Notes under the pieces: generated by a model
What the model was told of the DNA's origin: nothing
Databases searched by the model: none
The model's input: only the letters and a program-made list of their open reading frames with translations
Position numbers and translations under genes: made by a program
Assembly (NCBI GenBank): GCA_013002345.1
Contig: JABDKH010000196.1
Span: 5,160-69,159 of the forward strand
Source of the DNA: Rhodothermales bacterium
GTDB lineage: Bacteria > Bacteroidota > Rhodothermia > Rhodothermales > JABDKH01
Direction: 5' to 3'
Length of the DNA: 64,000 nucleotides
Shown: piece by piece, positions 1 through 64,000 of the stretch
Layout: the number at the start of each line of letters is the position of its first letter
How positions within the stretch are numbered: the first letter of the stretch is position 1

Positions 1-1705
1 ATCGCTTGAGCAAATCCTCAAACGGCAGTGCTGTCGTCAAATGAAACGTTCTAATCTCGCCTCCAGCTGTGAACCGTTTCTCGAGGTCGGCATAGCCTCT
101 GCTCTCTCCGAAGAGAACGTGGCCGCGGAGGTGTTGAGCAAGTGTGCTCGTAGAATCAGTAACCTCATCCGATTCCGATCTGTGAGCAAGCTGTAAAATC
201 CCGCTGGTCTCAAAGATCTCTGAGAAATTCAGGCACGCTAGAGAGTTGACTTCATCATTTGGTGTGAGTGCCAGGAAGCGACCTATTCCACCTAGCTCAA
301 GGTCGTCGACAATGGTCTCGGAGAGCGCATCCGCGACGACCGCCGGGAGCTCGCGCTGTCTGGCGTCCGCGACATTCTCGGCATTTGCGTCTATCAGCAT
401 CACCTCAAAACCAAGTTCACGTACTGCCATCGCCATTCGCTGAACCCACAGGTTAGCGCCCAGAAACAGTACGCCCTGCGGATTCGGATGAGCAAGGCCA
501 AGTTTTCGTGCCAACTGCGGCACCGTGAGGCCATAGATGGCCACCGTCCCAACAATGACAAGGAAAACGGTCGGAACGATCGCCGGAGCGTGTTCGGGAT
601 AGATGGGACTCAGTCGAAAAGCGAACAGTGACGCCACGGCCGCAGCCACAATTCCACGCGGGGCCAGCCAGGACAGGAAGAGTTTTTCGCCCCATTGAAG
701 CGGCGTACCGACCGTCGACATGAGTACGGCGAACGGCCGAACAAGCAGGATCAAGATCGCCAGAAAGGCAAGGGCGGAAGGCTGCAGCATATAATCCAGC
801 GCGCTCGCATCCAGCTTCGCCGACAGCAGAATGAACAGCGTTCCAATCAAGAGGACCTGCAGGTCTTCCTTGAACTCAGAAATCCGGCGCACCCTCACCC
901 ACTTCTGATTGGCCATCATGATGCCAAGCAGAGTTGTTTCCAGGAGTCCGGACTCCTCCTGCAGGCTGTTTGAAAGTCCAAACGTCCCAACGACAATTGC
1001 CAACGCCAGCGCACTCTGCAAATAGTCGGGCACGAGCCGCCGATGAAGCATGAAGATCAGAACAGCGGCCCCGATAACGCTGATGCCCACACTCGTGGCT
1101 ATCGTCAGAAGCAGACCCTCAAGTGCGTGGAATGCGACCGTCGAAAACGCCGCTCCGTCTCCGGCCACGACCGATCTCTCCACAAGCAAGATGGTCTCCA
1201 GGACCAGCACGGCCAGAATCGCTCCTACTGGATCGACCGTTATTCCCTCCCACTTGGCAACCGCACCCACGCGGCCCGTGGGTCGGATATGCCTCAGGAG
1301 CGGAACAACCACCGTAGGTCCGGTCACAGTGACAATGGCTCCGAGGAGAATCGCGAGGCCCAGAGGAAATCCGACGACGAAGTATGCCGCAATGCCCGCC
1401 AGCACCCAGGTAATCAGCACGCCGATCGTTACCAGATTCAGGACCGATGTCCCGACTTCACGAAGTTCGGAGAGCCGGAGGCTGAGGCCACCCTCGAACA
1501 GAATGATTCCGATGGAGATCGATACGAAGGCATACAACCAGTCTCCTTGCAACGACTCCGACGGGAGCAGTCCCGTTATCGGGCCCGCGACAAATCCGAA
1601 CGCAAGCAGCAGCAGAATGGATGGCAGTTTGAAACGCCAGGCGAGCCACTGAGCGACAATCCCCAGCACGATTACGCCAACAACGCCGATGAGGATTTCT
1701 TCCAT
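1..1705 (-). CDS. Cation:proton antiporter (CPA1/NhaP-type) with C-terminal RCK/TrkA domains; 3' end runs off the window
   Basis: Absent from the ORF track because it has no stop in the window. Manual translation from ATG (complement of 1703-1705) gives MEEILIGVVGVIVLGIVAQWLAWRFKLPSILLLLAFGFVAGP..., multi-TM. I checked the frame for stops from 1561 to position 2 by triplet scan, and the first ~50 codons by direct translation; none found. The C-terminal part reads GVLFLGANLWVQRMAMAVRELGFEVMLIDANAENV (TrkA-N-like Rossmann fold). Confidence 0.85.
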   Translation of the reverse strand, partial: MEEILIGVVGVIVLGIVAQWLAWRFKLPSILLLLAFGFVAGPITGLLPSESLQGDWLYAFVSISIGIILFEGGLSLRLSELREVGTSVLNLVTIGVLITWVLAGIAAYFVVGFPLGLAILLGAIVTVTGPTVVVPLLRHIRPTGRVGAVAKWEGITVDPVGAILAVLVLETILLVERSVVAGDGAAFSTVAFHALEGLLLTIATSVGISVIGAAVLIFMLHRRLVPDYLQSALALAIVVGTFGLSNSLQEESGLLETTLLGIMMANQKWVRVRRISEFKEDLQVLLIGTLFILLSAKLDASALDYMLQPSALAFLAILILLVRPFAVLMSTVGTPLQWGEKLFLSWLAPRGIVAAAVASLFAFRLSPIYPEHAPAIVPTVFLVIVGTVAIYGLTVPQLARKLGLAHPNPQGVLFLGANLWVQRMAMAVRELGFEVMLIDANAENVADARQRELPAVVADALSETIVDDLELGGIGRFLALTPNDEVNSLACLNFSEIFETSGILQLAHRSESDEVTDSTSTLAQHLRGHVLFGESRGYADLEKRFTAGGEIRTFHLTTALPFEDLLKR

Positions 1706-1864
1706 GAGAGACTAACGGTTGACGCGACCCGGTTCCCGGCCAAACATCCACATGTGCCCCAACCTACGAATCCTCTCGAAAACCGTCACCGTCAACGGTG
1801 CTGCCGGTCGCTCGAAGAGGAACCGAGGGCGGCCGTGGAGCGGACACGAGCACGTCGGACGCGA

Positions 1865-2371
1865 TCAGAGGATCGAGCGAAACGTGTCCGGAAGTTCGCC
1901 GTCAGGCTCAGTGGGAGCCGATCGAGACTGCCCGTTAGCACCGGAGCCACAGAAGGCGTCGAACGCTTCCACCAGATCCATGCCGATGGCGGACGCGCTA
2001 CGGCCTTCAATGTGCCTGCGCTCAAGGACGAACACCGGGTCTCCGCCACGAAACAGCGCGACAAACGGTGATGACGGCGGGATTCCGGGGAGATACGAGC
2101 GCGCCTGCGCCGTTGCCTCCAGATCCTGCCCGGCGAACACTGTCACATACGTGTCTGGCTGGCTATTGCCAGATTGTCTGGCGAGCGCAACCGCCGGCCG
2201 TGCCATGGCTGCGGCGCACCCACACACTGAGTTCACGACGAGGAGTACGGTCGACGTATCATCCTGGGCATCAAAAACTGCATCAACATCTTCAGGTGTC
2301 TTCAGTTCGTTGATTCCAAGCCGGGTGAGTTCCTCGCGCATGGGGGCAACGAGAGCTTCGGGATAGGGCAT
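1865..2371 (-). CDS. Bacilliredoxin BrxA/BrxB family (DUF1094) thiol-disulfide protein with short C-terminal tail
   Basis: MPYPEALVAPMREELTRLGINELKTPEDVDAVF...VLLVVNSVCGCAA with a CGC redox motif. Start moved to the internal ATG at 2371; the ORF-track N-terminal extension has no family-like sequence. Confidence 0.75.
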   Translation of the reverse strand: MPYPEALVAPMREELTRLGINELKTPEDVDAVFDAQDDTSTVLLVVNSVCGCAAAMARPAVALARQSGNSQPDTYVTVFAGQDLEATAQARSYLPGIPPSSPFVALFRGGDPVFVLERRHIEGRSASAIGMDLVEAFDAFCGSGANGQSRSAPTEPDGELPDTFRSIL

Positions 2372-2457
2372 CTGCAAGCAATTGAGGTGAGCGAAAAACG
2401 AGCGCTCCCCGATAACGTGATAGCGGTCAGGATTGATCCTGGCGAGTCGACTACCGG

Positions 2458-2484
2458 TTAACACGCGATATGAAGCGCCGATAA
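2458..2484 (+). promoter_or_regulatory. Candidate sigma-28 (FliA-type) promoter: TTAAC-N14-GCCGATAA
   Basis: gTTAACacgcgatatgaagcGCCGATAAtgc. Exact match to the sigma-28 -10 consensus GCCGATAA, with a TTAA/TAAC -35-like element at canonical distance. Lies 59 nt upstream of the NlpC/P60 start. Same architecture as 10333-10359. Confidence 0.45.
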
Positions 2485-2542
2485 TGCAAGAATGGAGGGT
2501 TCGTGCCCGGCGGGCCCATTCATCGTTCTCCGGACTTAAGTG

Positions 2543-3157
2543 ATGATACACCACCATCTAGCGTCCCTGTCGTTTGCGGTTGTCGTACTGCTCGTTGCGG
2601 GCTGCAGCGGCGCCGGCGCATCGCGTTCTGCAGAGCCCAATGAAGACTCCGTTCCGGTACGAAGCCTTCCGGAGGATGTCAGTGACGCGAAAGCCGAGCT
2701 CGTTTCGCAGATAAATCGATGGCTGGGTACGGCGTACCGCTACGGCGGCACGGACGCCTCCGGATTCGACTGCTCTGGATTCGTACGGCGCGTCATGCGC
2801 GATGCCTTCGACGAGTCCTTGCCTCGGACCACCCGGGCCCAGATGCGCGTCGGATCCGAAGTCAAACGGACAGATCTACGGACGGCAGACCTGGTCTTCT
2901 TCCGCACCCCCGCTCGAAGTGATCACGTAGGAGTATACCTGGGAGATGGTGAGTTTGCACATGCATCGTCTAGCAGCGGAGTGATGATTTCGCACCTCAG
3001 CGAATCCTACTGGTCGAAATCCTATCGGACCGCTCGCAGGCTGTTTCACCTTGAAGATATCAGCGACTCGGACCAATCATCCGAGACACACGCGGCTCCA
3101 TCGAGCGCCGCTCGACTTGCCACCGCCCCCCCAACGTCCGGGCGCGTCGGTTGGTGA
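2543..3157 (+). CDS. NlpC/P60 (C40) family peptidoglycan endopeptidase lipoprotein
   Basis: Lipobox LLVAGC after a hydrophobic signal. Catalytic-Cys region GGTDASGFDCSGFVRRV and downstream DHVGVYLG, typical of NlpC/P60. Confidence 0.85.
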   Translation: MIHHHLASLSFAVVVLLVAGCSGAGASRSAEPNEDSVPVRSLPEDVSDAKAELVSQINRWLGTAYRYGGTDASGFDCSGFVRRVMRDAFDESLPRTTRAQMRVGSEVKRTDLRTADLVFFRTPARSDHVGVYLGDGEFAHASSSSGVMISHLSESYWSKSYRTARRLFHLEDISDSDQSSETHAAPSSAARLATAPPTSGRVGW

Positions 3158-3347
3158 GCTGAAGTACTCACAAATAGACGCCCGAATCGGATCTTTATCG
3201 CGGAGACTGTGTTCATTTGAAATCTGGAACATCCGCGCTTTGCGACCACCTGCCGCCGCCGTCGACTCACCGACTGTGGCGATTCGTTTTTTGTGCGCGG
3301 TACAGACATCCCTCAAAGGCCACGATAGCAAGCAATATTCCGCCGTT

Positions 3348-3827
3348 ATGAGTTCATCGAAACCCATCTACCTCACCGAAGATGGCCTGATTCGGCTCAA
3401 AGCAGAGCTCCATTTTCTCCGCACCAAAGAGCGGGCGCGAATCGCAGACGAGATCGCCGAAGCGCGTGCCCAGGGTGATCTGTCCGAAAACGCCGAATAT
3501 GACGCGGCCAAAGAGGCGCAAGGGCATCTGGAAGCGAAGATTGCTAAGACTGCCGATGTCATTGCGAACGCACGGATCGTGGACGAATCGAAGGTAGACG
3601 ATAGCAAGGCCTTCATCCTGTCGCGTGTGGAAGTCAAGAACAGAAGCAACGGAACGACCAACACGTTCACGCTGGTTTCCGCGCAAGAGGCGGACCTTGC
3701 GTCGGGGAAGATCTCAGTAACCAGTCCTATCGGAAAAGGGCTTCTCGGAAAAGCCGTGGGCGACGTCGTAGAGATTCAGGTTCCAGCAGGCAACGTAAGC
3801 TTCGAGATAGTCGGGATAAGTCGCTGA
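3348..3827 (+). CDS. greA: Transcription elongation factor GreA
   Basis: MSSSKPIYLTEDGLIRLKAELHFLRTKERARIADEIAEARAQGDLSENAEYDAAKEAQ, the classic GreA N-terminal coiled coil. Start set at ATG 3348; the upstream ORF-track extension is Pro/Arg-rich junk. Confidence 0.95.
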   Translation: MSSSKPIYLTEDGLIRLKAELHFLRTKERARIADEIAEARAQGDLSENAEYDAAKEAQGHLEAKIAKTADVIANARIVDESKVDDSKAFILSRVEVKNRSNGTTNTFTLVSAQEADLASGKISVTSPIGKGLLGKAVGDVVEIQVPAGNVSFEIVGISR

Positions 3828-3847
3828 CGTGAGCGGGGTTTCACGCC

Positions 3848-4543
3848 ATGACGAACCGGGGCACGATCGATCCGCCCGGCACGCGGTTGAAGCGTGGCGT
3901 CGTTCGCTTGATCGTCGTCGCGGCGGCCATACTAATCAGCTACTGCGGATTCTGCGCAACGCTGATCATCACTTACCGGTGGATCGACCCTCCAACGACC
4001 ACCGTCCAGATCCAGCGCCGCGTCGAGGCTCTCATCGGCGGTCGTGAATATTCCCGGACCTACAAGCCCCGTTCGGCGTCCGAGGTTTCGCCACACATCC
4101 TGACTTCAGCCATAGCTGCCGAGGACGGGCGCTTTCTTGAGCACCGCGGCTTCGACTGGGACTCGATCGAGACGGCCATGAGGGAAGGCAGGGGCCGGGG
4201 TGGATCAACCATTTCGCAACAACTCGCCAAGAACCTGTTTCTCACGACGCACCGGAGTTATTTTCGCAAGGGTCTTGAGTTGCCACTCACAATCTTGATC
4301 GAGCTCTTGCTCCCAAAGGACAGAATCATCGAGCTCTACGTTAATGTCGTCGAATGGGGCGATGGCGTATACGGCGCCGAAGCAGCAGCCCGGCATCACT
4401 ATGGAGTGGATTCACGTAACATATCCAGACGACAGGCCGCCGCCATGGCGTCCTGTTTACCGGATCCCCGTCGGCGGCGGCCTCAAGTTGACGGCCGCTA
4501 CACCAACATCATCCTCCGTCGGATGGACCGGATGGGCTACTGA
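3848..4543 (+). CDS. mtgA: Monofunctional biosynthetic peptidoglycan transglycosylase
   Basis: N-terminal TM, then the GT51 motifs [31 protein letters not shown] and [18 protein letters not shown]. Confidence 0.9.
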
Positions 4544-4552
4544 CCGCCTGAT

Positions 4553-5596
4553 ATGACTCCAGCAAACTCGATGATCGACCTGCGCAGCGACACGGTTACC
4601 AGGCCATCCCCCGGCATGCGTGCCGCCATGGCCGCAGCCGAGGTTGGCGACGATGTGTTCGGAGAGGATCCGTCTGTCAACCGGCTTCAGGAGGACGTAG
4701 CCGAACTTCTTGGCAAGGAAGCCGCGCTATTTGTGCCGAGTGGGACCATGGCGAATCAACTTGCCATCAAATCTCAAACCAGTCCCGGGGACGAGGTTCT
4801 TGTTGAGCGCCAGAGTCACATCTTCAACTATGAGTCCGGCGCGCCGGCGTTGCTGTCCGGAGTTCAACTTCACGTCCTGGACGGCGACGCGGGCGTCGTG
4901 CACAGTGAGCAGATTACGGCTGCGATACGTCATGGCTATTACTGGGAGACTCCGTCTCGCCTGCTGTGCCTGGAAAACACGATCAACCGCACGGGCGGAA
5001 CCATATTTCCGATCCAAGAAATGGCCGAAGTATCGGCGACAGCGAGAGACGCCGGATTGTCGCTTCATCTCGACGGAGCGCGACTCTGGAACGCCGCTGC
5101 CGCGACCGGAATCCAGGAAGCGAGATACGCCGAACTATTCGACACGGTCACAGTGTGCCTTTCCAAAGGGCTGGGTGCACCCGTCGGTTCGTTACTCGCC
5201 GGCCCTGCTGATACCATCAAGTCGGCCCACCGGTATCGCAAGATGTTCGGGGGCGGAATGCGTCAGGCAGGAGTACTCGCGGCAGCAGGGTCATATGCCC
5301 TGGAACATCATCGGCAGAACCTTGGAGATGACCACGAGAAGATCCGCCACCTTGCAGAGGGGCTTGCACGAATTCCGAGATTTCGAGTTGACCGCGATCG
5401 AATCCAGACAAATATCCTGACCTTCCATGTGCTCGAAGGGACTTCGTTTGATGTAGTTGAGATGCTTCGTTCCAGAAACGTCCTCGTTTTACCCTGGGGT
5501 CCTGACATGATCAGGGCTACGGCACACCGCGATGTCTCGCTGGAAGGCGTGTCACGAGCCGTTGACATTATAACCGAACTCTGCGGCCGGGCGTGA
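4553..5596 (+). CDS. ltaE: Low-specificity L-threonine aldolase (PLP-dependent)
   Basis: [47 protein letters not shown] and the PLP-lysine region [12 protein letters not shown]. Confidence 0.85.
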
Positions 5597-5629
5597 GTGG
5601 ATGATGCCGGTCAGTCGTCACGTTAATGG

Positions 5630-6871
5630 ATGTGTAGGATGAGAGAGAAACGACAATTGGCCGATTTGCTGGACATCGCGACCCGCTACGGCACGCCCAC
5701 ATACGTCACCGACGCACGAACGATCGGCAGCCGAATCGAAGCATTGCGGAGGAGCCTTGGGAACTCGCTGAACAAGCTGCTTTATGCCCTCAAGGCCAAC
5801 GCCTTGCCTGAGGTGGTCGAGCTCATGGGCGATAATGGTGTCGGTGTCGATGTGGTCTCGCCCGGTGAACTCGCCTTCGCGCTCCAACTTGGCTTTGATC
5901 CGAATGACATCTTCTTCTCCGCCAACAACATGACGAACGAGGAGATGGACTACGCCGTGTCCAGGGGCGTAGTCGTCAACATTGGGGAATTCTCAAGGCT
6001 CGAGCACTTTGCCCGGCAGTATTCCGGATCCCGGGTTTCGATCCGCATCAACCCGCAGTACGGTGCCGGCCATCATCGGCATGTCATAACCGCCGGTTAC
6101 GACTCCAAATTCGGAATACCAATCTCGGATCTGGAGGCGGTAGCCGCCGTGGCTGCCAAATACGGTCTGGCCGTTGTGGGATTGCATCAGCACATAGGCA
6201 GCGGCAATCTCGACGTAGAACCGTATCGCATGTCGCTCGAAGTCCTGTATCGAGCGGCAGAGATGCTCCCGGCGCTGGAGTTCGTAAACATCGGGGGCGG
6301 ACTGGGTGTCGCCTATGGCCCCGACGATGATGAGCTGGACCTCAACACCTTCGCATCGGTCGTATCAAAAGCACACAAGACCTTTATGGACCGCACCGGC
6401 CGGAAGGTCGAGCTCTGGATGGAACCCGGGAGATATCTTGTGGCCGAGGCAGGTGCCCTGCTCGTGCAGGTCAATACGATCAAATCCAGTCACGGACATA
6501 CATACGTTGGCACCAATTCGGGTATGAATCACCTGATCCGGCCGGCGATGTACGGCGCGTATCACGAGGTAGTGAATCTGTCGAACCCGGATGGAGAGCG
6601 TCACAACTACGAAATCGTCGGCAACATCTGTGAGTCGAGCGATTTCTTCGCTCGCGATCGATCCTTGCCGGAGGCTCGCGAGGGCGACATCCTCGGGATA
6701 CTCGATGCGGGAGCGTACGGCAGTTCCATGATCTCCGAATACAATCTCAGACCTGCACCAGCCGAGGTATACATTGACGAGGATGGACGCGCGCGGCTGG
6801 TTCGCCGGCGAGAGTCGCCCGGCGAACTCGTTGATCGGTTGCTCGCTCGTCGTCTCCAGGCTCCAGGCTAA
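5630..6871 (+). CDS. lysA: Diaminopimelate decarboxylase
   Basis: Group IV decarboxylase motifs YALKANALPEVVELM, HIGSG, EPGRYLVAEAG and CESSD. Length 413 aa. Confidence 0.9.
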   Translation: MCRMREKRQLADLLDIATRYGTPTYVTDARTIGSRIEALRRSLGNSLNKLLYALKANALPEVVELMGDNGVGVDVVSPGELAFALQLGFDPNDIFFSANNMTNEEMDYAVSRGVVVNIGEFSRLEHFARQYSGSRVSIRINPQYGAGHHRHVITAGYDSKFGIPISDLEAVAAVAAKYGLAVVGLHQHIGSGNLDVEPYRMSLEVLYRAAEMLPALEFVNIGGGLGVAYGPDDDELDLNTFASVVSKAHKTFMDRTGRKVELWMEPGRYLVAEAGALLVQVNTIKSSHGHTYVGTNSGMNHLIRPAMYGAYHEVVNLSNPDGERHNYEIVGNICESSDFFARDRSLPEAREGDILGILDAGAYGSSMISEYNLRPAPAEVYIDEDGRARLVRRRESPGELVDRLLARRLQAPG

Positions 6872-7524
6872 CCTGCCACCGTGACTGTAAGCGATGGCAA
6901 TCCGATCGCCGTCGCTTCAAGGAGATCACCCGCGACCACGGGACCCACCCCTTCGGGCGTACCTGTGTAGATCAAATCCCCTTTCTCCAGGGTAAAGATC
7001 AGTGAGACGTAGTGAATCAGAAATGCGGGCGAGAATATCATATCCCTCGTATTCCCGGATTGGACAAGGCGGCCGTTGACCCGCAATTCCAGGGTAAGAT
7101 CACTTGCATCGCCGACGGCGCCTGGCGCAACTATAGACCCCAATGGTGCGAACGTGTCGAAGCCTTTCGCAACGGACCACGGGTGTCCGCTTTTCTTGGC
7201 CTTAGACTGGAGATCCCGGGCAGTCATGTCGAGGCCGAGAGCGTATCCTCCGATACATTCACTCGCTTCTTCAATGGATACGGCGCGCGAATCACGCCCG
7301 ACGACCACGACCAGCTCCACCTCGTGGTGAACGTCGTTCGTCACGGAAGGGATAACGACCTCGCCTCCGTCCGGAACCAGCGCGGTGGAAGGCTTGAGAA
7401 ACAGCATCGGCTCGGCAAGAACCTCGCTCCGCATCTCTGCAGCATGTTTAGCGTAATTCCGGCCAACGCAGACCAGTTTCCCCGGTCTGATACGTTCACC
7501 AGAGATCGGCAATTCGATATCCAT
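6868..7524 (-). CDS. Fumarylacetoacetate hydrolase (FAH) family protein
   Basis: KLVCVGRNYAKHAAEM, HHEVELVVVVG and GDLIYTGTPEGVGPV are typical of the FAH/YcgM family. Its stop overlaps the lysA stop (convergent). Confidence 0.85.
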   Translation of the reverse strand: MDIELPISGERIRPGKLVCVGRNYAKHAAEMRSEVLAEPMLFLKPSTALVPDGGEVVIPSVTNDVHHEVELVVVVGRDSRAVSIEEASECIGGYALGLDMTARDLQSKAKKSGHPWSVAKGFDTFAPLGSIVAPGAVGDASDLTLELRVNGRLVQSGNTRDMIFSPAFLIHYVSLIFTLEKGDLIYTGTPEGVGPVVAGDLLEATAIGLPSLTVTVAG

Positions 7525-7652
7525 TCACTGAAAGAGATTGATTGGGCCGGTAGTTATTCATACTTTAGGTGGCTGAATATGCGCGTTGAACTCGCGCCAT
7601 CCTCCCGCTCTCGCGTCGGTAGCCAATCCGGCGCTCCAAAGTAGAGAAACTC

Positions 7653-7967
7653 ATGTATGCGATCGTAGAAATTTCTGGAAAGCAATACCGCGTCCAGGAA
7701 AACGACCGGCTCTTCGTACCACGCCAAGACGTCGAAGTTGACAAGTCACTTACCTTTGACCGAGTGCTCTTGCTCTCTAATGGCGATGATGTCCAGGTAG
7801 GAACACCGGTCCTTAAAGGCGCTTCCGTCAAGGCAAAAGTGTTGAGTCAGGTCAAAGCTGACAAGATTTTCGTCTTTAAGAAGAAACGCCGAAAGCGTTA
7901 CCGGGTGAAAAACGGACATCGTCAACCGTACACCCAGATTGAAGTATCATCCATCAAGGCCAAGTAG
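7653..7967 (+). CDS. rplU: 50S ribosomal protein L21
   Basis: MYAIVEISGKQYRVQENDRLFVPR...KKKRRKRYRVKNGHRQPYTQIEV. Confidence 0.97.
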   Translation: MYAIVEISGKQYRVQENDRLFVPRQDVEVDKSLTFDRVLLLSNGDDVQVGTPVLKGASVKAKVLSQVKADKIFVFKKKRRKRYRVKNGHRQPYTQIEVSSIKAK

Positions 7968-8008
7968 AGACGCTTAGTCCAGCTGGGGCAATTTGCAGGT
8001 AGGGTATA

Positions 8009-8266
8009 ATGGCACATAAGAAAGGAATGGGGTCGACGAAGAATGGTCGCGACTCCAAACCCAAAATGCTCGGCATCAAGACCTTCGGCGGCGAATTCGT
8101 CAAGGCGGGCGGCATTCTTGTTCGGCAAAGGGGTACCAAATTCCATCCCGGCACGAACGTTGGACGTGGTGGCGATGACACGCTTTTTGCACTCGCCGAA
8201 GGCCACGTGAGATTCACGCGAGGCCACCGCGATCGGAAGTATGTGCACGTCGATCCCGCAGAGTAG
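8009..8266 (+). CDS. rpmA: 50S ribosomal protein L27
   Basis: [48 protein letters not shown]. Confidence 0.97.
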
Positions 8267-8301
8267 ACGCGCACATTTACATTCCGATGAGTAGCTGAAA
8301 A

Positions 8302-8340
8302 GGGTCCCCACGAGTTTGTGGAGACCCTTTCTTCGTTTTC
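8302..8340 (+). terminator. Rho-independent terminator after rpmA, between convergent genes
   Basis: GGGTCCCCAC-gagttt-GTGGAGACCC (10-bp stem, one mismatch) followed by TTTCTTCGTTTTC. Confidence 0.6.
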
Positions 8341-8348
8341 GCAGTAGG

Positions 8349-10265
8349 CTACAGGCCGCTGAATACGACGCGCGACATCTCCTCGATCGTCGTCTCGCCT
8401 GCGATGACCATTGCACGTGCACTATCCTGCAGCGTCAGCATTCCCTGCTTGATCGCAAGTCTTCCGAGGGCCGCCTCGTCGATCGCCTCCTCAGCTTCGA
8501 CAATCATCTCCCGGATCTCAGGCGTGAACGGCATCGTCTCCGTAATGGCACGACGCCCCTTGTAGCCGACCCCCCGGCACGTCTTGCACTTACCTCCTTC
8601 CGTCGCATTGTAGAACGTAATCTTGTCTAGCTCTTCGGGCCTGAATCCAAGGTGCGACAGCTTGCTCTTCTCAATAGACGTCGCCGGCGCCTTGCAGTCC
8701 TGGCAGACTGTTCGGATCAATCGCTGTGCCACAACGAGGTTGATCGCGTATGCGATCAGAAACGGTTCAATGCCCATCTTGTAGAGTCGGCTTATCGAAC
8801 TTGGGGCGTCGTTCGTATGAAGCGTCGAGAACGTCAGGTGACCCGTGTTCGCCAGCTTGATGGCCAGGTCGGCCGTATCCTTGTCGCGCATCTCTCCGAC
8901 CATGACAATGTCCGGGTCGTGTCGGAGTATTGAGCGGAGGGCTTGATCCAGTGAGAGCTTGTGGCTCAGCTTCACCTGACGCACCTCGGGGATAACATAC
9001 TCTACGGGGTCCTCCACCGTCAGCACATTGACTTTCGGTGTGACGACGTGACTCAGAGCCGCGTAGAGAGTCGTGCTCTTTCCGGAACCAGTGGGACCCG
9101 TTAGAATGACCATCCCGTACGGCTGGTGTATCGCCCACTCAAAACGCTCGAGTGCACTCTCTGCCAGACCGAGCTTTCGCAGATCCTTGATGACCTTTCG
9201 GTCGTCGAGGATCCGGATAACGATGCTCTCTGATCGAACCGTCATTTCGGCGTTCGCGATCGGCAGCACCGATACGCGAAACCGAATGAGCGCATTGTCG
9301 ATCTCTCTCTGTATGAACCCGTCCTGAGCACGCTCCCGCTCGAATCGATCTACGTTGATACTGTTGTCCTTCACGACCGCGAGGAACGCCTCCGGGTGGA
9401 CGCGGTCTTCAATGTGCCAACTGGTAAGCTCACCGTCGATCCGCAGTCGAATTTCGATTTCTTTACGGGCGTTCGGGAAGATGTGCACGTCGGAAGCACC
9501 CTGACGCACGGCTTCTTTCAACGTTGCTTCGAACAGGTTGATGAGCGCCGACCGATTGATCTCGGCCTCAAGCGCGTCCTCGTCAAAGAGTGCGCGCTCA
9601 GGATCGTCCACGGAGGCGCCCAGGTCAAACGCGAGCATGCCTTCCGCCGCCTTTCCAAAATCTCCCTTGCGGCGCCGGCGAACCTCATCAATGAATCCGT
9701 CAACCTCGACACGCTTCGCGAAACGGATCTCGATCTCCCGAAAACCAAGTTTCTGGAGCGTTCTCATCAGGTCCTGGCGGGCCGGATCGTGCGTGGCCAT
9801 TATCACGCGTCGTCCTTCTGAGCCTTCCTCGATCTTTACAGGCGCCACGCGGAGTTGCTCGAGCCCTGCCCACTGATCGGCCGTAATTCGGGCACCAAGG
9901 CCCTTCAGAAAGTCGGTAGGGTCCATTCCCTCGAGGCTGATCGTCGCAAACGAATACACGATCGCGGCCTGTTCAAATACAATTTCCGGATCGATTTCCG
10001 GGTCTTCAGCCAGTTCTCGCCAGAGTGGGTAACTCGTGCCTCCCTCCTTCTTGACCCAACGGTCCCACGCCGCCTGCACATGTTGGATGAGCACGAGTTC
10101 CTCGTACAGGAGCTTGATAACAACCCGGTCCCGCAGATCAAGTGGGTTGAATGTGGTTGAGTCCGGCGACTCGGGAACTCCGGCGGATCCGTTCCCACTC
10201 GGGCTTGAATCGGGACGGGCTAATGCATCAGCCTGCCAGCGTTGGTCCTTGGATGACTCTGCCAT
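8349..10265 (-). CDS. GspE/PilB-family secretion/type IV pilus assembly ATPase (orphan; unusual N-terminal extension)
   Basis: Walker A GPTGSGKSTT, Asp/His boxes, tetracysteine CQDC...CKTC, and a T2SSE_N-like region (RRVIMATHDPARQDLMRTLQKLGF). Start preferred at ATG 10265; the ORF track uses GTG 10319. No pilC/pilM/pilQ neighbours. Confidence 0.9.
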   Translation of the reverse strand: MAESSKDQRWQADALARPDSSPSGNGSAGVPESPDSTTFNPLDLRDRVVIKLLYEELVLIQHVQAAWDRWVKKEGGTSYPLWRELAEDPEIDPEIVFEQAAIVYSFATISLEGMDPTDFLKGLGARITADQWAGLEQLRVAPVKIEEGSEGRRVIMATHDPARQDLMRTLQKLGFREIEIRFAKRVEVDGFIDEVRRRRKGDFGKAAEGMLAFDLGASVDDPERALFDEDALEAEINRSALINLFEATLKEAVRQGASDVHIFPNARKEIEIRLRIDGELTSWHIEDRVHPEAFLAVVKDNSINVDRFERERAQDGFIQREIDNALIRFRVSVLPIANAEMTVRSESIVIRILDDRKVIKDLRKLGLAESALERFEWAIHQPYGMVILTGPTGSGKSTTLYAALSHVVTPKVNVLTVEDPVEYVIPEVRQVKLSHKLSLDQALRSILRHDPDIVMVGEMRDKDTADLAIKLANTGHLTFSTLHTNDAPSSISRLYKMGIEPFLIAYAINLVVAQRLIRTVCQDCKAPATSIEKSKLSHLGFRPEELDKITFYNATEGGKCKTCRGVGYKGRRAITETMPFTPEIREMIVEAEEAIDEAALGRLAIKQGMLTLQDSARAMVIAGETTIEEMSRVVFSGL

Positions 10266-10332
10266 AGTTGTGTCTGAGACGAACAGGAAATGGGCGGAAC
10301 TTGAGCCGGAATGGAACACCGGTCAATGTTCG

Positions 10333-10359
10333 TTATCGGCCTCTGAAAGGGTCCGTTAA
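10333..10359 (-). promoter_or_regulatory. Candidate sigma-28 (FliA-type) promoter: TTAAC-N14-GCCGATAA
   Basis: The minus strand reads cTTAACggaccctttcagagGCCGATAAcgaac. Exact -10 octamer, and the same -35-like pentamer and spacing as 2458-2484. Lies 68 nt upstream of ATG 10265. Confidence 0.45.
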
Positions 10360-10469
10360 GGGATTGCAGGCCCCCTATTTTCGGAGTCGTGACCGCGACG
10401 TCGGATCGGCCACACGAAATGCCGCCACCGGCCGCACGATATCCTCGTGATCGGAAGCTCTTTCAGGTT

Positions 10470-10488
10470 CGTGGAATCGATTTCCACG
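10470..10488. promoter_or_regulatory. Perfect inverted repeat CGTGGAA-N5-TTCCACG (candidate enhancer/UAS for the sigma-54 activator)
   Basis: Read directly from the sequence. Lies about 170-185 nt upstream of the sigma-54-like promoter at 10656, the usual distance range for bEBP binding sites. Confidence 0.35.
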
Positions 10489-10655
10489 TGACAGCGCTGT
10501 TTGTTGAAGAGGAGGACTCTGGATTGACAACATCCTTACGTACAAGGACAGTTCCTGTGATGCTTTTTAAATAAGTGTGATACAAGTGGTTATAGATAAT
10601 TAGTAATGTAAAAATTGAAGTCTACCGAATCGCTGATCTCGTCGCCGCCACACCT

Positions 10656-10671
10656 TGGCGCGACACTTGCT
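10656..10671 (+). promoter_or_regulatory. Sigma-54 (-24/-12) promoter
   Basis: TGGCGC-gacac-TTGCT versus consensus TGGCAC-N5-TTGCW: one mismatch, correct GG-to-GC spacing (12 nt). An AT-rich tract (10555-10625) and the palindrome lie upstream. Confidence 0.6.
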
Positions 10672-10748
10672 TGCATGTGAGTAGCATTCCACCGGGTGCG
10701 TCGATCGTCACCAGATCACGCTCCCTTCCACTCTACCCGAGTATCGCC

Positions 10749-11585
10749 ATGATTCATCAGATTCGCGCCGCGTCGGCTCAGGCTTTCCTTGCCAACTACC
10801 GACTTCCCCACCGCACTTTCGCGCAGAAGGACCCGAACTTCCCGGTGATCGGCCCGATCTGGGACGCTATGAAAGAGGGCGACTACCGGATCGCAGCCGG
10901 CCTCGTCACCGCCGAACTCGAAGGCCAGAGGTTATTCAGCGCCGAGGAAAAGACGGCCATGATGGTCGCTCTCGCCAATGCAGAAGTACTGATGGGCAAG
11001 ACGGATCGCGCCAAAAAAACCGCAGGAAAGACGCTGGATCTGTTTCCAAACCAGTGGTCCGGCCATAGAGTCCTGATTCATGTTCTCCACCTGAAACAGG
11101 CCTACAAGGCCGCATACCTTCAACTGCGCAAGCTCGAGCCGGGCCCCGTGCCGCTGTGGGACTGCCCGATAGGAACCACCGAAAGACACACCGTCATGGC
11201 GGCCTGGTCCTGGCTGTTGGGCGAGTGGGAACGCGTCTCCACTCATCTGAAGAAAGCCTACCCAGACGGAATAGATTCGATGCCTGCTGAAATCCAGGAG
11301 GACTGGTTCAGGCTCTCGCTGTACCGCGGACGCCCACAGGACGCAGTCGCTGTCGCTTCGCTACTGATTGAGCAGCGCCCTGTCGACCTGGCCGATGAAC
11401 TGCTGCAGACGTTCGTCCAGAATGGTTGGACCAAGGAAGCACTTCCCCTCTATCGTGCCGCATACGAGAGCGCACCACAGAGCCAGCTGCTTCGACGACG
11501 TCTCGTCGCGCTATGCATACGCGAGGGTGAACTGGAGGAAGCGCGGGATCTCACGCGGCCCGGTGCCCTCGACCTGGCAGCATAG
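10749..11585 (+). CDS. Hypothetical all-helical (TPR-like) protein, putative sigma-54-dependent
   Basis: Clean ORF with no signal peptide or TM. Repeated helical pairs (…AMMVALANAEVLMGKTDRAKKTAGKTLDLFP…, …ALPLYRAAYESAPQSQLLRRRLVALCIREGELEEARDL). Start set at the first ATG downstream of the sigma-54 promoter, which overlaps the ORF-track TTG start at 10671. Confidence 0.6.
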   Translation: MIHQIRAASAQAFLANYRLPHRTFAQKDPNFPVIGPIWDAMKEGDYRIAAGLVTAELEGQRLFSAEEKTAMMVALANAEVLMGKTDRAKKTAGKTLDLFPNQWSGHRVLIHVLHLKQAYKAAYLQLRKLEPGPVPLWDCPIGTTERHTVMAAWSWLLGEWERVSTHLKKAYPDGIDSMPAEIQEDWFRLSLYRGRPQDAVAVASLLIEQRPVDLADELLQTFVQNGWTKEALPLYRAAYESAPQSQLLRRRLVALCIREGELEEARDLTRPGALDLAA

Positions 11586-11695
11586 GGAACGAGAACCGAC
11601 GACTGTGCGCTGCTACCTGCGTGCCCGTAGCACGCACCGGAAGATTTTTCCGGAAGATCTTTAAGTCGCGAAGCCGAACTGGCGATAAGAACATT

Positions 11696-11838
11696 GTCAG
11701 CGGCATGCGACCCCGGTCGATAGATCGGGAAATCCCACGGGAAAGGTTCTGGCGATAATGGTTCCCCTGGGTAACGGACGGAATGGCGAACCGTCCCTCA
11801 GCGGCCTTCAGGTTACCTGGAGGCCGCTGTTTCTTTTT
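11696..11838 (+). ncRNA. Candidate small RNA (promoter-like element to intrinsic terminator), function unknown
   Basis: TTAAG-N15-GGCGATAA (11661-11688, a weaker version of the sigma-28-like motif) lies upstream. Internal hairpin GGACGG-aatggcgaa-CCGTCC (11776-11796). Strong terminator at 11799-11838. No ORF of 60 aa or more on this strand. Confidence 0.25.
11799..11838 (+). terminator. Rho-independent terminator
   Basis: CAGCGGCCT-tcaggttacctgg-AGGCCGCTG (perfect 9-bp stem) followed by TTTCTTTTT. No T-tract in the opposite orientation. Confidence 0.6.
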
Positions 11839-11863
11839 GCGAGAATCGGACTTCCGTGCTTCG

Positions 11864-12094
11864 CTACGCGGCCTTTCGGACGTCCGGCTCTGAATCGGGA
11901 TCTGCCCGCAGCTCAACGATAGTCAGCGTGGTGTCGCCAGAATCATCAAGGTCATCCGGCCGCTCCGAAGCAAGCTGGACAACGTGAGACGCATCGGCGA
12001 TGAACTCCGATTTCAAGGCGTTCAGCTGTACAACCTGCGACGCAGGTTCGGCCGGCGGGCACGCTTTGCGATTCGATTCCAATGGTTCCTTCAT
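11864..12094 (-). CDS. Small acidic hypothetical protein (76 aa)
   Basis: MKEPLESNRKACPPAEPASQVVQLNALKSEFIADASHVVQLASERPDDLDDSGDTTLTIVELRADPDSEPDVRKAA. Lies downstream of, and co-directional with, the sigma-54 activator gene. Codon third-position GC resembles neighbouring genes. No recognisable family. Confidence 0.3.
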   Translation of the reverse strand: MKEPLESNRKACPPAEPASQVVQLNALKSEFIADASHVVQLASERPDDLDDSGDTTLTIVELRADPDSEPDVRKAA

Positions 12095-12323
12095 GGTCGT
12101 TCCATGCCGGTATGGGTGGCATGTCACTCCGACGCCGTAATCGTGCCAAACGCACAGCCGCACCTGTATCGTTCGTCGCAGATCTGACCCTGGAGCCTCT
12201 CGAAAAGCCAGAAAGAGCGATTCTGGCAGCCGAGTCGATGGCAGAGGCCATGCAGCTCGCGGACGATGAAGCGGTCGTTCGCGGCAAGCGTTTCCGGAAA
12301 GATGAGGGTTGCCCCCCAGCGGT

Positions 12324-13712
12324 CTACGAGATCAACCCGTCTTCGCGGTACTTCTTGAGCTTGTTTCGGATTGTGCGAGCGCTGATGCCCAGCTTCTGTG
12401 CCGCCAGCTGCTGATTGTTGTTCGTCTCCGACAGGGTTCGCAGGATCATGTGCCGTTCCATCTCCTCGATGGTCTCGATATTAACAGGAGCGTCCGCCCC
12501 GTCACCTCCGGCGACCAGGTCGGCGTCTATGAAGAAGCTGTCGAATACGTCAGTCTTTTCGACGGTGGTTCGCTCCGCGGAGAGCAATACACCTCGCTGC
12601 ACCATGTTCTCAAGTTGGCGCACGTTCCCGGGCCATGAGTAGGTCATGAATTGATCCAGAAGCTCCTTCGAGACCTGCTTCGATGGCAGTCCGTAGAGCT
12701 CGCAGTACTTGACCACGAAGTGTTTCGTCAGAACCGGCACGTCCGACATGCGGTCCCTGAGCGGAACGCCGTTTACCGGAAAGACAGAAATCCGGAAGTA
12801 CAGATCCTCGCGGAAATCGCCCTCGCGAATAGACTCGGACAGGTTCCGGTTGCTGGTCGCGATCACGCGCACATCAACCTTTTGAGGTTCAGAGGCACCG
12901 ACCTTCATGAACTCGTTCTCCTGGAGGACCCTGAGGAGCTTCGCCTGGGTCGGCAGATCGATCTCTGTGATTTCGTCCAGCAAAAGCGTCCCCTTGTCTG
13001 CTTTCTCAAACGCACCGACCATATCATCGATTGCTCCCGTGAACGCACCTTTTCGATGACCGAAGAGATGGCTTTCAACCAGCTCGCGAGGCAAGTTGGC
13101 GCAGTTTACGGCGATAAACGGCCCGGAGGCACGGTCACTGCTCTCGTGGATCAACCGCGCCAGAATCTCTTTGCCAGTTCCGCTTTCACCCTGGATAAAA
13201 ACCGGCGCGGCGTTCTGACTCACTTTCGGTATGACCTCCAGAAGCCGGGCAACGGACGGATGCTCTCCGATGAACTGAACGGTGGGTGCCGATCTCTTGC
13301 GCGCCGACGGGCTCTCGGCAGCCGCCCGCGGCGCTGCCTGCGTCTTCCTCTTCAGGACGTCCTGAATCCGTTCAACGACGAGAGACGGCTGAAACGGCTT
13401 CGCAATGTAGTCCACGGCTCCGGACCGCATGGTGCGCACGGCGTGCTGCACGTTCGCATGAGCAGTGATCATGATCACACCGAGATCAGGGTAATTCTGA
13501 CGAATGTGCGCAAGCAGCTCGAGGCCGTCCATGTCCGGCATCATGAAGTCAGTCACGACCAGGTCGAAGTTCTCTGTCTTCAAATGCTCCACGGCCTTGA
13601 CGGCACTGGAGCAACATGTCACGCTCATGTCGTGACGAGCCACAAGACGTTCAAACATCTTGTGAAGCATCACCTCGTCGTCGACGAAGAGGATGTGTGG
13701 AGTGTGGTCCAT
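12324..13712 (-). CDS. Sigma-54-dependent response regulator (NtrC/PilR class: REC + AAA+ + Fis-type HTH)
   Basis: REC domain (ILFVDDE…DLVVTDFMMPDMDG…KPF); AAA+ with GESGTGKE, the GAFTGA loop and ATSNRNL; C-terminal HTH QQLAAQKLGISARTIRNKLKKY. No sensor kinase gene adjacent. Confidence 0.93.
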   Translation of the reverse strand: MDHTPHILFVDDEVMLHKMFERLVARHDMSVTCCSSAVKAVEHLKTENFDLVVTDFMMPDMDGLELLAHIRQNYPDLGVIMITAHANVQHAVRTMRSGAVDYIAKPFQPSLVVERIQDVLKRKTQAAPRAAAESPSARKRSAPTVQFIGEHPSVARLLEVIPKVSQNAAPVFIQGESGTGKEILARLIHESSDRASGPFIAVNCANLPRELVESHLFGHRKGAFTGAIDDMVGAFEKADKGTLLLDEITEIDLPTQAKLLRVLQENEFMKVGASEPQKVDVRVIATSNRNLSESIREGDFREDLYFRISVFPVNGVPLRDRMSDVPVLTKHFVVKYCELYGLPSKQVSKELLDQFMTYSWPGNVRQLENMVQRGVLLSAERTTVEKTDVFDSFFIDADLVAGGDGADAPVNIETIEEMERHMILRTLSETNNNQQLAAQKLGISARTIRNKLKKYREDGLIS

Positions 13713-14130
13713 TGATCTCAGATTCCGGCAGCAATCACGGGTGGGTTGATGTCGAAGATACTAACTATCTCGACAGCTATGATGTCCATCCGCTAGCGGC
13801 CGGCTCAAACTCATCCTGTCCGAACCGCCCCGTCGAGAGAGGGGCTAGCGGTCGTCCGACCGACTATTCAGCGTTGCCCGGAGGCATCTTTGGGTCATCG
13901 TGCGGTAGGATTTTCCGAACGATTGCCCTGGTCCTAAGCGCAAGTCATTGAGATGGGCCACGTGCGCAACGTGCAACTCAAACGTGTGGAAGGGCGCGTC
14001 GCAGCATGTGCCCGCCGGATACGAGCGGCAATCTAACAGGCCCTCATGAGCTGAAATCCCTGTTTTTTGGCTGACCATTGCCGTCCGCCGGACGCGATCG
14101 ATCGAACCGTTTATGTCAATCTGGCGAACG

Positions 14131-14138
14131 GCCGATAA
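14131..14138 (+). promoter_or_regulatory. Exact sigma-28 -10 octamer GCCGATAA upstream of the small-membrane-protein/fliA operon (no good -35)
   Basis: cgaacgGCCGATAAcg, 99 nt upstream of ATG 14237. The -35 position reads TATG/TTAT, not TTAAC/TAAA. Confidence 0.25.
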
Positions 14139-14174
14139 CGATAAAGTTGACGCATGCACCAGCTCTTCCGTCAC

Positions 14175-14189
14175 TGGCATCAATCTTGG
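14175..14189 (+). promoter_or_regulatory. Imperfect sigma-54-like element TGGCAT-N5-TTGG
   Basis: Correct 12-nt -24/-12 register, but the -12 element is GG rather than GC. Lies 48 nt upstream of ATG 14237 and is divergent from the sigma-54 activator gene. Confidence 0.25.
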
Positions 14190-14236
14190 ATTGCTTGCGC
14201 TCGCACTACCCAGGCATCCAACCCATCGGTCCTACC

Positions 14237-14491
14237 ATGCGCGTTCTAACGCTTCAGTTCAGTGTCCTCATCGGGGTCCTGACATTTGTGAGCCAGATTA
14301 CAAGCGGGATGGCACTCGAATCGTCGATGCTGCGCGGCCTTGCCACGGCATCCGCCATCTTCCTCGTCATGCTGCTGGGTGACCTCGCAATTCAGGCCGT
14401 TGTTCGGTCGCATTCACCGGCACAAGCTTCGTCCGCCCGGCCGGTCCCCAATCGAGACAGCGGAGATCAAAGCGACGCGCTCGCTGCCTAG
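14237..14491 (+). CDS. Small membrane protein (84 aa, two predicted TM helices)
   Basis: MRVLTLQFSVLIGVLTFVSQITSG…ATASAIFLVMLLGDLAIQAVV, then a polar tail. Lies immediately upstream of the FliA-family gene on the same strand. Confidence 0.45.
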   Translation: MRVLTLQFSVLIGVLTFVSQITSGMALESSMLRGLATASAIFLVMLLGDLAIQAVVRSHSPAQASSARPVPNRDSGDQSDALAA

Positions 14492-14552
14492 ACACCCGCC
14501 TCTCGCATCGCCAGTCATCGCCACATTACAACTGTTGATTCGCATGTCGCAA

Positions 14553-15305
14553 GATCTACAGAGTCTCGCCGTTCTCTACGCCCGCGATACATCCCCTTCG
14601 AACCGTGAAGCCGTCGTCGTCGCAGCGGTTCCACTCGTAAGGTCAGTCGTTGGTCGACTCAGCGTGCCCGATCATCCTCTGGCGGCACGCGAGGACCTGG
14701 AAAACGTCGGCCTGCTGGGACTGTTGCAGGCCCTGAACGGCTACGATCCCGATCGCGGGACACCGTTCGTTTCCTATGCCTACGGTCGCATCCGCGGAGC
14801 GCTCGTAGACTATCTCAGATCCATCGATGCCCTTCCGCGAGAACGCCGAAGGAAGCTGGCGCAGGCACAGCGGGCCATCGACATTCTGAGGCAAAAGAAG
14901 GCCGGTGAGCCGACCGACCACGAAGTCGCCGACTATCTTGAAATGACACTTGTGGAATACCACACGCTCCTACGGGACGCCCAGTGCCGCTTCGCTCTGT
15001 CGCTCCACGCACCCACGGACAGCGACGGTGAACAAACAGTCCTCGAGACAATTCCCAACGAAGAGACGCTCAAGGCTTTTGAGCGCATCGATACCAACTC
15101 GCTCCATCGGTACATTGGAACGCTCGTCAAGGAGCTGCCGGAACGGGAGCAAACGATCCTGGCCCTGTACTACTACGAAAGCCTGACGCTCAGGGAAATC
15201 GCCGCCCTGCTAGACCTCACCGAAGCACGCATATCACAGATCCTCGGCAAGATCCTGAAAACACTCCGTGCCCAGCTCGCCAAGACGCACGCACGCGCCG
15301 CCTGA
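14553..15305 (+). CDS. fliA: FliA/WhiG (sigma-28) family RNA polymerase sigma factor
   Basis: Strong colinearity with FliA: LENVGLLGLLQALNGYDPDRGTPFVSYAYGRIRGALVDYLRS (regions 2.1-2.4) and LPEREQTILALYYYESLTLREIAALLDLTEARISQILGKILKTLRAQL (region 4). Start set at ATG 14553 (250 aa). Confidence 0.88.
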   Translation, partial: DLQSLAVLYARDTSPSNREAVVVAAVPLVRSVVGRLSVPDHPLAAREDLENVGLLGLLQALNGYDPDRGTPFVSYAYGRIRGALVDYLRSIDALPRERRRKLAQAQRAIDILRQKKAGEPTDHEVADYLEMTLVEYHTLLRDAQCRFALSLHAPTDSDGEQTVLETIPNEETLKAFERIDTNSLHRYIGTLVKELPEREQTILALYYYESLTLREIAALLDLTEARISQILGKILKTLRAQLAKTHARAA

Positions 15306-15526
15306 GACCACACCGACGTCCATTTCTCGTCCGCCTCCTCGGTGAGCGGCTTGCCGTTAAGCTTGTGCGAAGCCGCAAAACAATTGGGCTGATTGCCAGT
15401 ATATTTGTGTTTCCAGCCACCGGTCAGTAGCGAAACACGGCCCATCGACGCACAGCGTCAGATCGCAAATCGCATCCTGGACCCGGACCCACACAACAGC
15501 GATCCATTTTTCAGGTGATATAAGTC

Positions 15527-17614
15527 ATGGGACTCATGACCAAGATGCGGGACAACACGGGCGTTGTCCTCTGGATTCTGGTGATTGCGTTTGGCGTCAT
15601 CTTTATGCTCCAGGATACCAACGTCTTTGACGTTATCGGAGCAACGGGCAACATCATTGCCAAGGTGAACGGTCAGGACGTATCACTTGATGAATACAAC
15701 AATTACGTCAACAACCAGGTGGAGGCCTATCGACAGCGCACCGGCGAGTCGATTCCGCCTCAGATTCTGGATTCAGAACGAGAGCGAGTATTCAACGAGT
15801 TGGTCGACGATCGACTGCGCGAGCAAGAGATGAGCCGAATCGGAATCGTCGTCACAGATGACGAGGTGCGGCAGATGGTTCTTGGCGACAACCCGCACCA
15901 GATAATCCGTACGTTTTTCGGTGACGGTCAGGGAAACGTCGACCGGGCGGTGCTACGCAATTTTATTGAGAATCCAGATGCACGGGAGGACCTGATTCGA
16001 ATCGAGGATTATCTCCGAACCGAACGGCGGCGAGAGAAACTCGATCGCCTTATCGACGCGTCGGTGCGCGTCTCCGACCAGGACGTCCTCAGTGAGTACA
16101 TAAGCCAGAAGAAGCGCATTAACGTTCAGTATGTGGCTCTTCCGTACGCACTGGTGCCGGATTCCGCGATAACGGTGTCCGAGCGCGACATCAGGAAGTA
16201 CTACGACGAACATCTGTCGGACTACGAGCGCAAGCGCGCATATTCGCTGGTCTACGTCAGGAGCAGCAAGACGCCGACAAGTAGCGACTCTGCCGCGGTG
16301 ACGGAAGAGCTGGTCCGGCTGAAGCCTCGCTTCGAGGCCGCCGAGAATGACTCCCTTTTTCTGGCCCAGAATTTCTCGGAGACTCCGCTTTCCGATGCCT
16401 TTTTTGGCCGTGGTGACCTGGATGATGCCATTGCCGAGGCGGTCTTCCAATCCCCCCGGAAAGGCGACGTGCTTGGCCCGGTTGCAGCTGGTGGCAGCAT
16501 GCATCTCGTCAAGATACTGGATGTCAAGTCGGCGGATGACCCGTCCGTTCGTGCCCGTCACATCCTGATCAGGGCTGCCGAAGACGACAACGTTCAGCGA
16601 ACGGCCGCGAGGGAGCTCGCTCGATCTGTCATGGAACGCATTCGTGCGGGCGAGGATTTCGCCGCAGTTGCTCGCGCGATTTCAGACGACACCCAGTCAG
16701 CTCGGGACGGTGGTGACGTCGGATGGTTCAGTAAGGGTCGCATGGTGAAACCGTTTGAAGACGCCGCCTTCGCCGCTCGCGTCGGGCGTTTGATCGGCCC
16801 GGTCGAAACCCAGTTTGGATATCACGTCATCGAAGTGACGGGTCGAAGCACCGATGAAGTTCAGATTGCGGACTTCGCTCTGAAACTTGCGCCCAGTGTC
16901 GCGACGCTGACTCGCGTGGAAGAAAATCTGGACGACCTGAAGTTCTTTGCCGAGGAAGAGGGCGGTTTCCGAGCAGAGGCCGAACGAAGAGGGCTGACCG
17001 TTCAAACGGTTCAGGTAGAGGCAGACCAGCAGTTCATCCCTGGAATTGGAAACAGTCGGGCCTTGCTCAATTTCCTTGCTACGGCCTCCGTGTCGTCCAT
17101 CAGCCCGGTCGTGGAGCTGAACGACGATTTCATGGTCGCCGAGGTTACAGACATTCAGGAGGCTGGCTACCGGCCTCTGGCGGACGTTCGAGCTGAAATA
17201 GAACCGAGGGTTCGATTGGAGAAGAAGCGAGATGTTCAGCTGGCGAAGATGACCAACGCAAACGCATCTGGTCTTTCAGAGCTGGCGTCCGTTCTGTCAA
17301 CTACCGTCAGAACCGCCAATGGATTGACTATGTCTGAGCCCGTTGTCCCGGGCCTTGGCCGCGAGCCAAAGTTTGTGGGAACCACCTTTGGCCTCCAGCA
17401 GGGTCAAGTGTCACGCCCGGTCGCCGGACAGAATAACGCGTTCGTTATCGACGTCCTCAGTATCGCCGAGCCCCCGGAGATCACAGATGCCGAGAAGGAA
17501 CGCATTCGAAATCAGCTTCTGACGCAGAGACGATCACAGGTTCGTTCTCAGTGGCTAACGTCCATCCGTTCGAAGGCGGATGTGACCGACAATCGCCGAT
17601 TCTTCTTGCAGTAG
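15527..17614 (+). CDS. ppiD: Periplasmic chaperone/peptidyl-prolyl isomerase PpiD-like (SurA_N + parvulin domain)
   Basis: N-terminal anchor GVVLWILVIAFGVIFML; parvulin core RARHILIRA…GGDVGWFSKGRMVKPFEDAAF…GYHVIEV; 695 aa. Confidence 0.85.
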   Translation: MGLMTKMRDNTGVVLWILVIAFGVIFMLQDTNVFDVIGATGNIIAKVNGQDVSLDEYNNYVNNQVEAYRQRTGESIPPQILDSERERVFNELVDDRLREQEMSRIGIVVTDDEVRQMVLGDNPHQIIRTFFGDGQGNVDRAVLRNFIENPDAREDLIRIEDYLRTERRREKLDRLIDASVRVSDQDVLSEYISQKKRINVQYVALPYALVPDSAITVSERDIRKYYDEHLSDYERKRAYSLVYVRSSKTPTSSDSAAVTEELVRLKPRFEAAENDSLFLAQNFSETPLSDAFFGRGDLDDAIAEAVFQSPRKGDVLGPVAAGGSMHLVKILDVKSADDPSVRARHILIRAAEDDNVQRTAARELARSVMERIRAGEDFAAVARAISDDTQSARDGGDVGWFSKGRMVKPFEDAAFAARVGRLIGPVETQFGYHVIEVTGRSTDEVQIADFALKLAPSVATLTRVEENLDDLKFFAEEEGGFRAEAERRGLTVQTVQVEADQQFIPGIGNSRALLNFLATASVSSISPVVELNDDFMVAEVTDIQEAGYRPLADVRAEIEPRVRLEKKRDVQLAKMTNANASGLSELASVLSTTVRTANGLTMSEPVVPGLGREPKFVGTTFGLQQGQVSRPVAGQNNAFVIDVLSIAEPPEITDAEKERIRNQLLTQRRSQVRSQWLTSIRSKADVTDNRRFFLQ

Positions 17615-17657
17615 CTCCGCCCGTCTGTGCACGCCGCAGCTTCGTCTTGCGGGGGAT

Positions 17658-18545
17658 TCACGCTTCGTGGTCGAAGCTTCCTCGGTACACTACCGCTGCC
17701 GGACCTTCCAGTGTTAGCTGCTCAATTCGCTCGCCATCCCGCCGGATGCCGACTGAAAGAACACCGCCCGGCATATGGACGCGGACGGTCGTGGCCTGAC
17801 TCAAGAACCGCGCGGCAGACACAAGCGCCGCAGCAACAGCGCCCGTGCCACATGCCATCGTCTCGGCCTCAACGCCCTTCTCGAACGTACGGACATAGAT
17901 TGTGGGCGTCGCCTTCGACCCGTCCACGTCACTTATCTGGACGAAATCAACATTGACGCCGGTCGGAGCAAAACCCGGATCTCGTCGAATTCGTGTGCCT
18001 AGACGCGTGACATCCACTGCGCCTACATCTGACGTGAAACACACGGCGTGCTCAGTACCGGTCCAGATCGGATAGGCGTCGATGTTCTCCCCGCTAATCC
18101 TGTCGGCGTGCAGCCCCCCGGTATCGACCGTCCGACAAACCAGGTCGAGACCTGGATACGGCGGTGGAAGGTACAGGGTCACCGAGTCTCCCGAGTCACT
18201 GATTTTGGCCCGATAGACGCCGGCCTCGGTCTCAAAAACCAGATTGGGCTCCGTGTAGCCCGCTCCACGGGCAAAAAGCACCAGGCAGCGAGCCCCATTG
18301 CCGCACATGGTCCCAATTGATCCGTCAGCGTTTAGATACCGCATCCGGAAATGATGGGCGGCATTCTCCGGCTCTTCGAGGGCCAGCAGCCCGTCGGCCC
18401 CGATTCCGAAACGACGCCGACAACGCTCACGCGCCATACTGGACAGCTCATGGTCGCCGAAGTTGAAGAAACGATTGTCGATCACGATGAAGTCGTTTCC
18501 GGCACCGTTCATTTTGGTAAATTCAACAACAAGCGAACGTGGCAT
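17658..18545 (-). CDS. dapF: Diaminopimelate epimerase
   Basis: FTKMNGAGNDFIVIDNR, and the catalytic cysteines in MCGNGARC and MACGTGAVAAA. Confidence 0.93.
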   Translation of the reverse strand: MPRSLVVEFTKMNGAGNDFIVIDNRFFNFGDHELSSMARERCRRRFGIGADGLLALEEPENAAHHFRMRYLNADGSIGTMCGNGARCLVLFARGAGYTEPNLVFETEAGVYRAKISDSGDSVTLYLPPPYPGLDLVCRTVDTGGLHADRISGENIDAYPIWTGTEHAVCFTSDVGAVDVTRLGTRIRRDPGFAPTGVNVDFVQISDVDGSKATPTIYVRTFEKGVEAETMACGTGAVAAALVSAARFLSQATTVRVHMPGGVLSVGIRRDGERIEQLTLEGPAAVVYRGSFDHEA

Positions 18546-18638
18546 CTCGCGACTTTGCTTTCGGCTGTACTGCCGATACCGATTCTTGACCCTTTGCTGT
18601 TTTCCGAAGCTACGCCAACGTTACGGGCACACCAACCA

Positions 18639-19616
18639 TTGACTGAGAAACGTTACACGATCGAGACCGTCGAGCCACTGCTTCTTTTCGGGCTGAACGA
18701 CGCATACCTGCGCAAGATCGAGTCCGCTTTTCCTGAGACTCGAATAACAGCTCGCGGAAACGAGTTGCTTCTGAAAGGCAGCGCCGATCAGCTGAGACTC
18801 ATCGAGCGCATCATGGAGGAACTTACGCTCGCCATCGGCCGCAATGGGAACCTGACCGAGAACGACGTTGACACGGTGCTGGCGTTGTTCACAACCAATG
18901 GTGAGCGTGGTCCTGCGATGCTCGGAGAACATGTGGTTCTTTACAAGCCTGATGGAGGCACGGTCAAGGCGCGGACGCCGAACCAGATTGCGCTCGTGGA
19001 GTCTGCTCGAGGCCACGACATTGTGTTCGCGATTGGACCGGCCGGAACCGGCAAGACATACACCGCCGTCGCTCTCGCTGTCTCGGCATTGAAATCCCGA
19101 CAGGTTCGTCGCATTGTATTGTGTCGACCGGCCGTCGAGGCAGGCGAGCGGCTCGGTTTCCTGCCAGGTGACTACCGCGACAAGGTCGACCCGTATCTCC
19201 GACCCCTCTATGACGCGCTGGAGGATATGATTCCGCGTGAGAAACTTGCGCAGTACATGGAGCAGAATGTTGTTGAGATCGCCCCGATCGCCTACATGCG
19301 CGGCCGGACCCTCCACTCCTCTTTCGTCATCCTTGACGAGGCGCAGAACGCCACAACCCAGCAGATGAAAATGTTCTTGACACGCCTTGGAACATCAAGC
19401 CGTGCTATCGTGACCGGGGACATCACGCAAATCGACCTTGCGAGTCGCTTCGACAGCGGATTGATCCAGGCAAGATCGATTCTGCCCGATGTGGACGGGA
19501 TCTCGTTCGTCTACTTTGATACCCGAGACGTGGTGCGGCACAAACTTGTCAAGGACATTATCGCGGCTTACGAAAAGATGGAGAGCGACAAGACAGCCGG
19601 CGACCCGTCGTCGTAA
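18639..19616 (+). CDS. phoH: PhoH-family ATPase
   Basis: GPAGTGKTYTAVALAV, LCRPAVEAGERLGFLPGD, FVILDEAQN. The start is most plausibly TTG 18639 (in frame, just past the divergent dapF start). The ORF-track start 18351 would overlap dapF by about 195 nt. Confidence 0.9.
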   Translation: MTEKRYTIETVEPLLLFGLNDAYLRKIESAFPETRITARGNELLLKGSADQLRLIERIMEELTLAIGRNGNLTENDVDTVLALFTTNGERGPAMLGEHVVLYKPDGGTVKARTPNQIALVESARGHDIVFAIGPAGTGKTYTAVALAVSALKSRQVRRIVLCRPAVEAGERLGFLPGDYRDKVDPYLRPLYDALEDMIPREKLAQYMEQNVVEIAPIAYMRGRTLHSSFVILDEAQNATTQQMKMFLTRLGTSSRAIVTGDITQIDLASRFDSGLIQARSILPDVDGISFVYFDTRDVVRHKLVKDIIAAYEKMESDKTAGDPSS

Positions 19617-19921
19617 AGCGACGAAGACGTCGCCTCTCGTCACCGCGCTCTATGGCCGGCCGGCTGTGCTCTCCTCTACCACTGCGTAGCAGTGGCGGCC
19701 CGGCGCCTTCGACGAGAGCGACGCGGGTCCTGTCAATCGCACCAGAATACCGTCCGGCCCATACGGAGGATGTCGTGATCGCTCTGCCATTGATCTTCTC
19801 CACGGTCACGCCTGGTTCGTCTCGCAACCTACTCTCCATCAATGGGTTGTCCAGTTCTGTCTGGCGCCACCGAGACACTTCTCGATAAGCCATGCCCTTG
19901 GCCATTCGTGAACTGCGAACG

Positions 19922-20809
19922 CTATCGGCGGGCCCGTCGATTCTCCGGCACGCGCTCAAAGACATTATCAATCAGGCGCGTCTCTCCAAAATGGACGGCC
20001 ACGGCGGCAACCACGTGATCGCCGGCGGACAGCGTCGACATCGGCTGCAAGGATTCCGCGTCAACCACTTCGGCATATTGCAATTTCGCCAGTGGAGCCA
20101 ACGCAACACACGCTTTCATAGCGTCCACCACAGCCACGGGATTCGACTCGCCTTCGAGAATGAGCCTCTGCGCTGTAGAGACCGCATCATGCAATACGGT
20201 CGCCTGCGCTCGAGCCTCCTCGTTCAGGTACTTGTTTCTCGATGAGAGAGCCAACCCGTCCGGCTCTCGAACGGTTGGACCACCAACAATCTCGATACCG
20301 AAGTTCAGATCGAGTGCCATCCTTCGGACGATCACAAACTGCTGTGCATCCTTCCGTCCAAATACGGCGACGGTTGGCATACACGAGTTGAACAGCTTCG
20401 CGACGATGGTCGTCACGCCTTCGAAGTGGCCGGGACGAAACGGCCCGCATAGATGATCCGTCAACGACCGGGGCACCACGCGTATCACCTGTGACGACAC
20501 GCCGTTGGCATAGATGTCGTCGACCGTTGGCGCAAACACGGCGTCAACACCTCCCGCTTCTCCCAACCTCTTCAGATCGCCGGCCAGGTCACGAGGATAC
20601 CTTCCGAAGTCTTCATTCGGTCCAAACTGCGACGGATTGACGAACACGGACACTATTACGACAGGAGCCGCTTCACGGGCCAGGGACAGAAGCGACAGGT
20701 GCCCGGCGTGGAGTGCACCCATGGTTGGTACCAGGGCTACGTCGTTACCGCGCTTGCGAGATGCAAGTGCTAACCTGCGCATCTCGTCAACATCGCTGAT
20801 GACTTTCAT
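19922..20809 (-). CDS. panC: Pantoate--beta-alanine ligase
   Basis: VALVPTMGALHAGHLSL, FVNPSQFGPNEDF, GRKDAQQ. Start at ATG 20809. Confidence 0.93.
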   Translation of the reverse strand: MKVISDVDEMRRLALASRKRGNDVALVPTMGALHAGHLSLLSLAREAAPVVIVSVFVNPSQFGPNEDFGRYPRDLAGDLKRLGEAGGVDAVFAPTVDDIYANGVSSQVIRVVPRSLTDHLCGPFRPGHFEGVTTIVAKLFNSCMPTVAVFGRKDAQQFVIVRRMALDLNFGIEIVGGPTVREPDGLALSSRNKYLNEEARAQATVLHDAVSTAQRLILEGESNPVAVVDAMKACVALAPLAKLQYAEVVDAESLQPMSTLSAGDHVVAAVAVHFGETRLIDNVFERVPENRRARR

Positions 20810-20996
20810 GCATCCTCCCGAGAGTCCGTTGTTGTACGACCAAAATAGACTCCAAACTGCTGGCTTTTGCAAGTTGTCCCTACAGCCACAGGGACGCAAC
20901 TCTCGGCGTCCAGGCATATCTTGAGTACGGGCCGGTGCCAGACAACCCCGGCCGTCATTTCAAGTGCCGCGACCTTACATAGAAGCCCCTAACACT

Positions 20997-22397
20997 ATGT
21001 CCGAGTTTAGAATAGAGAAAGACTCCCTGGGTGACGTCCACGTGCCAGCGTCTGCTTACTACGGCGCCCAGACGCAGAGAGCGGTGGACAATTTTCCGAT
21101 CAGCGGTTTGCGATTCTCGCGCCGATTTATCCAGGCGCTCGGGATCATAAAGCAGGCTGCCGCGGAGGCCAACCTCGAGCTGGGTCTTCTGTCAATGGAG
21201 AAGGCCGAAGTGATTGCCGCCAGCGCCCAGGCGGTGGTTGACGGGGAGCTCGACGACCACTTCCCGATTGATATTTTTCAGACCGGTAGTGGCACCTCCA
21301 CCAACATGAATGCCAACGAAGTGATTGCAAATCACGCGTCGAAGGCCATGGGTGGCGACCTTGGCAGCAAGCTGGTTCATCCCAATGATGACGTCAACAT
21401 GTCGCAGTCTTCCAACGACGTCATCCCGTCCGCGATGCATGTTGCGGCCCGATCCGCAATCGAACACGAGCTGCTGCCGGCACTCGATCGCTTCCTCGAT
21501 GCGCTCCGGGCAAAAGAGGCCGAGTTCGATGACGTACTCAAGAGCGGGCGAACCCACCTTATGGACGCCACTCCGGTTCGGCTGGGACAGGAATTCGGCG
21601 GTTATGCGGCCCAGATCCAGAGCACGATAAAACGTCTCGAACGGGCGTCATCCGAGCTGTCGGAGCTTGCTCTCGGTGGTACAGCTACTGGAAGCGGTAT
21701 TAACAGGCATCCCGACTTCCCCGCAAAAGCGATCGATCGTATTTCCAGTAAGACTGCGCTCGATTTTCACGAGGCTTCAAATCATTTCGAAGCCCAGGCT
21801 TCGAAAGACGCCTATGTGTCGTGCGCGGGTGCACTAAACGCCGCTGCCGTCTCGGTGATGAAGATCGCCAATGATATCCGACATCTGTCCAGCGGTCCCA
21901 CCTCCGGTTTGTCCGAAATCAAACTGCCGGCGATACAGCCCGGTTCGTCGATCATGCCAGGTAAAGTGAACCCGGTCATGAGCGAGGCCATGATGATGGT
22001 TGCTTCACGCGTCATGGGTAACCACACCACCATTACGATTGCCGGGCAGCATGGGAATTTCGAGCTCAATGTCATGATGCCGGTCATGACGCACGCGATG
22101 CTCGAGAGCATCGTCATACTGACCGGGGCGTGTGATGCATTTCGTACGAACTGCCTGAACGGGATAGTCGCCGATCGCGACCGCTGCAAGGAGTTGTTGG
22201 AGTTAAATCCGTCCATAGCAACCGCCCTGAACAGCGCGATCGGCTATGACGCCGCGGCCAAAGTAGCCAAGAAGTCCGCCGCCGAACGCATCTCCGTCCG
22301 AGACGCCGCCAAGGCACTCGGACTCCTGGACGACGCAGAGCTTGATCGCTATCTGGATGTGAAGGGCATGACTGAACCGGGTATCCCGGGCGACTAG
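20997..22397 (+). CDS. fumC: Class II fumarate hydratase (aspartase/fumarase superfamily)
   Basis: FQTGSGTSTNMNANEV, HPNDDVNMSQSSNDV, and the signature GSSIMPGKVNP. Closer to FumC than AspA by motif. Confidence 0.88.
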   Translation: MSEFRIEKDSLGDVHVPASAYYGAQTQRAVDNFPISGLRFSRRFIQALGIIKQAAAEANLELGLLSMEKAEVIAASAQAVVDGELDDHFPIDIFQTGSGTSTNMNANEVIANHASKAMGGDLGSKLVHPNDDVNMSQSSNDVIPSAMHVAARSAIEHELLPALDRFLDALRAKEAEFDDVLKSGRTHLMDATPVRLGQEFGGYAAQIQSTIKRLERASSELSELALGGTATGSGINRHPDFPAKAIDRISSKTALDFHEASNHFEAQASKDAYVSCAGALNAAAVSVMKIANDIRHLSSGPTSGLSEIKLPAIQPGSSIMPGKVNPVMSEAMMMVASRVMGNHTTITIAGQHGNFELNVMMPVMTHAMLESIVILTGACDAFRTNCLNGIVADRDRCKELLELNPSIATALNSAIGYDAAAKVAKKSAAERISVRDAAKALGLLDDAELDRYLDVKGMTEPGIPGD

Positions 22398-22635
22398 TAC
22401 TTTCCTCGAATCGCTGCGGCGGCGACACAATAATCGGGCAGCGTCGAGCGTTATCATCCGCGTGTGGCGTGAGAGTGATACCTCCGTTAGGCTCAGCGCG
22501 CCGTGACCTCCGGGTTGCGGCGCGCTTTGCCGAAAAATGCCACGGGAGGCACCCGCCCGGCACGCTTTTTTCTAGACCAACATCAGAGTTGTTGCGACCA
22601 TCACATCTGCCAATTTGTCTGAGAGAGTTGACAAA

Positions 22636-24210
22636 ATGGAAGATCCAAATCGGTTTACAGGTATCATGAGCATCAAGGGAAAGGCATCGATCGCCGTCAT
22701 TATAGTTGTCACATTTGTATCCGGAATCCTCGTTGCTACCGTCGGGACTAATGTTCTCGGGTTAGCCAACAGAGTGGGTAGCGATACCCAGGCCGGGACG
22801 CTCGTGGAACCCTCGAACGGGCCTGCGGAGTCATTGGCCGGCGCGGCAGTTGCATTTGAAGACGTCTTCGTACAGATCGCGGAGTCGGTGAACCCATCGG
22901 TTGTTCAGATCCGCTCCGAGCGAGTTTCAAAGACCGAAGGGTTCGCCACCAATCCCTTTGAAGGAACGCCGTTCGAAGACATGTTCAGGAGAAACATTCC
23001 GCCGCAGCAATTCAGGTCCAACGCCCTGGGCTCCGGAGTCATTATCAATGCCGACGGCCACATAATTACGAACAACCACGTGATCCAGGAAGCCGAGGAA
23101 CTGGAAGTACAGATGTTCAATGGCGAGTATTACGATGCCGAAGTGGTCGGGACAGATCCAAACAGCGACCTTGCGGTCATAAAGATCAACGCTCCACAGG
23201 ATCTCACCACCGTCAGGTTTGGCTCGTTCGATGAAGTCCGAATCGGCCAGTGGGTCATGGCGTTCGGTTCTCCACTCTCAGAGGATCTTGGAAATACCGT
23301 AACCGCCGGAATTGTGTCTGCCGTCGGACGCACAAGCCTGGCCCTTTCACAGCTCAACACCTTTTCTTCCTTCATCCAGACGGACGCCGCCATCAATCCG
23401 GGTAACTCGGGAGGACCGTTGGTTAACCTGCGTGGAGAGCTCGTGGGAATCAATTCGGCAATCTTCAGTCGATCGGGAGGAAGCCAGGGGATCGGATTTG
23501 CAATACCCGTCGACGTAGTGAGCAATGTGACCACTCAGCTGATTCAGACCGGCGAAGTCAAGAGAGCGTTTCTCGGCGTTTCGTTCGGTCCGGTTAGCCC
23601 CTCCCTCTCTGATGCTTTCGGTGTTCCGCGAGGCGCCGCACAGGTAGAGGGCGTTACCGCCGGGAGTGCGGCTGAAAATGCCGACCTCAAGTCAGGTGAC
23701 ATCATCGTCGCAGTGAATGGAGTGCAATTGAAGGACTACAACCAGCTACGCACAACCATTGCCAACATGCTGCCTGGCGAAAATGTTGATCTGTTGGTGG
23801 TGCGCGATGGAAAGAAGAGGACCATCACGGTAAAGCTCGGGCAGCGAGATGATGACGCTATTGCGAGAAGTGAGGATGCACCCACTGCCAATCCTGACAC
23901 CGAATTGGAATCTCTTGGCATGACCATCAGAGACACCTCGCCCGATCTTCTACGACGTTTCGGATTCTCGGATGAGAGCCTGAAGGGAGCGGTAATCACT
24001 GAGATTGATCGTAGCAGTGATGCGTATCGCGAAGCCGAACTTCGGCAGGGTGATGTCATAACCGAGTTGGACAGAAAGCCGATTACATCACGAGCGCAAC
24101 TGCTTCGGGCCTATGAGGCCGTGGATGCTGGCGATATGTTTCTGGTTCGAATTGTCAGACCCGCGGGAACGAGTACGCGGAGCTCTATTACGGCGCTCAA
24201 GAAGCAATAG
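22636..24210 (+). CDS. htrA: HtrA/DegP/DegQ family periplasmic serine protease with two PDZ domains
   Basis: Catalytic triad context: TNNHVI, DLAVIKI, GNSGGPLVN. Two PDZ-like segments follow. N-terminal membrane anchor. Confidence 0.9.
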   Translation: MEDPNRFTGIMSIKGKASIAVIIVVTFVSGILVATVGTNVLGLANRVGSDTQAGTLVEPSNGPAESLAGAAVAFEDVFVQIAESVNPSVVQIRSERVSKTEGFATNPFEGTPFEDMFRRNIPPQQFRSNALGSGVIINADGHIITNNHVIQEAEELEVQMFNGEYYDAEVVGTDPNSDLAVIKINAPQDLTTVRFGSFDEVRIGQWVMAFGSPLSEDLGNTVTAGIVSAVGRTSLALSQLNTFSSFIQTDAAINPGNSGGPLVNLRGELVGINSAIFSRSGGSQGIGFAIPVDVVSNVTTQLIQTGEVKRAFLGVSFGPVSPSLSDAFGVPRGAAQVEGVTAGSAAENADLKSGDIIVAVNGVQLKDYNQLRTTIANMLPGENVDLLVVRDGKKRTITVKLGQRDDDAIARSEDAPTANPDTELESLGMTIRDTSPDLLRRFGFSDESLKGAVITEIDRSSDAYREAELRQGDVITELDRKPITSRAQLLRAYEAVDAGDMFLVRIVRPAGTSTRSSITALKKQ

Positions 24211-24371
24211 GGATAAGCGGTAGCGCCAGAGGCCCCTCACTTCGGTCCCCGTGCCGTGAGGCGATTTCGGGACGCCCCGCGGAGTTCTGGCTGCAGTGGA
24301 TGAAAATGCATAAGTTGCCGCTGATGACCGTCCGGTGATGGTCGACGACCAACCTTTGGGGTATCCCGTGT

Positions 24372-24800
24372 ATGCCTGACCTGAAGCGTTTTGTGGGCCG
24401 TGTCGCTGACGCGATGGGACCGGCGGCCACACCCGAGAGGGTTGAATCAATCTCCAGACTCCTCTTGGACGAGATTCTGCAGTCCGGCAACACAGTTTCG
24501 CAGGCACCGGATTCGGTGCGACCGTCGGAGCACCGCGTTGTGGTTTCGGCCATGGGCCCCGGCATTGAGGCTGTTCGGGCGTCCATCTCACGCATCGTGA
24601 CAGATATCGGCGGAGTGATCGTCGAAGTCGGCCGGGACCAGAATGAAGAACGCCCTGACCTCTTCATGGTTGTGGCACTTCCCGAGTCGGGCATATCGAT
24701 CGCCGAACTTCAGACCAGGTTGGACGCCGTTTCGACTTCGAAGGACGCCACGGTGAGCGTTCAGCACGAGGAACTCTACAACGCCATGAACCGCTCGTGA
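24372..24800 (+). CDS. ACT-domain protein (UPF0237-like) with N-terminal extension
   Basis: The C-terminal ~85 aa (HRVVVSAMGPGIEAVRASISRIVTDIGGVIVEV…LFMVVALPE…) looks like an ACT fold. Sits in the usual position upstream of a UPF0210-like gene. Confidence 0.55.
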   Translation: MPDLKRFVGRVADAMGPAATPERVESISRLLLDEILQSGNTVSQAPDSVRPSEHRVVVSAMGPGIEAVRASISRIVTDIGGVIVEVGRDQNEERPDLFMVVALPESGISIAELQTRLDAVSTSKDATVSVQHEELYNAMNRS

Positions 24801-24838
24801 TTGCCAGCGACAGACGTTGATTGTGGGGGTGAGACTTT

Positions 24839-25969
24839 ATGCAGCGTGAGGCCAGCGATCAACGGCAAATCTCAATCACGCGTCTCCATCTGGAGTCGGT
24901 GACGCTTGGAATCTCGTTGCGCGATTGCAGCAGCAGACTGGCGTCGACGGCTAAGGCCCGAATCTATGACAAGGTCAGGCGTGCCGGTGGGCAACTCGCC
25001 CGCTGCGTGAACGACACGGTGAACCACTACGGTAGTTCAGCGGAACACGTTTTCGCGACCGTGTCACCCGTTTCCACCTTGTTCGACGCAATGTCGGAGT
25101 CCGATTACGTTGGAATCGCCGAGACGCTGAATGCTGCAGCAATCGACATCGGTCTTGAGGCAATCGGCGGGTACAGCGCCCTCTGTTCAGCAGGAATGTC
25201 TGCAGGAGATCAAGCGCTGATCCGATCTCTGCCGGCTATGCTCAGCTCGACGGATCGCATGTGTGCCTCGGTGGAGTGTGCGAAATCGCAGAAAGGTATC
25301 GGCATTGCTGCGAGTGAACTGATTTCGTCAGTCCTGGCCGGCATCAGGTCGGTTTCCGGCCCCGCCGGTTACAGGCCCGACCGAATTTCCGTGCTCGCCA
25401 ATGCGTCCGGCAACAGTCCCTACGTCCCCGGATCGTTTCATGGCATTGACGAGCCGGAAGTTGCGCTCCACATCGCCGTATCATCGAAGTACGTGCATCA
25501 ACAGCTGCTGCACCGCATCGACGACGGGTCAAGTCTCGATGACGCGGCGGACGACGTCGCTAATCAGGTGGAGCGACTCAGGAGGGGTGGACGTTTTCTC
25601 AGCATTCGTTGCGCTGAGACACTCAGCCAGCGTTCCGGTATGGACGTCCGACCAGGACGAGTGGATATCTCGATGCCTGTCGCCGAAAGTTCAGTGATTC
25701 ACGGCAATCGGACGGAGCACAACGGTGTCAGCGCTGCCTCTGCGAGAACTACGACTGAATCCGCGGCCCTGGCTGCACGTCAAGGACTGCTTTCGTTGGC
25801 TCGTTCGACATCCTCCTTCGCTGGCGCGCCCATCATCCGCCGCGTCGTCAAGCTTGATTCAACATCGTCGCCGCGAGAAGTGACCGGACTGATCCTGCCT
25901 CATCTCGCTGAGGCTGTCAGGAACGGCGTCGAGTTGATTCTCTCCATTGAATCGACCCGGCAGGCTTGA
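24839..25969 (+). CDS. Divergent, short UPF0210 (DUF711)-like protein
   Basis: The N-terminal two thirds are colinear with UPF0210 as I recall it (ITRLHLESVTLGISLRDC, IGGYSALCSAGMSAGDQALIRSLPAML, NSPYVPGSFHG). The C-terminal part is diverged, and the protein is shorter than the roughly 450 aa I recall for the family. Confidence 0.55.
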   Translation: MQREASDQRQISITRLHLESVTLGISLRDCSSRLASTAKARIYDKVRRAGGQLARCVNDTVNHYGSSAEHVFATVSPVSTLFDAMSESDYVGIAETLNAAAIDIGLEAIGGYSALCSAGMSAGDQALIRSLPAMLSSTDRMCASVECAKSQKGIGIAASELISSVLAGIRSVSGPAGYRPDRISVLANASGNSPYVPGSFHGIDEPEVALHIAVSSKYVHQQLLHRIDDGSSLDDAADDVANQVERLRRGGRFLSIRCAETLSQRSGMDVRPGRVDISMPVAESSVIHGNRTEHNGVSAASARTTTESAALAARQGLLSLARSTSSFAGAPIIRRVVKLDSTSSPREVTGLILPHLAEAVRNGVELILSIESTRQA

Positions 25970-25990
25970 CAGGTCTCCCGGTCAGGTCGT

Positions 25991-27232
25991 TCAGTCCGTA
26001 TTCGCGTCTGTCGCAGGGGCCAATCTGGTCTTGACGACAACCTCCCCTTCCAGTGAGCGGTGCACAGGACAGCGGTTCGCGATCTGCTCAAGGCGTGACC
26101 GCTGCTCAACATCAAGGTCGCCGACCAACTGCAGTTCCCTTTCGATCACATCGATCATACCTGAAAACTCGGTGTCGCAGTCACAGTCACGGGCGTGAAC
26201 CTTGGCGTGCGACAACCTGACCGACACCGAATCAAGTGGCCATTCCTTCCTGTCCGCGTACATCCGCAACGTGATGGCCGTGCACGCACCGAGCGCACCG
26301 ACCAGGAGATCATACGGTGTGGCACCCTGATTCGTCCCGCCCACCGAACGCGGCTCATCGGCCACCAGCGAGTGCCCGTTTGCGAGGATCTCGGTTCGGA
26401 AGTGATCCGATCCGATCCGCGCCACGATACGGTTGTCATCAACCGGTGTCTCCTTTTGCTCCTCCTGAGAAACGCCTATGTATTTGCGAGCCCATGCTGA
26501 TATCACGTGACCGACGTACAGTGAGTCCTGCTCCCGCGTGAGGAGGTGGTCCGCGTTGTCCAGCGAGATAAAACTCTTTGGATGCCTGGCTGCATCGAAG
26601 ATCCTGGCCGCGTTTTCAATTCCAACGATGCGGTCGAATGGAGAGTGAAACACCGCAAGCGCTCGACCGAGTCGACCGATGTGCTCGGACGGATCGTGGC
26701 CCGCCAGATCGGCAACAAACTGCCGCTTGATGGTGAATGGTCGGCCGCCGAGATTCACCACTGCCGAGCCTTCGCCACTGATTTCTTCGATAGACTCTTC
26801 AAACAGATGTCTGATATGACCCGGATCAAATGGGGCGCCAATTGTAGCCACTGCGACAGCCGCAGGTATACTCGCAGCAACACGCAACACTGCTGCTCCG
26901 CCCAGCGAATGCCCGATCAGGATTCGCGGAGCCTCGAAGCGGTCGGCCAGCATGCGTGCAGCGGAACGCAGGTCATCTACATTGCTTGAGAAATTTGTGT
27001 CGGCAAATTCGCCTTTGCTCTCACCAAGACCGGTGAAGTCAAACCGCAGCACAGCAATCCCCTGCCGTGTGAGCGCTCGTGCGATGTTGCCCACGGCGCG
27101 GAGGTTCTTCGAGCATGTGAAGCAGTGAGCAAACAAGGCGAAGGCAACGGGTTCTTCATCCGGTGGGAGATCGAGTCTCGCCGCAAGCGTCTCACCACTC
27201 GCATTCTCAAAAGCCAGCTTCTTGAATAGCAT
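25991..27232 (-). CDS. Bifunctional alpha/beta hydrolase / OsmC-family protein
   Basis: N-terminal hydrolase with nucleophile elbow GHSLGG. C-terminal OsmC-like domain (GGTNQGATPYDLLVGALGACTAITLRMYA). Confidence 0.85.
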   Translation of the reverse strand: MLFKKLAFENASGETLAARLDLPPDEEPVAFALFAHCFTCSKNLRAVGNIARALTRQGIAVLRFDFTGLGESKGEFADTNFSSNVDDLRSAARMLADRFEAPRILIGHSLGGAAVLRVAASIPAAVAVATIGAPFDPGHIRHLFEESIEEISGEGSAVVNLGGRPFTIKRQFVADLAGHDPSEHIGRLGRALAVFHSPFDRIVGIENAARIFDAARHPKSFISLDNADHLLTREQDSLYVGHVISAWARKYIGVSQEEQKETPVDDNRIVARIGSDHFRTEILANGHSLVADEPRSVGGTNQGATPYDLLVGALGACTAITLRMYADRKEWPLDSVSVRLSHAKVHARDCDCDTEFSGMIDVIERELQLVGDLDVEQRSRLEQIANRCPVHRSLEGEVVVKTRLAPATDANTD

Positions 27233-27678
27233 GAATCTTTCTCCCTATTTCGGACTCGGAGTTTGTTCGTAACGAGCGACAACATTCCAGAACTGGCCCC
27301 GCCAGCGGCACATGTCAGGTAGTCTAAGTCAACGAGAAATCAATTGCACCGTACCAGCATTGACCCTCCTCCCTGGCCATGCTCTGTATTCAGAGAGCAG
27401 AGCTTGTTGCGAGGCTCTGCCGCCCGCGCGGCACGGAGGAAGTTACAGAACCTGCCGCCACCGTAGGACTCTACAACATTGCCTGGGTGTCGCGATTCAG
27501 CGGGCGAACCCAGACCGGATTGCAAAGAGAAACGTGGTGATTCTCGCTCCGGACGGGCTTGTCGTTGAGACCGTGGATATATTTCGCTACGGATCGTGCC
27601 GCCGGCGCGGACAATCTGTTCCGCCTCCGGTTTATCAAGACTCAATACGTCGACGTCATCGCGACTGGGATTCTTTCA

Positions 27679-28773
27679 TTGACTACGCTTAACGTTCAGT
27701 TCGCAGACGGACGATCGCACGCGGTTGTCTTCGATCAGCTCGAGCAATTGCCCACGCAAATGGCTGCGAGAGGGCTCGGACCCGGTCCCTGCGTCATCGT
27801 AACGGATGACAATGTTGCCGGACTCTATTTGGAAAGGCTTGGTACTACTCTGGATCAAGCTGGTTATAGCACGTCGACGTTCTCCGTACGTCCCGGAGAA
27901 TCTTCAAAGTCGCTGCGAGTTCTGGAGGAACTGTACGACACTGCACTCGGCGCGCGAGTCGATCGAGCGACACCCGTCATCGCTCTGGGCGGCGGCGTAG
28001 TCGGCGATCTGGCTGGTCTCGGCGCCGCCACCCTATTACGAGGAGTCCCGCTCGTCCATGTCCCGACAACTCTTGTGGCACAGATTGACAGTTCCATCGG
28101 TGGCAAGACCGGTGTAAATCACGCCGCAGGCAAGAACCTCATTGGCTCGTTCTACCAACCGCGTTTGGTCCTGACCGACATCGATGTCTTGCAGTCACTT
28201 GATGACCGTGAATGGAGATCGGGACTGGCTGAGATGGTCAAGCATGCCATGCTGGACAGCCATGAACATACGACGACGGTTCTGAGTTATTGGGAGCAGA
28301 TCGTTGCGCGCAAAGCGGATACGCTGCGCATTGTTGTTCCGCGATCTGCTGCGTTCAAGGCGAGCATAGTCGCCGACGACGAAATGGAGCACAGCCGGCG
28401 CGCAGTCCTGAATCTCGGACACACGGTCGGTCATGCCATCGAGCGCGCAGCAGGCTATGGAGAGTTGTCGCATGGCGAATCCGTGGCGGCAGGTCTTGCG
28501 GTCGCACTCCGGATTTCGGACATGAAGTATCCTCGGCAGGACCGCGGCCTCGCATGGGATTTACTGCACCGACTCGGATGGCCGTCCACTCGACATCTTG
28601 ACGTTCGCGATATCATGGACGGCCTTGCGACCGACAAGAAGGTCCTGTCCGGAATTCAACGATTCATTCTACTGCCCGCGCCGGGAAGCCCCGAGATAAG
28701 CACGACCGTGTCGATCCAGGATATCGAGGCCGCGTACGATTGGTTGATCAGGCCGAAATCGACCGGTGATTGA
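27679..28773 (+). CDS. aroB: 3-dehydroquinate synthase
   Basis: IALGGGVVGDLAGLGAATLLRGVPLVHVPTTLVAQIDSSIGGKTGVNH, plus GHTVGHAIE. Start uncertain: TTG 27679 gives a typical 364 aa, while ORF-track TTG 27559 adds 40 non-AroB-like residues. Confidence 0.88.
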   Translation: MTTLNVQFADGRSHAVVFDQLEQLPTQMAARGLGPGPCVIVTDDNVAGLYLERLGTTLDQAGYSTSTFSVRPGESSKSLRVLEELYDTALGARVDRATPVIALGGGVVGDLAGLGAATLLRGVPLVHVPTTLVAQIDSSIGGKTGVNHAAGKNLIGSFYQPRLVLTDIDVLQSLDDREWRSGLAEMVKHAMLDSHEHTTTVLSYWEQIVARKADTLRIVVPRSAAFKASIVADDEMEHSRRAVLNLGHTVGHAIERAAGYGELSHGESVAAGLAVALRISDMKYPRQDRGLAWDLLHRLGWPSTRHLDVRDIMDGLATDKKVLSGIQRFILLPAPGSPEISTTVSIQDIEAAYDWLIRPKSTGD

Positions 28774-28854
28774 GGCACTATTGGCTCACTTGGTCGTTAT
28801 CAAGGAGAGGCGGAGCGACCGTCTCTACATCCCCGCAACCCCGCCACGCGTCCG

Positions 28855-31800
28855 GTGTCCTTTCGCCCGCTGATCCATATCCCCAGAGGAGCGGCAGGAA
28901 TAGCCCTCTTAGTTACCCTGCTATTGGTCGGCGGATTCTTCATCGCTACACGCACCGAGGTGGGGCGAGACGTTCTCAAGTCTGAGATTGAACGTCGCTT
29001 TAATAGTCAGGCAGACGGAACGCTTCGCATCGGCACCCTCACGGGCAATCTAGTCTATCGCTTCATCGCAAGGGATGTTGAGTTGCTCGATGACGAAGGC
29101 GCAATTGTAGTGCGCATTGACTCACTGGTAGCGAGCCCGCGCTGGAGAAGACTGGCGCAGGGGCGTGTAGAACTGGGACGCCTCCACGTTTTCGGGATGC
29201 ATGCAAACCTCGTTCGGGACGTCGGGGGGGAGTGGAATCTTCAGAAGGCTCTCGCATCCAGATCGGTGCGAGACAGCTCCGACGTCGGACTGAGGTCCAT
29301 TGCAATCGGAGACCTTCGAATTACCGGGTCATCCGTGTCAACCTCAAGCGCGGCTCCACCGTCCAGGATCGTAGAGAGTGGCGCCTTGTTTGACTATGAA
29401 AACTCTCGTCTGGCGATCCGAACTCTACATTCAATTCTGGATTGGAGGCCTTCGGACGCGCAGATTGATCTGATTCATTTTTCCGCAAGTGTCGAAGACA
29501 GAAACTTCGATCTGTCGGAGATGACGGGGCAGGTTGTTTTTAATGACAACACGATCCTGGCAAACCAATTCTCGATCAGCACACCGCGAAGCAGCGTTCA
29601 ATTCAGTGGAGCGCTCGATAACCTGGAGAGCGAGAAAGCCAGTGATGCGCGAATCGATATCAGTCTCACGGCTGATCCGATTGATCACACCGAGCTCAGC
29701 CGGATTCTACCCAAAAGTCCATTTCGGAGCAGCACGGCAGTGGTCGCTCGGGTTCAGGGCCCTGTATCAGCGCTGGTTATTGAGGAGCTCAGCATGGCCC
29801 GCCGAGCGTCGCACCTGACACTCGATGGTACTCTGGTTGGGCTTCCCGATTCCCTCGACTTTGAAGTCTCTGTTACTCGTGGCACCCTTCGTCGCAAAGA
29901 GCTAAGAGAACTCCTGCTCGACACCAGTCCCCTTGATCGCACATATGTTGACAGCCTCGATATTTCATTGCTTGCCCGGGGGGTCATTCATGATCCGTTC
30001 GAAAGCGCGTCGATCTCGGGCGACGTCTTCCTGGATATAGGCGGTGACGCGGGTCGAGTCTCTGGGCGCGTTACGGCCAGCCATCCGACCGGTGAAGCAT
30101 GGACTATCTCAAGCAACCTGTTCTCCGGCGACCTTCAACTGGACCGCGTAATACCGGGCCTCCGCGGATTCACGTCGATTAACGGCGACGTGAGTGTGTC
30201 CATGCGAGGATTTGTTCCAGCAGAAATGGAGTTGACGGCAGAGTTCAGCCTTGGCCAGTCGTCGATCATGTCAAGGACAGTCGACTCCCTGAGGGCGGTT
30301 ATGGTTCTCGATGACGGACGCCTCCGGAGCGAGCTGCAGGCTTCACGCGGTGACGGCCGCGCCGAGGCGCGGGTTGAGGCGGACATTAGCGAGAAACCAT
30401 ATCGATACGCAGTTGACGCCAGCGTCGACCGGATGGATTTTGGCCCGCTGCTGGCGATCGACTCGCTAACGTCGTCAATCACGGCACGAGGTGAAGCGAA
30501 GATCAGCATGTCCGACTTGAATGATGTCATCGGCGAGTTTGCCATTTCGGTCGACAGTTCGCTCGTCGAATTTGCGGGGCGAAGTCGGCACATAGACCCG
30601 GGCACGCTTGCCGCGGAGTTAAGCCGGCCCGAAACCGGCATCTCTTCCCTGCTCATATCCGGCGACGTACTGGCCGGTGAGCTGAATGCGCGCGGTCAGC
30701 TGTCTACCGTCGCGGACCTCACGAGGCATTGGATACAGCAAATACGGGCCGCTCGGAACGAAGAGCTGCCTGCGACAGTCGCGATGCTGTCAGCCTCAGC
30801 TGATTCGATAGATGGTGATCCAGAGCTCGCGCAGCCCGTTGTTCTGAATGGCTCGCTTTCGGTATTGAATCCGGGTACACTTGGAGCCTTTCTGCCGGCA
30901 TGGCCCGACGTAAGTGCGGCATTGAGAGCCGACTTCAGTGCGAATCTCGCCCGATCCAGAGCCTCCGTTCGCCTCGGCCTGGATGGAGACTCGCTGCAAG
31001 TAGGTCGTATTCGGCTGGACCGGTATTCCGGTTCGTTCTCAGCCTCGACGAATGAAGGTTCTCGCTTGATAGAGAATCTCGCCGTGGCTGGCTCATTCTC
31101 TTCCGAGCGATTTTCGATGGGGGGCAACGGCATTCGCGACATAGGTGTCGAACTCGAATATCGGGACACGGCGGGCGAGATTACAATCACAGCGCGCCAG
31201 GGTGAGCGGATCGGACCTCTCGATATATCCGCCGGCCTTGCTCTTTCATCCGATCAACTGGCGATTACACCCCGGCGCTTCAGCATGCGTGCCGGTGGCT
31301 ATGATTGGGAGCTCACCGACACGTCTCCCATCCGCATTACGCGGAACTCCGTACGTACTTCGCTTCTGGCATTTCAAAATCCATCCACCGGATCGATCCC
31401 CGGACAACGGGTGGAGTTGCGCGGCGGTATTTCAAATTCACTGTCCGACCGACTGCTGATCACAACCGACGATGTCGATCTCGCTCAGGTGTCAAACATC
31501 CTCTCCATGAACCGGAGCCTGGCCGGGAGATTGGGCGGCGAATTCACTCTCTCCCGTCAGGACGGTACGCCCGTTGTGGAAGCCAGAGCATCCGTGATTG
31601 GCCTCGGGCTTGATGAGCGAATTCTGGGCGATCTGGTGATGTCGAGTTCGCTGACTCCGGGTACGGCTGAGGGCATCCTTGACCTGACGCTTTCTCCCAC
31701 GACGCTCGATAGTACCGCAGGTACCCGAGTTCAAAACCAGGCGAAAGTCGCGGGCACCTTCAGCCTGCCGTCGTTCGATACGAACGGCAATCGAACCGAC

Positions 31801-33552
31801 CCCGGATCTCTGGACCTGACCGCTGTGCTCGATCGAGCCGATCTCTTCTTCTTCGAATATATCTTCCCGGGCACCGTGCAGAACGTGACGGGGTATACGG
31901 CCGGCAGCGTTCATATCGGTGGAAACCTGTCGCGACCCGTCTTCGATGCAAGCTTGCAAATCGTAGAGGGACGCTTTCGTGTACCGCGCTTCAATCTCGC
32001 GATGGCCCTGACCGCTGACGTGGAGGTCGACAGATACGGAATTCATGTCAAGCGAGCCGACGTTGTCGGAAAGACGAACGGCTCGGTTCAATTGAGTGGA
32101 GATATCCTCTTCAACGACTACAAGTTCTTCTCCTTCAACCTGGAAGGCCAGCTGAACGAGTTTCAGATCATGGATGTCGCAAGCTCCAGAGAACTTCCAT
32201 TCTATGGACACATCTGGGCGTCCGGAACCGCGACACTCAGCGGACCTCTATCCAAGACAGTGCTGCGGGCCACCAATGCGAGTGCAACATCAAGCAGCGA
32301 ACTGTATATCCCGATTGTAGAATCAAGGGAGAGTTCCGATGCAGGGTTCATTGTCTTTGCCGATTCCACCGGTGAGATGCCGGACCTTGTTACGCTAACG
32401 CGAAGACGCAATCTGCTTTCAGGCCGTCCGACCGGCGAACGTGGGTTCACCGAAGGAATGGACATGGAGCTCAATATCGATGCGCCGCCCGGGTCCACAG
32501 TCCATCTTGTGATCGATCCCCTACTCGGTGATGTCATCAATGGAGTGGGTTCCGGCAGGATTCAGATCCTACGTCAGGAAGGCGAATTTCAGACGTTCGG
32601 ATCGTTCCAGGTGAACTCCGGTGACTACCTGTTTACTGCGGGTGAAGTATTCGTGCGGCGGTTCCTCATCGAAGAAGGCGGAGAGATCAGATGGGACGGT
32701 GATCCCGCGAATGCAAGACTGGATATTCCCGCCGCTTTCAGGACGAGAGCATCACGAGCTGGATTGCAGGCTGGCGGCGACGGTTCGGCCTCACTTATTC
32801 CTGTCGTCGTCAACCTGCAGATAACCGGAAGAGTGGCGGCCCCCGAAGTTGCCCTCTCGCTGAGCATCGACAGGAGCAGTCAGACGATCGGCAGCACCTC
32901 GGATCAGGAATTCCTTGAAACGATTCTGAACAATCCGCAACTCTCAACAGAGTACGCCACTAGTGTCTTGCTCACGAACTCATTCGCGTTGACGACGGCC
33001 AGTGCTAGCGGTGGTGAGGCGCTAGGAACGGGCGCGTTCAACAGCCTCTCCCAACTGATCGCGGCGCAGCTGAATCGGTATTTGAGCACGGCGTTACCCA
33101 ACGTAGATTTCAGCTTCGGTGTCCAGGGCCAGACATCGCAGGAGCTTGACATCACGTACGGTGTGGCTCTCCGCCTTCTTGATGAGCGACTGGTCATTCG
33201 TGGCCAGGGTGTATATCAGGGCGCCGAAGCCTCGACGGCAGAGAGCTTGCAAGGCGAGTTCGTCGTTGAGGTGCGTGTCAGCAACCACGTCTCCGTGGAG
33301 GTCTTCTATCGACGCGAAGGAGATCTCCTCGTGCGCACGCTGACAAGCACCGCGGGAGCCGGAGTGTCATATCGCACCGAGTTTCCAACATGGAGGCGGT
33401 TTTTTCAGCGAATGTTCGGTTGGATGCGTCCACGAAGAAACAGAGACGCCGATCGACCCGATACAGTTACAGCCCGGAAGCTATTTCGGAGTTCGGCAAC
33501 ACCCGTTGTGGTAGTTCCACGACTTGAGGAGATATTGGTAGATGGTCAGTAG
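28855..33552 (+). CDS. tamB: TamB-like translocation and assembly module protein (AsmA-like, C-terminal DUF490)
   Basis: 1565 aa with an N-terminal signal anchor (GIALLVTLLLVGGFFIA), a long beta-rich repetitive body and a C-terminal DUF490-like region. Overlaps the rnr start by 11 nt. Confidence 0.8.
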   Translation: MSFRPLIHIPRGAAGIALLVTLLLVGGFFIATRTEVGRDVLKSEIERRFNSQADGTLRIGTLTGNLVYRFIARDVELLDDEGAIVVRIDSLVASPRWRRLAQGRVELGRLHVFGMHANLVRDVGGEWNLQKALASRSVRDSSDVGLRSIAIGDLRITGSSVSTSSAAPPSRIVESGALFDYENSRLAIRTLHSILDWRPSDAQIDLIHFSASVEDRNFDLSEMTGQVVFNDNTILANQFSISTPRSSVQFSGALDNLESEKASDARIDISLTADPIDHTELSRILPKSPFRSSTAVVARVQGPVSALVIEELSMARRASHLTLDGTLVGLPDSLDFEVSVTRGTLRRKELRELLLDTSPLDRTYVDSLDISLLARGVIHDPFESASISGDVFLDIGGDAGRVSGRVTASHPTGEAWTISSNLFSGDLQLDRVIPGLRGFTSINGDVSVSMRGFVPAEMELTAEFSLGQSSIMSRTVDSLRAVMVLDDGRLRSELQASRGDGRAEARVEADISEKPYRYAVDASVDRMDFGPLLAIDSLTSSITARGEAKISMSDLNDVIGEFAISVDSSLVEFAGRSRHIDPGTLAAELSRPETGISSLLISGDVLAGELNARGQLSTVADLTRHWIQQIRAARNEELPATVAMLSASADSIDGDPELAQPVVLNGSLSVLNPGTLGAFLPAWPDVSAALRADFSANLARSRASVRLGLDGDSLQVGRIRLDRYSGSFSASTNEGSRLIENLAVAGSFSSERFSMGGNGIRDIGVELEYRDTAGEITITARQGERIGPLDISAGLALSSDQLAITPRRFSMRAGGYDWELTDTSPIRITRNSVRTSLLAFQNPSTGSIPGQRVELRGGISNSLSDRLLITTDDVDLAQVSNILSMNRSLAGRLGGEFTLSRQDGTPVVEARASVIGLGLDERILGDLVMSSSLTPGTAEGILDLTLSPTTLDSTAGTRVQNQAKVAGTFSLPSFDTNGNRTDPGSLDLTAVLDRADLFFFEYIFPGTVQNVTGYTAGSVHIGGNLSRPVFDASLQIVEGRFRVPRFNLAMALTADVEVDRYGIHVKRADVVGKTNGSVQLSGDILFNDYKFFSFNLEGQLNEFQIMDVASSRELPFYGHIWASGTATLSGPLSKTVLRATNASATSSSELYIPIVESRESSDAGFIVFADSTGEMPDLVTLTRRRNLLSGRPTGERGFTEGMDMELNIDAPPGSTVHLVIDPLLGDVINGVGSGRIQILRQEGEFQTFGSFQVNSGDYLFTAGEVFVRRFLIEEGGEIRWDGDPANARLDIPAAFRTRASRAGLQAGGDGSASLIPVVVNLQITGRVAAPEVALSLSIDRSSQTIGSTSDQEFLETILNNPQLSTEYATSVLLTNSFALTTASASGGEALGTGAFNSLSQLIAAQLNRYLSTALPNVDFSFGVQGQTSQELDITYGVALRLLDERLVIRGQGVYQGAEASTAESLQGEFVVEVRVSNHVSVEVFYRREGDLLVRTLTSTAGAGVSYRTEFPTWRRFFQRMFGWMRPRRNRDADRPDTVTARKLFRSSATPVVVVPRLEEILVDGQ

Positions 33553-35659
33553 CAAACACGACAGTATTCGGAAGCAGGTACTTGGCCTCCTCCGAAACCA
33601 CGGCAAGCGCAGTTTCCGATTCAAAGAGATCGCGAAGACCCTTGGGTTCAAAGACAACAAGACATACAAGCTGTTCAGCGAAGTGATGGAGGATCTGGTC
33701 GAAGAGGCCCTCATCGCTCGCGTGAAAGGTGGAAAGTACAGACATCGAAAGCCGGGCGGCACGGCCGTGGGGCGGCTCACCGTCAATCCAAAGGGCTTTG
33801 GTTTCGTCGCCGTGGAGGATACGCTCCACGACTACTTCGTCAGCCCATCAAACCTGAAGACCGCTCTCGATGGCGACACTGTCCGGATATCGACGGCGGC
33901 CGGCTCACGTGACGGCCAGAGACGAGAGGCCGAAGTGATGGAAATCGTAGAGCGCGGACGTACTTATGCTGTGGGTACCTTCCGGCGACGCGGTAAGTTC
34001 GCGATTGTTCATCCGGATGACCTCAGGCTGATACGCGACATTTACGTAGACAAAAAGGACTTTGGCGGAGCAGTCGACGGCCAGAAGGTCCAGGTGTCTA
34101 TCGACCAGTTCGATGATCCGCATGGTTCGCCGGAGGGTCGTGTTCTCTCGGTTATCGGTAACGCCGATGAACCGGAAGTTCAGGTCCTCTCTCTTGCCAT
34201 GAGTCTGGGAGTCAAAGCGGAATTCGACGAAGACGTCGAACGCGAATTGCGCGATATCCCCGATACGATCGACCCGGACGAGGCAAATCGCCGACTGGAT
34301 CTGAGAGACAAACGTACGTTTACGATCGACCCGGAGGATGCGAAAGACTTCGACGATGCCATTCACATTGAAGCAATGGGGCCGGACGCGTGGGAGGTCG
34401 GCGTTCACATCGCCGACGTAAGCCACTTTGTCCAAGTGGACAGCGCGACCGATCGAGAGGCGCTATCGAGGGGTACGAGTGTGTATCTCGTTGACCGCGT
34501 GATACCGATGTTGCCGGAGCGATTGTCGAACGGTCTGTGTTCGCTTCAGTCCAACGTTGATCGACTCGCGTTTAGTTGCATCATGAAGATGAACGGTCGC
34601 GGCGACGTACTGAGTTATGACCTTCAGCCCTCCGTGATTCACTCGCAGCGTCGCCTCACCTACGCGCAGGCTCAGGCAATCATCGACGCCGGATCAAGTG
34701 AGGACCAGCTCGAACGGGATCTCCTTGCGGCCAACACCATTGCTCGAGTGCTTACGAAACGGCGCCTCGCCGAGGGCTCGATCGACTTCGATATGCCAGA
34801 GGTCAAGGTTCGACTGGACGAGAGGGGACATCCGGTCGAGATGTTTGTCAAGACGCGCATGGAAGCAAACCGGCTCGTAGAGGAGTTCATGCTGCTCGCA
34901 AATCGGACGGTGGCGGGACACGTACAGCGCGTCCTCGATAATCGTCCGTTCGTGTACCGCGTACACGACCGGCCGGACCTGGAACGAATCAAGAGTCTTG
35001 CCCTGTATGTACGAGCTTTCGGACATCGACTTCGAATCAAGGATGGATCGATCGATTCCGGAGACCTGAACGACCTGTTGCACCAGGTGGCCGGGAAACC
35101 AGAGGAACCGGTCATCGAGCAAGCAGCCCTGCGGGCAATGGCCAAAGCGGTCTACACGACAGAAAACATCGGGCACTATGGACTGGGATTCGAGGACTAT
35201 ACTCACTTTACGAGTCCCATCCGACGCTATCCCGATCTTATGGTCCACCGACTACTCAGGCAGTATAGCAGCGGAACATCGAGTGTCGACGAAGCGTGGC
35301 TCGAGGAAGTCTGCAAATCATGCTCGGAAAGCGAGCGCAGGGCGGAGAAGGCGGAGCGAGAGTCGATCAAACTCAAACAGGTTCAGTATGCGCGCGACCA
35401 CCTTGGCGATTCATTCGATGGTGTCGTCACTGGCGTTACGAAATTCGGAGTGTTCGTGGAGATTAGTGACCTGCTTGTTGAGGGGATGGTCCACGTGCGT
35501 GACATGGACGACGATTACTATGAGTACGATGAGGCGAGCTTTAGCCTTCGCGGTGTTGAGTCCGCACGCGTCTACCAGCCAGGGACGGCCGTGCGAATCG
35601 TCATCGTTGCTGCAAACGTGGAGACGCGCGAAATCGATCTGTTTTTTTCGGATGAGTAA
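33542..35659 (+). CDS. rnr: Ribonuclease R
   Basis: N-terminal winged-HTH and cold-shock-like regions. RNB motifs TIDPEDAKDFDDAIH and VYLVDRVIPMLPERLSNGLCSL, plus HYGLGFEDYTHFTSPIRRYPDL. C-terminal S1 domain. Confidence 0.93.
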   Translation: MVSSKHDSIRKQVLGLLRNHGKRSFRFKEIAKTLGFKDNKTYKLFSEVMEDLVEEALIARVKGGKYRHRKPGGTAVGRLTVNPKGFGFVAVEDTLHDYFVSPSNLKTALDGDTVRISTAAGSRDGQRREAEVMEIVERGRTYAVGTFRRRGKFAIVHPDDLRLIRDIYVDKKDFGGAVDGQKVQVSIDQFDDPHGSPEGRVLSVIGNADEPEVQVLSLAMSLGVKAEFDEDVERELRDIPDTIDPDEANRRLDLRDKRTFTIDPEDAKDFDDAIHIEAMGPDAWEVGVHIADVSHFVQVDSATDREALSRGTSVYLVDRVIPMLPERLSNGLCSLQSNVDRLAFSCIMKMNGRGDVLSYDLQPSVIHSQRRLTYAQAQAIIDAGSSEDQLERDLLAANTIARVLTKRRLAEGSIDFDMPEVKVRLDERGHPVEMFVKTRMEANRLVEEFMLLANRTVAGHVQRVLDNRPFVYRVHDRPDLERIKSLALYVRAFGHRLRIKDGSIDSGDLNDLLHQVAGKPEEPVIEQAALRAMAKAVYTTENIGHYGLGFEDYTHFTSPIRRYPDLMVHRLLRQYSSGTSSVDEAWLEEVCKSCSESERRAEKAERESIKLKQVQYARDHLGDSFDGVVTGVTKFGVFVEISDLLVEGMVHVRDMDDDYYEYDEASFSLRGVESARVYQPGTAVRIVIVAANVETREIDLFFSDE

Positions 35660-35679
35660 CCTGGTCGCGAGTCCCCGGT

Positions 35680-35700
35680 CGAGACGCGATGTCTCGTTTT
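35680..35700 (+). terminator. Possible short intrinsic terminator after rnr
   Basis: CGAGAC-gcgat-GTCTCG followed by TTTTCG. The stem is only 6 bp. Confidence 0.3.
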
Positions 35701-35846
35701 CGTGTCGAATCGGAACCTGGAATCGAGGCATTCGGTCGATTTGGGGGTATTCGGAGGTTTCGCCGACCTTGGCCCAGAACTTGACATATCAGAGCATTGA
35801 AGTGCTCACGAGACGTTTTCCACTGCTATAACCACTGCCAGGATCG

Positions 35847-37406
35847 TTGAAGCTAGTTAAGGAAAGACGAACAGACGCCGCACGATTGGATCGGGTACCG
35901 CAGCCGATTTCATTCCTGGCGGTGATAGCCAAGCTAGGGCACAACCAGCTCCGTGAGGCGATTCGTCATTTTCGACACCAGCCCAATCCGGTTGCGTGGG
36001 CATTGCTCGGCGTGTTTGGACTGCTGATGGCCTTTGCCCTCGTCACTGCCGGTCTCCGCTTTCATCGTATCACGATCCTCCTGGGCGTACACGTTCCGGT
36101 AGCTCTGTTCAACGACTATCTGCTGAGCGTCTTCATCAGCCTCTTTGGAATACGCTTTCTTTTCCAGAAAAGCCCCCGATTCCGACTCCAGCCATACCTG
36201 CATCTTCCTCTGAAGCGCTGGCACCTGGTTGCCTACTTTCAGGGCAGTTCCCTGTTTACGATTCACAACCTGTACCCGCTTCTTTTTCTACTGCCGTTCT
36301 GGTCACAGTTCATACTTCCGGCCTATACGACCGCCGGGGCGCTCTACTGGCTATTCGCGATCCTGCTGTGCCTGGGCATATCGACCTTGCTGAACAACTG
36401 GATTCGTTCCGTGCTCACGAACTCCGAATTGGTCTTCATATTCCTCGCTATCCTCGTGTGGTTGCTGGTCGCGGCCGACACCATACTGAGCACGTTCATC
36501 GTCAACGACTTCTCGACGTTTCTCTTCGCCGGACTCGCGAACAGTGATGCTGTCCTTCTGCTACTGGTTTCCGCCACGGCAATATTCACGCTTGTCCTTT
36601 CGAGTTTCAGCCTGTACAACTCCCTGGTGGCATCAAGCTATCGTAGCGTGTCCAGACGCCGTGCATGGACTACGTTCGACCGGCTGTTTGGAGCAGGACC
36701 GGTCGGGGCGCTCATACAATTGGAATTGAAGATGATGTGGCGCAATAAGCGCCCTCGACATTATCTCATTATGTCGGTGCTGTTCTCGACCGCCTACCTC
36801 CTGTTTCTGTTGATCAACCCCGCTACGTCACGCGGTGCCATCTTCGGTGCGATTATCGGATTGTTCGCATCGGGTGGTTTTGCGCTCAACTACGGTCAGT
36901 TGATGTTCGCCTGGGAAAGCACCTTCTTCGACGGATTGCTGGTGCGGCACGACAAGGTGAGCGACATCATAAAGGCAAAACTGATCCTGCTTCAGACCTC
37001 TTGCGCGATACTCTTCCTCTTCAGTATGCCCGTTTTCGCGCTACTCCGACCCGAGCTGGTGCCGCTGCACGTCGCCTTCCTCATGTACAATGTCGGCATC
37101 ACGTGTGTGCTGATCATGTTGCTGGCGATAAGAAATCGGAAAAGGGTCGATATACAGAAGGGTGGAAGTTTCTTCAACTACGAGGGCTTCTCTGCAGCAC
37201 ACTGGTTCTGGCTGCTTCCGGTGGCCGTCCCTCCGACAATACTTCTATATTTGCTGGACGACAAGCTTAACGTTGCACTGTTGGTGATATCGATTGTGGG
37301 TGCCATAAGCATGATAGGCTCTCATCTCTGGGTAGACTATTTCTCAGACCGGCTCTCTCGGAAACGATACGAGATGGCCAGAGGATTCAGGACGCATGCA
37401 AGTTGA
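35847..37406 (+). CDS. Polytopic membrane protein, putative permease partner of the downstream ABC ATPase (DUF5687-like)
   Basis: About 12 hydrophobic segments. Non-ATG (TTG) start. Its stop overlaps the ABC ATPase start by 11 nt. The family assignment is from memory of this gene pairing in Bacteroidota. Confidence 0.6.
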   Translation: MKLVKERRTDAARLDRVPQPISFLAVIAKLGHNQLREAIRHFRHQPNPVAWALLGVFGLLMAFALVTAGLRFHRITILLGVHVPVALFNDYLLSVFISLFGIRFLFQKSPRFRLQPYLHLPLKRWHLVAYFQGSSLFTIHNLYPLLFLLPFWSQFILPAYTTAGALYWLFAILLCLGISTLLNNWIRSVLTNSELVFIFLAILVWLLVAADTILSTFIVNDFSTFLFAGLANSDAVLLLLVSATAIFTLVLSSFSLYNSLVASSYRSVSRRRAWTTFDRLFGAGPVGALIQLELKMMWRNKRPRHYLIMSVLFSTAYLLFLLINPATSRGAIFGAIIGLFASGGFALNYGQLMFAWESTFFDGLLVRHDKVSDIIKAKLILLQTSCAILFLFSMPVFALLRPELVPLHVAFLMYNVGITCVLIMLLAIRNRKRVDIQKGGSFFNYEGFSAAHWFWLLPVAVPPTILLYLLDDKLNVALLVISIVGAISMIGSHLWVDYFSDRLSRKRYEMARGFRTHAS

Positions 37407-38106
37407 AATTCCCCGGTTGCTGAAGCGGTTTGGTTCAAGGGTCGCTCTTGACCTCGGTGATCTCACAATCAGCGACGGCGAGACATTCGGCCTGGTCGGA
37501 AGCAATGGTGCCGGGAAAACCACCTTTCTCCGTCTCGTGCTAGACCTGTTGCGTGCTTCAGATGGCAGTGTCTCCATCGACGGCCACCTGGCTTCAGAGT
37601 CGATGGAATGGAAGTCGAAGACGGGATCGTTCCTCGATCGAGGCTTCTTGATCGAGTTTCTGACCGCCGATGAGTACTTCCGCTTTGTCGGGAACTCATA
37701 CGGGTTCTCAGCCAGGGAATCAGCTGAAGCACTCAAGCCTTATCAGGCGTTCTACCCCGACGAGGTCTTTGGTGAGACACGCCTGTACATTCGCGAAATG
37801 TCGATGGGTAACGCCAAGAAGATTGGCCTGATTGCGGCCATGTTCACCGCTCCCCGACTGCTCGTGCTGGATGAACCGTTCGCAAACCTGGACCCGCGAT
37901 CACAGATAAGACTCAAGTCGTACATCAGGACCCTCAATGAAAAACTTGGGACGACCGTAATCGTGTCAAGTCACGACCTGATGCATGTCACCGATGTCTG
38001 TCGCCGGATTGCCATACTTGAGAATGGCAGAATCGTCCGCGACCTCAACACATCCGAAGGAACACTCATCGACCTTCAGCGCTATTTTTCGGCCGAAGCG
38101 GTTTGA
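37396..38106 (+). CDS. ABC transporter ATP-binding protein
   Basis: Walker A GSNGAGKTT, signature MSMGNAKK (degenerate LSGGQ), Walker B LLVLDEPFANLD, H-loop SSHD. Confidence 0.9.
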   Translation: MQVEIPRLLKRFGSRVALDLGDLTISDGETFGLVGSNGAGKTTFLRLVLDLLRASDGSVSIDGHLASESMEWKSKTGSFLDRGFLIEFLTADEYFRFVGNSYGFSARESAEALKPYQAFYPDEVFGETRLYIREMSMGNAKKIGLIAAMFTAPRLLVLDEPFANLDPRSQIRLKSYIRTLNEKLGTTVIVSSHDLMHVTDVCRRIAILENGRIVRDLNTSEGTLIDLQRYFSAEAV

Positions 38107-38119
38107 CTTTGATGGTCGT

Positions 38120-38575
38120 TCAGCCGTCGATTCCGGGATCGACGCGCCGGACGATCACATGACAGTTCTCTTGGACTGAAACCAGCTCTTCAGCAAGAGC
38201 GAATCCGGACGAATCAAACCCTCTCCGAGCGACAGAATCATCGTCATGCCACGAGGCCGGGTCCGGAACGTCAGTCGCACAAACAATCACCCATCCACCC
38301 GAACGAAGCAGCGGCCTGACACGCTCGAGCGCGGACTCCCACCACAGGAGACTTCGCTCGGCAGCAGTCGCGATGATCCATCCGAAATGCTCAGGTTCGA
38401 GGCCGGAGGTTGACGAATCATTGTCCCACCAGTCGGTACACTCGATGTCGAAACCCAGAGCGGATATCTGCGATGCCAGCGGTTCATCGCATTCGCCGAA
38501 GAGAAGTACTTGTTCGGGAAGAGGGACAGCGGCAAGCGTCCGCAACACGTGGTCGTAGGGACTCACTGCAGACAT
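38120..38575 (-). CDS. Hypothetical protein, degenerate class-I methyltransferase-like fold
   Basis: VLLFGECDEPLASQISALGFDI occupies the position of MTase motif I but lacks GxGxG. LRSGGWVIV resembles post-motif II. Starts 4 nt after the upstream ferrochelatase-like stop. Confidence 0.4.
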   Translation of the reverse strand: MSAVSPYDHVLRTLAAVPLPEQVLLFGECDEPLASQISALGFDIECTDWWDNDSSTSGLEPEHFGWIIATAAERSLLWWESALERVRPLLRSGGWVIVCATDVPDPASWHDDDSVARRGFDSSGFALAEELVSVQENCHVIVRRVDPGIDG

Positions 38576-38579
38576 TTGC

Positions 38580-39932
38580 TCACCCCAGAGTCTTGCCCCG
38601 ACGAGGCGTGGAACTCCACTCGTGGGCCTTTACCGGACCGTGGCAAGTTGGACAACCGGGTGAGCGCTCCGAATCACGCTTGCGAACAGGGTGCCTTCGA
38701 GTATTATCGTCGGTCTCACCTGCCGACTCGGAAAGTGCAGAGGCCGTCGCGTCAGAGAATTGGGCACCGACCATTTCCGCCAGAGATGCGATAAAGAGAG
38801 GATGACAATTCAATCCCGACGCAACCTCGTAGGAACCAATTCCCAGCTCCCCTGCCGTTTGTCGTAGTAGAATATCCAGCGTGTACGCCGTCCAAACATC
38901 GTCCGTGGCCACGCCCAGCGGGACAACCATCACAGCTTCAGCACCTTCTGTAACCAGCCGCTGTACCACTCGCCGCATGTCGCGTTGATCACGTCGTCCC
39001 TGCCGTACGCCCGGACAGAAGCACGCTACATTGTATGGTCTCGAATCATTGCGCATCGTGCCCAGCCGACTGACGGTCGTATGCGCAAGCTCGCACAGAG
39101 AATCATGGTCATGCAACGGCCCGTGCGTCGATGCGTGCTCGGCGCAGAAGACTATCTCAACGTTGCGACGGACCCTCTTCGGGAAGCGCTGTAGCGCCTG
39201 ATCCATCCGCTCCGAAACAGCTTGCAGATACTTTGGATGTGCGGAATACTCAAGGACAGCAGAAGCAGGTGCTGTCCCCTCTGTCTGCAGAGACATCAAC
39301 GTCGACCAGTACGCCAATGAGGTCCCGGTCGTACTCATCGAATACTGCGGATATAGAGGGACAAGAACTATTCGGTTCACGTTGCGGGCCCGCATCTCCG
39401 CCAGCGCATCTTCACTCGACGGAGACCCGTGTCGCATCGAGATATACGTGGAAAACCTTGCGCCGGTATAGGGTCCCAGTCGTTCGTTCAGCTCCTCCTG
39501 CAAGGCCGACGCCTGTTCGCGAACCAGTCGATTGGCCGGGCATTCTCCGCCGATTTCTTCATAGTCCTGCCACACAAATCTCGCCGCTGCACGTGCGGCG
39601 ACGTTTGCGAGTCGGTGTCGCCCAAGCACGGGGCCCCTCGAGTCAAGCACCGGATCCATCCACCGTGAATAGAGGAAGGCTTCCAACTCCGAACGATCAT
39701 TCGGTCCACCAAGACCCAGCAGCACCACACCGACATGATCGTCACCGCCCAGGGCCAACCCTCCCGATGGGAAGTACCGCCCTGTGGCCAGACGATCGTC
39801 GGGATTAAACCTCTGCAGGAACTGGCGCGGTGTCATCGATGACGGGTTTGATGGATCGATTATGGTTCTCATATCGGCCGCTATCCGGCGATAATGAGGA
39901 CCTCGCGACGTGGCCGTCCGTATCGACGACAT
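38580..39932 (-). CDS. Ferrochelatase-fold protein with non-canonical active-site motif and N/C-terminal extensions
   Basis: Colinear with HemH: VGVVLLGLGGPN…, YEEIGGECP, MRHGSPSSEDALAEMRARNVNRIVLVPLYPQYSMSTTGTS. The conserved GFxxDHxExL region reads GVATDDVWTAYTLD instead. C-terminal tail contains GCPTCHG. Confidence 0.7.
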   Translation of the reverse strand: MSSIRTATSRGPHYRRIAADMRTIIDPSNPSSMTPRQFLQRFNPDDRLATGRYFPSGGLALGGDDHVGVVLLGLGGPNDRSELEAFLYSRWMDPVLDSRGPVLGRHRLANVAARAAARFVWQDYEEIGGECPANRLVREQASALQEELNERLGPYTGARFSTYISMRHGSPSSEDALAEMRARNVNRIVLVPLYPQYSMSTTGTSLAYWSTLMSLQTEGTAPASAVLEYSAHPKYLQAVSERMDQALQRFPKRVRRNVEIVFCAEHASTHGPLHDHDSLCELAHTTVSRLGTMRNDSRPYNVACFCPGVRQGRRDQRDMRRVVQRLVTEGAEAVMVVPLGVATDDVWTAYTLDILLRQTAGELGIGSYEVASGLNCHPLFIASLAEMVGAQFSDATASALSESAGETDDNTRRHPVRKRDSERSPGCPTCHGPVKAHEWSSTPRRGKTLG

Positions 39933-40083
39933 ACGCGGGGCTGGGGGACAAACAACCTCATGTCTGCACGGTTACGTACGCGAGATTACATTCGTAAAAG
40001 CGCGTGCGTATTCAGAACAAGTGGGTTTTCGGTGGATTTCGCGATAAAACCGATGACCCGGGTTATCCGGCGGTAAAACAGGA

Positions 40084-40371
40084 ATGACGATTATCGAACA
40101 CTCTCCCAGCGAGGAAGAGATTCTCGACTTCATCGACGGACAGATCAGGCAGTTCCAGGAAGAAGGTGCCGAGGCGGGTTTTATCGTGGTGGGACCCACG
40201 GCTTACCGACGGCTGTGCAGGGCTATTTCCGTTGCGGGTCGGCGAGGAAGGGGTACCTTCGAAACGTACAATTTCGTCCCGATTGTGTTGGATCCATTCC
40301 GATCGGATGGTGCCTGCGTCCTTCCGGGAGCGTCAGAGTGCAACAAGGGCGTCGACACCTACCGCACCTAG
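40084..40371 (+). CDS. Hypothetical protein (95 aa)
   Basis: ATG-initiated ORF with balanced composition (MTIIEHSPSEEEILDFIDGQIRQFQEEGAEAGFIVVGPTAYRRL…). No recognisable motif. Confidence 0.4.
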   Translation: MTIIEHSPSEEEILDFIDGQIRQFQEEGAEAGFIVVGPTAYRRLCRAISVAGRRGRGTFETYNFVPIVLDPFRSDGACVLPGASECNKGVDTYRT

Positions 40372-40374
40372 CAT

Positions 40375-41103
40375 CTACATGCCGCCCCATTCGCCTGGGT
40401 TGGCTCCGCGATCGACCCATTCCCGGAAGTCCTCCCTCTCGCTGCCCCACGAGAGCGGTGGGAGCGCTTGCCAGGACATGGCATGCCCGAGCGTAGGATG
40501 GTCGATAGTCAGCAAATAGCAGTGCAGGGCAAGGTTGCGTCCATCGAATTCCCGGGTCGCACCGTACCTCATGTCGCCCACAATAGGATGTCCGATCCGA
40601 GCCAACTGATGACGGATCTGATGCTTCCGACCCGTCTTTAGACGTACGTTTACTATTGTCCCTCTCGCCGTTTCCTTGACCTTCTCCCAATCCAACTCCG
40701 CATACTGAGCACCTTCTTCACCCCTCGAAGCAGCCACAACTCCCCTCTCAGACTTCTTCAAATACCCGGCCTCTGTCGTCCCCTGGCCGACGACAGAACC
40801 CTCCACAAGTGCTACGTATTGCTTCTCTACGTCGCGGTCCAGAAACTGACGACCCAGACGTGATGCCGCCTTGGATGTCCGAGCCAGCACCATCACGCCC
40901 GACGCCGGCCGATCGAGCCGATGCGCAAGTCCGAGAAATACGCGTCCCGGCTTGTCGAACTTCTCCTTCAGGTAGCCCTTCCCCGCTGTCAGCAAGTCAG
41001 GATCACCGGTACGGTCCCGCTGCGACGGCATCCCGGCGGGCTTGCAAACGACGAGCAGGTGATTGTCGCAGTATAGAACGTACTCGGAAAACGGCGTCGG
41101 CAT
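40375..41103 (-). CDS. RluA-family pseudouridine synthase
   Basis: LLVVCKPAGMPSQ and the catalytic-Asp motif HRLDRPASGVMVLARTSKAASRL; later GRKHQIRHQLA. Confidence 0.9.
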   Translation of the reverse strand: MPTPFSEYVLYCDNHLLVVCKPAGMPSQRDRTGDPDLLTAGKGYLKEKFDKPGRVFLGLAHRLDRPASGVMVLARTSKAASRLGRQFLDRDVEKQYVALVEGSVVGQGTTEAGYLKKSERGVVAASRGEEGAQYAELDWEKVKETARGTIVNVRLKTGRKHQIRHQLARIGHPIVGDMRYGATREFDGRNLALHCYLLTIDHPTLGHAMSWQALPPLSWGSEREDFREWVDRGANPGEWGGM

Positions 41104-41104
41104 C

Positions 41105-43498
41105 TCAGTGTAGTCTGACCATCGACCGCGTCATCACCATACCATCCAGCCCTGAATAGCGGATGAAGTATATGCCCGATGGAACTGCAGAGCCATCCGC
41201 CGCGACGCCATCCCATCGGAACTCTGCGGCGGCACCACGACCAGACTCGTACGACACCAACTTTCGTCCGAGCAGATCGAAAATCTCGAAGATGCCTCCG
41301 AACTCACCACTCGCGGTCACGCGTACGTAGGAGACAAACGGGTTTGGATAGACGATCAGGTCACGTCCACTGATTCGGCCAGTGCGATCGGTCGCGACGG
41401 CACCCGAATTCGACCTGCCCGGCGTCGCTGTGGCAAGAAAGGCCCACGTGTCCGAGCCATCAGGCGTTCTACCAGATGCTACATCCTGCTGCTGTGCGCC
41501 AAAAGTCAGCGTGTCAAGTGGCACTCCTGCCGAATCGTAAAGTCCAACGTACTCGCCAGACCTGGCAAGTCGAAAATTCGCATGCATGGGTCCCTGGGTC
41601 CCATCTTCATCGGCCCATACGATCAAGTAACCTCCCGGAGCGATCGACGTGTCCGGAAGAGACCATTTGGCCGGGCGATTTCGATCGTCAGTGAGCGTAA
41701 ACCCACTTACGTTCACAGGCGTCGAATCGCCGTTGTAGAGCTCGATCCAGTCATCAAATTCGCCCGCAGAATCCACGGCGGTCATCACGTTCGACGCCAT
41801 GATCTCATTGATGTGCAGAGACACGCTTCCAAGCACAACGATACTCTTAATGTCCGTAGTGACGCGCTGGCCAGAACGATCAACCGCCACCACGTAGTAA
41901 TCAATAGTTGCCGGCATTTCAGGAGATGTCACGGCAGCCGCATAACGATCTACGCCCAGGTCCGGCCGGAGTGACATCGGCACCTCCTGCTCGACCCCGC
42001 TGCCGACACGATGGTACAGCCTGACATCCGGCGCATCTTCATCTTCGACGCGCACAGAAATCGTGACCACCGCGCCCGGTCGACCCGAAGGCGGCGACAC
42101 GATGAGCTCTGACACTACCGGCACAATGTCTTCAATGTCCAGCTGGGTCGCGGCCGTGCGCGCCCGTTCACTCACGAAAGGCAACAGGCCGTCCACCACG
42201 TGTCCGCCGAGTGCTCCGAAGAACGAATCGTTGAACTGATCGACAGTGTAGCCGTAGTCGAACGTTCGGTAGAGATCTTCGACCGCCGCGTCCTCGACCA
42301 ACGATCGAAGAGCAAGTATGCGAGAGTGCAAGGGACCTGGCTCGAACGATCCACTGAGCAATCTTCGGAGATAAAGTGTATATCTCGAACGGAATTCCGG
42401 GACCGACAGAATACGATCGGCGAGCGGGCGAACTTCCCCGGGATCCGGATGCCCCCACGCGTAAACGTTGCGCGTCGTCCAGTCAAGCCCGGGATAGATC
42501 CCCTCCCACCAAATCCCCATAATGTTATCGAAATCGTAGGGCACGTATTCGAATCGACCCGTGTCTGGATTCGAGTAGAGGTAGTAATTGTTCTTCAGGA
42601 ACCAGTACGAATCCCAGCTTCCGGTCAACGCGGTTACGGCCAGTGCACGAAGAAAGCCGTTCACGTTGAAGACATCCTGGATCGCACCCGGAAAGTCGGC
42701 AGCACTCGAGTGGTTGAGGACGTCAATCAGGTGAACCAGATCGTCGTATCCCTCAAACTGGTCATCCTTAAGTCTCAAGTCGTACGGCGACCTGTCTGCC
42801 CCGGACTGCCGATACAGTTCGGGATCGCTACCCAGCCATGCGAGGTCCGCCGGCCAGAGGCACTTGTACAAATTGCCCGCATCGGTTCCGAACGCTCTTT
42901 GGAGAAACTGCTCGTCGACGTGCTCGACATTGACGTACAGCCCGAAATACTGGCCGTTGATATACAGACGAACATGATTGGCGCGGGAAGAAGGCACGCC
43001 TACAGATCTGAACAGGTCCCAGCCGATCTTCGACCGCACTATGGATGGGTCGTTGTGCTCTCCGTTAAGGTTTAGTTTCTCCAGGCCGAAGAACTTCTGG
43101 CCCCGTCGGAACGTGTTGAACGAGACCTTGAATGACTTCTTCGCCGCGTCCCTCGAGGTATTTCCCCGGAAGCGAAAACCGACACTGTCGACGGTTACGG
43201 AATCCACGCCTCGCATGAACGCAAAGGTCGCGGGTTTTTCCTCATCACTATATTGATTTCCAGGCAGGAACAGGGCGTCGAGGTGGACCTGATTGATCGT
43301 GATGTGCACGACGGGAACCGATGTATCGTCAAACACAAAGTCGTCGCCAGCTCTAGTCTGAGCAGCCGAGAGCAATGGTCCGAACCAGACAAATGCAAAC
43401 ACAAATGCAGCCAGCACGATCCACACATAACGCTGCGATCCCACCCTCGCGGGTTTGTGCCCACGAGTCGTCTGCCTGCTATCTTGCAGATATGACAT
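41105..43498 (-). CDS. Secreted CotH-family protein with lamin-tail domain and T9SS C-terminal sorting domain
   Basis: Signal peptide. CotH region (FRFRGNTSRDAAKKSFKVSF, LNLNGEHNDPSIVRSKIGWDLF, HVRLYINGQYFGLYVNVEHV). LTD (INEIMASN…FDDWIELYN…LTDD). C-terminal VYPNPF…IFDLLGRKLV…PSGIYFIRY. Confidence 0.85.
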   Translation of the reverse strand: MSYLQDSRQTTRGHKPARVGSQRYVWIVLAAFVFAFVWFGPLLSAAQTRAGDDFVFDDTSVPVVHITINQVHLDALFLPGNQYSDEEKPATFAFMRGVDSVTVDSVGFRFRGNTSRDAAKKSFKVSFNTFRRGQKFFGLEKLNLNGEHNDPSIVRSKIGWDLFRSVGVPSSRANHVRLYINGQYFGLYVNVEHVDEQFLQRAFGTDAGNLYKCLWPADLAWLGSDPELYRQSGADRSPYDLRLKDDQFEGYDDLVHLIDVLNHSSAADFPGAIQDVFNVNGFLRALAVTALTGSWDSYWFLKNNYYLYSNPDTGRFEYVPYDFDNIMGIWWEGIYPGLDWTTRNVYAWGHPDPGEVRPLADRILSVPEFRSRYTLYLRRLLSGSFEPGPLHSRILALRSLVEDAAVEDLYRTFDYGYTVDQFNDSFFGALGGHVVDGLLPFVSERARTAATQLDIEDIVPVVSELIVSPPSGRPGAVVTISVRVEDEDAPDVRLYHRVGSGVEQEVPMSLRPDLGVDRYAAAVTSPEMPATIDYYVVAVDRSGQRVTTDIKSIVVLGSVSLHINEIMASNVMTAVDSAGEFDDWIELYNGDSTPVNVSGFTLTDDRNRPAKWSLPDTSIAPGGYLIVWADEDGTQGPMHANFRLARSGEYVGLYDSAGVPLDTLTFGAQQQDVASGRTPDGSDTWAFLATATPGRSNSGAVATDRTGRISGRDLIVYPNPFVSYVRVTASGEFGGIFEIFDLLGRKLVSYESGRGAAAEFRWDGVAADGSAVPSGIYFIRYSGLDGMVMTRSMVRLH

Positions 43499-43598
43499 CA
43501 GTTTGGTCTCCGGACTGTTCGGTCGCAGTTCGAATAGCACCGTGCCCCGCTACGATCATTGTTGCCCCACGTCAGTATGCGCCCACTTAACGAACACC

Positions 43599-44225
43599 TT
43601 GTCAGACTCAGCGCCACAAAATAGGTCAGCGGCAGAGGTTCCGCGCAAGGTCCTGCACCTGTTGGTGGCTGTCGTGCCGTTGCTCGCGGTACAATGGGGC
43701 CAGCGGATCACGTTGATGATCGCACTACCGACAGCCATCCTGGCGGTTTGTGCCGACGTTCTCCGGTCGCGAAACAGAAAATTCGAGGACTTCATCCAGC
43801 GATGGTTCGGTTTCATGATGCGCCCGTCGGAGGAATCCGAAGGTGGACGTATTGTCATCAATGGCGCCACGTGGGTAGTTATTTCGTTTGCGCTTTTGAT
43901 CGCGCTGTTTCCCCTGCAGATCGCCGCTGCATCCTTTTTGATCTTCATTCTTGGCGACGCATTTGCCGCTCTGGTCGGACAGCGAATCGGGCGACACACG
44001 TGGCCCGGAGGCTCGCGAACTATTGAAGGTTCGGTCGCGTTTATTGTTGTTGGAACGCTCGCGGCAGCCACCTTCCCCGGACTTTCTATGTGGAGTGCGA
44101 TTCCAGCTGTCATCGTCGGTGCTCTGGCGGAGGCGTTACCGTGGCCGCTGAATGACAACATCCGCGTGCCGCTGGTGGTCGCGCTGACACTCGCACTCAT
44201 CGAATATGTGCCAAACCTGATATAA
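43599..44225 (+). CDS. CTP-dependent polyprenol/phytol/diacylglycerol kinase-family membrane protein
   Basis: Multi-TM, with LGDAFAALVGQRIGRHTWPGGSRTIEGSVAFIVVG (the D..AA.VG…KT.EGS motif of the phytol/dolichol kinase family). TTG start inferred. The antisense ORF 43556..44239 was rejected. Confidence 0.7.
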   Translation: MSDSAPQNRSAAEVPRKVLHLLVAVVPLLAVQWGQRITLMIALPTAILAVCADVLRSRNRKFEDFIQRWFGFMMRPSEESEGGRIVINGATWVVISFALLIALFPLQIAAASFLIFILGDAFAALVGQRIGRHTWPGGSRTIEGSVAFIVVGTLAAATFPGLSMWSAIPAVIVGALAEALPWPLNDNIRVPLVVALTLALIEYVPNLI

Positions 44226-44290
44226 GATGATACATACACTGAGATGTGTATCGGGTTGTACTATAACGATTTCCGGTCAACGATCTAAGC

Positions 44291-45148
44291 ATGGCCAAGT
44301 TTGCTGAATCAGCCGTCAGACTTCTGGCGGGACAGGACGCTTTTCCGCTGCCGCGGGTTATCCGTACGAGATATCCCATCGTGCTGATGCACGGCTTCGG
44401 CGTCCTTGCCGGAATGCGCCGGGGAGGCCACCTCTATGCGGCAGCGACGTTTCTCAGAATGCACGGCGTGCTGGCGTTTGCTCCCAACGTAGCCCCGTAC
44501 AATACGGTATCCTTTCGGTCGTCGATGTGGGCTGACCGACTTGCAGACATTCGCGACCAGACCGGAGCCTCGAAGGTCAACCTCATCGCACACTCAATGG
44601 GCGGACTCGATGCGAGATGGATGATCGCCAAACGCGGAATGCATGACACCATAGCCTCGGTCACGACCGTCTCGACTCCCCATCACGGGACCTACATCGC
44701 CGACTATGTCCTTTCCCAACCGGAGAGAATTCGCGAGATACTGGCCAACCTGGCGGACTGGGTGGGCGCTCATGCCGTGGCGGGTGGCGAGGCCGACTTC
44801 CGCACGGCACTCAGCGAACTCACCCTTGAGCACGTGAGCACGGCGTTTAATCCGGCGATCGAAAATCATCCCGACGTTCGCTACGCGTCTTATGCCGGAG
44901 CGGCCGGCAAGGGAACGGAAACGCCAATCAATCCCATTCTGAAGATCGGAAACTCGATTCTGTACGCGGCCGAGGGACCGAACGACGGCATCGTCTCTGT
45001 CGAGAGCGCGAAATGGGGTCGTTTTGAAGAAACGTTGGAAGCAGATCACGCCGCTCAAGTTGGACTTTCCCTGGGCATAAACTCGCGCTTCTCCTCCAAC
45101 GACTTCTACTTGCGCCTCGTTCTTGAACTGGCCAAAGATGGGTGCTAG
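44291..45148 (+). CDS. Esterase/lipase family alpha/beta hydrolase
   Basis: PIVLMHGFG, nucleophile elbow AHSMGGLD, TVSTPHHGT, and NDGIVSVESAKWG with a downstream DH. Confidence 0.8.
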   Translation: MAKFAESAVRLLAGQDAFPLPRVIRTRYPIVLMHGFGVLAGMRRGGHLYAAATFLRMHGVLAFAPNVAPYNTVSFRSSMWADRLADIRDQTGASKVNLIAHSMGGLDARWMIAKRGMHDTIASVTTVSTPHHGTYIADYVLSQPERIREILANLADWVGAHAVAGGEADFRTALSELTLEHVSTAFNPAIENHPDVRYASYAGAAGKGTETPINPILKIGNSILYAAEGPNDGIVSVESAKWGRFEETLEADHAAQVGLSLGINSRFSSNDFYLRLVLELAKDGC

Positions 45149-45149
45149 A

Positions 45150-45764
45150 ATGGTCAGACCCGTCGACATCACGCGATCACCCGATGCACCGACCGATGAG
45201 ATCAGGAGCCTGCCACAGCGAGGATCCGGAGTGCTTCAGTGGCTCGGCACGTTCGTATTGAAGATCATGCGGTGGCGTATCGACAATACGCTGCCGAGCA
45301 TCCCAAAGGCGGTGGTGATCGTCGCCCCGCACACGTCGAACTGGGATTTCGTCCTTGGACTGGCTGCTGCACTGGCTCTTGATGTAGACGCCCATTGGAT
45401 CGGAAAACACACGATCTTTCGGTGGCCTTTTGGTCGGCTCATGCGCTGGCTCGGTGGCATACCTGTAAACCGTCAGGCCACTTCAGGATTCGTAGAGCAG
45501 GTCGTAGAGCGTTTCAACCAGAGCGACCAGTTAGTGCTCGGCATCGCGCCGGAAGGCACTCGAAGGAAGGTCCAGCGATGGAAAAGTGGCTTCTACCACA
45601 TCGCGGCCGGAGCGAAGATTCCGATCGTTTGCGCCTATCTCGACTATCAATCGCGCGTCGTTGGATTGGGGCTGAATCTGATGCCGACCGGCAATTTCGA
45701 AACCGACCTGGCTGTTATTCAGGATTTCTACGCCCCGTATAAGGGCAAGCGGTCAAGCGACTGA
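45150..45764 (+). CDS. Lysophospholipid (1-acyl-sn-glycerol-3-phosphate) acyltransferase family protein
   Basis: HX4D motif APHTSNWDF and the IAPEGTRR motif. Start is ATG 45138 or 45150, overlapping or abutting the lipase stop at 45148. Confidence 0.8.
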   Translation: MVRPVDITRSPDAPTDEIRSLPQRGSGVLQWLGTFVLKIMRWRIDNTLPSIPKAVVIVAPHTSNWDFVLGLAAALALDVDAHWIGKHTIFRWPFGRLMRWLGGIPVNRQATSGFVEQVVERFNQSDQLVLGIAPEGTRRKVQRWKSGFYHIAAGAKIPIVCAYLDYQSRVVGLGLNLMPTGNFETDLAVIQDFYAPYKGKRSSD

Positions 45765-47222
45765 TGGAAGCCACTCCCGCAGAGCGCCGGACAGACTTGA
45801 TATCCGTGCGTTAGCCTCTACAGCGGAGTCGAGCGTTGAAAGAAAATGTTCACCCCACCCGGGAGCGTCCATTTCGTCCCAGAGAACATTGTGCCAAAGT
45901 AGAACAGCGCATCCACCAAACTTCCGGCAACGATCCAGAATTCGCGATGTCGCCGTCACGGCCTCGTCGAGCGAATAACCCTGACGATTGAATAGCGCTC
46001 CGTCCATCACAGCGAGTGGCATTTCCCACATCGACGTCTCCCTGTTTCGATGCACGTCAAATAGCCGGAATGGCATACACGTGCTTCGTCGGAATCCCTC
46101 CTGACCCGCAAAGCCAAGTGTCGAGTCGATCGTAAACCCTGCAGACTCGTGAAGCTTCATCGTGATCGGCATGTCATATCGAAGGAAGTGCTGTCGGACT
46201 GTGGTCGGCTTTTCACCGATTGAAGAACGAAAGATCTCTACCTCATCCGCCAGGTAGCCGCCATGCGCGTTGGAGTAGTAGCTTGGATGGAGGCCGAGCT
46301 CAAAGTTATCTGCTGCCGCAGTCTGCTGAAATGTCGAAAGCCATCGGCCCGTTAGCGAGTAGTGAACGTCGTTCGGGCCGTGGGCTCCCGCCTTGAAGAG
46401 AATTGTCGCGGTTCCGTCCCGCGATCTGATCTCATCGACCATTCGGGCGAGTGCGGACCGATACACGTCGCCCGGCGTGACTGCGTCGACGACAAAATCA
46501 CGAAACCGACGCACCCTCGCTCCGACCCCGACTTTGCGCGCGTTGAGCATTAGATGGTGCACCACCTCTCGATAGATCATGCCCTTTCGCCATTTCCACA
46601 GGTAGTCGACGTCGACCGTAGGACACACGGCCCAATCACTTCCTCCCCAACGCCTCCTGGCCCATTCAATTCCCGCGGTTGCCAGTTCAGCCGCCAGCCA
46701 TTCCCTGTATGCATCAACAACCGGCTTGTCGGCAAAACCAAGCCGCGCCTGAATCGAGTCCTCAAAACGGAAACGTCCGTTTCTGTCCCGGGGAGTTACA
46801 CGCGACTCCTGCCAGCCCGACAGCAAGTAGAACGTGCTCGCGATGATGTCCGGCGCGCCCCGTTCATCGGCAAACAGTGCGGGCCACGATTCACCCTCCC
46901 AGTCAATCCATGCGACCGCCGCTTCGTCGAGCCGCCTGGAGCGGAGAAACATCTCTTCCGCCCTGATGGAATACGAGAGTTGGAGTTCATGCGGATATCG
47001 GTCCTCCGCCGGTCCATAGTAGAGCACCGGTACGACGTCCGATGCCGACGAGTCGACCCACCTCGGCCGCAAAGACAGCGGCTCGAGCAAACTCGCAATG
47101 GCATAGCGTGCCATTGCGCTGTACTCCTCGGCGACGTTCGTACGTACAGCAATCGACACATCCGATCCGGTGCCGTCTACATGCTGATCGCCGGCAAATG
47201 GATGGTGCACCGGACCAGTCAT
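45753..47222 (-). CDS. Polysaccharide-deacetylase-like (NodB/CE4-like) protein with N-terminal domain of unknown function
   Basis: CPTVDVDYLWKW, GLHPSYYS, VRQHFLRYD and GFTIDSTLGF resemble CE4-like motifs. The assignment is tentative. Confidence 0.5.
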   Translation of the reverse strand: MTGPVHHPFAGDQHVDGTGSDVSIAVRTNVAEEYSAMARYAIASLLEPLSLRPRWVDSSASDVVPVLYYGPAEDRYPHELQLSYSIRAEEMFLRSRRLDEAAVAWIDWEGESWPALFADERGAPDIIASTFYLLSGWQESRVTPRDRNGRFRFEDSIQARLGFADKPVVDAYREWLAAELATAGIEWARRRWGGSDWAVCPTVDVDYLWKWRKGMIYREVVHHLMLNARKVGVGARVRRFRDFVVDAVTPGDVYRSALARMVDEIRSRDGTATILFKAGAHGPNDVHYSLTGRWLSTFQQTAAADNFELGLHPSYYSNAHGGYLADEVEIFRSSIGEKPTTVRQHFLRYDMPITMKLHESAGFTIDSTLGFAGQEGFRRSTCMPFRLFDVHRNRETSMWEMPLAVMDGALFNRQGYSLDEAVTATSRILDRCRKFGGCAVLLWHNVLWDEMDAPGWGEHFLSTLDSAVEANARISSLSGALREWLPSVA

Positions 47223-47249
47223 TAATGCGATATCACTTCAGGAGTATAT

Positions 47250-48584
47250 TTGGGCGAACATCAGAAGCAAACAGGTCCAATCCACGTGAAAACACGGGAT
47301 TCAAATCACAACGCGTCAAGGTACAAGATTTTTTCGGATCCCGTTCATGGCTTCATCTCGGTTCCCCGGCAACCCATTCTTGAGCTGATACATACGCCTG
47401 AGGTTCAGCGACTCAGGCGGATTCGTCAACTCGGAGTCGGGTACCTCGTTTTTCCGGGCGCGGAGCATACGCGCTTCGGTCATGCGCTGGGTGCCATGGC
47501 GTTGATGCATGATGCGCTCGTGAACCTCCAGGAGAAGGGCACGCCCGTGTCGGGCGCAGAATTCACGGCCGCGCAATGCGCCGCCCTTTTGCATGACATC
47601 GGCCACGGTCCGTTTTCACACACCCTGGAGAACATACTCATCCGTGATTTCAGACACGAAATGATGAGCCGCGAGATGATCCTCAGGCTTGCCGACCGCT
47701 TCCCGGATCTCGATCTCGCGCTGCAGATCTTCGACGGCACATACGACCGACCCTTCTTTCATCAGCTGGTTTCGAGCCAACTGGACATGGACCGGCTGGA
47801 CTATCTGCGGCGCGACTCCTTCTATACGGGGGTGGTCGAAGGCGCCGTCGGCGTTCAGCGAATCATCAAGACCATACGCGTCCATCCGTCCGAGGGCGGG
47901 CCGGATTCATCCATCGTGATAGATGCGAAAGGAACGTATGCGGTTGAGAACTTTCTGATCGCGCGTCGCCTCATGTACTGGCAAGTGTATCTCCACAAGA
48001 CGGTTGTCGCCGGTGACCACGTTCTGCACTCGATCATAACGCGGGCACAAAAGCAGTTAGCCGACGGGGACTCCTACGTAGCGGATGTGTGTTCACCTGC
48101 ATTTCTGTTCTTCCTGAAACAGGATCTAACGAGTGAGGACATTCAGAGGGACGACGTGATTGAGATGTACTACGAACTGGATGATACAGACGTGCTGTAT
48201 TCGATCAAGCGCTGGGCAAGAACGTCCGACCCAATTCTGGCGGACCTGTGTGCACGGTTTTTGACGCGCGACTTCTTTCGCGTCTCATTCCTCGAAGAAG
48301 AACCCAGTGTGGAATCCATGGCCGCACGGAAAGAACGAGTCAGAGACTGGCTTGTCGCGACCGGCCTGTCGAGTATCGACGAATCGGAGAAAGATGTCGA
48401 CCTCTACTTTAGTGCTGCCCATTCTCGTCACTCTCCGTACGAGTCCGTAGAGGATTCAATAGTCGTAATGCAGAGAGACGGGCGACTGTACGAGTTGTCT
48501 GAGGGTGCAGATACGGCTGCCGTGTCCGCACTACGACGGTTCGAGATCAAACCGTACGTCAGTTGCCCGAGAGAAGTGATCTGA
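47250..48584 (+). CDS. HD-domain phosphohydrolase (dNTP triphosphohydrolase/SAMHD1-like family)
   Basis: KIFSDPVHGFISVP…EVQRLRRIRQLG…EHTRFGHALGAM…LLHDIGHGPFSH…LDMDRLDYLRRDSFYTG. Non-ATG start, exact start uncertain. Confidence 0.8.
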   Translation: MGEHQKQTGPIHVKTRDSNHNASRYKIFSDPVHGFISVPRQPILELIHTPEVQRLRRIRQLGVGYLVFPGAEHTRFGHALGAMALMHDALVNLQEKGTPVSGAEFTAAQCAALLHDIGHGPFSHTLENILIRDFRHEMMSREMILRLADRFPDLDLALQIFDGTYDRPFFHQLVSSQLDMDRLDYLRRDSFYTGVVEGAVGVQRIIKTIRVHPSEGGPDSSIVIDAKGTYAVENFLIARRLMYWQVYLHKTVVAGDHVLHSIITRAQKQLADGDSYVADVCSPAFLFFLKQDLTSEDIQRDDVIEMYYELDDTDVLYSIKRWARTSDPILADLCARFLTRDFFRVSFLEEEPSVESMAARKERVRDWLVATGLSSIDESEKDVDLYFSAAHSRHSPYESVEDSIVVMQRDGRLYELSEGADTAAVSALRRFEIKPYVSCPREVI

Positions 48585-48644
48585 CTCCAAAGAAGTTAGA
48601 ACCGCACCGCCAGCGAGTACTCAAAACCCACAATATTCAAGAGA

Positions 48645-49433
48645 ATGAACATTTCCCTAAAGAACCGCACGGCGCTTGTGTGTGGAAGTACGTCGGGAAT
48701 CGGACGTGCGTGCGCCGAGACGATAGCAGCGCAGGGCGCGAATGTGATCCTGCTCGCGCGTGACGCCGACAAACTCAGGACGGCTGCAGATACGCTGTCG
48801 ACTGACGCGGGACAACAGCACACCTACCTCCAGGCCGATTTTGCGGAACCGGACTCCGTTGAGAGTGTCGTGCGCGACGCCCTCCGACAACGAGGCCCTG
48901 TCGACATTCTCGTAAACAACACGGGCGGTCCCCACGGCGGTGCCATTGTCGACGCTGAACCCGACGAGTTCGAGCGTGCACTCCGGAGCCATCTGGTCTG
49001 CAATCATATCCTGGCAAGGCTTCTTCTGCCGGGAATGAAGTCTCAGAACTACGGACGAATCATCAACATCGTCTCTACCTCAGTGCGACAGCCTATTCCG
49101 GGTCTCGGAGTATCCAACACCACGCGGGCGGCGGTAGCCGCATGGGCCAAGACCTTGTCAAAAGAGGTCGCGGCCTTCGGCGTTACGGTGAATTGCGTTC
49201 TGCCAGGAGCCACGCGAACGGGACGCCTCGCATCGCTGATGAAGGACAGAGCTGATCGTGCTCAGACATCTATCGAAGTCGAAGAGCAACAGTGGATGTC
49301 TCAGATTGCCGCCGGCCGATTTGCCGAGCCAGAGGAAATCGGCTGGGCTGTCGCATTCCTCGCTTCCGCGGCGGCAGCCTACATTACAGGAATCAACCTT
49401 CCGGTCGACGGAGGCAGGATCGACTGCAACTGA
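48645..49433 (+). CDS. SDR-family oxidoreductase
   Basis: ALVCGSTSGIGRA (TGxxxGIG), NNTGG, and classical-SDR length of 262 aa. Confidence 0.9.
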   Translation: MNISLKNRTALVCGSTSGIGRACAETIAAQGANVILLARDADKLRTAADTLSTDAGQQHTYLQADFAEPDSVESVVRDALRQRGPVDILVNNTGGPHGGAIVDAEPDEFERALRSHLVCNHILARLLLPGMKSQNYGRIINIVSTSVRQPIPGLGVSNTTRAAVAAWAKTLSKEVAAFGVTVNCVLPGATRTGRLASLMKDRADRAQTSIEVEEQQWMSQIAAGRFAEPEEIGWAVAFLASAAAAYITGINLPVDGGRIDCN

Positions 49434-49458
49434 TACGCCTAACTGCTCGAGCTATCCC

Positions 49459-50718
49459 ATGACGTTTAGTCCCAACGAGTCGTATGCGCTCGCGCTCGAC
49501 GCAGACGATAAGCTTGCCGCGTTTCGCAGTCGCTTCCACATACCGACGGATGGCGAAGGACGCGAGCTCATTTACTTCGTCGGGCATTCTCTCGGGCTGC
49601 AGCCACACTCGGTGCGCGCGGCCATTGAGGCAGAGCTGAGTGCGTGGGCAAACCTCGGCGTCGACGCCCACTTCCGTGGCTCACTACCGTGGACACAATA
49701 CGGCGAAACTCTTGCTCCCCTCCTCGCCCCGGTCGTGGGAGGAAATGAGGACGAAGTCATCCTGATGAACGCGCTCACCGTGAACCTCCATCACATGATG
49801 ATCTCGTTCTATCGTCCAGGCGACACTCGTTTCAAGATTTTAATGGAGGAGCACGCATTTCCATCGGACCGATACGCAGTGGCTTCGCAGTGCGTGCTTC
49901 ACGGCTATGATCCCGCCTCGACTATAATCACGGTCCGCGCCCGACCGGGCGAACATACACTGCGAGACGAAGACATCGAGTCCGTCATCCAGGAACGCGG
50001 TTCCGAGATCGCCCTCGTCTTGCTAGGCGGCGTCAACTACTACACCGGACAGCTCTTTGACCTGGAACGCATTGCCCGAGCCGGTCGCGACGCTGGCTGC
50101 GTCGTCGGATTCGACCTCGCTCACGCTGCGGGGAATGTCGAATTGAAACTCCACGACTGGGATGTTGACTTCGCCGTCTGGTGCTGCTACAAGTATCTCA
50201 ATAGCGGCCCGGGGAGTCTCTCGGGTTGCTTTGTACACCAGCGACATTTTGCCGATCACGATATTCCCCGACTCAAGGGATGGTGGGGTGAAGGACTATC
50301 TAAACGCTTTCAGATGCATGGGTCCTTCGAGCCGATGCATGGTGCTGGTGGGTGGCAGATTAGCAACCCGAATGTCTTGTCGCTTGCTTCAATCCGCGCC
50401 TCGCTGGCTCTCTTTCACGAAGCGGGCCTGGACGAGCTTCGACACAAGCAGCGGAGACTCACGTCCTATGTCGAATATCTGCTAGATCACCACTTGCGCC
50501 GGGAAATCGAAATACTGACGCCAGCAGATGCGGTGCGGCGTGGATCGCAGCTTTCGCTGATGGTTCACGATGACGGTCGGGCCGCATTTGACCGGTTGAG
50601 GGAAAACGGCGTCGTCTGTGACTGGCGGAATCCGAATGTCATTCGGGTAGCGCCCGTTCCCCTGTACAATACGTTCCACGAGGTATGGCGATTCGTCAAC
50701 CTCATGAGGCGGAAGTGA
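49459..50718 (+). CDS. kynU: Kynureninase
   Basis: IYFVGHSLGLQP, FDLAHAAGNV, DFAVWCCYKYLNSGPG (PLP lysine context), RVAPVPLYNTF. Start at ATG 49459; the ORF-track extension overlaps the SDR gene. Confidence 0.9.
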   Translation: MTFSPNESYALALDADDKLAAFRSRFHIPTDGEGRELIYFVGHSLGLQPHSVRAAIEAELSAWANLGVDAHFRGSLPWTQYGETLAPLLAPVVGGNEDEVILMNALTVNLHHMMISFYRPGDTRFKILMEEHAFPSDRYAVASQCVLHGYDPASTIITVRARPGEHTLRDEDIESVIQERGSEIALVLLGGVNYYTGQLFDLERIARAGRDAGCVVGFDLAHAAGNVELKLHDWDVDFAVWCCYKYLNSGPGSLSGCFVHQRHFADHDIPRLKGWWGEGLSKRFQMHGSFEPMHGAGGWQISNPNVLSLASIRASLALFHEAGLDELRHKQRRLTSYVEYLLDHHLRREIEILTPADAVRRGSQLSLMVHDDGRAAFDRLRENGVVCDWRNPNVIRVAPVPLYNTFHEVWRFVNLMRRK

Positions 50719-50947
50719 GACCCACTGGCCATGGTGCCGACGCTCTACCCGCGGGACCGCCGACCGCGCCGCCGTGCCGGAGCCTCGGGATCGGATATAC
50801 TTGCGTCGTCCACGAAGGAAGGAACACGGTCACGCCGGACACTGGACGCTGATCAGGATTCGCGGTCTGCCTCTTTGGTGCACACGGAAAAGCGTCATGG
50901 CCAGTCCCGCGCAGCCGGTCGACGAAACGACCTGCAACCTGACGTGC

Positions 50948-51526
50948 CTACTTGGCTGGATTGTCGTCAAGGATGTAGATCTGATCCAGATTCCGACCGA
51001 GCTGTCCGTAGTCCAGTCCGTATCCAATAACGAAAAGGTCGTCGATTCGAAAGCCGACGTAGTCAAGTTCGATCTCGATCTGCGTGGCTTCATGCTTGTG
51101 CAGAAGCGTCGCTACACTCAGGGAGGCCGGTTCGTACTCCTGAAGCCGGTGCAGAATGAACTCGATTGAAAGCCCGGTGTCGACGATGTCTTCGACGACG
51201 ATGACGTGCCGGCCTTTTATGTCGGCGTCAATCTTCTTTAGTTCGCGCACTACGCCGCTGGAGATCTTGTTTGCTCCGTAACTCGAAAGCTTGAGGAAAT
51301 CGACTTCACAGTCCACATCTACAGACCGGAGAAGATCAGCCAGAAACATGAACGACCCGTTCAGGATTCCGATCAACACAGGGGTCTTGCCGGCAAAGTC
51401 ACGTGAAATCTCGGCACCGAGTTCATCCACCCGATTCTGGATCGTCTCGTCGCTCAGATACAGACGAAAACGTTCACCACGGCAGTACACGGCGGACTCT
51501 TTGCTCGTCAGATCAGTCGACTTCAT
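50948..51526 (-). CDS. hpt: Hypoxanthine phosphoribosyltransferase
   Basis: PRPP-binding motif HVIVVEDIVDTGLS, LKGSF-like GILNGSFMF, and DLFVIGYGLDY. Confidence 0.9.
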   Translation of the reverse strand: MKSTDLTSKESAVYCRGERFRLYLSDETIQNRVDELGAEISRDFAGKTPVLIGILNGSFMFLADLLRSVDVDCEVDFLKLSSYGANKISSGVVRELKKIDADIKGRHVIVVEDIVDTGLSIEFILHRLQEYEPASLSVATLLHKHEATQIEIELDYVGFRIDDLFVIGYGLDYGQLGRNLDQIYILDDNPAK

Positions 51527-51605
51527 GTTCCCGAGTGATGTTGTGAAATCAAGGATTGCTTGCGCAGGCAAACTAAGCGTCGTCGCTCAACATAAGAAAC
51601 GGCGA

Positions 51606-52976
51606 CTATGAAGACCGCGTCCGAAGAAAGCAGAGCATGACTGCGGCTCGGCTCGCATCGGAGATGGCGAATCGCGCTGAAAGGCTCAATCCAACCACCC
51701 ACGCCACGTGCTTGCCGGAGCGTACAACGAGCGACTTTTGCCGATCGAGCGTCGGCACCTTGAAATCCGTCAGCAAGTCACTCACCTTCTTCGATCCGGC
51801 TGAACCAAGAAGTGATATACGGTCTCCCTCCCTCCAACTACTCACGATTAGTTCACTACCGACTGCATCGGCGTCAAGGAACACCATATCGCGAGAACCC
51901 GAATCGAGCGTATCAGGAATGTCCGCAAGTCTCAGTGCACTGAGGATGCCCTCCGGTACACGGATAGTCTCTCCCACGGCCAGGGTCTTCGAGAACGATG
52001 ACTGAACGGCCATCACTTCTTCTGAGATCACAAACTGTAGTACCTCCCGCTCCCGAACAATAGCGAGCGTGCCAATCTGCACGCGCTTTCCCGGCTGCTG
52101 GTTGATCAGTTGCTCGATCTGGTCTGCGATGACCTTCGACCTGGGTACGTCGGGAGCAAAATTCGCCAACGCGTCCAGAATCAATCTTTTGCGAACTACT
52201 GAGGGCAATTCCCTCAGCTCTGCGAGATCGAGAACAGGCTCGTCGTTCTCTACGCCGCCGCTCTTCGGTACCGCATAACCGGAATCGACAAGTTGTCGAG
52301 CGATTGAGGCCATCCGCAGGATGTTCGGTACTGATGACGGGCCGAAGTGCTGCTGGACGGAAGGAATGATCTCCTGTCTTAGTGCGACGCGACGATACTT
52401 CAGGTTCTTGTTGGATGAATCTTCGCGCCAGTCCAGACCGGCCTCGTGTGCGTAGTCTTCGATCTCACTACGGCGGGCAAAGAGAAGCGGCCTAACGATC
52501 TGAATCGCCCCTGACCCAGCGGGCCTCACGACCGGCATTCCTGCCAATCCTTCGATCCCCGCACCGCGAAACAGATTCAGCAATACCGTCTCAGCCTGAT
52601 CGTCCGCGTGGTGAGCAAGGGCAATGAGTCCAATACCCCGGCGTTCCGCGTTCGCCTGGAATGCGTCGTACCGAATTTCCCGAGCGCGCTCTTGCACCGA
52701 GCCGCCGCCCGCGCCAACCATCTTGTCGCCGGCAGACACAACGATAAGGTCGAGACCGCGTTTGACGCAGAGATCCGAAACAAAGTCCTGGTCGGCGTCC
52801 GACTCGGAACCACGCAGCCCATAATTAACATGCACGCACAGAAGTTCAGCGGCGACTCGCTGCAAGAGGTCGACGAGCACGACGGAGTCGGCGCCACCGC
52901 TCAAACCGACCACGATCCTTCCTGTCAGGTCAAGCCGCTGCTCAGCAAGAAACCTGGTGAAATGGTCGTAGAGCAT
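51606..52976 (-). CDS. tilS: tRNA(Ile)-lysidine synthetase
   Basis: PP-loop VGLSGGADSVVL, LAHHADDQAETVLLNLFRG, RPLL motif. Confidence 0.9.
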   Translation of the reverse strand: MLYDHFTRFLAEQRLDLTGRIVVGLSGGADSVVLVDLLQRVAAELLCVHVNYGLRGSESDADQDFVSDLCVKRGLDLIVVSAGDKMVGAGGGSVQERAREIRYDAFQANAERRGIGLIALAHHADDQAETVLLNLFRGAGIEGLAGMPVVRPAGSGAIQIVRPLLFARRSEIEDYAHEAGLDWREDSSNKNLKYRRVALRQEIIPSVQQHFGPSSVPNILRMASIARQLVDSGYAVPKSGGVENDEPVLDLAELRELPSVVRKRLILDALANFAPDVPRSKVIADQIEQLINQQPGKRVQIGTLAIVREREVLQFVISEEVMAVQSSFSKTLAVGETIRVPEGILSALRLADIPDTLDSGSRDMVFLDADAVGSELIVSSWREGDRISLLGSAGSKKVSDLLTDFKVPTLDRQKSLVVRSGKHVAWVVGLSLSARFAISDASRAAVMLCFLRTRSS

Positions 52977-52999
52977 GATGAGGTCCGAAGATCTCGTTC

Positions 53000-54790
53000 C
53001 TAACGGCCGAAGCGTCGTGCGAGCTCTTCAATAGATACGCGAATCATGGTGGGTCGCCCTGCAGGGCATGTGTAGGGTGATGAGCAGAGAAATAGTTGGT
53101 CGACCAACGCACTCATTTCGGCGAGAGCCATACGGGTACCCGGGCGCACTGCGCCTCTCTTCGCAACGCTTCGTGCCAGGTTCTCTTCGCGAGACACGGG
53201 CCCGTTGCGCATGCCGCTGCGGAACTCCTCCAGCAACTCATGCAGCAGGTGCTCGGCAGCTGCCTGTTTTACATCCGTCGGGATACCCCTGACAATTACC
53301 GATCGTCCACCAAACTCCTCAATCTCGAAGCCGACCGAACGAAGCAGTGGCATTATTTCGCAGAGCAAATCGAAGTCTCCGGCCGGAAACTCAATGGTCT
53401 GCGGAAACAGGAGCTGCTGAGTCAGTCCGCGACCCGAATCGAGGCTGGCCAGTGCGTGTTCATAGATGATACGTTGGTGAGCACCGGACGGATCAATCAC
53501 AAGCAATCCTGAGCGCAGCGGTGTGACCACGTAGTAGTCGGCGATCTGCCAGAACCGTACCTCACCGTCACTCAGTCTACGTTCCAGTCGCGCTTCTCCG
53601 CCGGATGCAGTGAGCTCGTCCGGACCATAAAACGCATCTGCCCAGGATGATTCCGGAGCGGATCCCTCCGCCGCCGCTGCACCATCAAACGCGGGCCAGG
53701 ACCTGTCTCGCTCCTGTCCCGACATTCGATTATCGCCCTCATCCAGGGACGTGAACACCGATGGCATGAAACCCGGGAAACCGGTCTCATCGGAGACCTG
53801 CGGAATCAGATCTGCCATGCCAAGTGCTTTCTTCACCACTGCCTTGACAAAGCCGTACACGCCACGCTCGTCATCGAATTTGACCTCCGCCTTGGTCGGG
53901 TGAACATTGACATCCACGTGCTGTGGGTCCAGATCAATGAAAAGCACAAAGAACGGATATGCGGCTTCCGGCAGCATATTCTCGTAGGCTACCTTGACGG
54001 CATGAGCGAGATATCGGCTGCGAACGATGCGCCCGTTGACGAACAGGAACTGCTCGCTTGGGCTCTTTCTATGACGCTCGGGGCGCCCGACAAAGCCGTG
54101 CATCGTCAAATAACTCGTCGACTCTGAAACGCTCACCAGATCCCGTCCGACAGCGTCACCGAACACAGCAGAAATCCGCTGGCGGACACTGTCAGCGTCC
54201 CTGCCCACCGACACCGCGAGTATTTCGCTATGATCGTGATGAAGCTCAAACGCAATGGACGGATTCGAGAGTGCGAGAAACTGAACAGTCTCTACGATGT
54301 GCTTCAATTCCGTGGCGGCTGACTTCAAGAAGTTCCTGCGCGCCGGGACGTTGAAGAAGAGGTTTCGGACCGCCACGTTACTTCCTGCCGGAGCCGCGCA
54401 GGGCTCGAGGGTCCTGGTAACGCCGCCCTCAATTCGCACGAGACTACCAACGGCATCCTCCTGCCTCCTCGTCCGCAACTCGACTCGACTTACGGCCGCG
54501 ATGGAAGCGAGGGCTTCGCCCCGAAATCCCAGCGTTCTGATCCGCTCGAGGTCTTCGATAGCCCTGATCTTGCTCGTAGCGTGGCGATGAAAACACGCCG
54601 TTGCATCAGCGGCACTCATCCCGGACCCGTTGTCGACGACCTGAATCAGATCGCGGCCGGCCGATTTCGTGATCACCTGGACGCTGGTCGCACCGGCATC
54701 GATCGCGTTCTCAACGAGCTCCTTGACGACGGAAGCGGGACGTTGAACCACTTCGCCCGCAGCGATCTTGTTCGCCAGTATATCCGACAT
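53000..54790 (-). CDS. mutL: DNA mismatch repair protein MutL
   Basis: LANKIAAGEVVQRPASVVKELVENAIDAGA, DNGSGM, GFRGEALASI. Start preferred at ATG 54790; the ORF track uses GTG 54832. Confidence 0.93.
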   Translation of the reverse strand: MSDILANKIAAGEVVQRPASVVKELVENAIDAGATSVQVITKSAGRDLIQVVDNGSGMSAADATACFHRHATSKIRAIEDLERIRTLGFRGEALASIAAVSRVELRTRRQEDAVGSLVRIEGGVTRTLEPCAAPAGSNVAVRNLFFNVPARRNFLKSAATELKHIVETVQFLALSNPSIAFELHHDHSEILAVSVGRDADSVRQRISAVFGDAVGRDLVSVSESTSYLTMHGFVGRPERHRKSPSEQFLFVNGRIVRSRYLAHAVKVAYENMLPEAAYPFFVLFIDLDPQHVDVNVHPTKAEVKFDDERGVYGFVKAVVKKALGMADLIPQVSDETGFPGFMPSVFTSLDEGDNRMSGQERDRSWPAFDGAAAAEGSAPESSWADAFYGPDELTASGGEARLERRLSDGEVRFWQIADYYVVTPLRSGLLVIDPSGAHQRIIYEHALASLDSGRGLTQQLLFPQTIEFPAGDFDLLCEIMPLLRSVGFEIEEFGGRSVIVRGIPTDVKQAAAEHLLHELLEEFRSGMRNGPVSREENLARSVAKRGAVRPGTRMALAEMSALVDQLFLCSSPYTCPAGRPTMIRVSIEELARRFGR

Positions 54791-54875
54791 CACCTCAATG
54801 ATGCCGTCACGATCCACTCGGACTTCAGCCACGTTTCATCCCTGTCTACTGCTTAGGACGACTCCACTTCACGAG

Positions 54876-55100
54876 TTACATCTTTGTATAGAGGTACAGG
54901 GCTAGAATCAGCAACAAAGCCAGATATACGGCCACAGCCGGACTCCGACTCCTGCGTGCCCGACTCCTGACCCTCATACGCCGCTTTACGCTCTCGTCCT
55001 TGAACGGATCGTAGTATCGTGGCTCGTAGGAGAACCGACGATTCTGTGTTCTTTTGCCTGGAACGAAAATCCCCATTGCTTGCTGCGAAACTGCGGGCAT
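54876..55100 (-). CDS. Small basic protein with C-terminal membrane anchor (74 aa)
   Basis: …RRFSYEPRYYDPFKDESVKRRMRV…, then AVAVYLALLLILALYLY. Sits in the co-directional cdsA-mutL array. Confidence 0.4.
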   Translation of the reverse strand: MPAVSQQAMGIFVPGKRTQNRRFSYEPRYYDPFKDESVKRRMRVRSRARRSRSPAVAVYLALLLILALYLYTKM

Positions 55101-55156
55101 AACCTGACAGAAATATACCCGGCGTGCCTCGATATCGTTCCTTCGAGTACGACTTG

Positions 55157-55990
55157 CTAGAAGACGCGGGCAACGTACGCCAGATAGAGGTATGCCATCG
55201 GAACCGCGATAATCATAGCGTCAAGGCGATCCAACAGCCCCCCGTGGCCCGGCAGGATCGTTCCGGAATCCTTTACGCCGGCAGCTCGCTTAATACGACT
55301 CTCGGCAAGGTCGCCAAGCTGCCCGACCGTTCCGCATATGAGTCCAAGAGCGACGCAATCGATCCATCCGACCGAGACGAGGCTGAGTTTCCACAATCCC
55401 AACGCGACCATCACGGCCCCGATGGCGCCACCGACAGCACCTTCCCACGTCTTTTTTGGTGAGATCTCAGGTGCAAGCGGGGTACGCCCGAGCGTTCGTC
55501 CCACATAGTAGGCAACAGTATCGGATGCCCATACCAGCACGAATACCGACAGCGTCAGCCAGAAGGCGCTCTCCTCTCCAAGTGCAGCAAGCGCCTCGAC
55601 TCTGAGGTCAACGAGGTACGTCAGCAGCACGGTCGGATAGAATACCGCCGTCACGGTCGAGGAAAACGACTGCCACGGATTCTCAAATCTACTGGACAGG
55701 AGAATGCCGACGGCGAGAACGATAGACATCCCGACCGCCAAGGGGACGGCCTGCGGAAATTCGGTGCGCAACCCAACCACAGCACCAATTGCCAGACCCG
55801 CCACGGGAAGTGTCCGAACGCCGAGTCGGCCCAGTAGACCGTACAGTTCATACTGAGCAAGCAAACCGCCAGCCAGTACCAGACCGAGGAACAGCCACCC
55901 TCCTGCGTAGGTGGCATAGACCACCAGAGGAATCGCAACGACGGCCGTCGCAACGCGAGTGATGCTGTTGGGTAAACTCAAGACTGACAC
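55157..55990 (-). CDS. cdsA: Phosphatidate cytidylyltransferase
   Basis: Polytopic; SDTVAYYVGRTLGRTPLAPEISPKKTWEG and the signature LAESRIKRAAGVKDSGTILPGHGGLLDRLD. Confidence 0.9.
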   Translation of the reverse strand: MSVLSLPNSITRVATAVVAIPLVVYATYAGGWLFLGLVLAGGLLAQYELYGLLGRLGVRTLPVAGLAIGAVVGLRTEFPQAVPLAVGMSIVLAVGILLSSRFENPWQSFSSTVTAVFYPTVLLTYLVDLRVEALAALGEESAFWLTLSVFVLVWASDTVAYYVGRTLGRTPLAPEISPKKTWEGAVGGAIGAVMVALGLWKLSLVSVGWIDCVALGLICGTVGQLGDLAESRIKRAAGVKDSGTILPGHGGLLDRLDAMIIAVPMAYLYLAYVARVF

Positions 55991-56019
55991 CCTGCGCGGG
56001 ATGAGACCAGCACCAGGCC

Positions 56020-56388
56020 CTAATCCTCGTCAGGGCTGCTGAGATTGATGCGATCAATCCCCGTGTCAAGCCTGGACTGCTCTTCTTCGTCGTGCGCGGA
56101 CGGCGCGTCGGGGTCTGCTGCAAGAGCCGCACGCTCCAGAGCCGCATCGCTGATCGGAGTCGATGCCAGGATGCCACGTGCCTCCTCGGCCTGCCGCTCT
56201 GGCACGAGCACGACTACATTTGCCAGTTCCCCAACATTCAGATTGAACGCATGGTCGCGCCGCGTCAGTATCATGGCGTCGAGTCCGGAATCGTCCAGAC
56301 GATCTCGTACAAGATCCGCCTCGTAGTCCGTTCCCGAACTGAAGACGGCCACCCAACCTTCAAGACTCTTCTCGGTCATTAGGATCAC
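56020..56388 (-). CDS. DUF2007-like (putative signal-transducing) small protein
   Basis: WVAVFSSGTDYEADLVRDRLDDSGLDAMIL…LVPERQAEEARGIL fits the DUF2007 beta-alpha pattern. Overlaps the upstream CPBP gene end. Confidence 0.5.
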   Translation of the reverse strand: MILMTEKSLEGWVAVFSSGTDYEADLVRDRLDDSGLDAMILTRRDHAFNLNVGELANVVVLVPERQAEEARGILASTPISDAALERAALAADPDAPSAHDEEEQSRLDTGIDRINLSSPDED

Positions 56389-57436
56389 CTCGGTCGCGAC
56401 CTAGTGGGAAATCGTTGCCCGATCCGTCCGGCGGCAGACGGTCGGCTGCAATTACATTCATCAGGTGCACGGAGCCCGCAAGAAACAGGAAGCCCGCAAC
56501 AAGAAAGTACCATGGAATCTGTACGCTGTCCAGATCCTCCAGTGTCATATCAGGGCTTCTCGCTGCATATGTCCCAATGAGGATCGCGGCAGCATTGTTT
56601 GCAAAGTGAACGATTACTGCTGGTATAATGCTCCCGCTCCGCCACGTGATATAACCGAGATAGATACCGAGCACGGAGAGCGGAATGATCTTCGTAATCT
56701 GAAGATGGTAGGCGCCGAACACGATTCCGGTTATCGCAATGCCCCACAGGACTCCGGCAGTTCGCTCGACCTGACGCTGCACGTACCCGCGGAACAGAAT
56801 CTCCTCACAGATTGCGGGCGTGAGAGCAATCATCGCAATGTTGAAACCGAGCGCACCGGGCTTGCTCAACATACGTTCGATCGGTTCGATCATGAGGCGT
56901 TCGAACTCCCGAATAATGTCGGGAACCGGGATTGCTGCGTTAAGCTCACCCAGCCATTGGACAAGCGGGAAGAGCCCTGCGAGGCCAAGAACGGCGAGAC
57001 CCACCAGGCGATAATCCGCCTCTCTGAGTCGAAGGAAATCGGCCGAGCGACTCGAATGCAGTCGCGCAATGATGAGGGTCGGAACGGCCAGCGCCAGAAC
57101 CTGACCGATCGTGTTCGCGACAAGCAGAAGACTCGTGCGATCCGTGACGAGCGTGGTGATCGCGTCGAGCATCTCATCCAGGCCAACGTCTGACATCAAC
57201 AGCAACGCGAACGTTGCAATTGGCGCCACGACGACCTGAAACAGAATGAGAGCCATGAAAAGAACCAGTCCCGCCGTCAGCCATGGGGGGAAGCCGGCCC
57301 GCTCAAGCCGCCCGTCAAGCGGAATGGGATGGGATCGCCACTCATCGGTGACGTATGGCGCAGCGTGGCCAGTGCGAAGGTCTGGAATCTCTTCGAGCAT
57401 CGAACGTCGCGAGATGAGTGGGAACGAGATCGTCAA
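56360..57436 (-). CDS. CPBP-family intramembrane glutamic endopeptidase (CAAX protease/Abi family)
   Basis: Motif 1 CEEILFRGY, motif 2 FGAYH, motif 3 HFANN. Polytopic. Start is TTG 57436 or ATG 57400. Confidence 0.85.
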   Translation of the reverse strand: MTISFPLISRRSMLEEIPDLRTGHAAPYVTDEWRSHPIPLDGRLERAGFPPWLTAGLVLFMALILFQVVVAPIATFALLLMSDVGLDEMLDAITTLVTDRTSLLLVANTIGQVLALAVPTLIIARLHSSRSADFLRLREADYRLVGLAVLGLAGLFPLVQWLGELNAAIPVPDIIREFERLMIEPIERMLSKPGALGFNIAMIALTPAICEEILFRGYVQRQVERTAGVLWGIAITGIVFGAYHLQITKIIPLSVLGIYLGYITWRSGSIIPAVIVHFANNAAAILIGTYAARSPDMTLEDLDSVQIPWYFLVAGFLFLAGSVHLMNVIAADRLPPDGSGNDFPLGRDRGDPNDREES

Positions 57437-57462
57437 CCCCTACGGACGCGGGATTGTTCTCG

Positions 57463-58329
57463 TCAGGCCTCATCCAGTGTGCGTCGCAGACGATTCGTCA
57501 CGGTCCGAAGACGTGTGTAAACGTACTTGTGGTCCTCTATCGCCATTGCGTCGGCAATCTCGGACGCCTTCATTCCGTGCTCAAACCGAAGTAGTACCAG
57601 CAACTGGTCCTCAGGGTCAAGCACTTCGAGAGCATCGTTCAGTTTGTCAAGCGTCTCAAGCCTGATCTCCTCCTCGTCGCTTGCACCGACGTTGTCGGTA
57701 GATACCGCCTCAATACCGACCTCACGAAGATCCTCGACGGAGGGTGCGGCCGCGTTCTGGTTCAGCGCCATCAACAGATGCCATCGCTTGTTGATCGACA
57801 GCAGCTCATTGATCTTCCCGATTGCATCAACAACCTCGTAAACCGTGCAGGGCAGATCGTGCTTTCCCTTGATCGTTTCTGCAATCTCCTGCTGGCCAAG
57901 ACGTCTCTGATAGTAGTACTTGAAGACAAGTTGCTCGACTTCGTTGAGCTTACCGATGACGGACTTTGGCACAGACACCGCTTTCAGCTTTCGGAACCGG
58001 TCGCGACATGAATTCGCAACAACGACACTGAGCCACGGCGTGAGTTCGTTGGAGATCTGAAATCGTCTGAGTGCGTGGAAGTCCTTCGCCCTAAGTCGCT
58101 CACAGACAGCGGTGTACACCTCCATGACCTCGTCCTGGTCGTGCATGAAGCGCCGGATCATTCGTAGAATTACCGCCGAGTAGCGCCTGAGGAGTTCCCC
58201 GTAGGCCTCCTCCGGGTCTCTCTTGAAGTGGGCGATCAGTTCGGCGTCGTTCATTTTGGATGCATCTGTCAGGTACTGCTCATTCTCAAGTGTCGCGCGT
58301 ACACGCGTCCACATCGTATATCCGTCCAT
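57463..58329 (-). CDS. Sigma-70-family (ECF-like) sigma factor with two tandem region-4-like HTH modules
   Basis: Region 2: YGELLRRYSAVILRMIRRF…TPWLSVVVANSCRDRFRK. Then LNEVEQLVFKYYYQRRLGQQEIAETI…TVYEVVDAIGKINELL, and a second LDPEDQLLVLLRFEHGMKASEIADAM…YVYTRLRTVTNRLRRTL. Confidence 0.8.
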   Translation of the reverse strand: MDGYTMWTRVRATLENEQYLTDASKMNDAELIAHFKRDPEEAYGELLRRYSAVILRMIRRFMHDQDEVMEVYTAVCERLRAKDFHALRRFQISNELTPWLSVVVANSCRDRFRKLKAVSVPKSVIGKLNEVEQLVFKYYYQRRLGQQEIAETIKGKHDLPCTVYEVVDAIGKINELLSINKRWHLLMALNQNAAAPSVEDLREVGIEAVSTDNVGASDEEEIRLETLDKLNDALEVLDPEDQLLVLLRFEHGMKASEIADAMAIEDHKYVYTRLRTVTNRLRRTLDEA

Positions 58330-58401
58330 GCTCCTGCTCCTCGATCTGTCGGGCTGCAGCTCCACGCGTCGTGAAGAGCCACCGAAGGTGGCCATCCGCA
58401 G

Positions 58402-58431
58402 TTGGCGACATGTGCCCGTTGTAACTATTAT
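58402..58431 (+). promoter_or_regulatory. Possible sigma-70-type promoter for the tRNA (TTGGCG-N18-TATTAT)
   Basis: The -10-like TATTAT ends 12 nt before the mature tRNA 5' end. Read by eye only. Confidence 0.3.
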
Positions 58432-58443
58432 TCAAATCAGCCT

Positions 58444-58517
58444 GCGCTTGTAGCTCAGTTGGATAGAGCGTTGGATTCCGGTTCCAAAGGTCGGGGGTTC
58501 GAATCCTCCCAAGCGCG
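58444..58517 (+). tRNA. tRNA-Arg (anticodon CCG)
   Basis: Manual cloverleaf: acceptor GCGCTTG/CAAGCGC, D-arm GCTC…GAGC, anticodon stem TTGGA/TCCAA with loop TTCCGGT, T-arm GGGGG-TTCGAAT-CCTCC. No encoded CCA. Confidence 0.93.
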
Positions 58518-58522
58518 CATCC

Positions 58523-58560
58523 GCCCTGAATCGCTGTTAGGCGATTCAGGGCTTTGCTTT
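58523..58560 (+). terminator. Rho-independent terminator after tRNA-Arg
   Basis: GCCCTGAATCGC-tgttag-GCGATTCAGGGC (perfect 12-bp stem) followed by TTTGCTTT. Confidence 0.75.
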
Positions 58561-58800
58561 CACGCGCGACCACTTGGAGCGGCCAATCAGCACTTATCCT
58601 TCGGAAGCACCCATTCCCAACATGGTGCCAAGGTCTTCGCATGGCGGAATTTGAAGCAGAATCGCCTCCCTCGTGTTGAACAACGGGTACTTGACGCCCA
58701 ATACAGGACGGATAAAGAAAATCTGTTCAGAATCAGGACTCGAAATGAGACATCGCCAGACCAGCGACTCCCGACGGTACCACCCGACTACCCGCGTCAT

Positions 58801-60366
58801 TTATCGCGATTCACCCGCCGTCAGTCGCTCGCGAGCCACTTTCACGTTCTTTTCCAGAGACTGCCGGTAATCGTACTCGGTCCCGTACGCCAGCGCCCTT
58901 TCATAGAATTCGAGCGCCTGAGCATTCCTGCCAGCCGATTCGTGAATACGACCGGCGTAGTAGGACGACCAGGGCGCCCACCTCGACTCGCTGGCCAGCT
59001 GGAGTTGCATGACGCCGAGGTATAGCTTCAGCGCTTCTTCCTCGCTCCCCGTAACGTGCCGGCTGCGACCGAGCCGGTATAGCGCCTGCGCACGGCGCTC
59101 CGCGTCAAGCGTGTCAACAGCCACAACGCCTTCCAGAATGCGCGCAGAGAGATCGTAGCGCCCGCTGTCGAAGGCATTGCGGCCAGCCAGAAGCTGCCGG
59201 TCCAGCTCCGTCAGCGGCTCCTGCAGCAGGCGATCCGCCCATCGACGCGCCGCACGGTCGCTGTCAAAGTCTCTCGCTACTACGACGTCCTCGTAAAAGC
59301 TCAACGCCGCCATCCGTTGTCCAATCATTTCCAGAGACAATCCCATACCGAGCGAGGCCAGAGCCTTCAGGGCGGAACCACGATGGCGATCCAGATACCG
59401 TTGAAAATGGACGATCGCTTCGTCATAGCGGTCCAATCTGAAGAACGTGTCCGCCAGATAGAACTCGACATAGTCCAGATCGAAATACTCCTCGCGGTCG
59501 GAGTTTCGGCTCGCCTGCTGCAGAACGGGAAGCGCAGCCTCCGACTGCCTCTCCGAATACAGGTAGAATCCATAGAGATGACCGAACAGTGGACTGTCGC
59601 CGTACCGCGCATACATCGGGGTCAGCAATGCCCCCGCGTCCGTCCCCGTATCGATGACTATGCCGAGAATGCTGAGAAGAATCGCCGCTTCCTCCCTGCC
59701 ATACGTACTGCTGTCGGCAGCCACTCTCAAGTCGCGCAACCCGTCCTCTACCGTCCCGTGCACCCCTAGAATGCCAAGAACTGTGCGATAAACTCCGGGC
59801 AACGAGCCGACCGCAACGTGAATCAGTCCGAGTCCCTTGTAAGCTTCGTGAAAGTCGGGGTAGTCCCGAACCAATCGATCGTACCTGCGGAACGCCTTAC
59901 GACCTGCAAGAGCGGCACGGATGTACTTACCTCGCTTCGCTCGAAAGATCGACTGCTGAAGCTCTGATTCGGCAGAAAAGAAAGCGCTCCACGGAGAGTC
60001 CGAAACGTCGAGCAAAGCACGATCGAGAGAATCGGTACGTGCAACAAACTCGTCGTGATACAGCACGTCGTCGGAGACGAGCAACTTCAGGAGCGATGAG
60101 TACGCCAGGAAGTAGTAGGCAGCCGCCTTCCCGTCGGGCTGTCGCGACAAGTGATAGAAGACATCCTCCGATTCGTCGATTCGGAATCGTAGCAGAAGCT
60201 CCCTGCCCTCCTCCATCATTCCGATCGCAAGGGGCGAGCGCAGCAACATCGGGCCGGCGTCGGGCGAACTGATCCCGTCCGGCGTTTCGCCGGTGGCGAT
60301 GCTGGAGATCAGGAACAGGGCGGCAGTAATCGGGAGGAATGCCGCACAACCTGCACGGATAGTCAT
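58801..60366 (-). CDS. Tetratricopeptide-repeat protein with signal peptide
   Basis: MTIRAGCAAFLPITAALFLISSIATG signal. Multiple TPR-like A-x-x-x-Y/F-x-x-A repeats (…AQALEFYERALAY…, …EEALKLYLGVMQL…). Start moved to ATG 60366 to avoid overlap with the upstream gene. Confidence 0.75.
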   Translation of the reverse strand: MTIRAGCAAFLPITAALFLISSIATGETPDGISSPDAGPMLLRSPLAIGMMEEGRELLLRFRIDESEDVFYHLSRQPDGKAAAYYFLAYSSLLKLLVSDDVLYHDEFVARTDSLDRALLDVSDSPWSAFFSAESELQQSIFRAKRGKYIRAALAGRKAFRRYDRLVRDYPDFHEAYKGLGLIHVAVGSLPGVYRTVLGILGVHGTVEDGLRDLRVAADSSTYGREEAAILLSILGIVIDTGTDAGALLTPMYARYGDSPLFGHLYGFYLYSERQSEAALPVLQQASRNSDREEYFDLDYVEFYLADTFFRLDRYDEAIVHFQRYLDRHRGSALKALASLGMGLSLEMIGQRMAALSFYEDVVVARDFDSDRAARRWADRLLQEPLTELDRQLLAGRNAFDSGRYDLSARILEGVVAVDTLDAERRAQALYRLGRSRHVTGSEEEALKLYLGVMQLQLASESRWAPWSSYYAGRIHESAGRNAQALEFYERALAYGTEYDYRQSLEKNVKVARERLTAGESR

Positions 60367-60430
60367 TAGGCAGCTGTACGTTCGGTGGGCAAGACAAACT
60401 TGCAAACCCCACCTGAAGATCCGACCGTCA

Positions 60431-61744
60431 CTACGATGCCGCCCGGGCTTCAAGAACTCCGAGATCCAGTTGACCTTCGTAGGAGGCCACAACAGTAGCA
60501 ACGGTCGCGTCACCGGTCACATTGACCACCGTCCGCATCATGTCCAGAATTCTGTCCACGCCGAGAATAAGCGCAATGCCCTGGCCCGGAACGCCCACCG
60601 CTTCCAGGATGATCACCAGCATTACGATCCCTGCGCTTGGCACGGCCGCCGTTCCAATGGACGCCAGGAGGGCCGTTAACACGATGGTCAACTGAGCTGC
60701 CAGGTCGAGACCCATCCCCAGGGTCTGAGCGATGAACACGGCTGCGATAGCTTGATAAAGGGCCGTTCCATCCATGTTGATCGTCGCACCGAGCGGCAGG
60801 ACAAAGGAGGAAATTTCCTCCGACACGCCGAGATTCTTCTCCGTGACTTCCATCGTCACCGGAAGGGTTGCCCCACTTGATGACGTTGAGAACGCGACGA
60901 GTTGTGCAGGCACAATTGCTGCGAAGAACCGGCCTAATGGCATCGGAGTCAACATCTTCAGCAGGAACGGGTACGTGACGAGCCCGTGAATGAGCAGCCC
61001 CAGCGTTACGGCGATGCAGTAGTACCCAAGCGCCGCCAGCAGTTCGGTTATCTGGGCCGGGTCGTCCCCGGCAACGGAATTGATCGTGTCGGCGAGCAAC
61101 GCAAAGACGCCGACCGGCGCCGTCACCATAATCAACTCAACCATCTTGATGACCAGCGCATTGAGACCGTCAAAGAACCTGATCAGGTACTCCGCTTTCT
61201 CCGAGGGCACCATCAGCAGTCCGATTCCCGCAAAGATTGCGAAAAACACGATCTGGAGCATGTTGCGATTGCTGGACGCGGAATTGAAAAGATTCTCCGG
61301 CACCATATCGACTATGGGCTGCAGCGGACCGCGACCCTTTGCCTCGGCTGCCGCAGCCGCTCTCTGCTCGACGTCTCCGCTGTACGTCTCCTCCAGCTTC
61401 TGTCGCATCTCCGGCGGAACTGATTTGCCGGGCTGCATCACGTTCACGATCGTCAGTCCGATTACCAGCGCTACGATTGTCGTCGAGACGTAAATCGCTA
61501 TCGTCCTCCCGCCAATCCGAGAGAGCTTTCGGATATCCGACAGGGACGCGACCCCTGTGATCAGCGATGCCAGGATCAGCGGGACCGCAATCAGTTTCAG
61601 CAGGTTGATGAAGATCGTGCCGAAGGGCGCGATCCAGTCGGAAGTGAACTGCCCCCAGCCCTGAATCGCTGAGAGAACACCAAATGCCAGCCCGAGCACG
61701 AGCCCGGTGATGATCTGCCAGTGTAGCTTCCTGTACCAACGCAT
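60431..61744 (-). CDS. Dicarboxylate/amino acid:cation symporter (DAACS/GltP family)
   Basis: Polytopic; SSSGATLPVTM, NMDGTALYQAIAAVFIAQ and DRILDMMRTVVNVTGDA are DAACS hallmarks. Confidence 0.9.
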   Translation of the reverse strand: MRWYRKLHWQIITGLVLGLAFGVLSAIQGWGQFTSDWIAPFGTIFINLLKLIAVPLILASLITGVASLSDIRKLSRIGGRTIAIYVSTTIVALVIGLTIVNVMQPGKSVPPEMRQKLEETYSGDVEQRAAAAAEAKGRGPLQPIVDMVPENLFNSASSNRNMLQIVFFAIFAGIGLLMVPSEKAEYLIRFFDGLNALVIKMVELIMVTAPVGVFALLADTINSVAGDDPAQITELLAALGYYCIAVTLGLLIHGLVTYPFLLKMLTPMPLGRFFAAIVPAQLVAFSTSSSGATLPVTMEVTEKNLGVSEEISSFVLPLGATINMDGTALYQAIAAVFIAQTLGMGLDLAAQLTIVLTALLASIGTAAVPSAGIVMLVIILEAVGVPGQGIALILGVDRILDMMRTVVNVTGDATVATVVASYEGQLDLGVLEARAAS

Positions 61745-61813
61745 AGGGTTACGGGTCAAGTCGGGTTCGTCCGATGATACGAAATTTCTGTCCAGGCATC
61801 GGAGAGTTGCACA

Positions 61814-63286
61814 TCAAACGAACACACCATATCCAAGAATCGCCACGAATGCGCCGCTCCCGGTGGCCGCAAGATTGACTCTATCGTTCGTCAACCAACT
61901 GAAGCCGCGTACAAGTTGATTGCCCTCGGGCCGCTCGGTGAGCCCACCCGCATCGTCCAGATAAAGGGCCTGGAGCGTTGCGCCAAGCACCGTGTCAACC
62001 GTCGAGCCTACAACCCCGGCTGCGACGAAGATCGCAGTCGGCACGAGGCCAGCCAGGCCGCTACCACCTACAAACGGAGCGGCCAGTACGGCGATCACGG
62101 CAGCTCCTCCGACCGCTCCCACCGTACCCAGGGTAGTCACAGCTCCGGACGTACCGGCCGGAGCCCGACGAAGTGTCCGGATATTGACAGGTTCGGACCG
62201 CGACAATGTGCCGATCTCCGTCCCCCACGTGTCCGCCGTAGCGGCCGCGAAGGCGCCAGCGTATCCCCAGAACAAAAAGTCCAGTCCAGCGAAGGCTGAT
62301 CCCAGCAGCAGGACCCACGCAATACCGCCGTTCGCCAGCACCTGCGAAACATCTCGAACGTGACCTTTCTGTTGACGTCGCTCGGCGTCGCGCTTGCGAT
62401 CACGGCCGACGCGCGAGAGAGCGCTGGATGTGACAAAGAAGACAAGTCCAGGGAGCAGCCAACGCCAGTCGTGAGACAGGATAATCGTCGTACCCAACAA
62501 CCCGGCCACGAGAGATCCTCGAGCGTCGAGGAGTTTCATCCGATACGTTCCGTAGGCGAACGCGGCCGGCAAAACGATACCGACCAGCACAATGACCGGG
62601 TCTACGACCGCTGAAACTGTGAGGGTCAGTGTCGCGCAAACAGCCAGAACGATCGCGGGATTATCCCATCCACCCTCCGAGACGTACTCTGCGGCCGTCG
62701 CGCACAGTGCGGTCAGTAATATCACGAGCACCATGTACGACAGTGACAGCTCGATAGCAGCCTGCGTGACAACCAGTACCACTGCGACGACTACGACAGC
62801 CGAGACAAAGAAGGCGATACTGCCACGCGTTGTCTTAGGTGCGGCCATATTTGTCCAGCCATTCCCTGCCTGGCCCACCAGCGCAGCCAGCGGATCCGAA
62901 ATGGCAAGAACGGCGAGGGACGCCGTGAATGCATAGGTAAGATCAGGCCTTGTGGTCCAGCATAAGACACCGGCCAGAATGAATGCCGCGGCAAACGTTG
63001 GCGTTCCCTTCGTCTGTCGAGATACCCCGTGGAGGGAACGGAGCCTCCCGCGATGGGCGTCGAGCGACGTAACCACCATCGCCAGAACGGCCGCCGGGTA
63101 GAACGGTGTCAAATCCTTGAACATGAATGGCAGGCTCGCAGCTGCAACTCCAACCACGGCGTGAACCGTCATCCTGCTTGACTCGGGACCAATTAGACCA
63201 GCGCGGCTGCTGACCTCAGCCAGCGCAAGCACGAGCCCCACAAATGAGACGGCACCGGTCGTAATCAGCAGGTCATCGAGCGTCAT
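61814..63286 (-). CDS. Fusion membrane protein: polyprenol/phytol-kinase-like domain + DUF92 (TMEM19/VTE6-like) domain
   Basis: The N-terminal half has ISDPLAALVGQAGNGWTNMAAPKTTRGSIAFFVS (kinase-family motif). The C-terminal half has LDARGSLVAGLLG…FFVTSSALSRVG…QVLANGG…ATADTWGTEIG…GTSGAVTTLGT (DUF92 pattern). Confidence 0.75.
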   Translation of the reverse strand: MTLDDLLITTGAVSFVGLVLALAEVSSRAGLIGPESSRMTVHAVVGVAAASLPFMFKDLTPFYPAAVLAMVVTSLDAHRGRLRSLHGVSRQTKGTPTFAAAFILAGVLCWTTRPDLTYAFTASLAVLAISDPLAALVGQAGNGWTNMAAPKTTRGSIAFFVSAVVVVAVVLVVTQAAIELSLSYMVLVILLTALCATAAEYVSEGGWDNPAIVLAVCATLTLTVSAVVDPVIVLVGIVLPAAFAYGTYRMKLLDARGSLVAGLLGTTIILSHDWRWLLPGLVFFVTSSALSRVGRDRKRDAERRQQKGHVRDVSQVLANGGIAWVLLLGSAFAGLDFLFWGYAGAFAAATADTWGTEIGTLSRSEPVNIRTLRRAPAGTSGAVTTLGTVGAVGGAAVIAVLAAPFVGGSGLAGLVPTAIFVAAGVVGSTVDTVLGATLQALYLDDAGGLTERPEGNQLVRGFSWLTNDRVNLAATGSGAFVAILGYGVFV

Positions 63287-63333
63287 GGTACGCTCCTGCC
63301 GCGGACGTCGGCTCGCCACTCCCCATGCGCCAA

Positions 63334-64000
63334 CTAGAATTGAAGGGTAAGAACGGCTCGTGGCTCATGCCTGCCCGATTCAACGTTAACCATTTCCATC
63401 CGTGCCGATAATCGGTCATTATGCAACCGCGAGAACACTGCGGCGTCGATGGCCGAAATCACATGGTTCACGATAATCAGCGAGGTCACGCGTGAAGCCC
63501 GGCGCAGCAGGTCCTGCGACCGGGCGTGATCCCTCGCGTACGAGTAAAACTTTGGAGATACGCTGACCTTACCACCTTCGCCATCTGAGCGTTCGGGATC
63601 GATGGCATCGGTGTACTCGTCCTCCACAACCCAGTCTGGATAGTCCTCCCATCCCGGGGCAAACTGGAAGTACTTGCCGATGAGTTCGTAATACTGCTGC
63701 TCTCCGAAATACGGCAGGACATGGGAGAACGTCGCACCCGTCTCGGGATGAAACATCTGGGACTCGGTGGCTCGTATCTCGTTGAACAATCGGCGTACCG
63801 TGATCAATTCGGATTCCGTCCACCCGGCAGGCTCAGTGAAGTCCAGTTGGTCAGGACTCGGTATCAAAATATCCTGGACTGTGAATACACCGCCGTGGTT
63901 AATTTCCAAAAAGCCCACATAGTCATTGAGCCACTCTGCGTACCGCGTCGGACTCCACTCGGCATGGGCTTGCGCCTGGAAAGCGCGTTCTCCGTCCAGG
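63334..64000 (-). CDS. Hypothetical protein, 5' end beyond window
   Basis: The frame stays open upstream of the ORF-track start to the window edge (…LDGERAFQAQAHAEWSPTRYAEWLNDYVGFLEINHGG…). Diverse composition. Ends …AVLTLQF (C-terminal aromatic, OMP-like). No family recognised. Confidence 0.55.
   Translation of the reverse strand, partial: LDGERAFQAQAHAEWSPTRYAEWLNDYVGFLEINHGGVFTVQDILIPSPDQLDFTEPAGWTESELITVRRLFNEIRATESQMFHPETGATFSHVLPYFGEQQYYELIGKYFQFAPGWEDYPDWVVEDEYTDAIDPERSDGEGGKVSVSPKFYSYARDHARSQDLLRRASRVTSLIIVNHVISAIDAAVFSRLHNDRLSARMEMVNVESGRHEPRAVLTLQF
63386..63411 (+). promoter_or_regulatory. Third copy of the sigma-28-like composite motif (TTAAC-N13-GCCGATAA), antisense inside a CDS
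   Basis: cgTTAACcatttccatccgtGCCGATAAtcgg on the plus strand, within the last ~30 codons of the minus-strand gene 63334..64000. Confidence 0.3.

Follow-up and report, generated by a model that had tools for sequence, protein, structure and literature searches.

Why does a PilB-like ATPase stand among regulators of the sigma-54 and sigma-28 type, when no machine for it to power is encoded nearby? We addressed this question in a 64-kb stretch of DNA from a Rhodothermales bacterium (the window, or W; L-numbers designate loci of relatives), in which an initial annotation had described positions 8349-15305 as a self-contained module around the ATPase. All the elements that it listed are present, and its remark that no pilus or flagellar structural genes are in view extends to the full 64 kb: pilC, pilM, pilQ, pilin and flagellar structural genes were all looked for there and not found. 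Neither rpoN nor a histidine kinase was found within the 64 kb either, so that the presence of flagella in the source genome is assumed. We propose that the region is probably a relocated fragment of the flagellar transcription cascade of Rhodothermales, lying beside a PilB-like ATPase paralogue of the sigma-28 regulon. The five proteins are all under strong purifying selection (codon differences relative to L001). The features are the following, all promoters being assigned by their motifs.

2458..2484, plus strand: sigma-28-type promoter of an NlpC/P60 lipoprotein gene (2540-3157)
8349..10265, minus strand: type I PilB/GspE-family ATPase with MshEN-fold N-domain (Pfam T2SSE, E 1e-99)
10333..10359, minus strand: sigma-28-type promoter of the ATPase, TTAAC-N14-GCCGATAA
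10473..10485, no strand: palindrome GGAATCGATTTCC, candidate enhancer (UAS) of the activator, ~170 nt before the sigma-54 promoter of the TPR gene
10656..10671, plus strand: sigma-54 promoter of the TPR gene, TGGCGC-N5-TTGCT
10749..11585, plus strand: TPR protein, 278 aa, C-terminus ...ALDLAA
11661..11688, plus strand: sigma-28-like promoter of the small RNA, TTAAG-N15-GGCGATAA
11696..11842, plus strand: candidate small RNA of ~145 nt, three hairpins and intrinsic terminator (conservation, covariation)
11864..12163, minus strand: orf99, a small acidic ORF of uncertain status (weak coding signal)
12324..13712, minus strand: FlrC/FleR/FlgR-type response regulator, activating sigma-54 promoters (REC, Sigma54_activat and HTH_8 domains)
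13904..13916, no strand: second palindrome copy, GGTAGGATTTTCC, before the sigma-54 promoter of mini-fliA
14110..14138, plus strand: possible autoregulatory sigma-28 promoter, perfect GCCGATAA -10 and weak -35 (TTTATG)
14175..14189, plus strand: sigma-54-type promoter of the mini-fliA operon, TGGCAT-N5-TTGG
14237..14491, plus strand: two-TM protein (mini), 84 aa, predicted to be co-transcribed with fliA, C-terminus ...ALAA
14544..15305, plus strand: FliA (sigma-28), 253 aa (TIGR02479 score 198.9, cut-off 189.6)

The first indication of a flagellar origin comes from the 278-aa protein, initially described as a helical-repeat protein. Its predicted structure is a TPR solenoid (AlphaFold2, pLDDT 89), which matches generic TPR only. 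It has 139 homologues at E <= 0.001, those bearing a name coming from Rhodothermales or Bacteroidota. In three other Rhodothermales lineages (L082/L081, L087, L088), orthologues with 43-51% identity are encoded directly after flgL, as the terminal gene of flgFGAHI-x-flgN-flgK-flgL operons. TPR proteins are reported near flagellar clusters in ~52% of flagellated species (PMC11870540) and, like PflA and PflB of Campylobacter, this one is a TPR solenoid encoded in or beside flagellar operons. Unlike them, it counts 278 aa and ~7 repeats, ends in an ssrA-like ...LAA tail, and has neither a signal peptide nor a transmembrane segment nor a beta-sandwich; for these last reasons it is probably cytoplasmic. 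Homology to PflA or PflB was unsupported by any test run. The sigma-54 promoter announced upstream of its gene was found. It has no second match in the window, where 0.17 would be expected, and its GG-N10-GC is kept in six lineages (W, L001, L002, L083, L084, L085).

The activator points in the same direction. It contains the GAFTGA motif and stays below the FlbD and FlgR equivalog cut-offs of NCBIfam, and some of its orthologues are labelled FlrC by JGI. The orthologue P0164 (67% identity) is located between flgBC-fliEFGHIJ and fliS-fliD-fliT-flagellins, immediately preceded by a 276-aa HisKA/HATPase kinase, and a cognate kinase adjoins the activator in L126 and L086. Here, as first noted, the activator has a receiver domain without an adjacent sensor kinase, and the kinase is absent from the entire window.

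The mini-fliA operon was correctly recognized as a two-TM mini-protein followed by a FliA-family sigma factor, except that the latter starts at the ATG at 14544 and not at 14553. The mini-protein matched nothing in family searches; its homologues occupy the same position in L001, L084, L085 and L126, and of its codons that differ from L001, 7 do so synonymously and 2 nonsynonymously. Downstream, the order fliA-ppiD-dapF is syntenic in L006, L066, L085 and L126. The sigma-54 site is found in seven lineages including W, before mini or fliA in L001, L006, L066, L084, L085 and L126. The sigma-54 to sigma-28 layout is thus encoded, the TPR gene and the mini-fliA operon each having a conserved sigma-54 promoter. 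Moreover, a palindrome of consensus GGwA-N5-TwCC (background 0.03 per 450 nt) precedes the TPR gene in W, L001, L002, L083 and L085, and the mini-fliA copy has a counterpart at the corresponding place in L001, L084, L085 and L126; it was not found there in L006 and L066, both devoid of the activator gene. Altogether, 9/10 flanking regions at loci with the activator have the palindrome, as does L126, against 0/2 where the activator is missing.

Beside these gene identities, synteny patterns and conserved motifs, and an RNA conserved with covariation (below), we infer the binding partners of the regulators and the direction of regulation. The FlrC/FlgR-type activator would receive its phosphate from a soluble histidine kinase whose gene lies elsewhere in the genome, would bind the palindromes on either side of its own gene and would open the sigma-54 promoters of the TPR gene and of the mini-fliA operon. 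FliA would then transcribe from TTAA[CGT]-N14-15-G[CAG]CGATA, which is how we define the sigma-28 motif, the ATPase, the small RNA and the NlpC/P60 cell-wall hydrolase gene and, outside the window, flagellin, fliS and flgM. To our knowledge, no flagellar hierarchy has been described experimentally in the Rhodothermales (Bacteroidota/Rhodothermota). Flagellar cascades that run from sigma-54 to sigma-28 under a two-component activator are those of Vibrio (FlrB/FlrC), Pseudomonas (FleS/FleR), and Campylobacter and Helicobacter (FlgS/FlgR). The present case resembles them (for Campylobacter, see PMC11187230): its activator has the NtrC-type REC-AAA+-HTH architecture and is paired, in relatives, with a small soluble kinase; middle flagellar genes have sigma-54 promoters; and fliA comes downstream in the cascade, flagellin and flgM having sigma-28 promoters. 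It differs from them in that fliA possesses its own conserved sigma-54 promoter and is predicted to be co-transcribed with the two-TM mini-protein. In addition, the TPR-activator-mini-fliA cassette lies apart from the structural genes and, here, from the kinase as well, and its activator stays below the NCBIfam equivalog cut-offs.

On the sigma-28 side, TTAAC-N13-15-GCCGATAA occurs three times in the window against 0 expected. In relatives, the sigma-28 motif as defined above precedes flagellin (L082 18577-18603), fliS (L086 14335-14308) and the FlgM-like genes of L006 and L066. The NlpC/P60 motif, found in five lineages, including orthologues in L001, L083, L006 and L066, lies outside the 8349-15305 block, and this gene is a predicted member of the same regulon. 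By these motifs, the ATPase is one among several putative sigma-28 targets and not the centre of the block. Such promoters on non-flagellar genes, together with regulators detached from structural genes and the absence here of the kinase and HDOD genes of L126, could also signify that flagella were lost, and that the FlrC-like activator, FliA, the TPR protein and the sRNA were repurposed for other envelope functions, i.e., the PilB-like ATPase and the NlpC/P60 hydrolase. We consider this unlikely: L006 and L066 share the non-flagellar sigma-28 targets yet keep a FlgM-like gene, and the TPR protein is under purifying selection, its only known context being flagellar.

The candidate small RNA is encoded in the spacer (11586-12323). 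This spacer had been called structured and poorly coding, and it is indeed structured: its part 11650-11850, which harbours the conserved RNA, shows 98-100% identity to L001, against 92-93% for coding DNA. The terminator (stem 11799-11829, then a T-tract) displays covariation in 10 of its 13 pairs, and the model R1 matches seven sequences; no match was found in Rfam. Over its 3' 115 nt, the RNA is homologous to what immediately follows flagellin stop codons in L082/L081 and L100. Both halves of its promoter motif are kept while the spacer between them diverged in L001, L002 and L083 (four lineages with W). This conserved, terminator-bearing RNA appears to be a previously undescribed sRNA candidate, apparently FliA-activated. 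Sigma-28-dependent flagellar sRNAs that derive from UTRs are described in E. coli (FliX, MotR, FlgO, UhpU; PMC10578931) and in C. jejuni (CJnc170, CJnc230; PMC11187230). Like them, the RNA is short, terminator-bearing and preceded by a sigma-28-type promoter and, as for FliX with fliC, its core recurs in relatives as the 3' end of flagellin transcripts. Unlike them, it stands by itself in this lineage, past the end of the TPR gene, and it shares neither sequence nor Rfam homology with them.

These observations bear on the module proposed initially, i.e., a self-contained sigma-54/sigma-28 system for an orphan-ATPase process unrelated to flagella, with the TPR protein in the pilin's place, as in the Pseudomonas pilA/pilB-PilR arrangement. 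The ATPase and TPR genes lie side by side in divergent orientation in W, L001, L002 and L083, the sigma-28 promoter of the ATPase is conserved, and the window is devoid of flagellar and pilus structural genes, all of which would suit such a module. We nevertheless judge it quite unlikely. TPR, activator, mini and fliA stand together beside rplU-rpmA in L084, L085 and L126 (TPR-HDOD-HK-activator-mini-fliA in the latter) with the ATPase missing from the position, so that at most regulation would tie the ATPase to the cassette, and L005, L006 and L066 have the ATPase without the TPR gene and the activator. Furthermore, the small RNA is homologous to flagellin 3'UTRs, and the flagellin of relatives is preceded by the same sigma-28 motif. 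The likeness to pilA/pilB-PilR is not supported either, since the TPR gene and the activator belong to flagellar clusters in relatives. We thus assign the regulators to a flagellar hierarchy because of this membership, of the kinase beside the activator, and of the separability of cassette and ATPase.

Regarding the ATPase itself, Walker A and B, the His box and CxxC...CxxC are readable in its sequence. It falls below the PilB and GspE equivalog cut-offs of NCBIfam (399.9 against 675.65 for TIGR02538), M. xanthus PilB (3jc8) can be aligned to it, and the model of its N-domain matches 5HTL and 7LKO. It has no partners in the window, as stated initially, but the 100-aa N-terminal extension was overstated: residues ~40-200 adopt the normal MshEN/GSPII N-domain fold, which leaves just ~45 low-complexity residues extra. 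Translation likely starts at the ATG at 10265 and not at the GTG at 10319. Relative to L001, 125 synonymous and 16 nonsynonymous codon differences indicate strong purifying selection. The T2SSE core, Walker motifs, His box, tetracysteine motif and N-domain fold are those of PilB/GspE/MshE ATPases; unlike these, it lacks pilC, pilM-Q and pilin neighbours, the glycines of the MshEN c-di-GMP motif are replaced, and a conserved sigma-28 promoter precedes it. It represents one of up to three paralogue contexts within the order. Most likely, it serves as the motor of a type IV pilus or T2SS-like machine whose genes lie elsewhere, or of another partner, during the motile programme.

The sigma-28-type promoter noted before the ATPase is real as a motif and conserved across lineages. 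It is kept in L001, L002 and L083, where the spacer has diverged, is also present in L012, and takes the variant form TTAATG-N14-GACGATAG in L005, L006 and L066; it was not found at the L003 and L010 ATPases, which branch near type I in the tree. It is very unlikely that the ATPase is a housekeeping PilB paralogue lying by chance beside rplU-rpmA, with a non-functional motif and no cassette link, for although its presence at this position varies and type III paralogues are likewise orphans amid housekeeping genes, the motif precedes 8/8 type I ATPases with upstream sequence (background 0.01 per 420 nt) while spacer and flanks diverge, and only 4 of ~65 other paralogue copies have it. An orphan PilB paralogue under putative FliA regulation and the sRNA candidate appear to be the new parts of this finding.

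Two further elements belong to the block. The possible autoregulatory promoter is 100% conserved in L001 and was not found in L084, L085 and L126; it is thus lineage-specific and less certain. The small acidic ORF orf99 had no match in family searches and is not FlgM-like. Its coding signal is only weak: relative to L001, substitutions are distributed 8/4/16 over the three codon positions, and the codons that differ do so synonymously in 11 cases and nonsynonymously in 14.

Anchored on the ATPase, a scan of species genomes gave 80 loci, almost all with a Rhodothermales or Bacteroidota label. Contig CAVYIO010000027 of MAG MFD03551.bin.2.116 is the closest of these, with a protein identity of 97%, and the nearest-relative DNA is 92% identical across 8001-15600 of the window, whose GC content is ~57-58%. 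By ORF listing and Pfam/NCBIfam scans, we recovered the five genes that the initial annotation had described:

8349-10319, minus strand: T2SSE/PilB-like ATPase ORF (Pfam/NCBIfam; likely start 10265)
10749-11585, plus strand: helical-repeat (TPR) protein (ORF listing and family scans)
12324-13712, minus strand: sigma-54 activator of REC-Sigma54_activat-HTH_8 architecture (Pfam)
start 14237, plus strand: two-TM mini-protein (corrected start)
ATG 14544, plus strand: FliA/WhiG sigma factor (TIGR02479; corrected start)

For ~40 other ORFs scanned across the 64 kb, all functions recognised are housekeeping (e.g., greA, lysA, rplU/rpmA, ppiD, dapF, phoH, panC, htrA, tamB, mutL, tilS, fumarase, and RNase R). 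The absence of pilus and flagellar structural genes, first noted around the ATPase, extends in the family scans to the whole 64-kb window, within which no platform protein, pilin, or secretin partner of the ATPase is encoded. Neither rpoN nor a cognate kinase is found in the window, nor a FlgM-like gene when sought with a profile built on FlgM-like proteins from L084, L006, and L066 (L-numbers designate loci of relatives). We assume that flagella, rpoN, and the kinase are encoded elsewhere in the source genome.

The regulators can be placed by their relatives. FliA passes TIGR02479 (198.9 vs. a cut-off of 189.6), with Pfam Sigma70_r2, r3, and r4 all found. The activator carries Response_reg, Sigma54_activat, and HTH_8 domains, and GAFTGA is readable in its translation; it scores below the equivalog cut-offs of FlbD (NF050807, 363.8 vs. 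750) and FlgR (NF049963, 324.7 vs. 750), and is a member of the NtrC-family flagellar activators, not an equivalog of either. JGI labels some of its orthologues FlrC. One orthologue, P0164 (67% identical; L086, BPHM01000005), lies between flgBC-fliEFGHIJ and fliS-fliD-fliT-flagellins, directly preceded by a 276-aa HisKA/HATPase kinase. In L126, the order TPR-HDOD-kinase-activator is kept, with all four genes in one direction. The activator is without an adjacent sensor kinase in the window, as noted at the outset, and the L126 order points to loss or relocation of the kinase in the window's lineage.

The TPR protein has 139 homologues at E <= 0.001, of ~279 aa, with 38-99% identity among the 120 matches listed. 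In three lineages, i.e., Rhodocaloribacter litoris CP076718 with the closely related BPHM01000005 (identical TPR protein), BPHN01000001, and an 8.1-Mb metagenomic contig, its gene stands directly 3' of flgL in flgF-flgG-flgA-flgH-flgI-x-flgN-flgK-flgL, usually with an HDOD protein next. Judged by gene order, both the TPR gene and that of the activator belong in relatives to the flagellar set. A confident AF2 model (pLDDT 89) of the TPR protein matches generic TPR solenoids only. PflA/PflB-type scaffolds are periplasmic and combine a large TPR array with a beta-sandwich, whereas the TPR protein has 278 all-helical residues and no N-terminal hydrophobic segment.

The C-termini of three of these proteins are alike. 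The TPR family largely conserves ...ALxLAA (alignment A2; window 11583), homologues of the mini-protein end in ALAA, AIAA, PLAA, or PIAA (window C-terminus 14489), and FliA ends in ARAA in the window (15303) and ALAA in L006 and L066. Such LAA-like tails resemble the ssrA tag and suggest that all three proteins may undergo regulated proteolysis of the ClpXP type.

We infer all regulation at the locus from motifs and comparison. The near-consensus sigma-54 promoter reported before the 278-aa gene is borne out as a motif: the window has no TGGCRC-N5-TTGCW match other than 10656-10671, and this site is kept in six lineages. A second sigma-54-type site (TGGCAT-N5-TTGG, 14175-14189) precedes the mini-fliA operon by 45 nt, with counterparts before the mini-protein gene or fliA in L001, L006, L066, L084, L085, and L126. 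Sigma-54 promoters are expected to show GG and GC elements with a 10-nt spacing (TGGCAC-N5-TTGC) and to recur at orthologous positions, and as a set the sites here fit that pattern. At 150-270 nt upstream of the sigma-54 promoters, the palindrome GGwA-N5-TwCC occurs in 9/10 regions of activator-bearing loci, plus twice in L126, against a background of 0.03 per region; it is absent from the regions of L006 and L066, two loci without an activator gene. This palindrome is a putative activator enhancer. Between it and the TPR promoter, the AT-rich stretch 10550-10640 is only 39-75% identical to L001 and may be a DNA-bending site or merely unconstrained spacer. Relaxed sigma-54/enhancer scans of L082 and L086-L088, otherwise too noisy, gave GGAAGGATTTTCC upstream of fliS and TGGCAC-N5-TTGA before fliT in L086.

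Promoters of the sigma-28 type read TAAA-N15-GCCGATAA. Three sites of the form TTAAC-N13-15-GCCGATAA lie in the window, against none in 100 shuffles. A relaxed form, TTAA[CGT]-N14-15-G[CAG]CGATA, precedes flagellin and fliS (R. litoris-type loci L082 and L086) and FlgM-like genes (L006, L066), these late flagellar sites reading TTAAG-N14-15-G[CA]CGATA. By its position, the motif would be the local FliA consensus, and these sites candidate cognate promoters of FliA. The sigma-28-type promoter assigned to the ATPase holds as a motif: the relaxed form precedes type I ATPases, the window's kind, in eight lineages (the window, L001, L002, L083, L005, L006, L066, and L012) whose spacers have diverged, against a background of 0.01. 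In the window, the most likely ATPase start, ATG 10265, lies ~65 nt downstream of it.

The relaxed motif also precedes an NlpC/P60 lipoprotein gene in five lineages. In the window, this gene (2540-3157) has its sigma-28-type promoter at 2458-2484 (+), kept in L001, L083, L006, and L066, and it recalls the autolysins of Bacillus subtilis, which are sigmaD-dependent. The third exact motif (TTAACCATTTCCATCCGTGCCGATAA, 63386-63411, +) lies antisense within the 3' end of the minus-strand ORF 63334-63918, with no plus-strand ORF downstream; it may be an antisense promoter or a chance match. A further sigma-28-type motif, before the kinase-activator operon of the Rhodocaloribacter-like flagellar cluster (L086, 8835-8861, +), suggests that FliA may feed back there onto the sigma-54 activator.

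In the spacer between the TPR gene and the activator, described as structured and poorly coding, orf99 (11864-12163, -) has only a weak coding signal and no family match. Its stretch 11650-11850 is 98-100% identical to L001, vs. 92-93% for coding DNA. This region, also conserved in L083 and L002, holds a sigma-28-like promoter (11661-11688), three hairpins, and a 14-bp terminator with a T-tract behind it, i.e., a candidate sRNA. An Rfam 15 covariance-model scan of 10200-14600 gave no match at E <= 1. In R. litoris/BPHM01 and metagenome contig L100, the 3' 115 nt of the sRNA reappear directly behind the stop codons of flagellin genes. Seven copies are recovered with a covariance model; in the model-fitted alignment, 92% of cells pair and 10/13 terminator pairs show double changes. 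One hairpin 2 pair varies as C-G, G-U, U-A (read by eye as C-G, A-U, U-A in alignment A4, which is not model-fitted), hairpins 1 and 2 being otherwise nearly invariant. RNAalifold also proposes that the conserved GGUUC and GAACC stretches pair at long range, which makes the predicted inner structure tentative. Among known RNAs, the nearest counterparts are flagellar sRNAs that derive from UTRs and depend on sigma-28 (PMC10578931, PMC11187230). A metagenome pattern scan for the sRNA gave 37 matches, only L100 and L102 being genuine. At the TPR start codon, aTCGCC-ATG-AT (10738-10751) is kept where the gene has its own sigma-54 promoter (L002, L083, L085) and is complementary to the sRNA loop UGGCGAU(AAU). 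The loop CUGGCGAUAAU might conceivably pair with the conserved AUCGCC-AUG start of the TPR mRNA; a duplex-energy comparison did not discriminate, the TPR site scoring no better than other genes or shuffles.

The ATPase has a T2SSE domain (PF00437, E 1e-99), aligns to PilB (3jc8) with catalytic motifs present, and falls below the equivalog scores of PilB (TIGR02538, 399.9 vs. 675.65) and GspE (TIGR02533, 373.5 vs. 630.25). Its N-terminal extension, put initially at roughly 100 aa, shrinks to ~45 extra low-complexity residues; the rest is by fold match the ordinary regulatory N-domain of the family. A modest AF2 model (pLDDT ~80, residues 10-160 of the fragment) best matches the N-domains of MshE (5HTL) and Xanthomonas PilB (7LKO), XpsE-N, and the Thermus PilF GSPII domains, 2D28 also being among the top PDB entries, and Pfam MshEN matches at E 0.0014; as modelled, the N-domain has an MshEN fold. 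The MshEN c-di-GMP motif is RLGxxLLxxGLIxxxxLxxxLxxQ; in the ATPase (RVVIKLLYEELVLIQHVQAAW), by eye, the hydrophobic pattern is kept, with other residues in place of the two Gly and the Gln. Searching PDB sequences with the N-terminal 250 aa gave no match, whereas the fold search did; a protein search with the N-terminal 211 aa gave one truncated protein and no extra context.

Rhodothermales have several PilB-like paralogues, with cores ~70% identical, in three genomic contexts. In a neighbour-joining tree without support values, type I copies group as a loose clade, near which L003 and L010 branch without type I context or promoter. Type II lies in a pilus/T2SS-like cluster, with platform, pilin, and secretin partners in L015. 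Type III copies are orphans surrounded by housekeeping genes (for instance PEP carboxylase and TonB), one of them in L040 of the window's close relative. They adjoin a stand-alone MshEN-like ORF homologous only to the N-terminal ~200 aa of the ATPase (L040 11847-12620; L016, L023, L030, L049). Apparent "inteins" in paralogue matches proved to be such adjacent N-domain ORFs.

The seven kb, first seen as one block, are conserved only in part. ATPase and TPR gene occur together only in the window, L001, L002, and L083, and each also occurs without the other. L084, L085, and L126 keep rplU-rpmA-TPR-...-activator-mini-fliA-ppiD-dapF without the ATPase, which adjoins rplU-rpmA in L005, L006, L066, and L073. 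L006 and L066 also keep fliA-ppiD-dapF; between ATPase and fliA, an aminotransferase, an M90 peptidase, and a FlgM-like gene replace the TPR gene and the activator. On this comparison, synteny uncouples the ATPase from the regulators.

The main sigma-54/sigma-28 hierarchy is itself a familiar design. To our knowledge, the control of flagellar genes has received little study in Bacteroidota/Rhodothermota, and the locus allows the hierarchy to be drafted at the sequence level (activator, enhancer motif, sigma-54 promoters, fliA, and sigma-28 consensus), with the orphan PilB-type ATPase, the cell-wall hydrolase, and the new sRNA as candidate regulon additions. A bolder reading, which we hold to be doubtful, is that type I is a distinct order-wide orphan pilus-type motor branch recruited into the FliA regulon with the NlpC/P60 hydrolase and a flagellin-3'UTR-derived sRNA family, its ATPase serving a flagellum-coupled function, for example surface attachment, motility-timed pilus deployment, or even a motor-associated role. 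Such recruitment would echo the flagellar motors of Campylobacterota, which reuse type IV pilus parts, and a FliA-dependent ATPase would cleanly exemplify how flagellar and pilus-type machines can be coupled. TAAAGA-N~14-GCCGATA[AC] also lies 172-308 nt upstream of the type II ATPases of L017, L020, and L022; with these motifs before some cluster-embedded PilB genes, pilus ATPases other than type I may also be under FliA control.

Follow-up and report, generated by a model that had tools for sequence, protein, structure and literature searches.

A conserved sigma-28-type promoter predicted upstream of a PilB/GspE-like ATPase gene in the Rhodothermales

Introduction

A gene for a PilB/GspE-like secretion ATPase in a Rhodothermales metagenome-assembled genome is preceded by two short boxes resembling the promoters that FliA-family (sigma-28) factors read in other bacteria. 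Are these boxes a promoter, and what would a sigma-28 factor drive at a locus with no flagellar genes anywhere in the window, that is, in the whole 64,000-nucleotide stretch of DNA analysed here (57% G+C)?

Comparison with related loci argues that the motif before the ATPase gene is a real, conserved sigma-28-type promoter, an element of a well-known kind in a little-studied order. Its particular features, as judged from sequence, are the lineage-specific TTAA form of the -35 box and a predicted local output that is non-flagellar. We put at about 85% the probability that the elements at 10333-10359 (minus strand) and 2458-2484 (plus strand) are promoters read by RNA polymerase with the FliA-family sigma factor of 14544-15305. 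The features of the locus are listed in Table 1.

Table 1. Coordinates of the features discussed, in positions of the window
Feature	Position	Strand	Basis or remark
Predicted sigma-28-type promoter of the NlpC/P60 gene	2458-2484	+	exact composite; 56 nt from GTG 2540
-35 box TTAAC and -10 box GCCGATAA of the NlpC/P60 promoter	2458-2462 and 2477-2484	+	
NlpC/P60 lipoprotein, murein endopeptidase-like cell-wall hydrolase	2540-3157	+	PF00877, E 9e-30; lipoprotein signal LVAGC
Terminator-like hairpin directly after the ATPase stop codon, facing the rpmA end	8298-8331	-	-23.9 kcal/mol; z-score -4.8
PilB/GspE-like secretion ATPase gene, 638 aa, MshEN-like N-domain	8349-10265	-	PF00437, E 1e-99
Predicted sigma-28 (FliA)-type promoter of the ATPase gene	10333-10359	-	exact composite and conservation
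-35 box TTAAC and -10 box GCCGATAA of the ATPase promoter	10359-10355 and 10340-10333	-	
Sigma-54-type promoter TGGCGC-N5-TTGC, divergent from the ATPase promoter	10656-10670	+	before TPR gene 10749-11585
Sigma-54-dependent response regulator (NtrC/FlbD-like)	12324-13712	-	Pfam Response_reg, Sigma54_activat, HTH_8
Fourth octamer GCCGATAA (14131-14138) with deviant -35 TTATG, N16 to CCGATA	14111-14138	+	
Small protein with two transmembrane helices, ending DALAA	14237-14491	+	directly upstream of fliA
FliA (sigma-28) ortholog, 253 aa, presumed reader of the promoters	14544-15305	+	TIGR02479; synteny
Third composite, TTAAC-N13-GCCGATAA	63386-63411	+	antisense in a conserved minus-strand ORF

Composite motif in the window

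The minus strand at 10333-10359 reads TTAACGGACCCTTTCAGAGGCCGATAA, in agreement with the original prediction. Its -10 element, GCCGATAA, was proposed to be the sigma-28 consensus, and the match is exact both here and before the NlpC/P60 gene. The octamer is identical to that of the E. coli and Salmonella class 3 flagellar promoters, which FliA recognizes as TAAAGTTT-N11-GCCGATAA. This consensus can be rewritten as TAAAG-N15-CCGATA, so that the Rhodothermales TTAAN fills the same five positions. The proposed -35 distance is likewise correct, with TTAAC-N15-CCGATA standing in the register of TAAAG-N15-CCGATA in E. coli and B. subtilis; B. subtilis SigD promoters, TAAA-N15-GCCGATAT, have an identical register. 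The FliA and SigD promoters differ from those described here in the -35 box, which is TAAA(G) there and TTAAN here. TTAAN is one base from TAAA, and the -35 boxes of the window depart from the textbook TAAA(G) by one or two bases.

An exhaustive search of both strands returned exactly the four octamers claimed before, at 2477 (plus), 10333 (minus), 14131 (plus), and 63404 (plus). Shuffled sequences are expected to contain 1.5 octamers, and 8 of 100 shuffles attain four or more, so the count of GCCGATAA alone is not significant. The pattern TTAAC-N12..16-GCCGATAA occurs three times, at 2458-2484 (plus, N14), 10333-10359 (minus, N14), and 63386-63411 (plus, N13), and TTAAC is thus found 13-14 nt upstream of three of the four octamers as stated originally. 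The co-occurrence had been called non-random; in 100 dinucleotide-preserving shuffles the composite averaged 0.00 occurrences and not one shuffle held even a single copy. Allowing two mismatches at N14 added no sites to the exact composites of the window. No competing promoter of the TTGACA/TATAAT type was found in 7600-15400. The window was also scanned with a weight matrix built from regex-selected sites, an approach dropped in favor of exact-pattern statistics, spacer histograms, and conservation. Because mononucleotide shuffles attain scores of 15-17, the matrix scores of 18.5 for 2458-2484 and 17.0 for 63386-63411 are not discriminating.

Predicted promoters of the ATPase and NlpC/P60 genes

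The composite before the ATPase gene is intergenic, correctly oriented, and located 68 nt upstream of ATG 10265. The choice of this start codon was right: the protein is 100% identical to P0001, a 638-residue NCBI protein of a Rhodothermales metagenome-assembled genome, which fixes the start, and its first residues, MAESSK, align with MKASEK and MEATEK of orthologs. Transcription is inferred to start near 10325 and would leave a leader of approximately 60 nt. An Rfam scan of the window returned only one tRNA, and hence no known RNA element in the leader.

The ATPase scores below the equivalog cut-offs for PilB (TIGR02538, 400 versus 675.65 bits) and for GspE (374 versus 630). The gene is monocistronic, and no pilC or pilin gene was found in the window. 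For these reasons the protein is termed PilB/GspE-like and is not assigned to PilB. An ORF of 166 codons at 7922-8422 (minus) was considered as a co-transcription partner and rejected, as it only shadows rpmA (8009-8266, plus) on the antisense strand.

The sequences upstream of the ATPase gene in two related loci, CCTTAACG in L001 and GGCCGATAACGA in L002, keep both boxes and have diverged in the spacer. Three other loci (L005, L006, and L066) contain cTTAAT-N16-ACGATA at the matching place, and Roseithermus sacchariphilus RA (L081) contains cTTAAG-N15-CCGATA. In R. marinus the motif is found only in degenerate form, as TTTAG-N15-CCGATT.

The composite before the NlpC/P60 gene is correctly oriented as well and faces a divergent PF06491 disulphide-isomerase/bacilliredoxin-like gene (ORF 1865-2557, minus). 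The true start of this gene is ATG 2371 and not 2557, which makes the composite intergenic. All five syntenic loci retain TTAAN-N16-CGATA upstream of their NlpC/P60 ortholog. At both the ATPase and the NlpC/P60 genes, the boxes occupy orthologous positions in relatives with 48-77% protein identity, and the spacer sequence has diverged. This conservation, together with the presence of the motif before motA described below, argues for the sigma-28 promoter reading put forward originally. In B. subtilis, SigD also drives cell-wall hydrolases and autolysins, including the NlpC/P60 enzyme LytF. Control of autolysis by flagellar sigma factors has been mentioned for the FliA/SigD family (PMC12871210).

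The motif across Rhodothermales loci

The comparative set comprises the window and 80 Rhodothermales loci around relatives of the ATPase, 1.2 Mb in all. TTAAY-N15-CCGATA occurs 25 times in this set, and every other spacing from 0 to 39 gives 0-2 occurrences, with a mean of about 0.4. With the shorter core, TTAAY-N16-CGATA is present 33 times and TTAAY-N17-CGATA seven times. An unbiased tally of pentamers at N15 from CCGATA is led by TTAAC (13), TTAAT (10), TTAAG (6), and TTAAA (5), from which the -35 box of the lineage is TTAAN. TTAAC, originally named as the -35 box, is indeed present at the composites, but the consensus of the lineage is not specific for its last base. The classical TAAAG is found at the same offset in L017, L020, and L022.

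Sixty sites in the set match TTAAN-N16-CGATA, and CGATA is their invariant core. An ORF on the same strand follows within 250 nt at 59 of them. Only 37% of the 60 sites lie inside long ORFs, as compared with 89% of random 26-mers (p = 2e-22).

The genes downstream of these sites include PilB-like or PilT-like ATPases and stand-alone copies of the ATPase N-domain (29 sites), pilin-like proteins of 136-192 residues beginning with MGQQQLLLL (13), NlpC/P60 proteins (5), T2SSF/PilC-like platform proteins (4), coiled-coil membrane proteins (3), and a 96-residue protein encoded upstream of fliA in L006 and L066 (2). These counts carry a sampling bias, as ATPases were the starting point for fetching the loci. 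PilC-like and pilin-like genes stand under the same motif at paralog loci of the relatives.

In flagellated Rhodothermales, the motif precedes motA in four of four loci, 80-180 nt upstream, in the form TTAAN-N15-(C/T)CGATA. The individual sequences are TTAAA-N15-CCGATA (L098), TTAAC-N15-TCGATA (L099), TTAAG-N15-TCGATA (L100), and TTAAG-N15-CCGATA (L101). From the base composition of the window, one such match is estimated to arise by chance in 300 nt with a probability of about 5e-4. The motif of E. coli likewise stands before motAB. From the distribution of the motif, FliA in the Rhodothermales probably acts on a type-IV-filament-like system in addition to the motility genes. The promoter model cTTAAN-N15-(C/T)CGATA is usable for an order with almost no transcription data and could serve in genome-wide scans to delimit the order's FliA regulon.

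Two features of the genes under the motif were seen in passing. At four paralogous loci (L023 5688, L028 3731, L040 11851, and L049 11820), the motif lies inside the 3′ end of a PilB-like gene of 750-790 codons and precedes, as its putative promoter, a gene for a stand-alone ATPase N-domain of 218-242 residues. These stand-alone proteins match no curated family, with a sub-threshold MshEN hit (E 6e-4) only. The 136-192-residue proteins occur in pairs under the motif, start with MGQQQLLLLV(L/M)G, and have a hydrophobic N-terminal segment (L024 at 6204 and 6870, L046, L052, L067, L035, L043, and others). They match no Pfam or NCBIfam family.

The sigma factor and its locus

The original prediction also pointed to a FliA-family sigma factor encoded 4 kb from the ATPase promoter. 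The family assignment holds, with a TIGR02479 score of 200 bits against a cut-off of 189.6, but the start at 14553 does not: the true start is ATG 14544. Two gene starts are thus fixed in this work, ATG 10265 for the ATPase and ATG 14544 for fliA. The sigma factor is 100% identical to database protein P0121 (253 residues), contains Pfam regions r2, r3, and r4, and belongs to the FliA/WhiG group. Its homologs form more than 120 clusters at 70-100% identity, nearly all of exactly 253 residues, and its best matches among solved structures are WhiG and E. coli FliA. A look-up of the exact FliA sequence of the window returned no contig.

In L001, L006, and L066, synteny links the sigma gene to the ATPase locus. 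In four flagellated loci (L084, L098, L099, and L100), the gene order is motAB-fliLMN-fliOPQR-flhBA-flhF-flhG-(small two-helix protein)-fliA. In L084, fliA is followed by surA-like, dapF, phoH, panC, and fumarase genes, the order found in the window at 15527-22397. The position in the cluster and the downstream synteny identify the sigma factor of the window as a true FliA ortholog; the cognate factors of the E. coli FliA and B. subtilis SigD systems are orthologous to it. Homologs of the small two-helix protein are encoded between flhG and fliA in the same four loci, and before fliA in L085.

The window and L085 both lack the motAB-fliLMN-OPQR-flhBA-flhF-flhG/chemotaxis cluster adjoining fliA, and a sigma-54 response regulator and other genes take its place on the upstream side. 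Despite the absence of the cluster, the locus retains the small two-helix protein, fliA, and the downstream synteny. The sigma-28 factor thus persists where the adjoining flagellar cluster is gone. The flagellar loss is that of the fliA-adjoining cluster only, in one window.

The structure of E. coli sigma-28 defines eleven residues that contact the -10 element (bioRxiv 10.1101/2020.01.02.893370), ten of which were compared with the sigma factor of the window. Four are kept (R74, R84, R94, and R95, equivalent to R82, R92, R102, and R103), and T69 is replaced by S77. Five others, H26, R34, R58, Q63, and Q73, are replaced by S, P, G, R, and G, respectively. In addition, R98 of E. coli sigma-28 aligns with an alanine. 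The phosphate-contacting residues at the -35 element, K208 and R220, correspond to R217 and R229. The -35 contacts of E. coli sigma-28 are weak and mostly non-specific (bioRxiv 10.1101/2020.01.02.893370), which fits a drift of the -35 box from TAAA to TTAA in the lineage.

The window yielded no FlgM-type anti-sigma factor. In L006 (5811-6098, minus) and L066 (6914-7204, minus), proteins of 96-97 residues are encoded just before fliA, with the motif upstream of their genes. Judged by eye, their C-terminal helix, EEQIAFYRARIESGFY, is FlgM-like. No FlgM assignment is made, since neither Pfam nor NCBIfam gives these proteins a hit at E <= 1 and the window encodes nothing corresponding to them.

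Model of promoter recognition and alternatives

In the proposed model, domain 2 of the sigma factor would recognize the -10 box (G)CCGATA(A), of which the C-G pair would be the sigma-28 discriminator; C-13 and G-12 are the discriminating -10 bases of sigma-28 (bioRxiv 10.1101/2020.01.02.893370). Domain 4 would contact the TTAA box, at precisely the position that TAAA has in other bacteria. Transcription would begin approximately 7-8 nt past the octamer and would yield a monocistronic mRNA for the PilB/GspE-like ATPase and an mRNA for the NlpC/P60 cell-wall hydrolase. The same pair of sigma factor and promoter would serve the motility genes motAB-fliL in flagellated Rhodothermales, and type-IV-filament-like genes for PilB-like and PilT-like ATPases, the PilC-like platform protein, and pilin-like proteins. 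That the sigma factor of 14544-15305 binds the sites, that transcription starts where predicted, and that it depends on this factor are inferences from the sequence features described above.

Promoters of extracytoplasmic function (ECF) sigma factors, such as the sigma-W and sigma-E types, often have the form xxAAC-N16-CGTx. The composites might thus belong to another alternative sigma factor, for example of the ECF type, as an AAC in the -35 box and a CG in the -10 box about 16 nt away give TTAAC-N16-CGATA a superficial likeness to such promoters, and sigma region 4 is present in a further protein of the window (57463-58395). This assignment is improbable. The last base of the -35 box is free, with C, T, G, and A all occurring, so that the conserved unit is something other than AAC, and the -10 box matches the sigma-28 CCGATA(A) exactly and is not CGT. 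The motif also precedes motA in all four flagellated relatives and co-occurs with a highly conserved FliA ortholog.

Two short conserved boxes at a fixed distance are typical of dimeric regulators as well, and the composite could be read as an operator with two half-sites for a DNA-binding protein. We consider this quite unlikely, since the boxes are unrelated in sequence and form neither a direct nor an inverted repeat, the orientation of the sites toward the gene that follows is strict (59 of 60) and their distance from it, 4-180 nt, is promoter-like, and the boxes agree with an established sigma consensus in sequence as well as in register.

That an A/T-rich pentamer and a common octamer stand together by chance, without function, is hardly credible and is effectively refuted for the ATPase and NlpC/P60 sites by conservation at orthologous positions: the unremarkable octamer count and the intragenic, antisense, unconserved composite at 63386-63411 speak for it, but the composite is expected 0.00 times, the spacer peak across 1.2 Mb is sharp, and the sites avoid coding sequence.

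Third composite and fourth octamer

Recurrence of the composite at three places in the window had been claimed, and it does recur; only two of the copies look like working promoters, and the one at 63386-63411 is upstream of no gene. It falls within the final 25 codons of a minus-strand ORF extending from 63337 to beyond 64000, past the end of the window, and no plus-strand ORF follows it. Its spacer is one nucleotide short of the dominant class (2 sites versus 25), and the motif is conserved in none of seven homologs of the host ORF (40-54% identity). The antisense intragenic position, the off-peak spacer, and the lack of conservation make its function doubtful. Chance matches of this kind are estimated from base composition at about 0.003 per window and 0.2 per genome. 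In E. coli, 30 of 52 FliA sites detected by ChIP-seq are intragenic, most of them without stable RNA (PMC4183435). The composite at 63386-63411 is alike in that it fits the consensus well, lies inside a gene, and is antisense to that gene; it differs from the E. coli sites in being known from sequence only and in not being conserved in homologs. It is probably a bindable site, of uncertain function.

The fourth octamer is located 98 nt upstream of the operon of the small protein and fliA, and its spacer is one base longer. Only L001 has an identical element; L006 and L066 lack it and have a sigma-54 promoter instead. The octamer may be a weak autoregulatory promoter of the fliA operon.

Comparison with sigma-28-driven pili

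The genes predicted to be driven here are non-flagellar, and the flagellar cluster flanking fliA is missing at the window locus, which distinguishes the system from those of E. coli FliA and B. subtilis SigD. A parallel is provided by Rubrobacter radiotolerans, which has WhiG-dependent type IV pilus promoters, and by Actinoplanes, in which zoospore pili are under FliA-family control (PMC8325347, PMC12871210). In these bacteria, as proposed here, a sigma-28-family factor with TAAA / GCCGATAA specificity drives pilus genes instead of, or besides, flagellar genes. They are Actinomycetota, whereas the window organism belongs to the Rhodothermota/Bacteroidota. Unlike Rubrobacter WhiG, the sigma factor of the window is accompanied by no RsiG-type c-di-GMP anti-sigma factor that we could see, and it is a positional ortholog of flagellar FliA and not a member of a separate WhiG2-type clade. 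The pilus-like system is known from genes alone, with pilin-like proteins that lack a family match, in contrast to the pili of Rubrobacter and Actinoplanes. The wiring of sigma-28 to type-IV-filament-like genes and a peptidoglycan hydrolase would thus extend outside the Actinomycetota.

Sigma-54 elements and Ala-Ala tails

The TPR gene divergent from the ATPase gene has its true start at ATG 10749, approximately 78 nt past the sigma-54-type promoter, and L002 contains TGGCCC-N5-TTGC at the matching place (at about 1565, minus). The sigma-54-dependent response regulator is encoded between the TPR gene and fliA. In relatives, a sigma-54 promoter, TGGCAY-N5-TTGC or TTGA, precedes fliA or the small protein gene and fliA (L084 9535, L085 9595, L098-L100, L006, and L066). 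A candidate sigma-54 promoter before fliA of the window, TGGCTG-N4-TTGC at 14068-14081, was rejected: its GG-N9-GC spacing is one base short, unlike those of the relatives. The element is followed by GCCGATAA 50 nt later. The short sigma-54 element and the octamer may reflect a promoter switch, in which the fliA gene may have passed from a sigma-54 promoter to self-activation.

Several proteins of this locus share an unusual C terminus. FliA ends with HARAA (15291-15305), and an AA end is present in 106 of 120 homolog clusters. The tail is DALAA in the small two-helix protein (14477-14491) and LDLAA in the TPR protein (11571-11585). The stand-alone ATPase N-domain proteins of relatives end with RRAA or RKAA; Ala-Ala tails are found in L023, L028, L030, L034, L040, L045, L049, L053, L074, and L081. 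Three of the 47 genes of the window encode an AA end, all in the fliA/TPR locus, against a background of 2.8% of long ORFs, much of which comes from these same families. The tails are ssrA-like and may be a ClpXP-type degron. The sigma factor may be controlled by proteolysis rather than by FlgM export; it and the small membrane, TPR, and stand-alone N-domain proteins almost all end with Ala-Ala. The locus is flagged as a compact regulatory hub in which sigma-28, sigma-54, and a response regulator meet and proteins share the Ala-Ala C terminus.

A tentative joint reading, which we regard as possible rather than probable, is that FliA outlived the adjoining flagellar cluster and now runs a non-flagellar programme consisting of a type-IV-filament-like machine and a cell-wall endopeptidase, with self-activation and proteolytic control as possible features.

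Other observations

The 310-residue protein encoded at 57463-58395 (minus) has sigma-70 region 4 only, without region 2, and its gene adjoins the single tRNA gene of the window, at 58444-58517 (plus). An 811-residue protein encoded at 41105-43540 (minus) combines a CotH kinase domain with a lamin-tail domain.

Follow-up and report, generated by a model that had tools for sequence, protein, structure and literature searches.

The 64-kb stretch of DNA analyzed here (hereafter, the window) appears to carry a sigma-54 promoter for a gene encoding a TPR-repeat protein, together with a tandem enhancer, an adjacent gene for the response regulator that probably acts on this enhancer through a looped spacer, a second target promoter, and a role in flagellar regulation. 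We assign to this model as a whole a probability of about 0.7, based on the comparison of related sequences. Specifically, the element at 10656-10671 would be a sigma-54 (RpoN) promoter that drives the TPR gene from the ATG at 10749. Promoters of the sigma-54 class all depend on an activator that is powered by ATP and binds some distance away, and the most likely one, the adjacent response regulator (12324..13712), would, once its REC domain is phosphorylated, form an oligomer on two tandem sites, GGAAgctctTTCA and CGTGGAAtcgatTTCCACG, with centers 20 bp apart on one helix face, and contact sigma-54 by looping the 170-bp spacer. Within the flexible AT-rich DNA, a bend at ACAA-N4-TTA (10582-10592) would probably aid looping. 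A second sigma-54-like promoter (14175-14190), in front of a small membrane ORF and fliA, is probably fired by this regulator too, so that the promoter of the TPR gene would be part of a flagellar hierarchy that leads from sigma-54 to sigma-28. That is, the arrangement looks like an ordinary enhancer-dependent promoter, a new example of a well-known design and not a new type of system. The features of the promoter region and the candidate activator gene are the following:

8349..10319, minus strand: gene for a PilB-like T2SSE ATPase
10333-10359, minus strand: almost perfect sigma-28 (FliA)-type promoter TTAA-N15-GCCGATAA, facing the PilB-like ATPase gene
10453..10465, no strand: distal, weaker putative enhancer site GGAAgctctTTCA, center 10459, 20 bp upstream of the palindrome center
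10470..10488, no strand: proximal putative enhancer site CGTGGAAtcgatTTCCACG, CGTGGAA-tcgat-TTCCACG, core GGAA-N5-TTCC, center 10479
10555..10625, no strand: AT-rich tract in the putative looping spacer, with an extreme composition specific to this genome
10582..10592, plus strand: mid-spacer element ACAAgtggTTA with the CAA-N4-TTR core of the IHF consensus, a candidate bending-protein site
10656..10671, plus strand: sigma-54-type promoter TGGCGC-N5-TTGCT, TGGCGCgacacTTGCT, with the -24 GG at 10657-10658 and the -12 GC at 10669-10670
10681..10748, plus strand: predicted transcription start (~10681-10683) and ~67-nt 5' leader, placed from the -12 GC (C10670 as -12)
10749..11585, plus strand: gene for the TPR-repeat protein (Pfam TPR_14, TPR_19), the predicted target of the promoter
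12324..13712, minus strand: candidate activator, a response regulator of the bacterial enhancer-binding-protein (EBP) type with REC, AAA+ (with GAFTGA) and Fis-type HTH domains

The promoter lies in a divergent intergenic region of 430-480 bp, with the PilB-like gene on one side and the TPR gene on the other. An earlier note on this DNA had proposed a sigma-54 promoter at 10656-10671 with one mismatch to the consensus and an exact -24/-12 register, and the element is found there as described: it has the GG-N10-GC register by which sigma-54 promoters are recognized, and its single mismatch to TGGCAC-N5-TTGCW falls on the variable A of TGGCAC. No other place in the 64 kb matches TGGCNC-N5-TTGCW. 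By itself, this match is not significant, because 0.31 matches are expected per window by chance and 25 of 100 shuffled sequences had at least one. It is the conservation across relatives, unlike the lone match, that makes the putative promoter convincing. A scan with the TPR protein provided ten loci (L001-L010; 54-97% identity) from metagenome bins assigned to Rhodothermales, Rhodothermia or unclassified Bacteroidetes, and a protein search provided 139 relatives, from which 11 further loci (L011-L021) were taken; all family members with a name belong to Rhodothermales or to unclassified Bacteroidetes. GGC-N7-TTG in the -24/-12 register is kept, 76-155 nt 5' of the matched TPR gene start, in all 16 related loci whose TPR gene has its own upstream region, a count that overstates independence (as do the other counts of loci given here) since many of the compared loci are phylogenetically related. 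This conservation supports the sigma-54 reading. The -12 is TTGC in 13 of the 16 and TTGT or TTGA in the remaining three (L007-9), and the variants are distributed as follows:

TGGCGC-N5-TTGCT/A: window, L001, L002, L016; canonical -12
TGGCCC-N5-TTGCG/C/A/T: L003, L004, L020, L021; canonical -12
TGGCTC-N5-TTGCA: L005, L017, L019; canonical -12
TGGCCT-N5-TTGCA: L018; canonical -12
GGGCAG-N5-TTGCT and AGGCAG-N5-TTGCA: L006, L010; canonical -12
TGGCAA/TT/AG-N5-TTGTA or TTGAT: L007-9; non-canonical -12

TTGC at the sigma-54 -12 is near-universal, and the elements with TTGT, TTGA or TTGG there (L007-9 and the second promoter, below) are either weak or atypical sigma-54 promoters or a different element at these places. 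The intergenic DNA around the promoter is otherwise mostly unalignable between loci. Between the window and L001, its closest full relative, enhancer, promoter and leader are 93-100% identical vs. 74-82% for the four-fold sites of the flanking genes. No promoter or enhancer was recognizable in the distant relative L015, where a gap of 450 bp precedes the TPR gene. A protein with an RpoN box was sought in the 64-kb window and not found, and we infer from the activator's intact GAFTGA that rpoN is present in the lineage; a literature search on Rhodothermus, Salinibacter or Rhodothermales gave no relevant paper on sigma-54 or rpoN. The relaxed pattern TGGC-N7-TTGNW has ten matches in the window vs. 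2.9 expected (no shuffle reached ten), and the additional ones lie mostly inside long ORFs according to the ORF list (e.g., TGGCACagcgaTTGAT within the PilB-like gene); matches at 8716-8731, 21300-21315 and 55856-55875 (all minus strand) are among them.

Downstream of the promoter, the mechanical ORF of the TPR gene starts at TTG 10671. The suggestion that the real start is ATG 10749 instead is supported by the homologues, which share this ATG, and by L002 and L005, which have no in-frame start farther upstream. The leader at 10684-10748 (65 nt) is 100% identical to L001 and L016, i.e., above the neutral level, and shows no conservation in more distant loci; it may contain a leader structure or a regulatory site. 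Comparing the TPR protein sequence with solved structures gave no useful information.

The perfect inverted repeat that had been put forward as a candidate enhancer about 170-185 nt upstream is present as well, with arms CGTGGAA at 10470-10476 and TTCCACG at 10482-10488 separated by 5 nt, and it is the sole inverted repeat found in 10300-10760. Its center lies 178 bp from the -24 GG. The distal site GGAAgctctTTCA, overlooked at that time, is about two helical turns from the palindrome, and tandem sites 19-21 bp apart also occur in L001, L002, L005, L017, L018, and L019. The window thus has the dyad sites expected of an EBP enhancer, 20 bp apart and 178-198 bp from the -24, with the nearby activator as the candidate protein to bind them. 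The core GGAA-N5-TTCC is kept 148-178 bp upstream of the -24 GG in all 11 long-spacer sequences (the window included), which argues for the proposed enhancer role, and the flanking bases change as a matched pair (TGGAA..TTCCA in the window and L001 vs. CGGAA..TTCCG in L002-4). The short-spacer loci L006-L010 have the variant GGAAAAnnnTGCC at 60-72 bp from the -24. Four loci (L005, L019-21) have no PilB-like gene and yet keep the palindromes and the sigma-54 promoter, and therefore the sites belong to the TPR promoter; in these loci the region follows the gene for ribosomal protein L27, and a hairpin resembling a terminator can be seen in L005, L019, and L020.

Between enhancer and promoter, the tract at 10555-10625 had been described as the most AT-rich stretch of the window and as DNA that could bend. 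The first part is correct, with a GC content of 20% in 10564-10613 vs. 34% for the next lowest 50-nt stretch and a window mean of 57%. As to the second part, conservation inside the tract is limited to a short element, ACAA-N4-TTA, a candidate bend site, and does not extend to the extreme AT-richness itself: the same 170-bp spacer in L001 has 53% GC. We rejected the idea of an AT-rich tract conserved as such: the relatives' spacers have 46-53% GC, and 10534-10625 shares only 52% identity with 3786-3877 of L001, the two being collinear with net length exactly preserved. The differences are A/T-biased in the window (24 strong-to-weak vs. 8 weak-to-strong), and the 52% identity is lower than the 74-82% at four-fold sites, i.e., the tract diverged faster than silent sites. 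We also considered the tract as a housekeeping promoter, which appears unlikely: a scan of 10200-14500 for sigma-70-type promoters found none, and no Bacteroidetes-type TAnnTTTG box was seen in the tract by eye. Hence, we read the tract as largely unconstrained, possibly flexible looping DNA in which one constrained element is embedded, and not as a conserved bending tract.

The embedded element is exact (ACAA-N4-TTA) in the window, L001, L002, L017, and L018 and has one to two mismatches in L003-5, L019, and L020 (L003/4 and L020 being degenerate), whereas the chance of one match of this type per spacer is about 0.01-0.02. Its center is 105-108 bp from the enhancer center in nine loci, and its distances to the -24 are 70, 70, 69, 70, 70, 59, 59, 49, and 49 bp, i.e., they change in steps of about one helical turn; L020 has 101 and 72 bp, respectively, and L021 has no such element. 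The IHF consensus is WATCAANNNNTTR, with the core CAA-N4-TTR, and ATACAAgtggTTA of the window matches seven of the nine defined positions of this consensus, which is a partial match. No HU/IHF gene signature was found in the 64-kb window. A Rayleigh test of the enhancer-to-promoter distances with a 10.5-bp period gave R=0.58 and p ~0.04 for nine non-redundant loci, a marginal result that is only suggestive of helical phasing. The palindrome lies 118-147 bp from the divergent sigma-28 box, a spacing that is not phased, as opposed to the constrained sigma-54 side. This sigma-28 promoter on the PilB side is conserved in L001-4, L006, L010, L017, and L018, and a second exact sigma-28 match lies at 2458-2484 (plus strand) before an NlpC/P60 hydrolase gene, making two in the window vs. 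0.14 expected.

The candidate activator has the domains of an NtrC-type response-regulator EBP, with Pfam matches to Response_reg (1.2e-29), Sigma54_activat (2.3e-66), and HTH_8 (3.4e-13) and an intact GAFTGA; it is the single GAFTGA protein of the 64-kb window. It was compared with the NCBIfam equivalogs NtrC, AtoC, FlbD, LuxO, FlgR, ZraR, and others, and all scores were below the respective cut-offs (NtrC best, with 401 vs. 559 bits; FlbD, 364 vs. 750; FlgR, 325 vs. 750). Since no equivalog threshold was reached, the protein is not nameable as NtrC, FlbD or FlgR and is an unassigned member of the superfamily. An exact-sequence look-up of the protein gave no match. The linkage between the TPR gene and the activator gene is kept in every locus long enough to show both, the recognition helix of the HTH (GISARTIRNKLKKY) is nearly invariant across the activator orthologues, and the motif recurs at the second promoter; these observations support the earlier proposal that the adjacent REC-AAA+-HTH protein is the activator. 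Furthermore, of the 40 near-matches to the motif in the window, 4 are located in the intergenic DNA next to these genes, which amounts to 1.2 kb (binomial P=0.007, post hoc). By linkage, co-occurrence, and helix conservation, the palindrome most likely belongs to this activator.

In L007-9, the genes for the TPR protein, an HDOD protein, a small soluble HisKA-HATPase kinase, and the activator follow each other in this order on one strand, behind the same promoter type (L007 4859-8134); this arrangement points to a two-component operon with autoregulation. Neither the HDOD gene nor the histidine-kinase gene of L007-9 occurs anywhere in the 64-kb window, which leaves the activator locally orphan there, and no sigma-54 promoter was seen in the sequence before the activator gene itself. 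A small ORF of about 76 aa (11864-12094, minus strand) lies downstream of the activator gene and is predicted by gene callers in L016-18 as well. This doubtful gene is without a match in Pfam or NCBIfam and shares 86% identity with L001, where its neighbors share 97%.

On the other side of the activator gene, a second set of elements precedes fliA:

13904..13916, no strand: enhancer-like site GGTAGGATTTTCC, 266 bp upstream of the second sigma-54-like promoter
14175..14190, plus strand: second sigma-54-like promoter TGGCAT-N5-TTGGA, TGGCATcaatcTTGGA, upstream of the small membrane ORF and fliA
14237..14491: small membrane ORF
14544..15305: fliA (sigma-28), which passes the NCBIfam FliA/WhiG cut-off

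The second promoter is conserved as TGGCAY-N5-TTG[G/A/T] in all seven sequences compared, with a non-canonical -12 in each of them, and a GGAA-N5-TTCC-type site is found 255-319 bp upstream of it in five of the seven. L007 and L008 have two perfect GGAA-N5-TTCC sites each, 264-319 bp upstream, and L006 and L010 have only the two-mismatch variant GGAC-N5-TGCC. A sigma-28 box, GCCGATAA, lies at 14131-14138, between the 13904-13916 site and the second promoter; fliA may have tandem sigma-28 and sigma-54 promoters.

The flagellar context is provided by more distant relatives: in four genomes, one of them that of Rhodocaloribacter litoris, the TPR gene lies directly 3' of flgK-flgL, in a cluster with the order flgG-A-H-I-x-flgN-flgK-flgL-TPR, followed by HDOD except in L015. 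Flagellar regulation is probable because the TPR gene follows flgK-flgL in these relatives. Both flagella and fliA are present in Rhodothermales such as Roseithermus (PMC7409140). By analogy with Caulobacter, Vibrio, Pseudomonas, and Campylobacter, this promoter is most likely part of a flagellar hierarchy, with a tier of sigma-54 activation ahead of sigma-28. As a separate observation, the window (22615-25969, compared with L012 8574-12145) has genes for an HtrA-like protease and a DUF711 protein in the same order as after the flagellar cluster of Rhodocaloribacter litoris. In the window, these genes are preceded by fumarase and pantoate ligase genes and not by flagellar genes; therefore, the flagellar cluster was moved from or lost at that position.

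It is possible in principle that the promoter is real while the palindromes are bound by another transcription factor or by an EBP encoded elsewhere, and not by the adjacent regulator. We consider this unlikely. A single 64-kb window of the genome was viewed, with its one GAFTGA protein, and Rhodocaloribacter and its relatives have the TPR gene in a flagellar cluster that has no activator gene nearby, both of which would fit a binder from elsewhere. However, TPR and activator genes remain linked at protein identities of 54-97% and also where the gene order is inverted, five of the seven sequences have the motif on the other side of the activator gene as well (at the second promoter), and the near-invariant recognition helix goes along with a conserved motif; the sole other DNA-binding regulator conserved nearby is FliA. 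Hence, we favor the adjacent response regulator as the protein that would bind the palindromes. A different question is which promoter such a protein would serve, since two divergent promoters flank the palindrome, which is some 146 bp away from the -10 box of the sigma-28-type promoter of the PilB-like gene (10359-10333, minus strand) and could be an operator of the latter or be shared by both. The presence of a palindrome copy beside the sigma-28-like promoter at 11661-11688 (below) means that the binder may act at sigma-28 promoters too. We nevertheless regard an operator role on the PilB side, exclusive or shared, as quite improbable: the four loci that lack the PilB-like gene keep the palindromes together with the sigma-54 promoter, and the distance to the sigma-28 promoter varies by non-integral turns (118 vs. 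145-147 bp), whereas the sigma-54 side is constrained.

The most radical departure from our model would be that sigma-54 does not use TGGC-N7-TTG at all, that is, the element is another factor's site or a chance match and the TPR gene is read from a housekeeping or sigma-28 promoter that we failed to recognize. The chance matches in 25% of the shuffled windows, the loss of the -12 C in L007-9 and at the second promoter, and the failure to find rpoN in the 64-kb window all point in this direction, but the exact GG-N10-G spacing kept in 16 loci, the enrichment of the relaxed pattern in the window (ten vs. 2.9), and the lack of any sigma-70-type promoter in 10200-14500 or of a plus-strand sigma-28 box upstream of the TPR gene argue against it. 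In addition, we know of no partner of GAFTGA activators other than sigma-54. For these reasons, we find such a scenario hardly credible and favor a sigma-54 promoter, activated by the adjacent regulator from the tandem sites, as the probable explanation of these elements.

Several known systems share parts of this putative design. The class III/IV flagellar promoters of Caulobacter crescentus use sigma-54 with FlbD bound at ftr enhancers and an IHF site in between; common to them and the window would be a sigma-54 promoter of a flagellum-linked gene, an activator of the response-regulator type with a Fis-type HTH, and a palindromic enhancer about 100-200 bp away with a bend site in between (a candidate in our case). 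FlbD is also among the best NCBIfam matches of the activator (364 bits). Unlike in Caulobacter crescentus, however, the activator scores far under the 750-bit FlbD cut-off, the phylum is Rhodothermota, and the regulated gene would encode a TPR protein with named members in Rhodothermales and unclassified Bacteroidetes only; to our knowledge, GGAA-N5-TTCC is not the ftr sequence. The Pu promoter of Pseudomonas putida (XylR and IHF) and the nifH promoter of Klebsiella (NifA and IHF) resemble the arrangement described here in the pair of activator sites (putative in our case) that lie 120-200 bp upstream and share a helical face, in an element similar to the IHF core some 50-70 bp before the -24, and in a spacer that is held in length and phase and not in sequence. 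They differ in that the bend element of the window matches the CAA-N4-TTR core only, with IHF being putative in this lineage, and in that the activator is a two-component response regulator as opposed to a ligand-sensing protein of the XylR or NifA type.

The FlrC/FleR/FlgR tier of Vibrio, Pseudomonas, and Campylobacter, where sigma-54 is followed by sigma-28, likewise relies on a REC-AAA+-HTH regulator, and the further similarities are a small soluble histidine kinase gene beside the regulator gene (in L007-9), an adjacent fliA preceded by a sigma-54-like promoter, and sigma-28-type promoters nearby. FlrC binds downstream of its own promoters and FlgR is not known to need DNA binding, as opposed to the conserved upstream sites found here. 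The activator also differs from these regulators in reaching no NCBIfam equivalog cut-off (FlgR, 325 vs. 750 bits), and, unlike in these hierarchies, the 64-kb window is without flagellar structural genes.

If correct, our model would provide a first sequence-level view of enhancer-dependent transcription in Rhodothermales, a little-studied group, and a predicted motif (GGAA-N5-TTCC) for an uncharacterized activator, with two target promoters. The natural series of spacers (49, 59, and 70 bp) argues for face-of-helix looping, and the model would tie the TPR family of this group to flagellar regulation, suggesting a sigma-54 to sigma-28 cascade as in Proteobacteria. The general understanding of sigma-54 promoters would be unchanged by it; its value lies in the annotation and in a clean comparative example. 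It is intriguing to speculate that the locally orphan activator, acting on cGGAA-N5-TTCCg, might be a small Rhodothermales-specific flagellar hub that controls two sigma-54 promoters and also binds at about -50 of a sigma-28-type promoter for a small RNA, which would join the sigma-54 and sigma-28 tiers and the RNA in a feed-forward circuit, with a sigma-54 that tolerates non-C at -12 and looping phased by a non-canonical bending protein. We offer this extended version tentatively, as a possibility with rather modest chances.

The small RNA in question would come from a non-coding block just past the stop codon of the TPR gene (11637-11842, plus strand), which is nearly invariant in eight loci with TPR proteins that are 71-99% identical. 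Rfam searches of 10300-12350, at gathering thresholds and with E up to 10, identified no RNA family; a weak snoRNA match in this range was rejected as being the terminator hairpin only. We consider the block a candidate sRNA of about 140 nt with a start near 11696. A hairpin in it, CCCCGGTC..GATCGGGG, shows compensatory changes, and at 11799-11829 there is a strong intrinsic terminator, to which a T-run is added. On the 5' side of the candidate sRNA, invariant TTTAAGT and GGCGATAAG boxes of sigma-28-like appearance (11661-11688) surround a variable spacer, and a further copy of the palindrome, CCGGAAgatttTTCCGG, lies just upstream of these boxes at 11637-11653.
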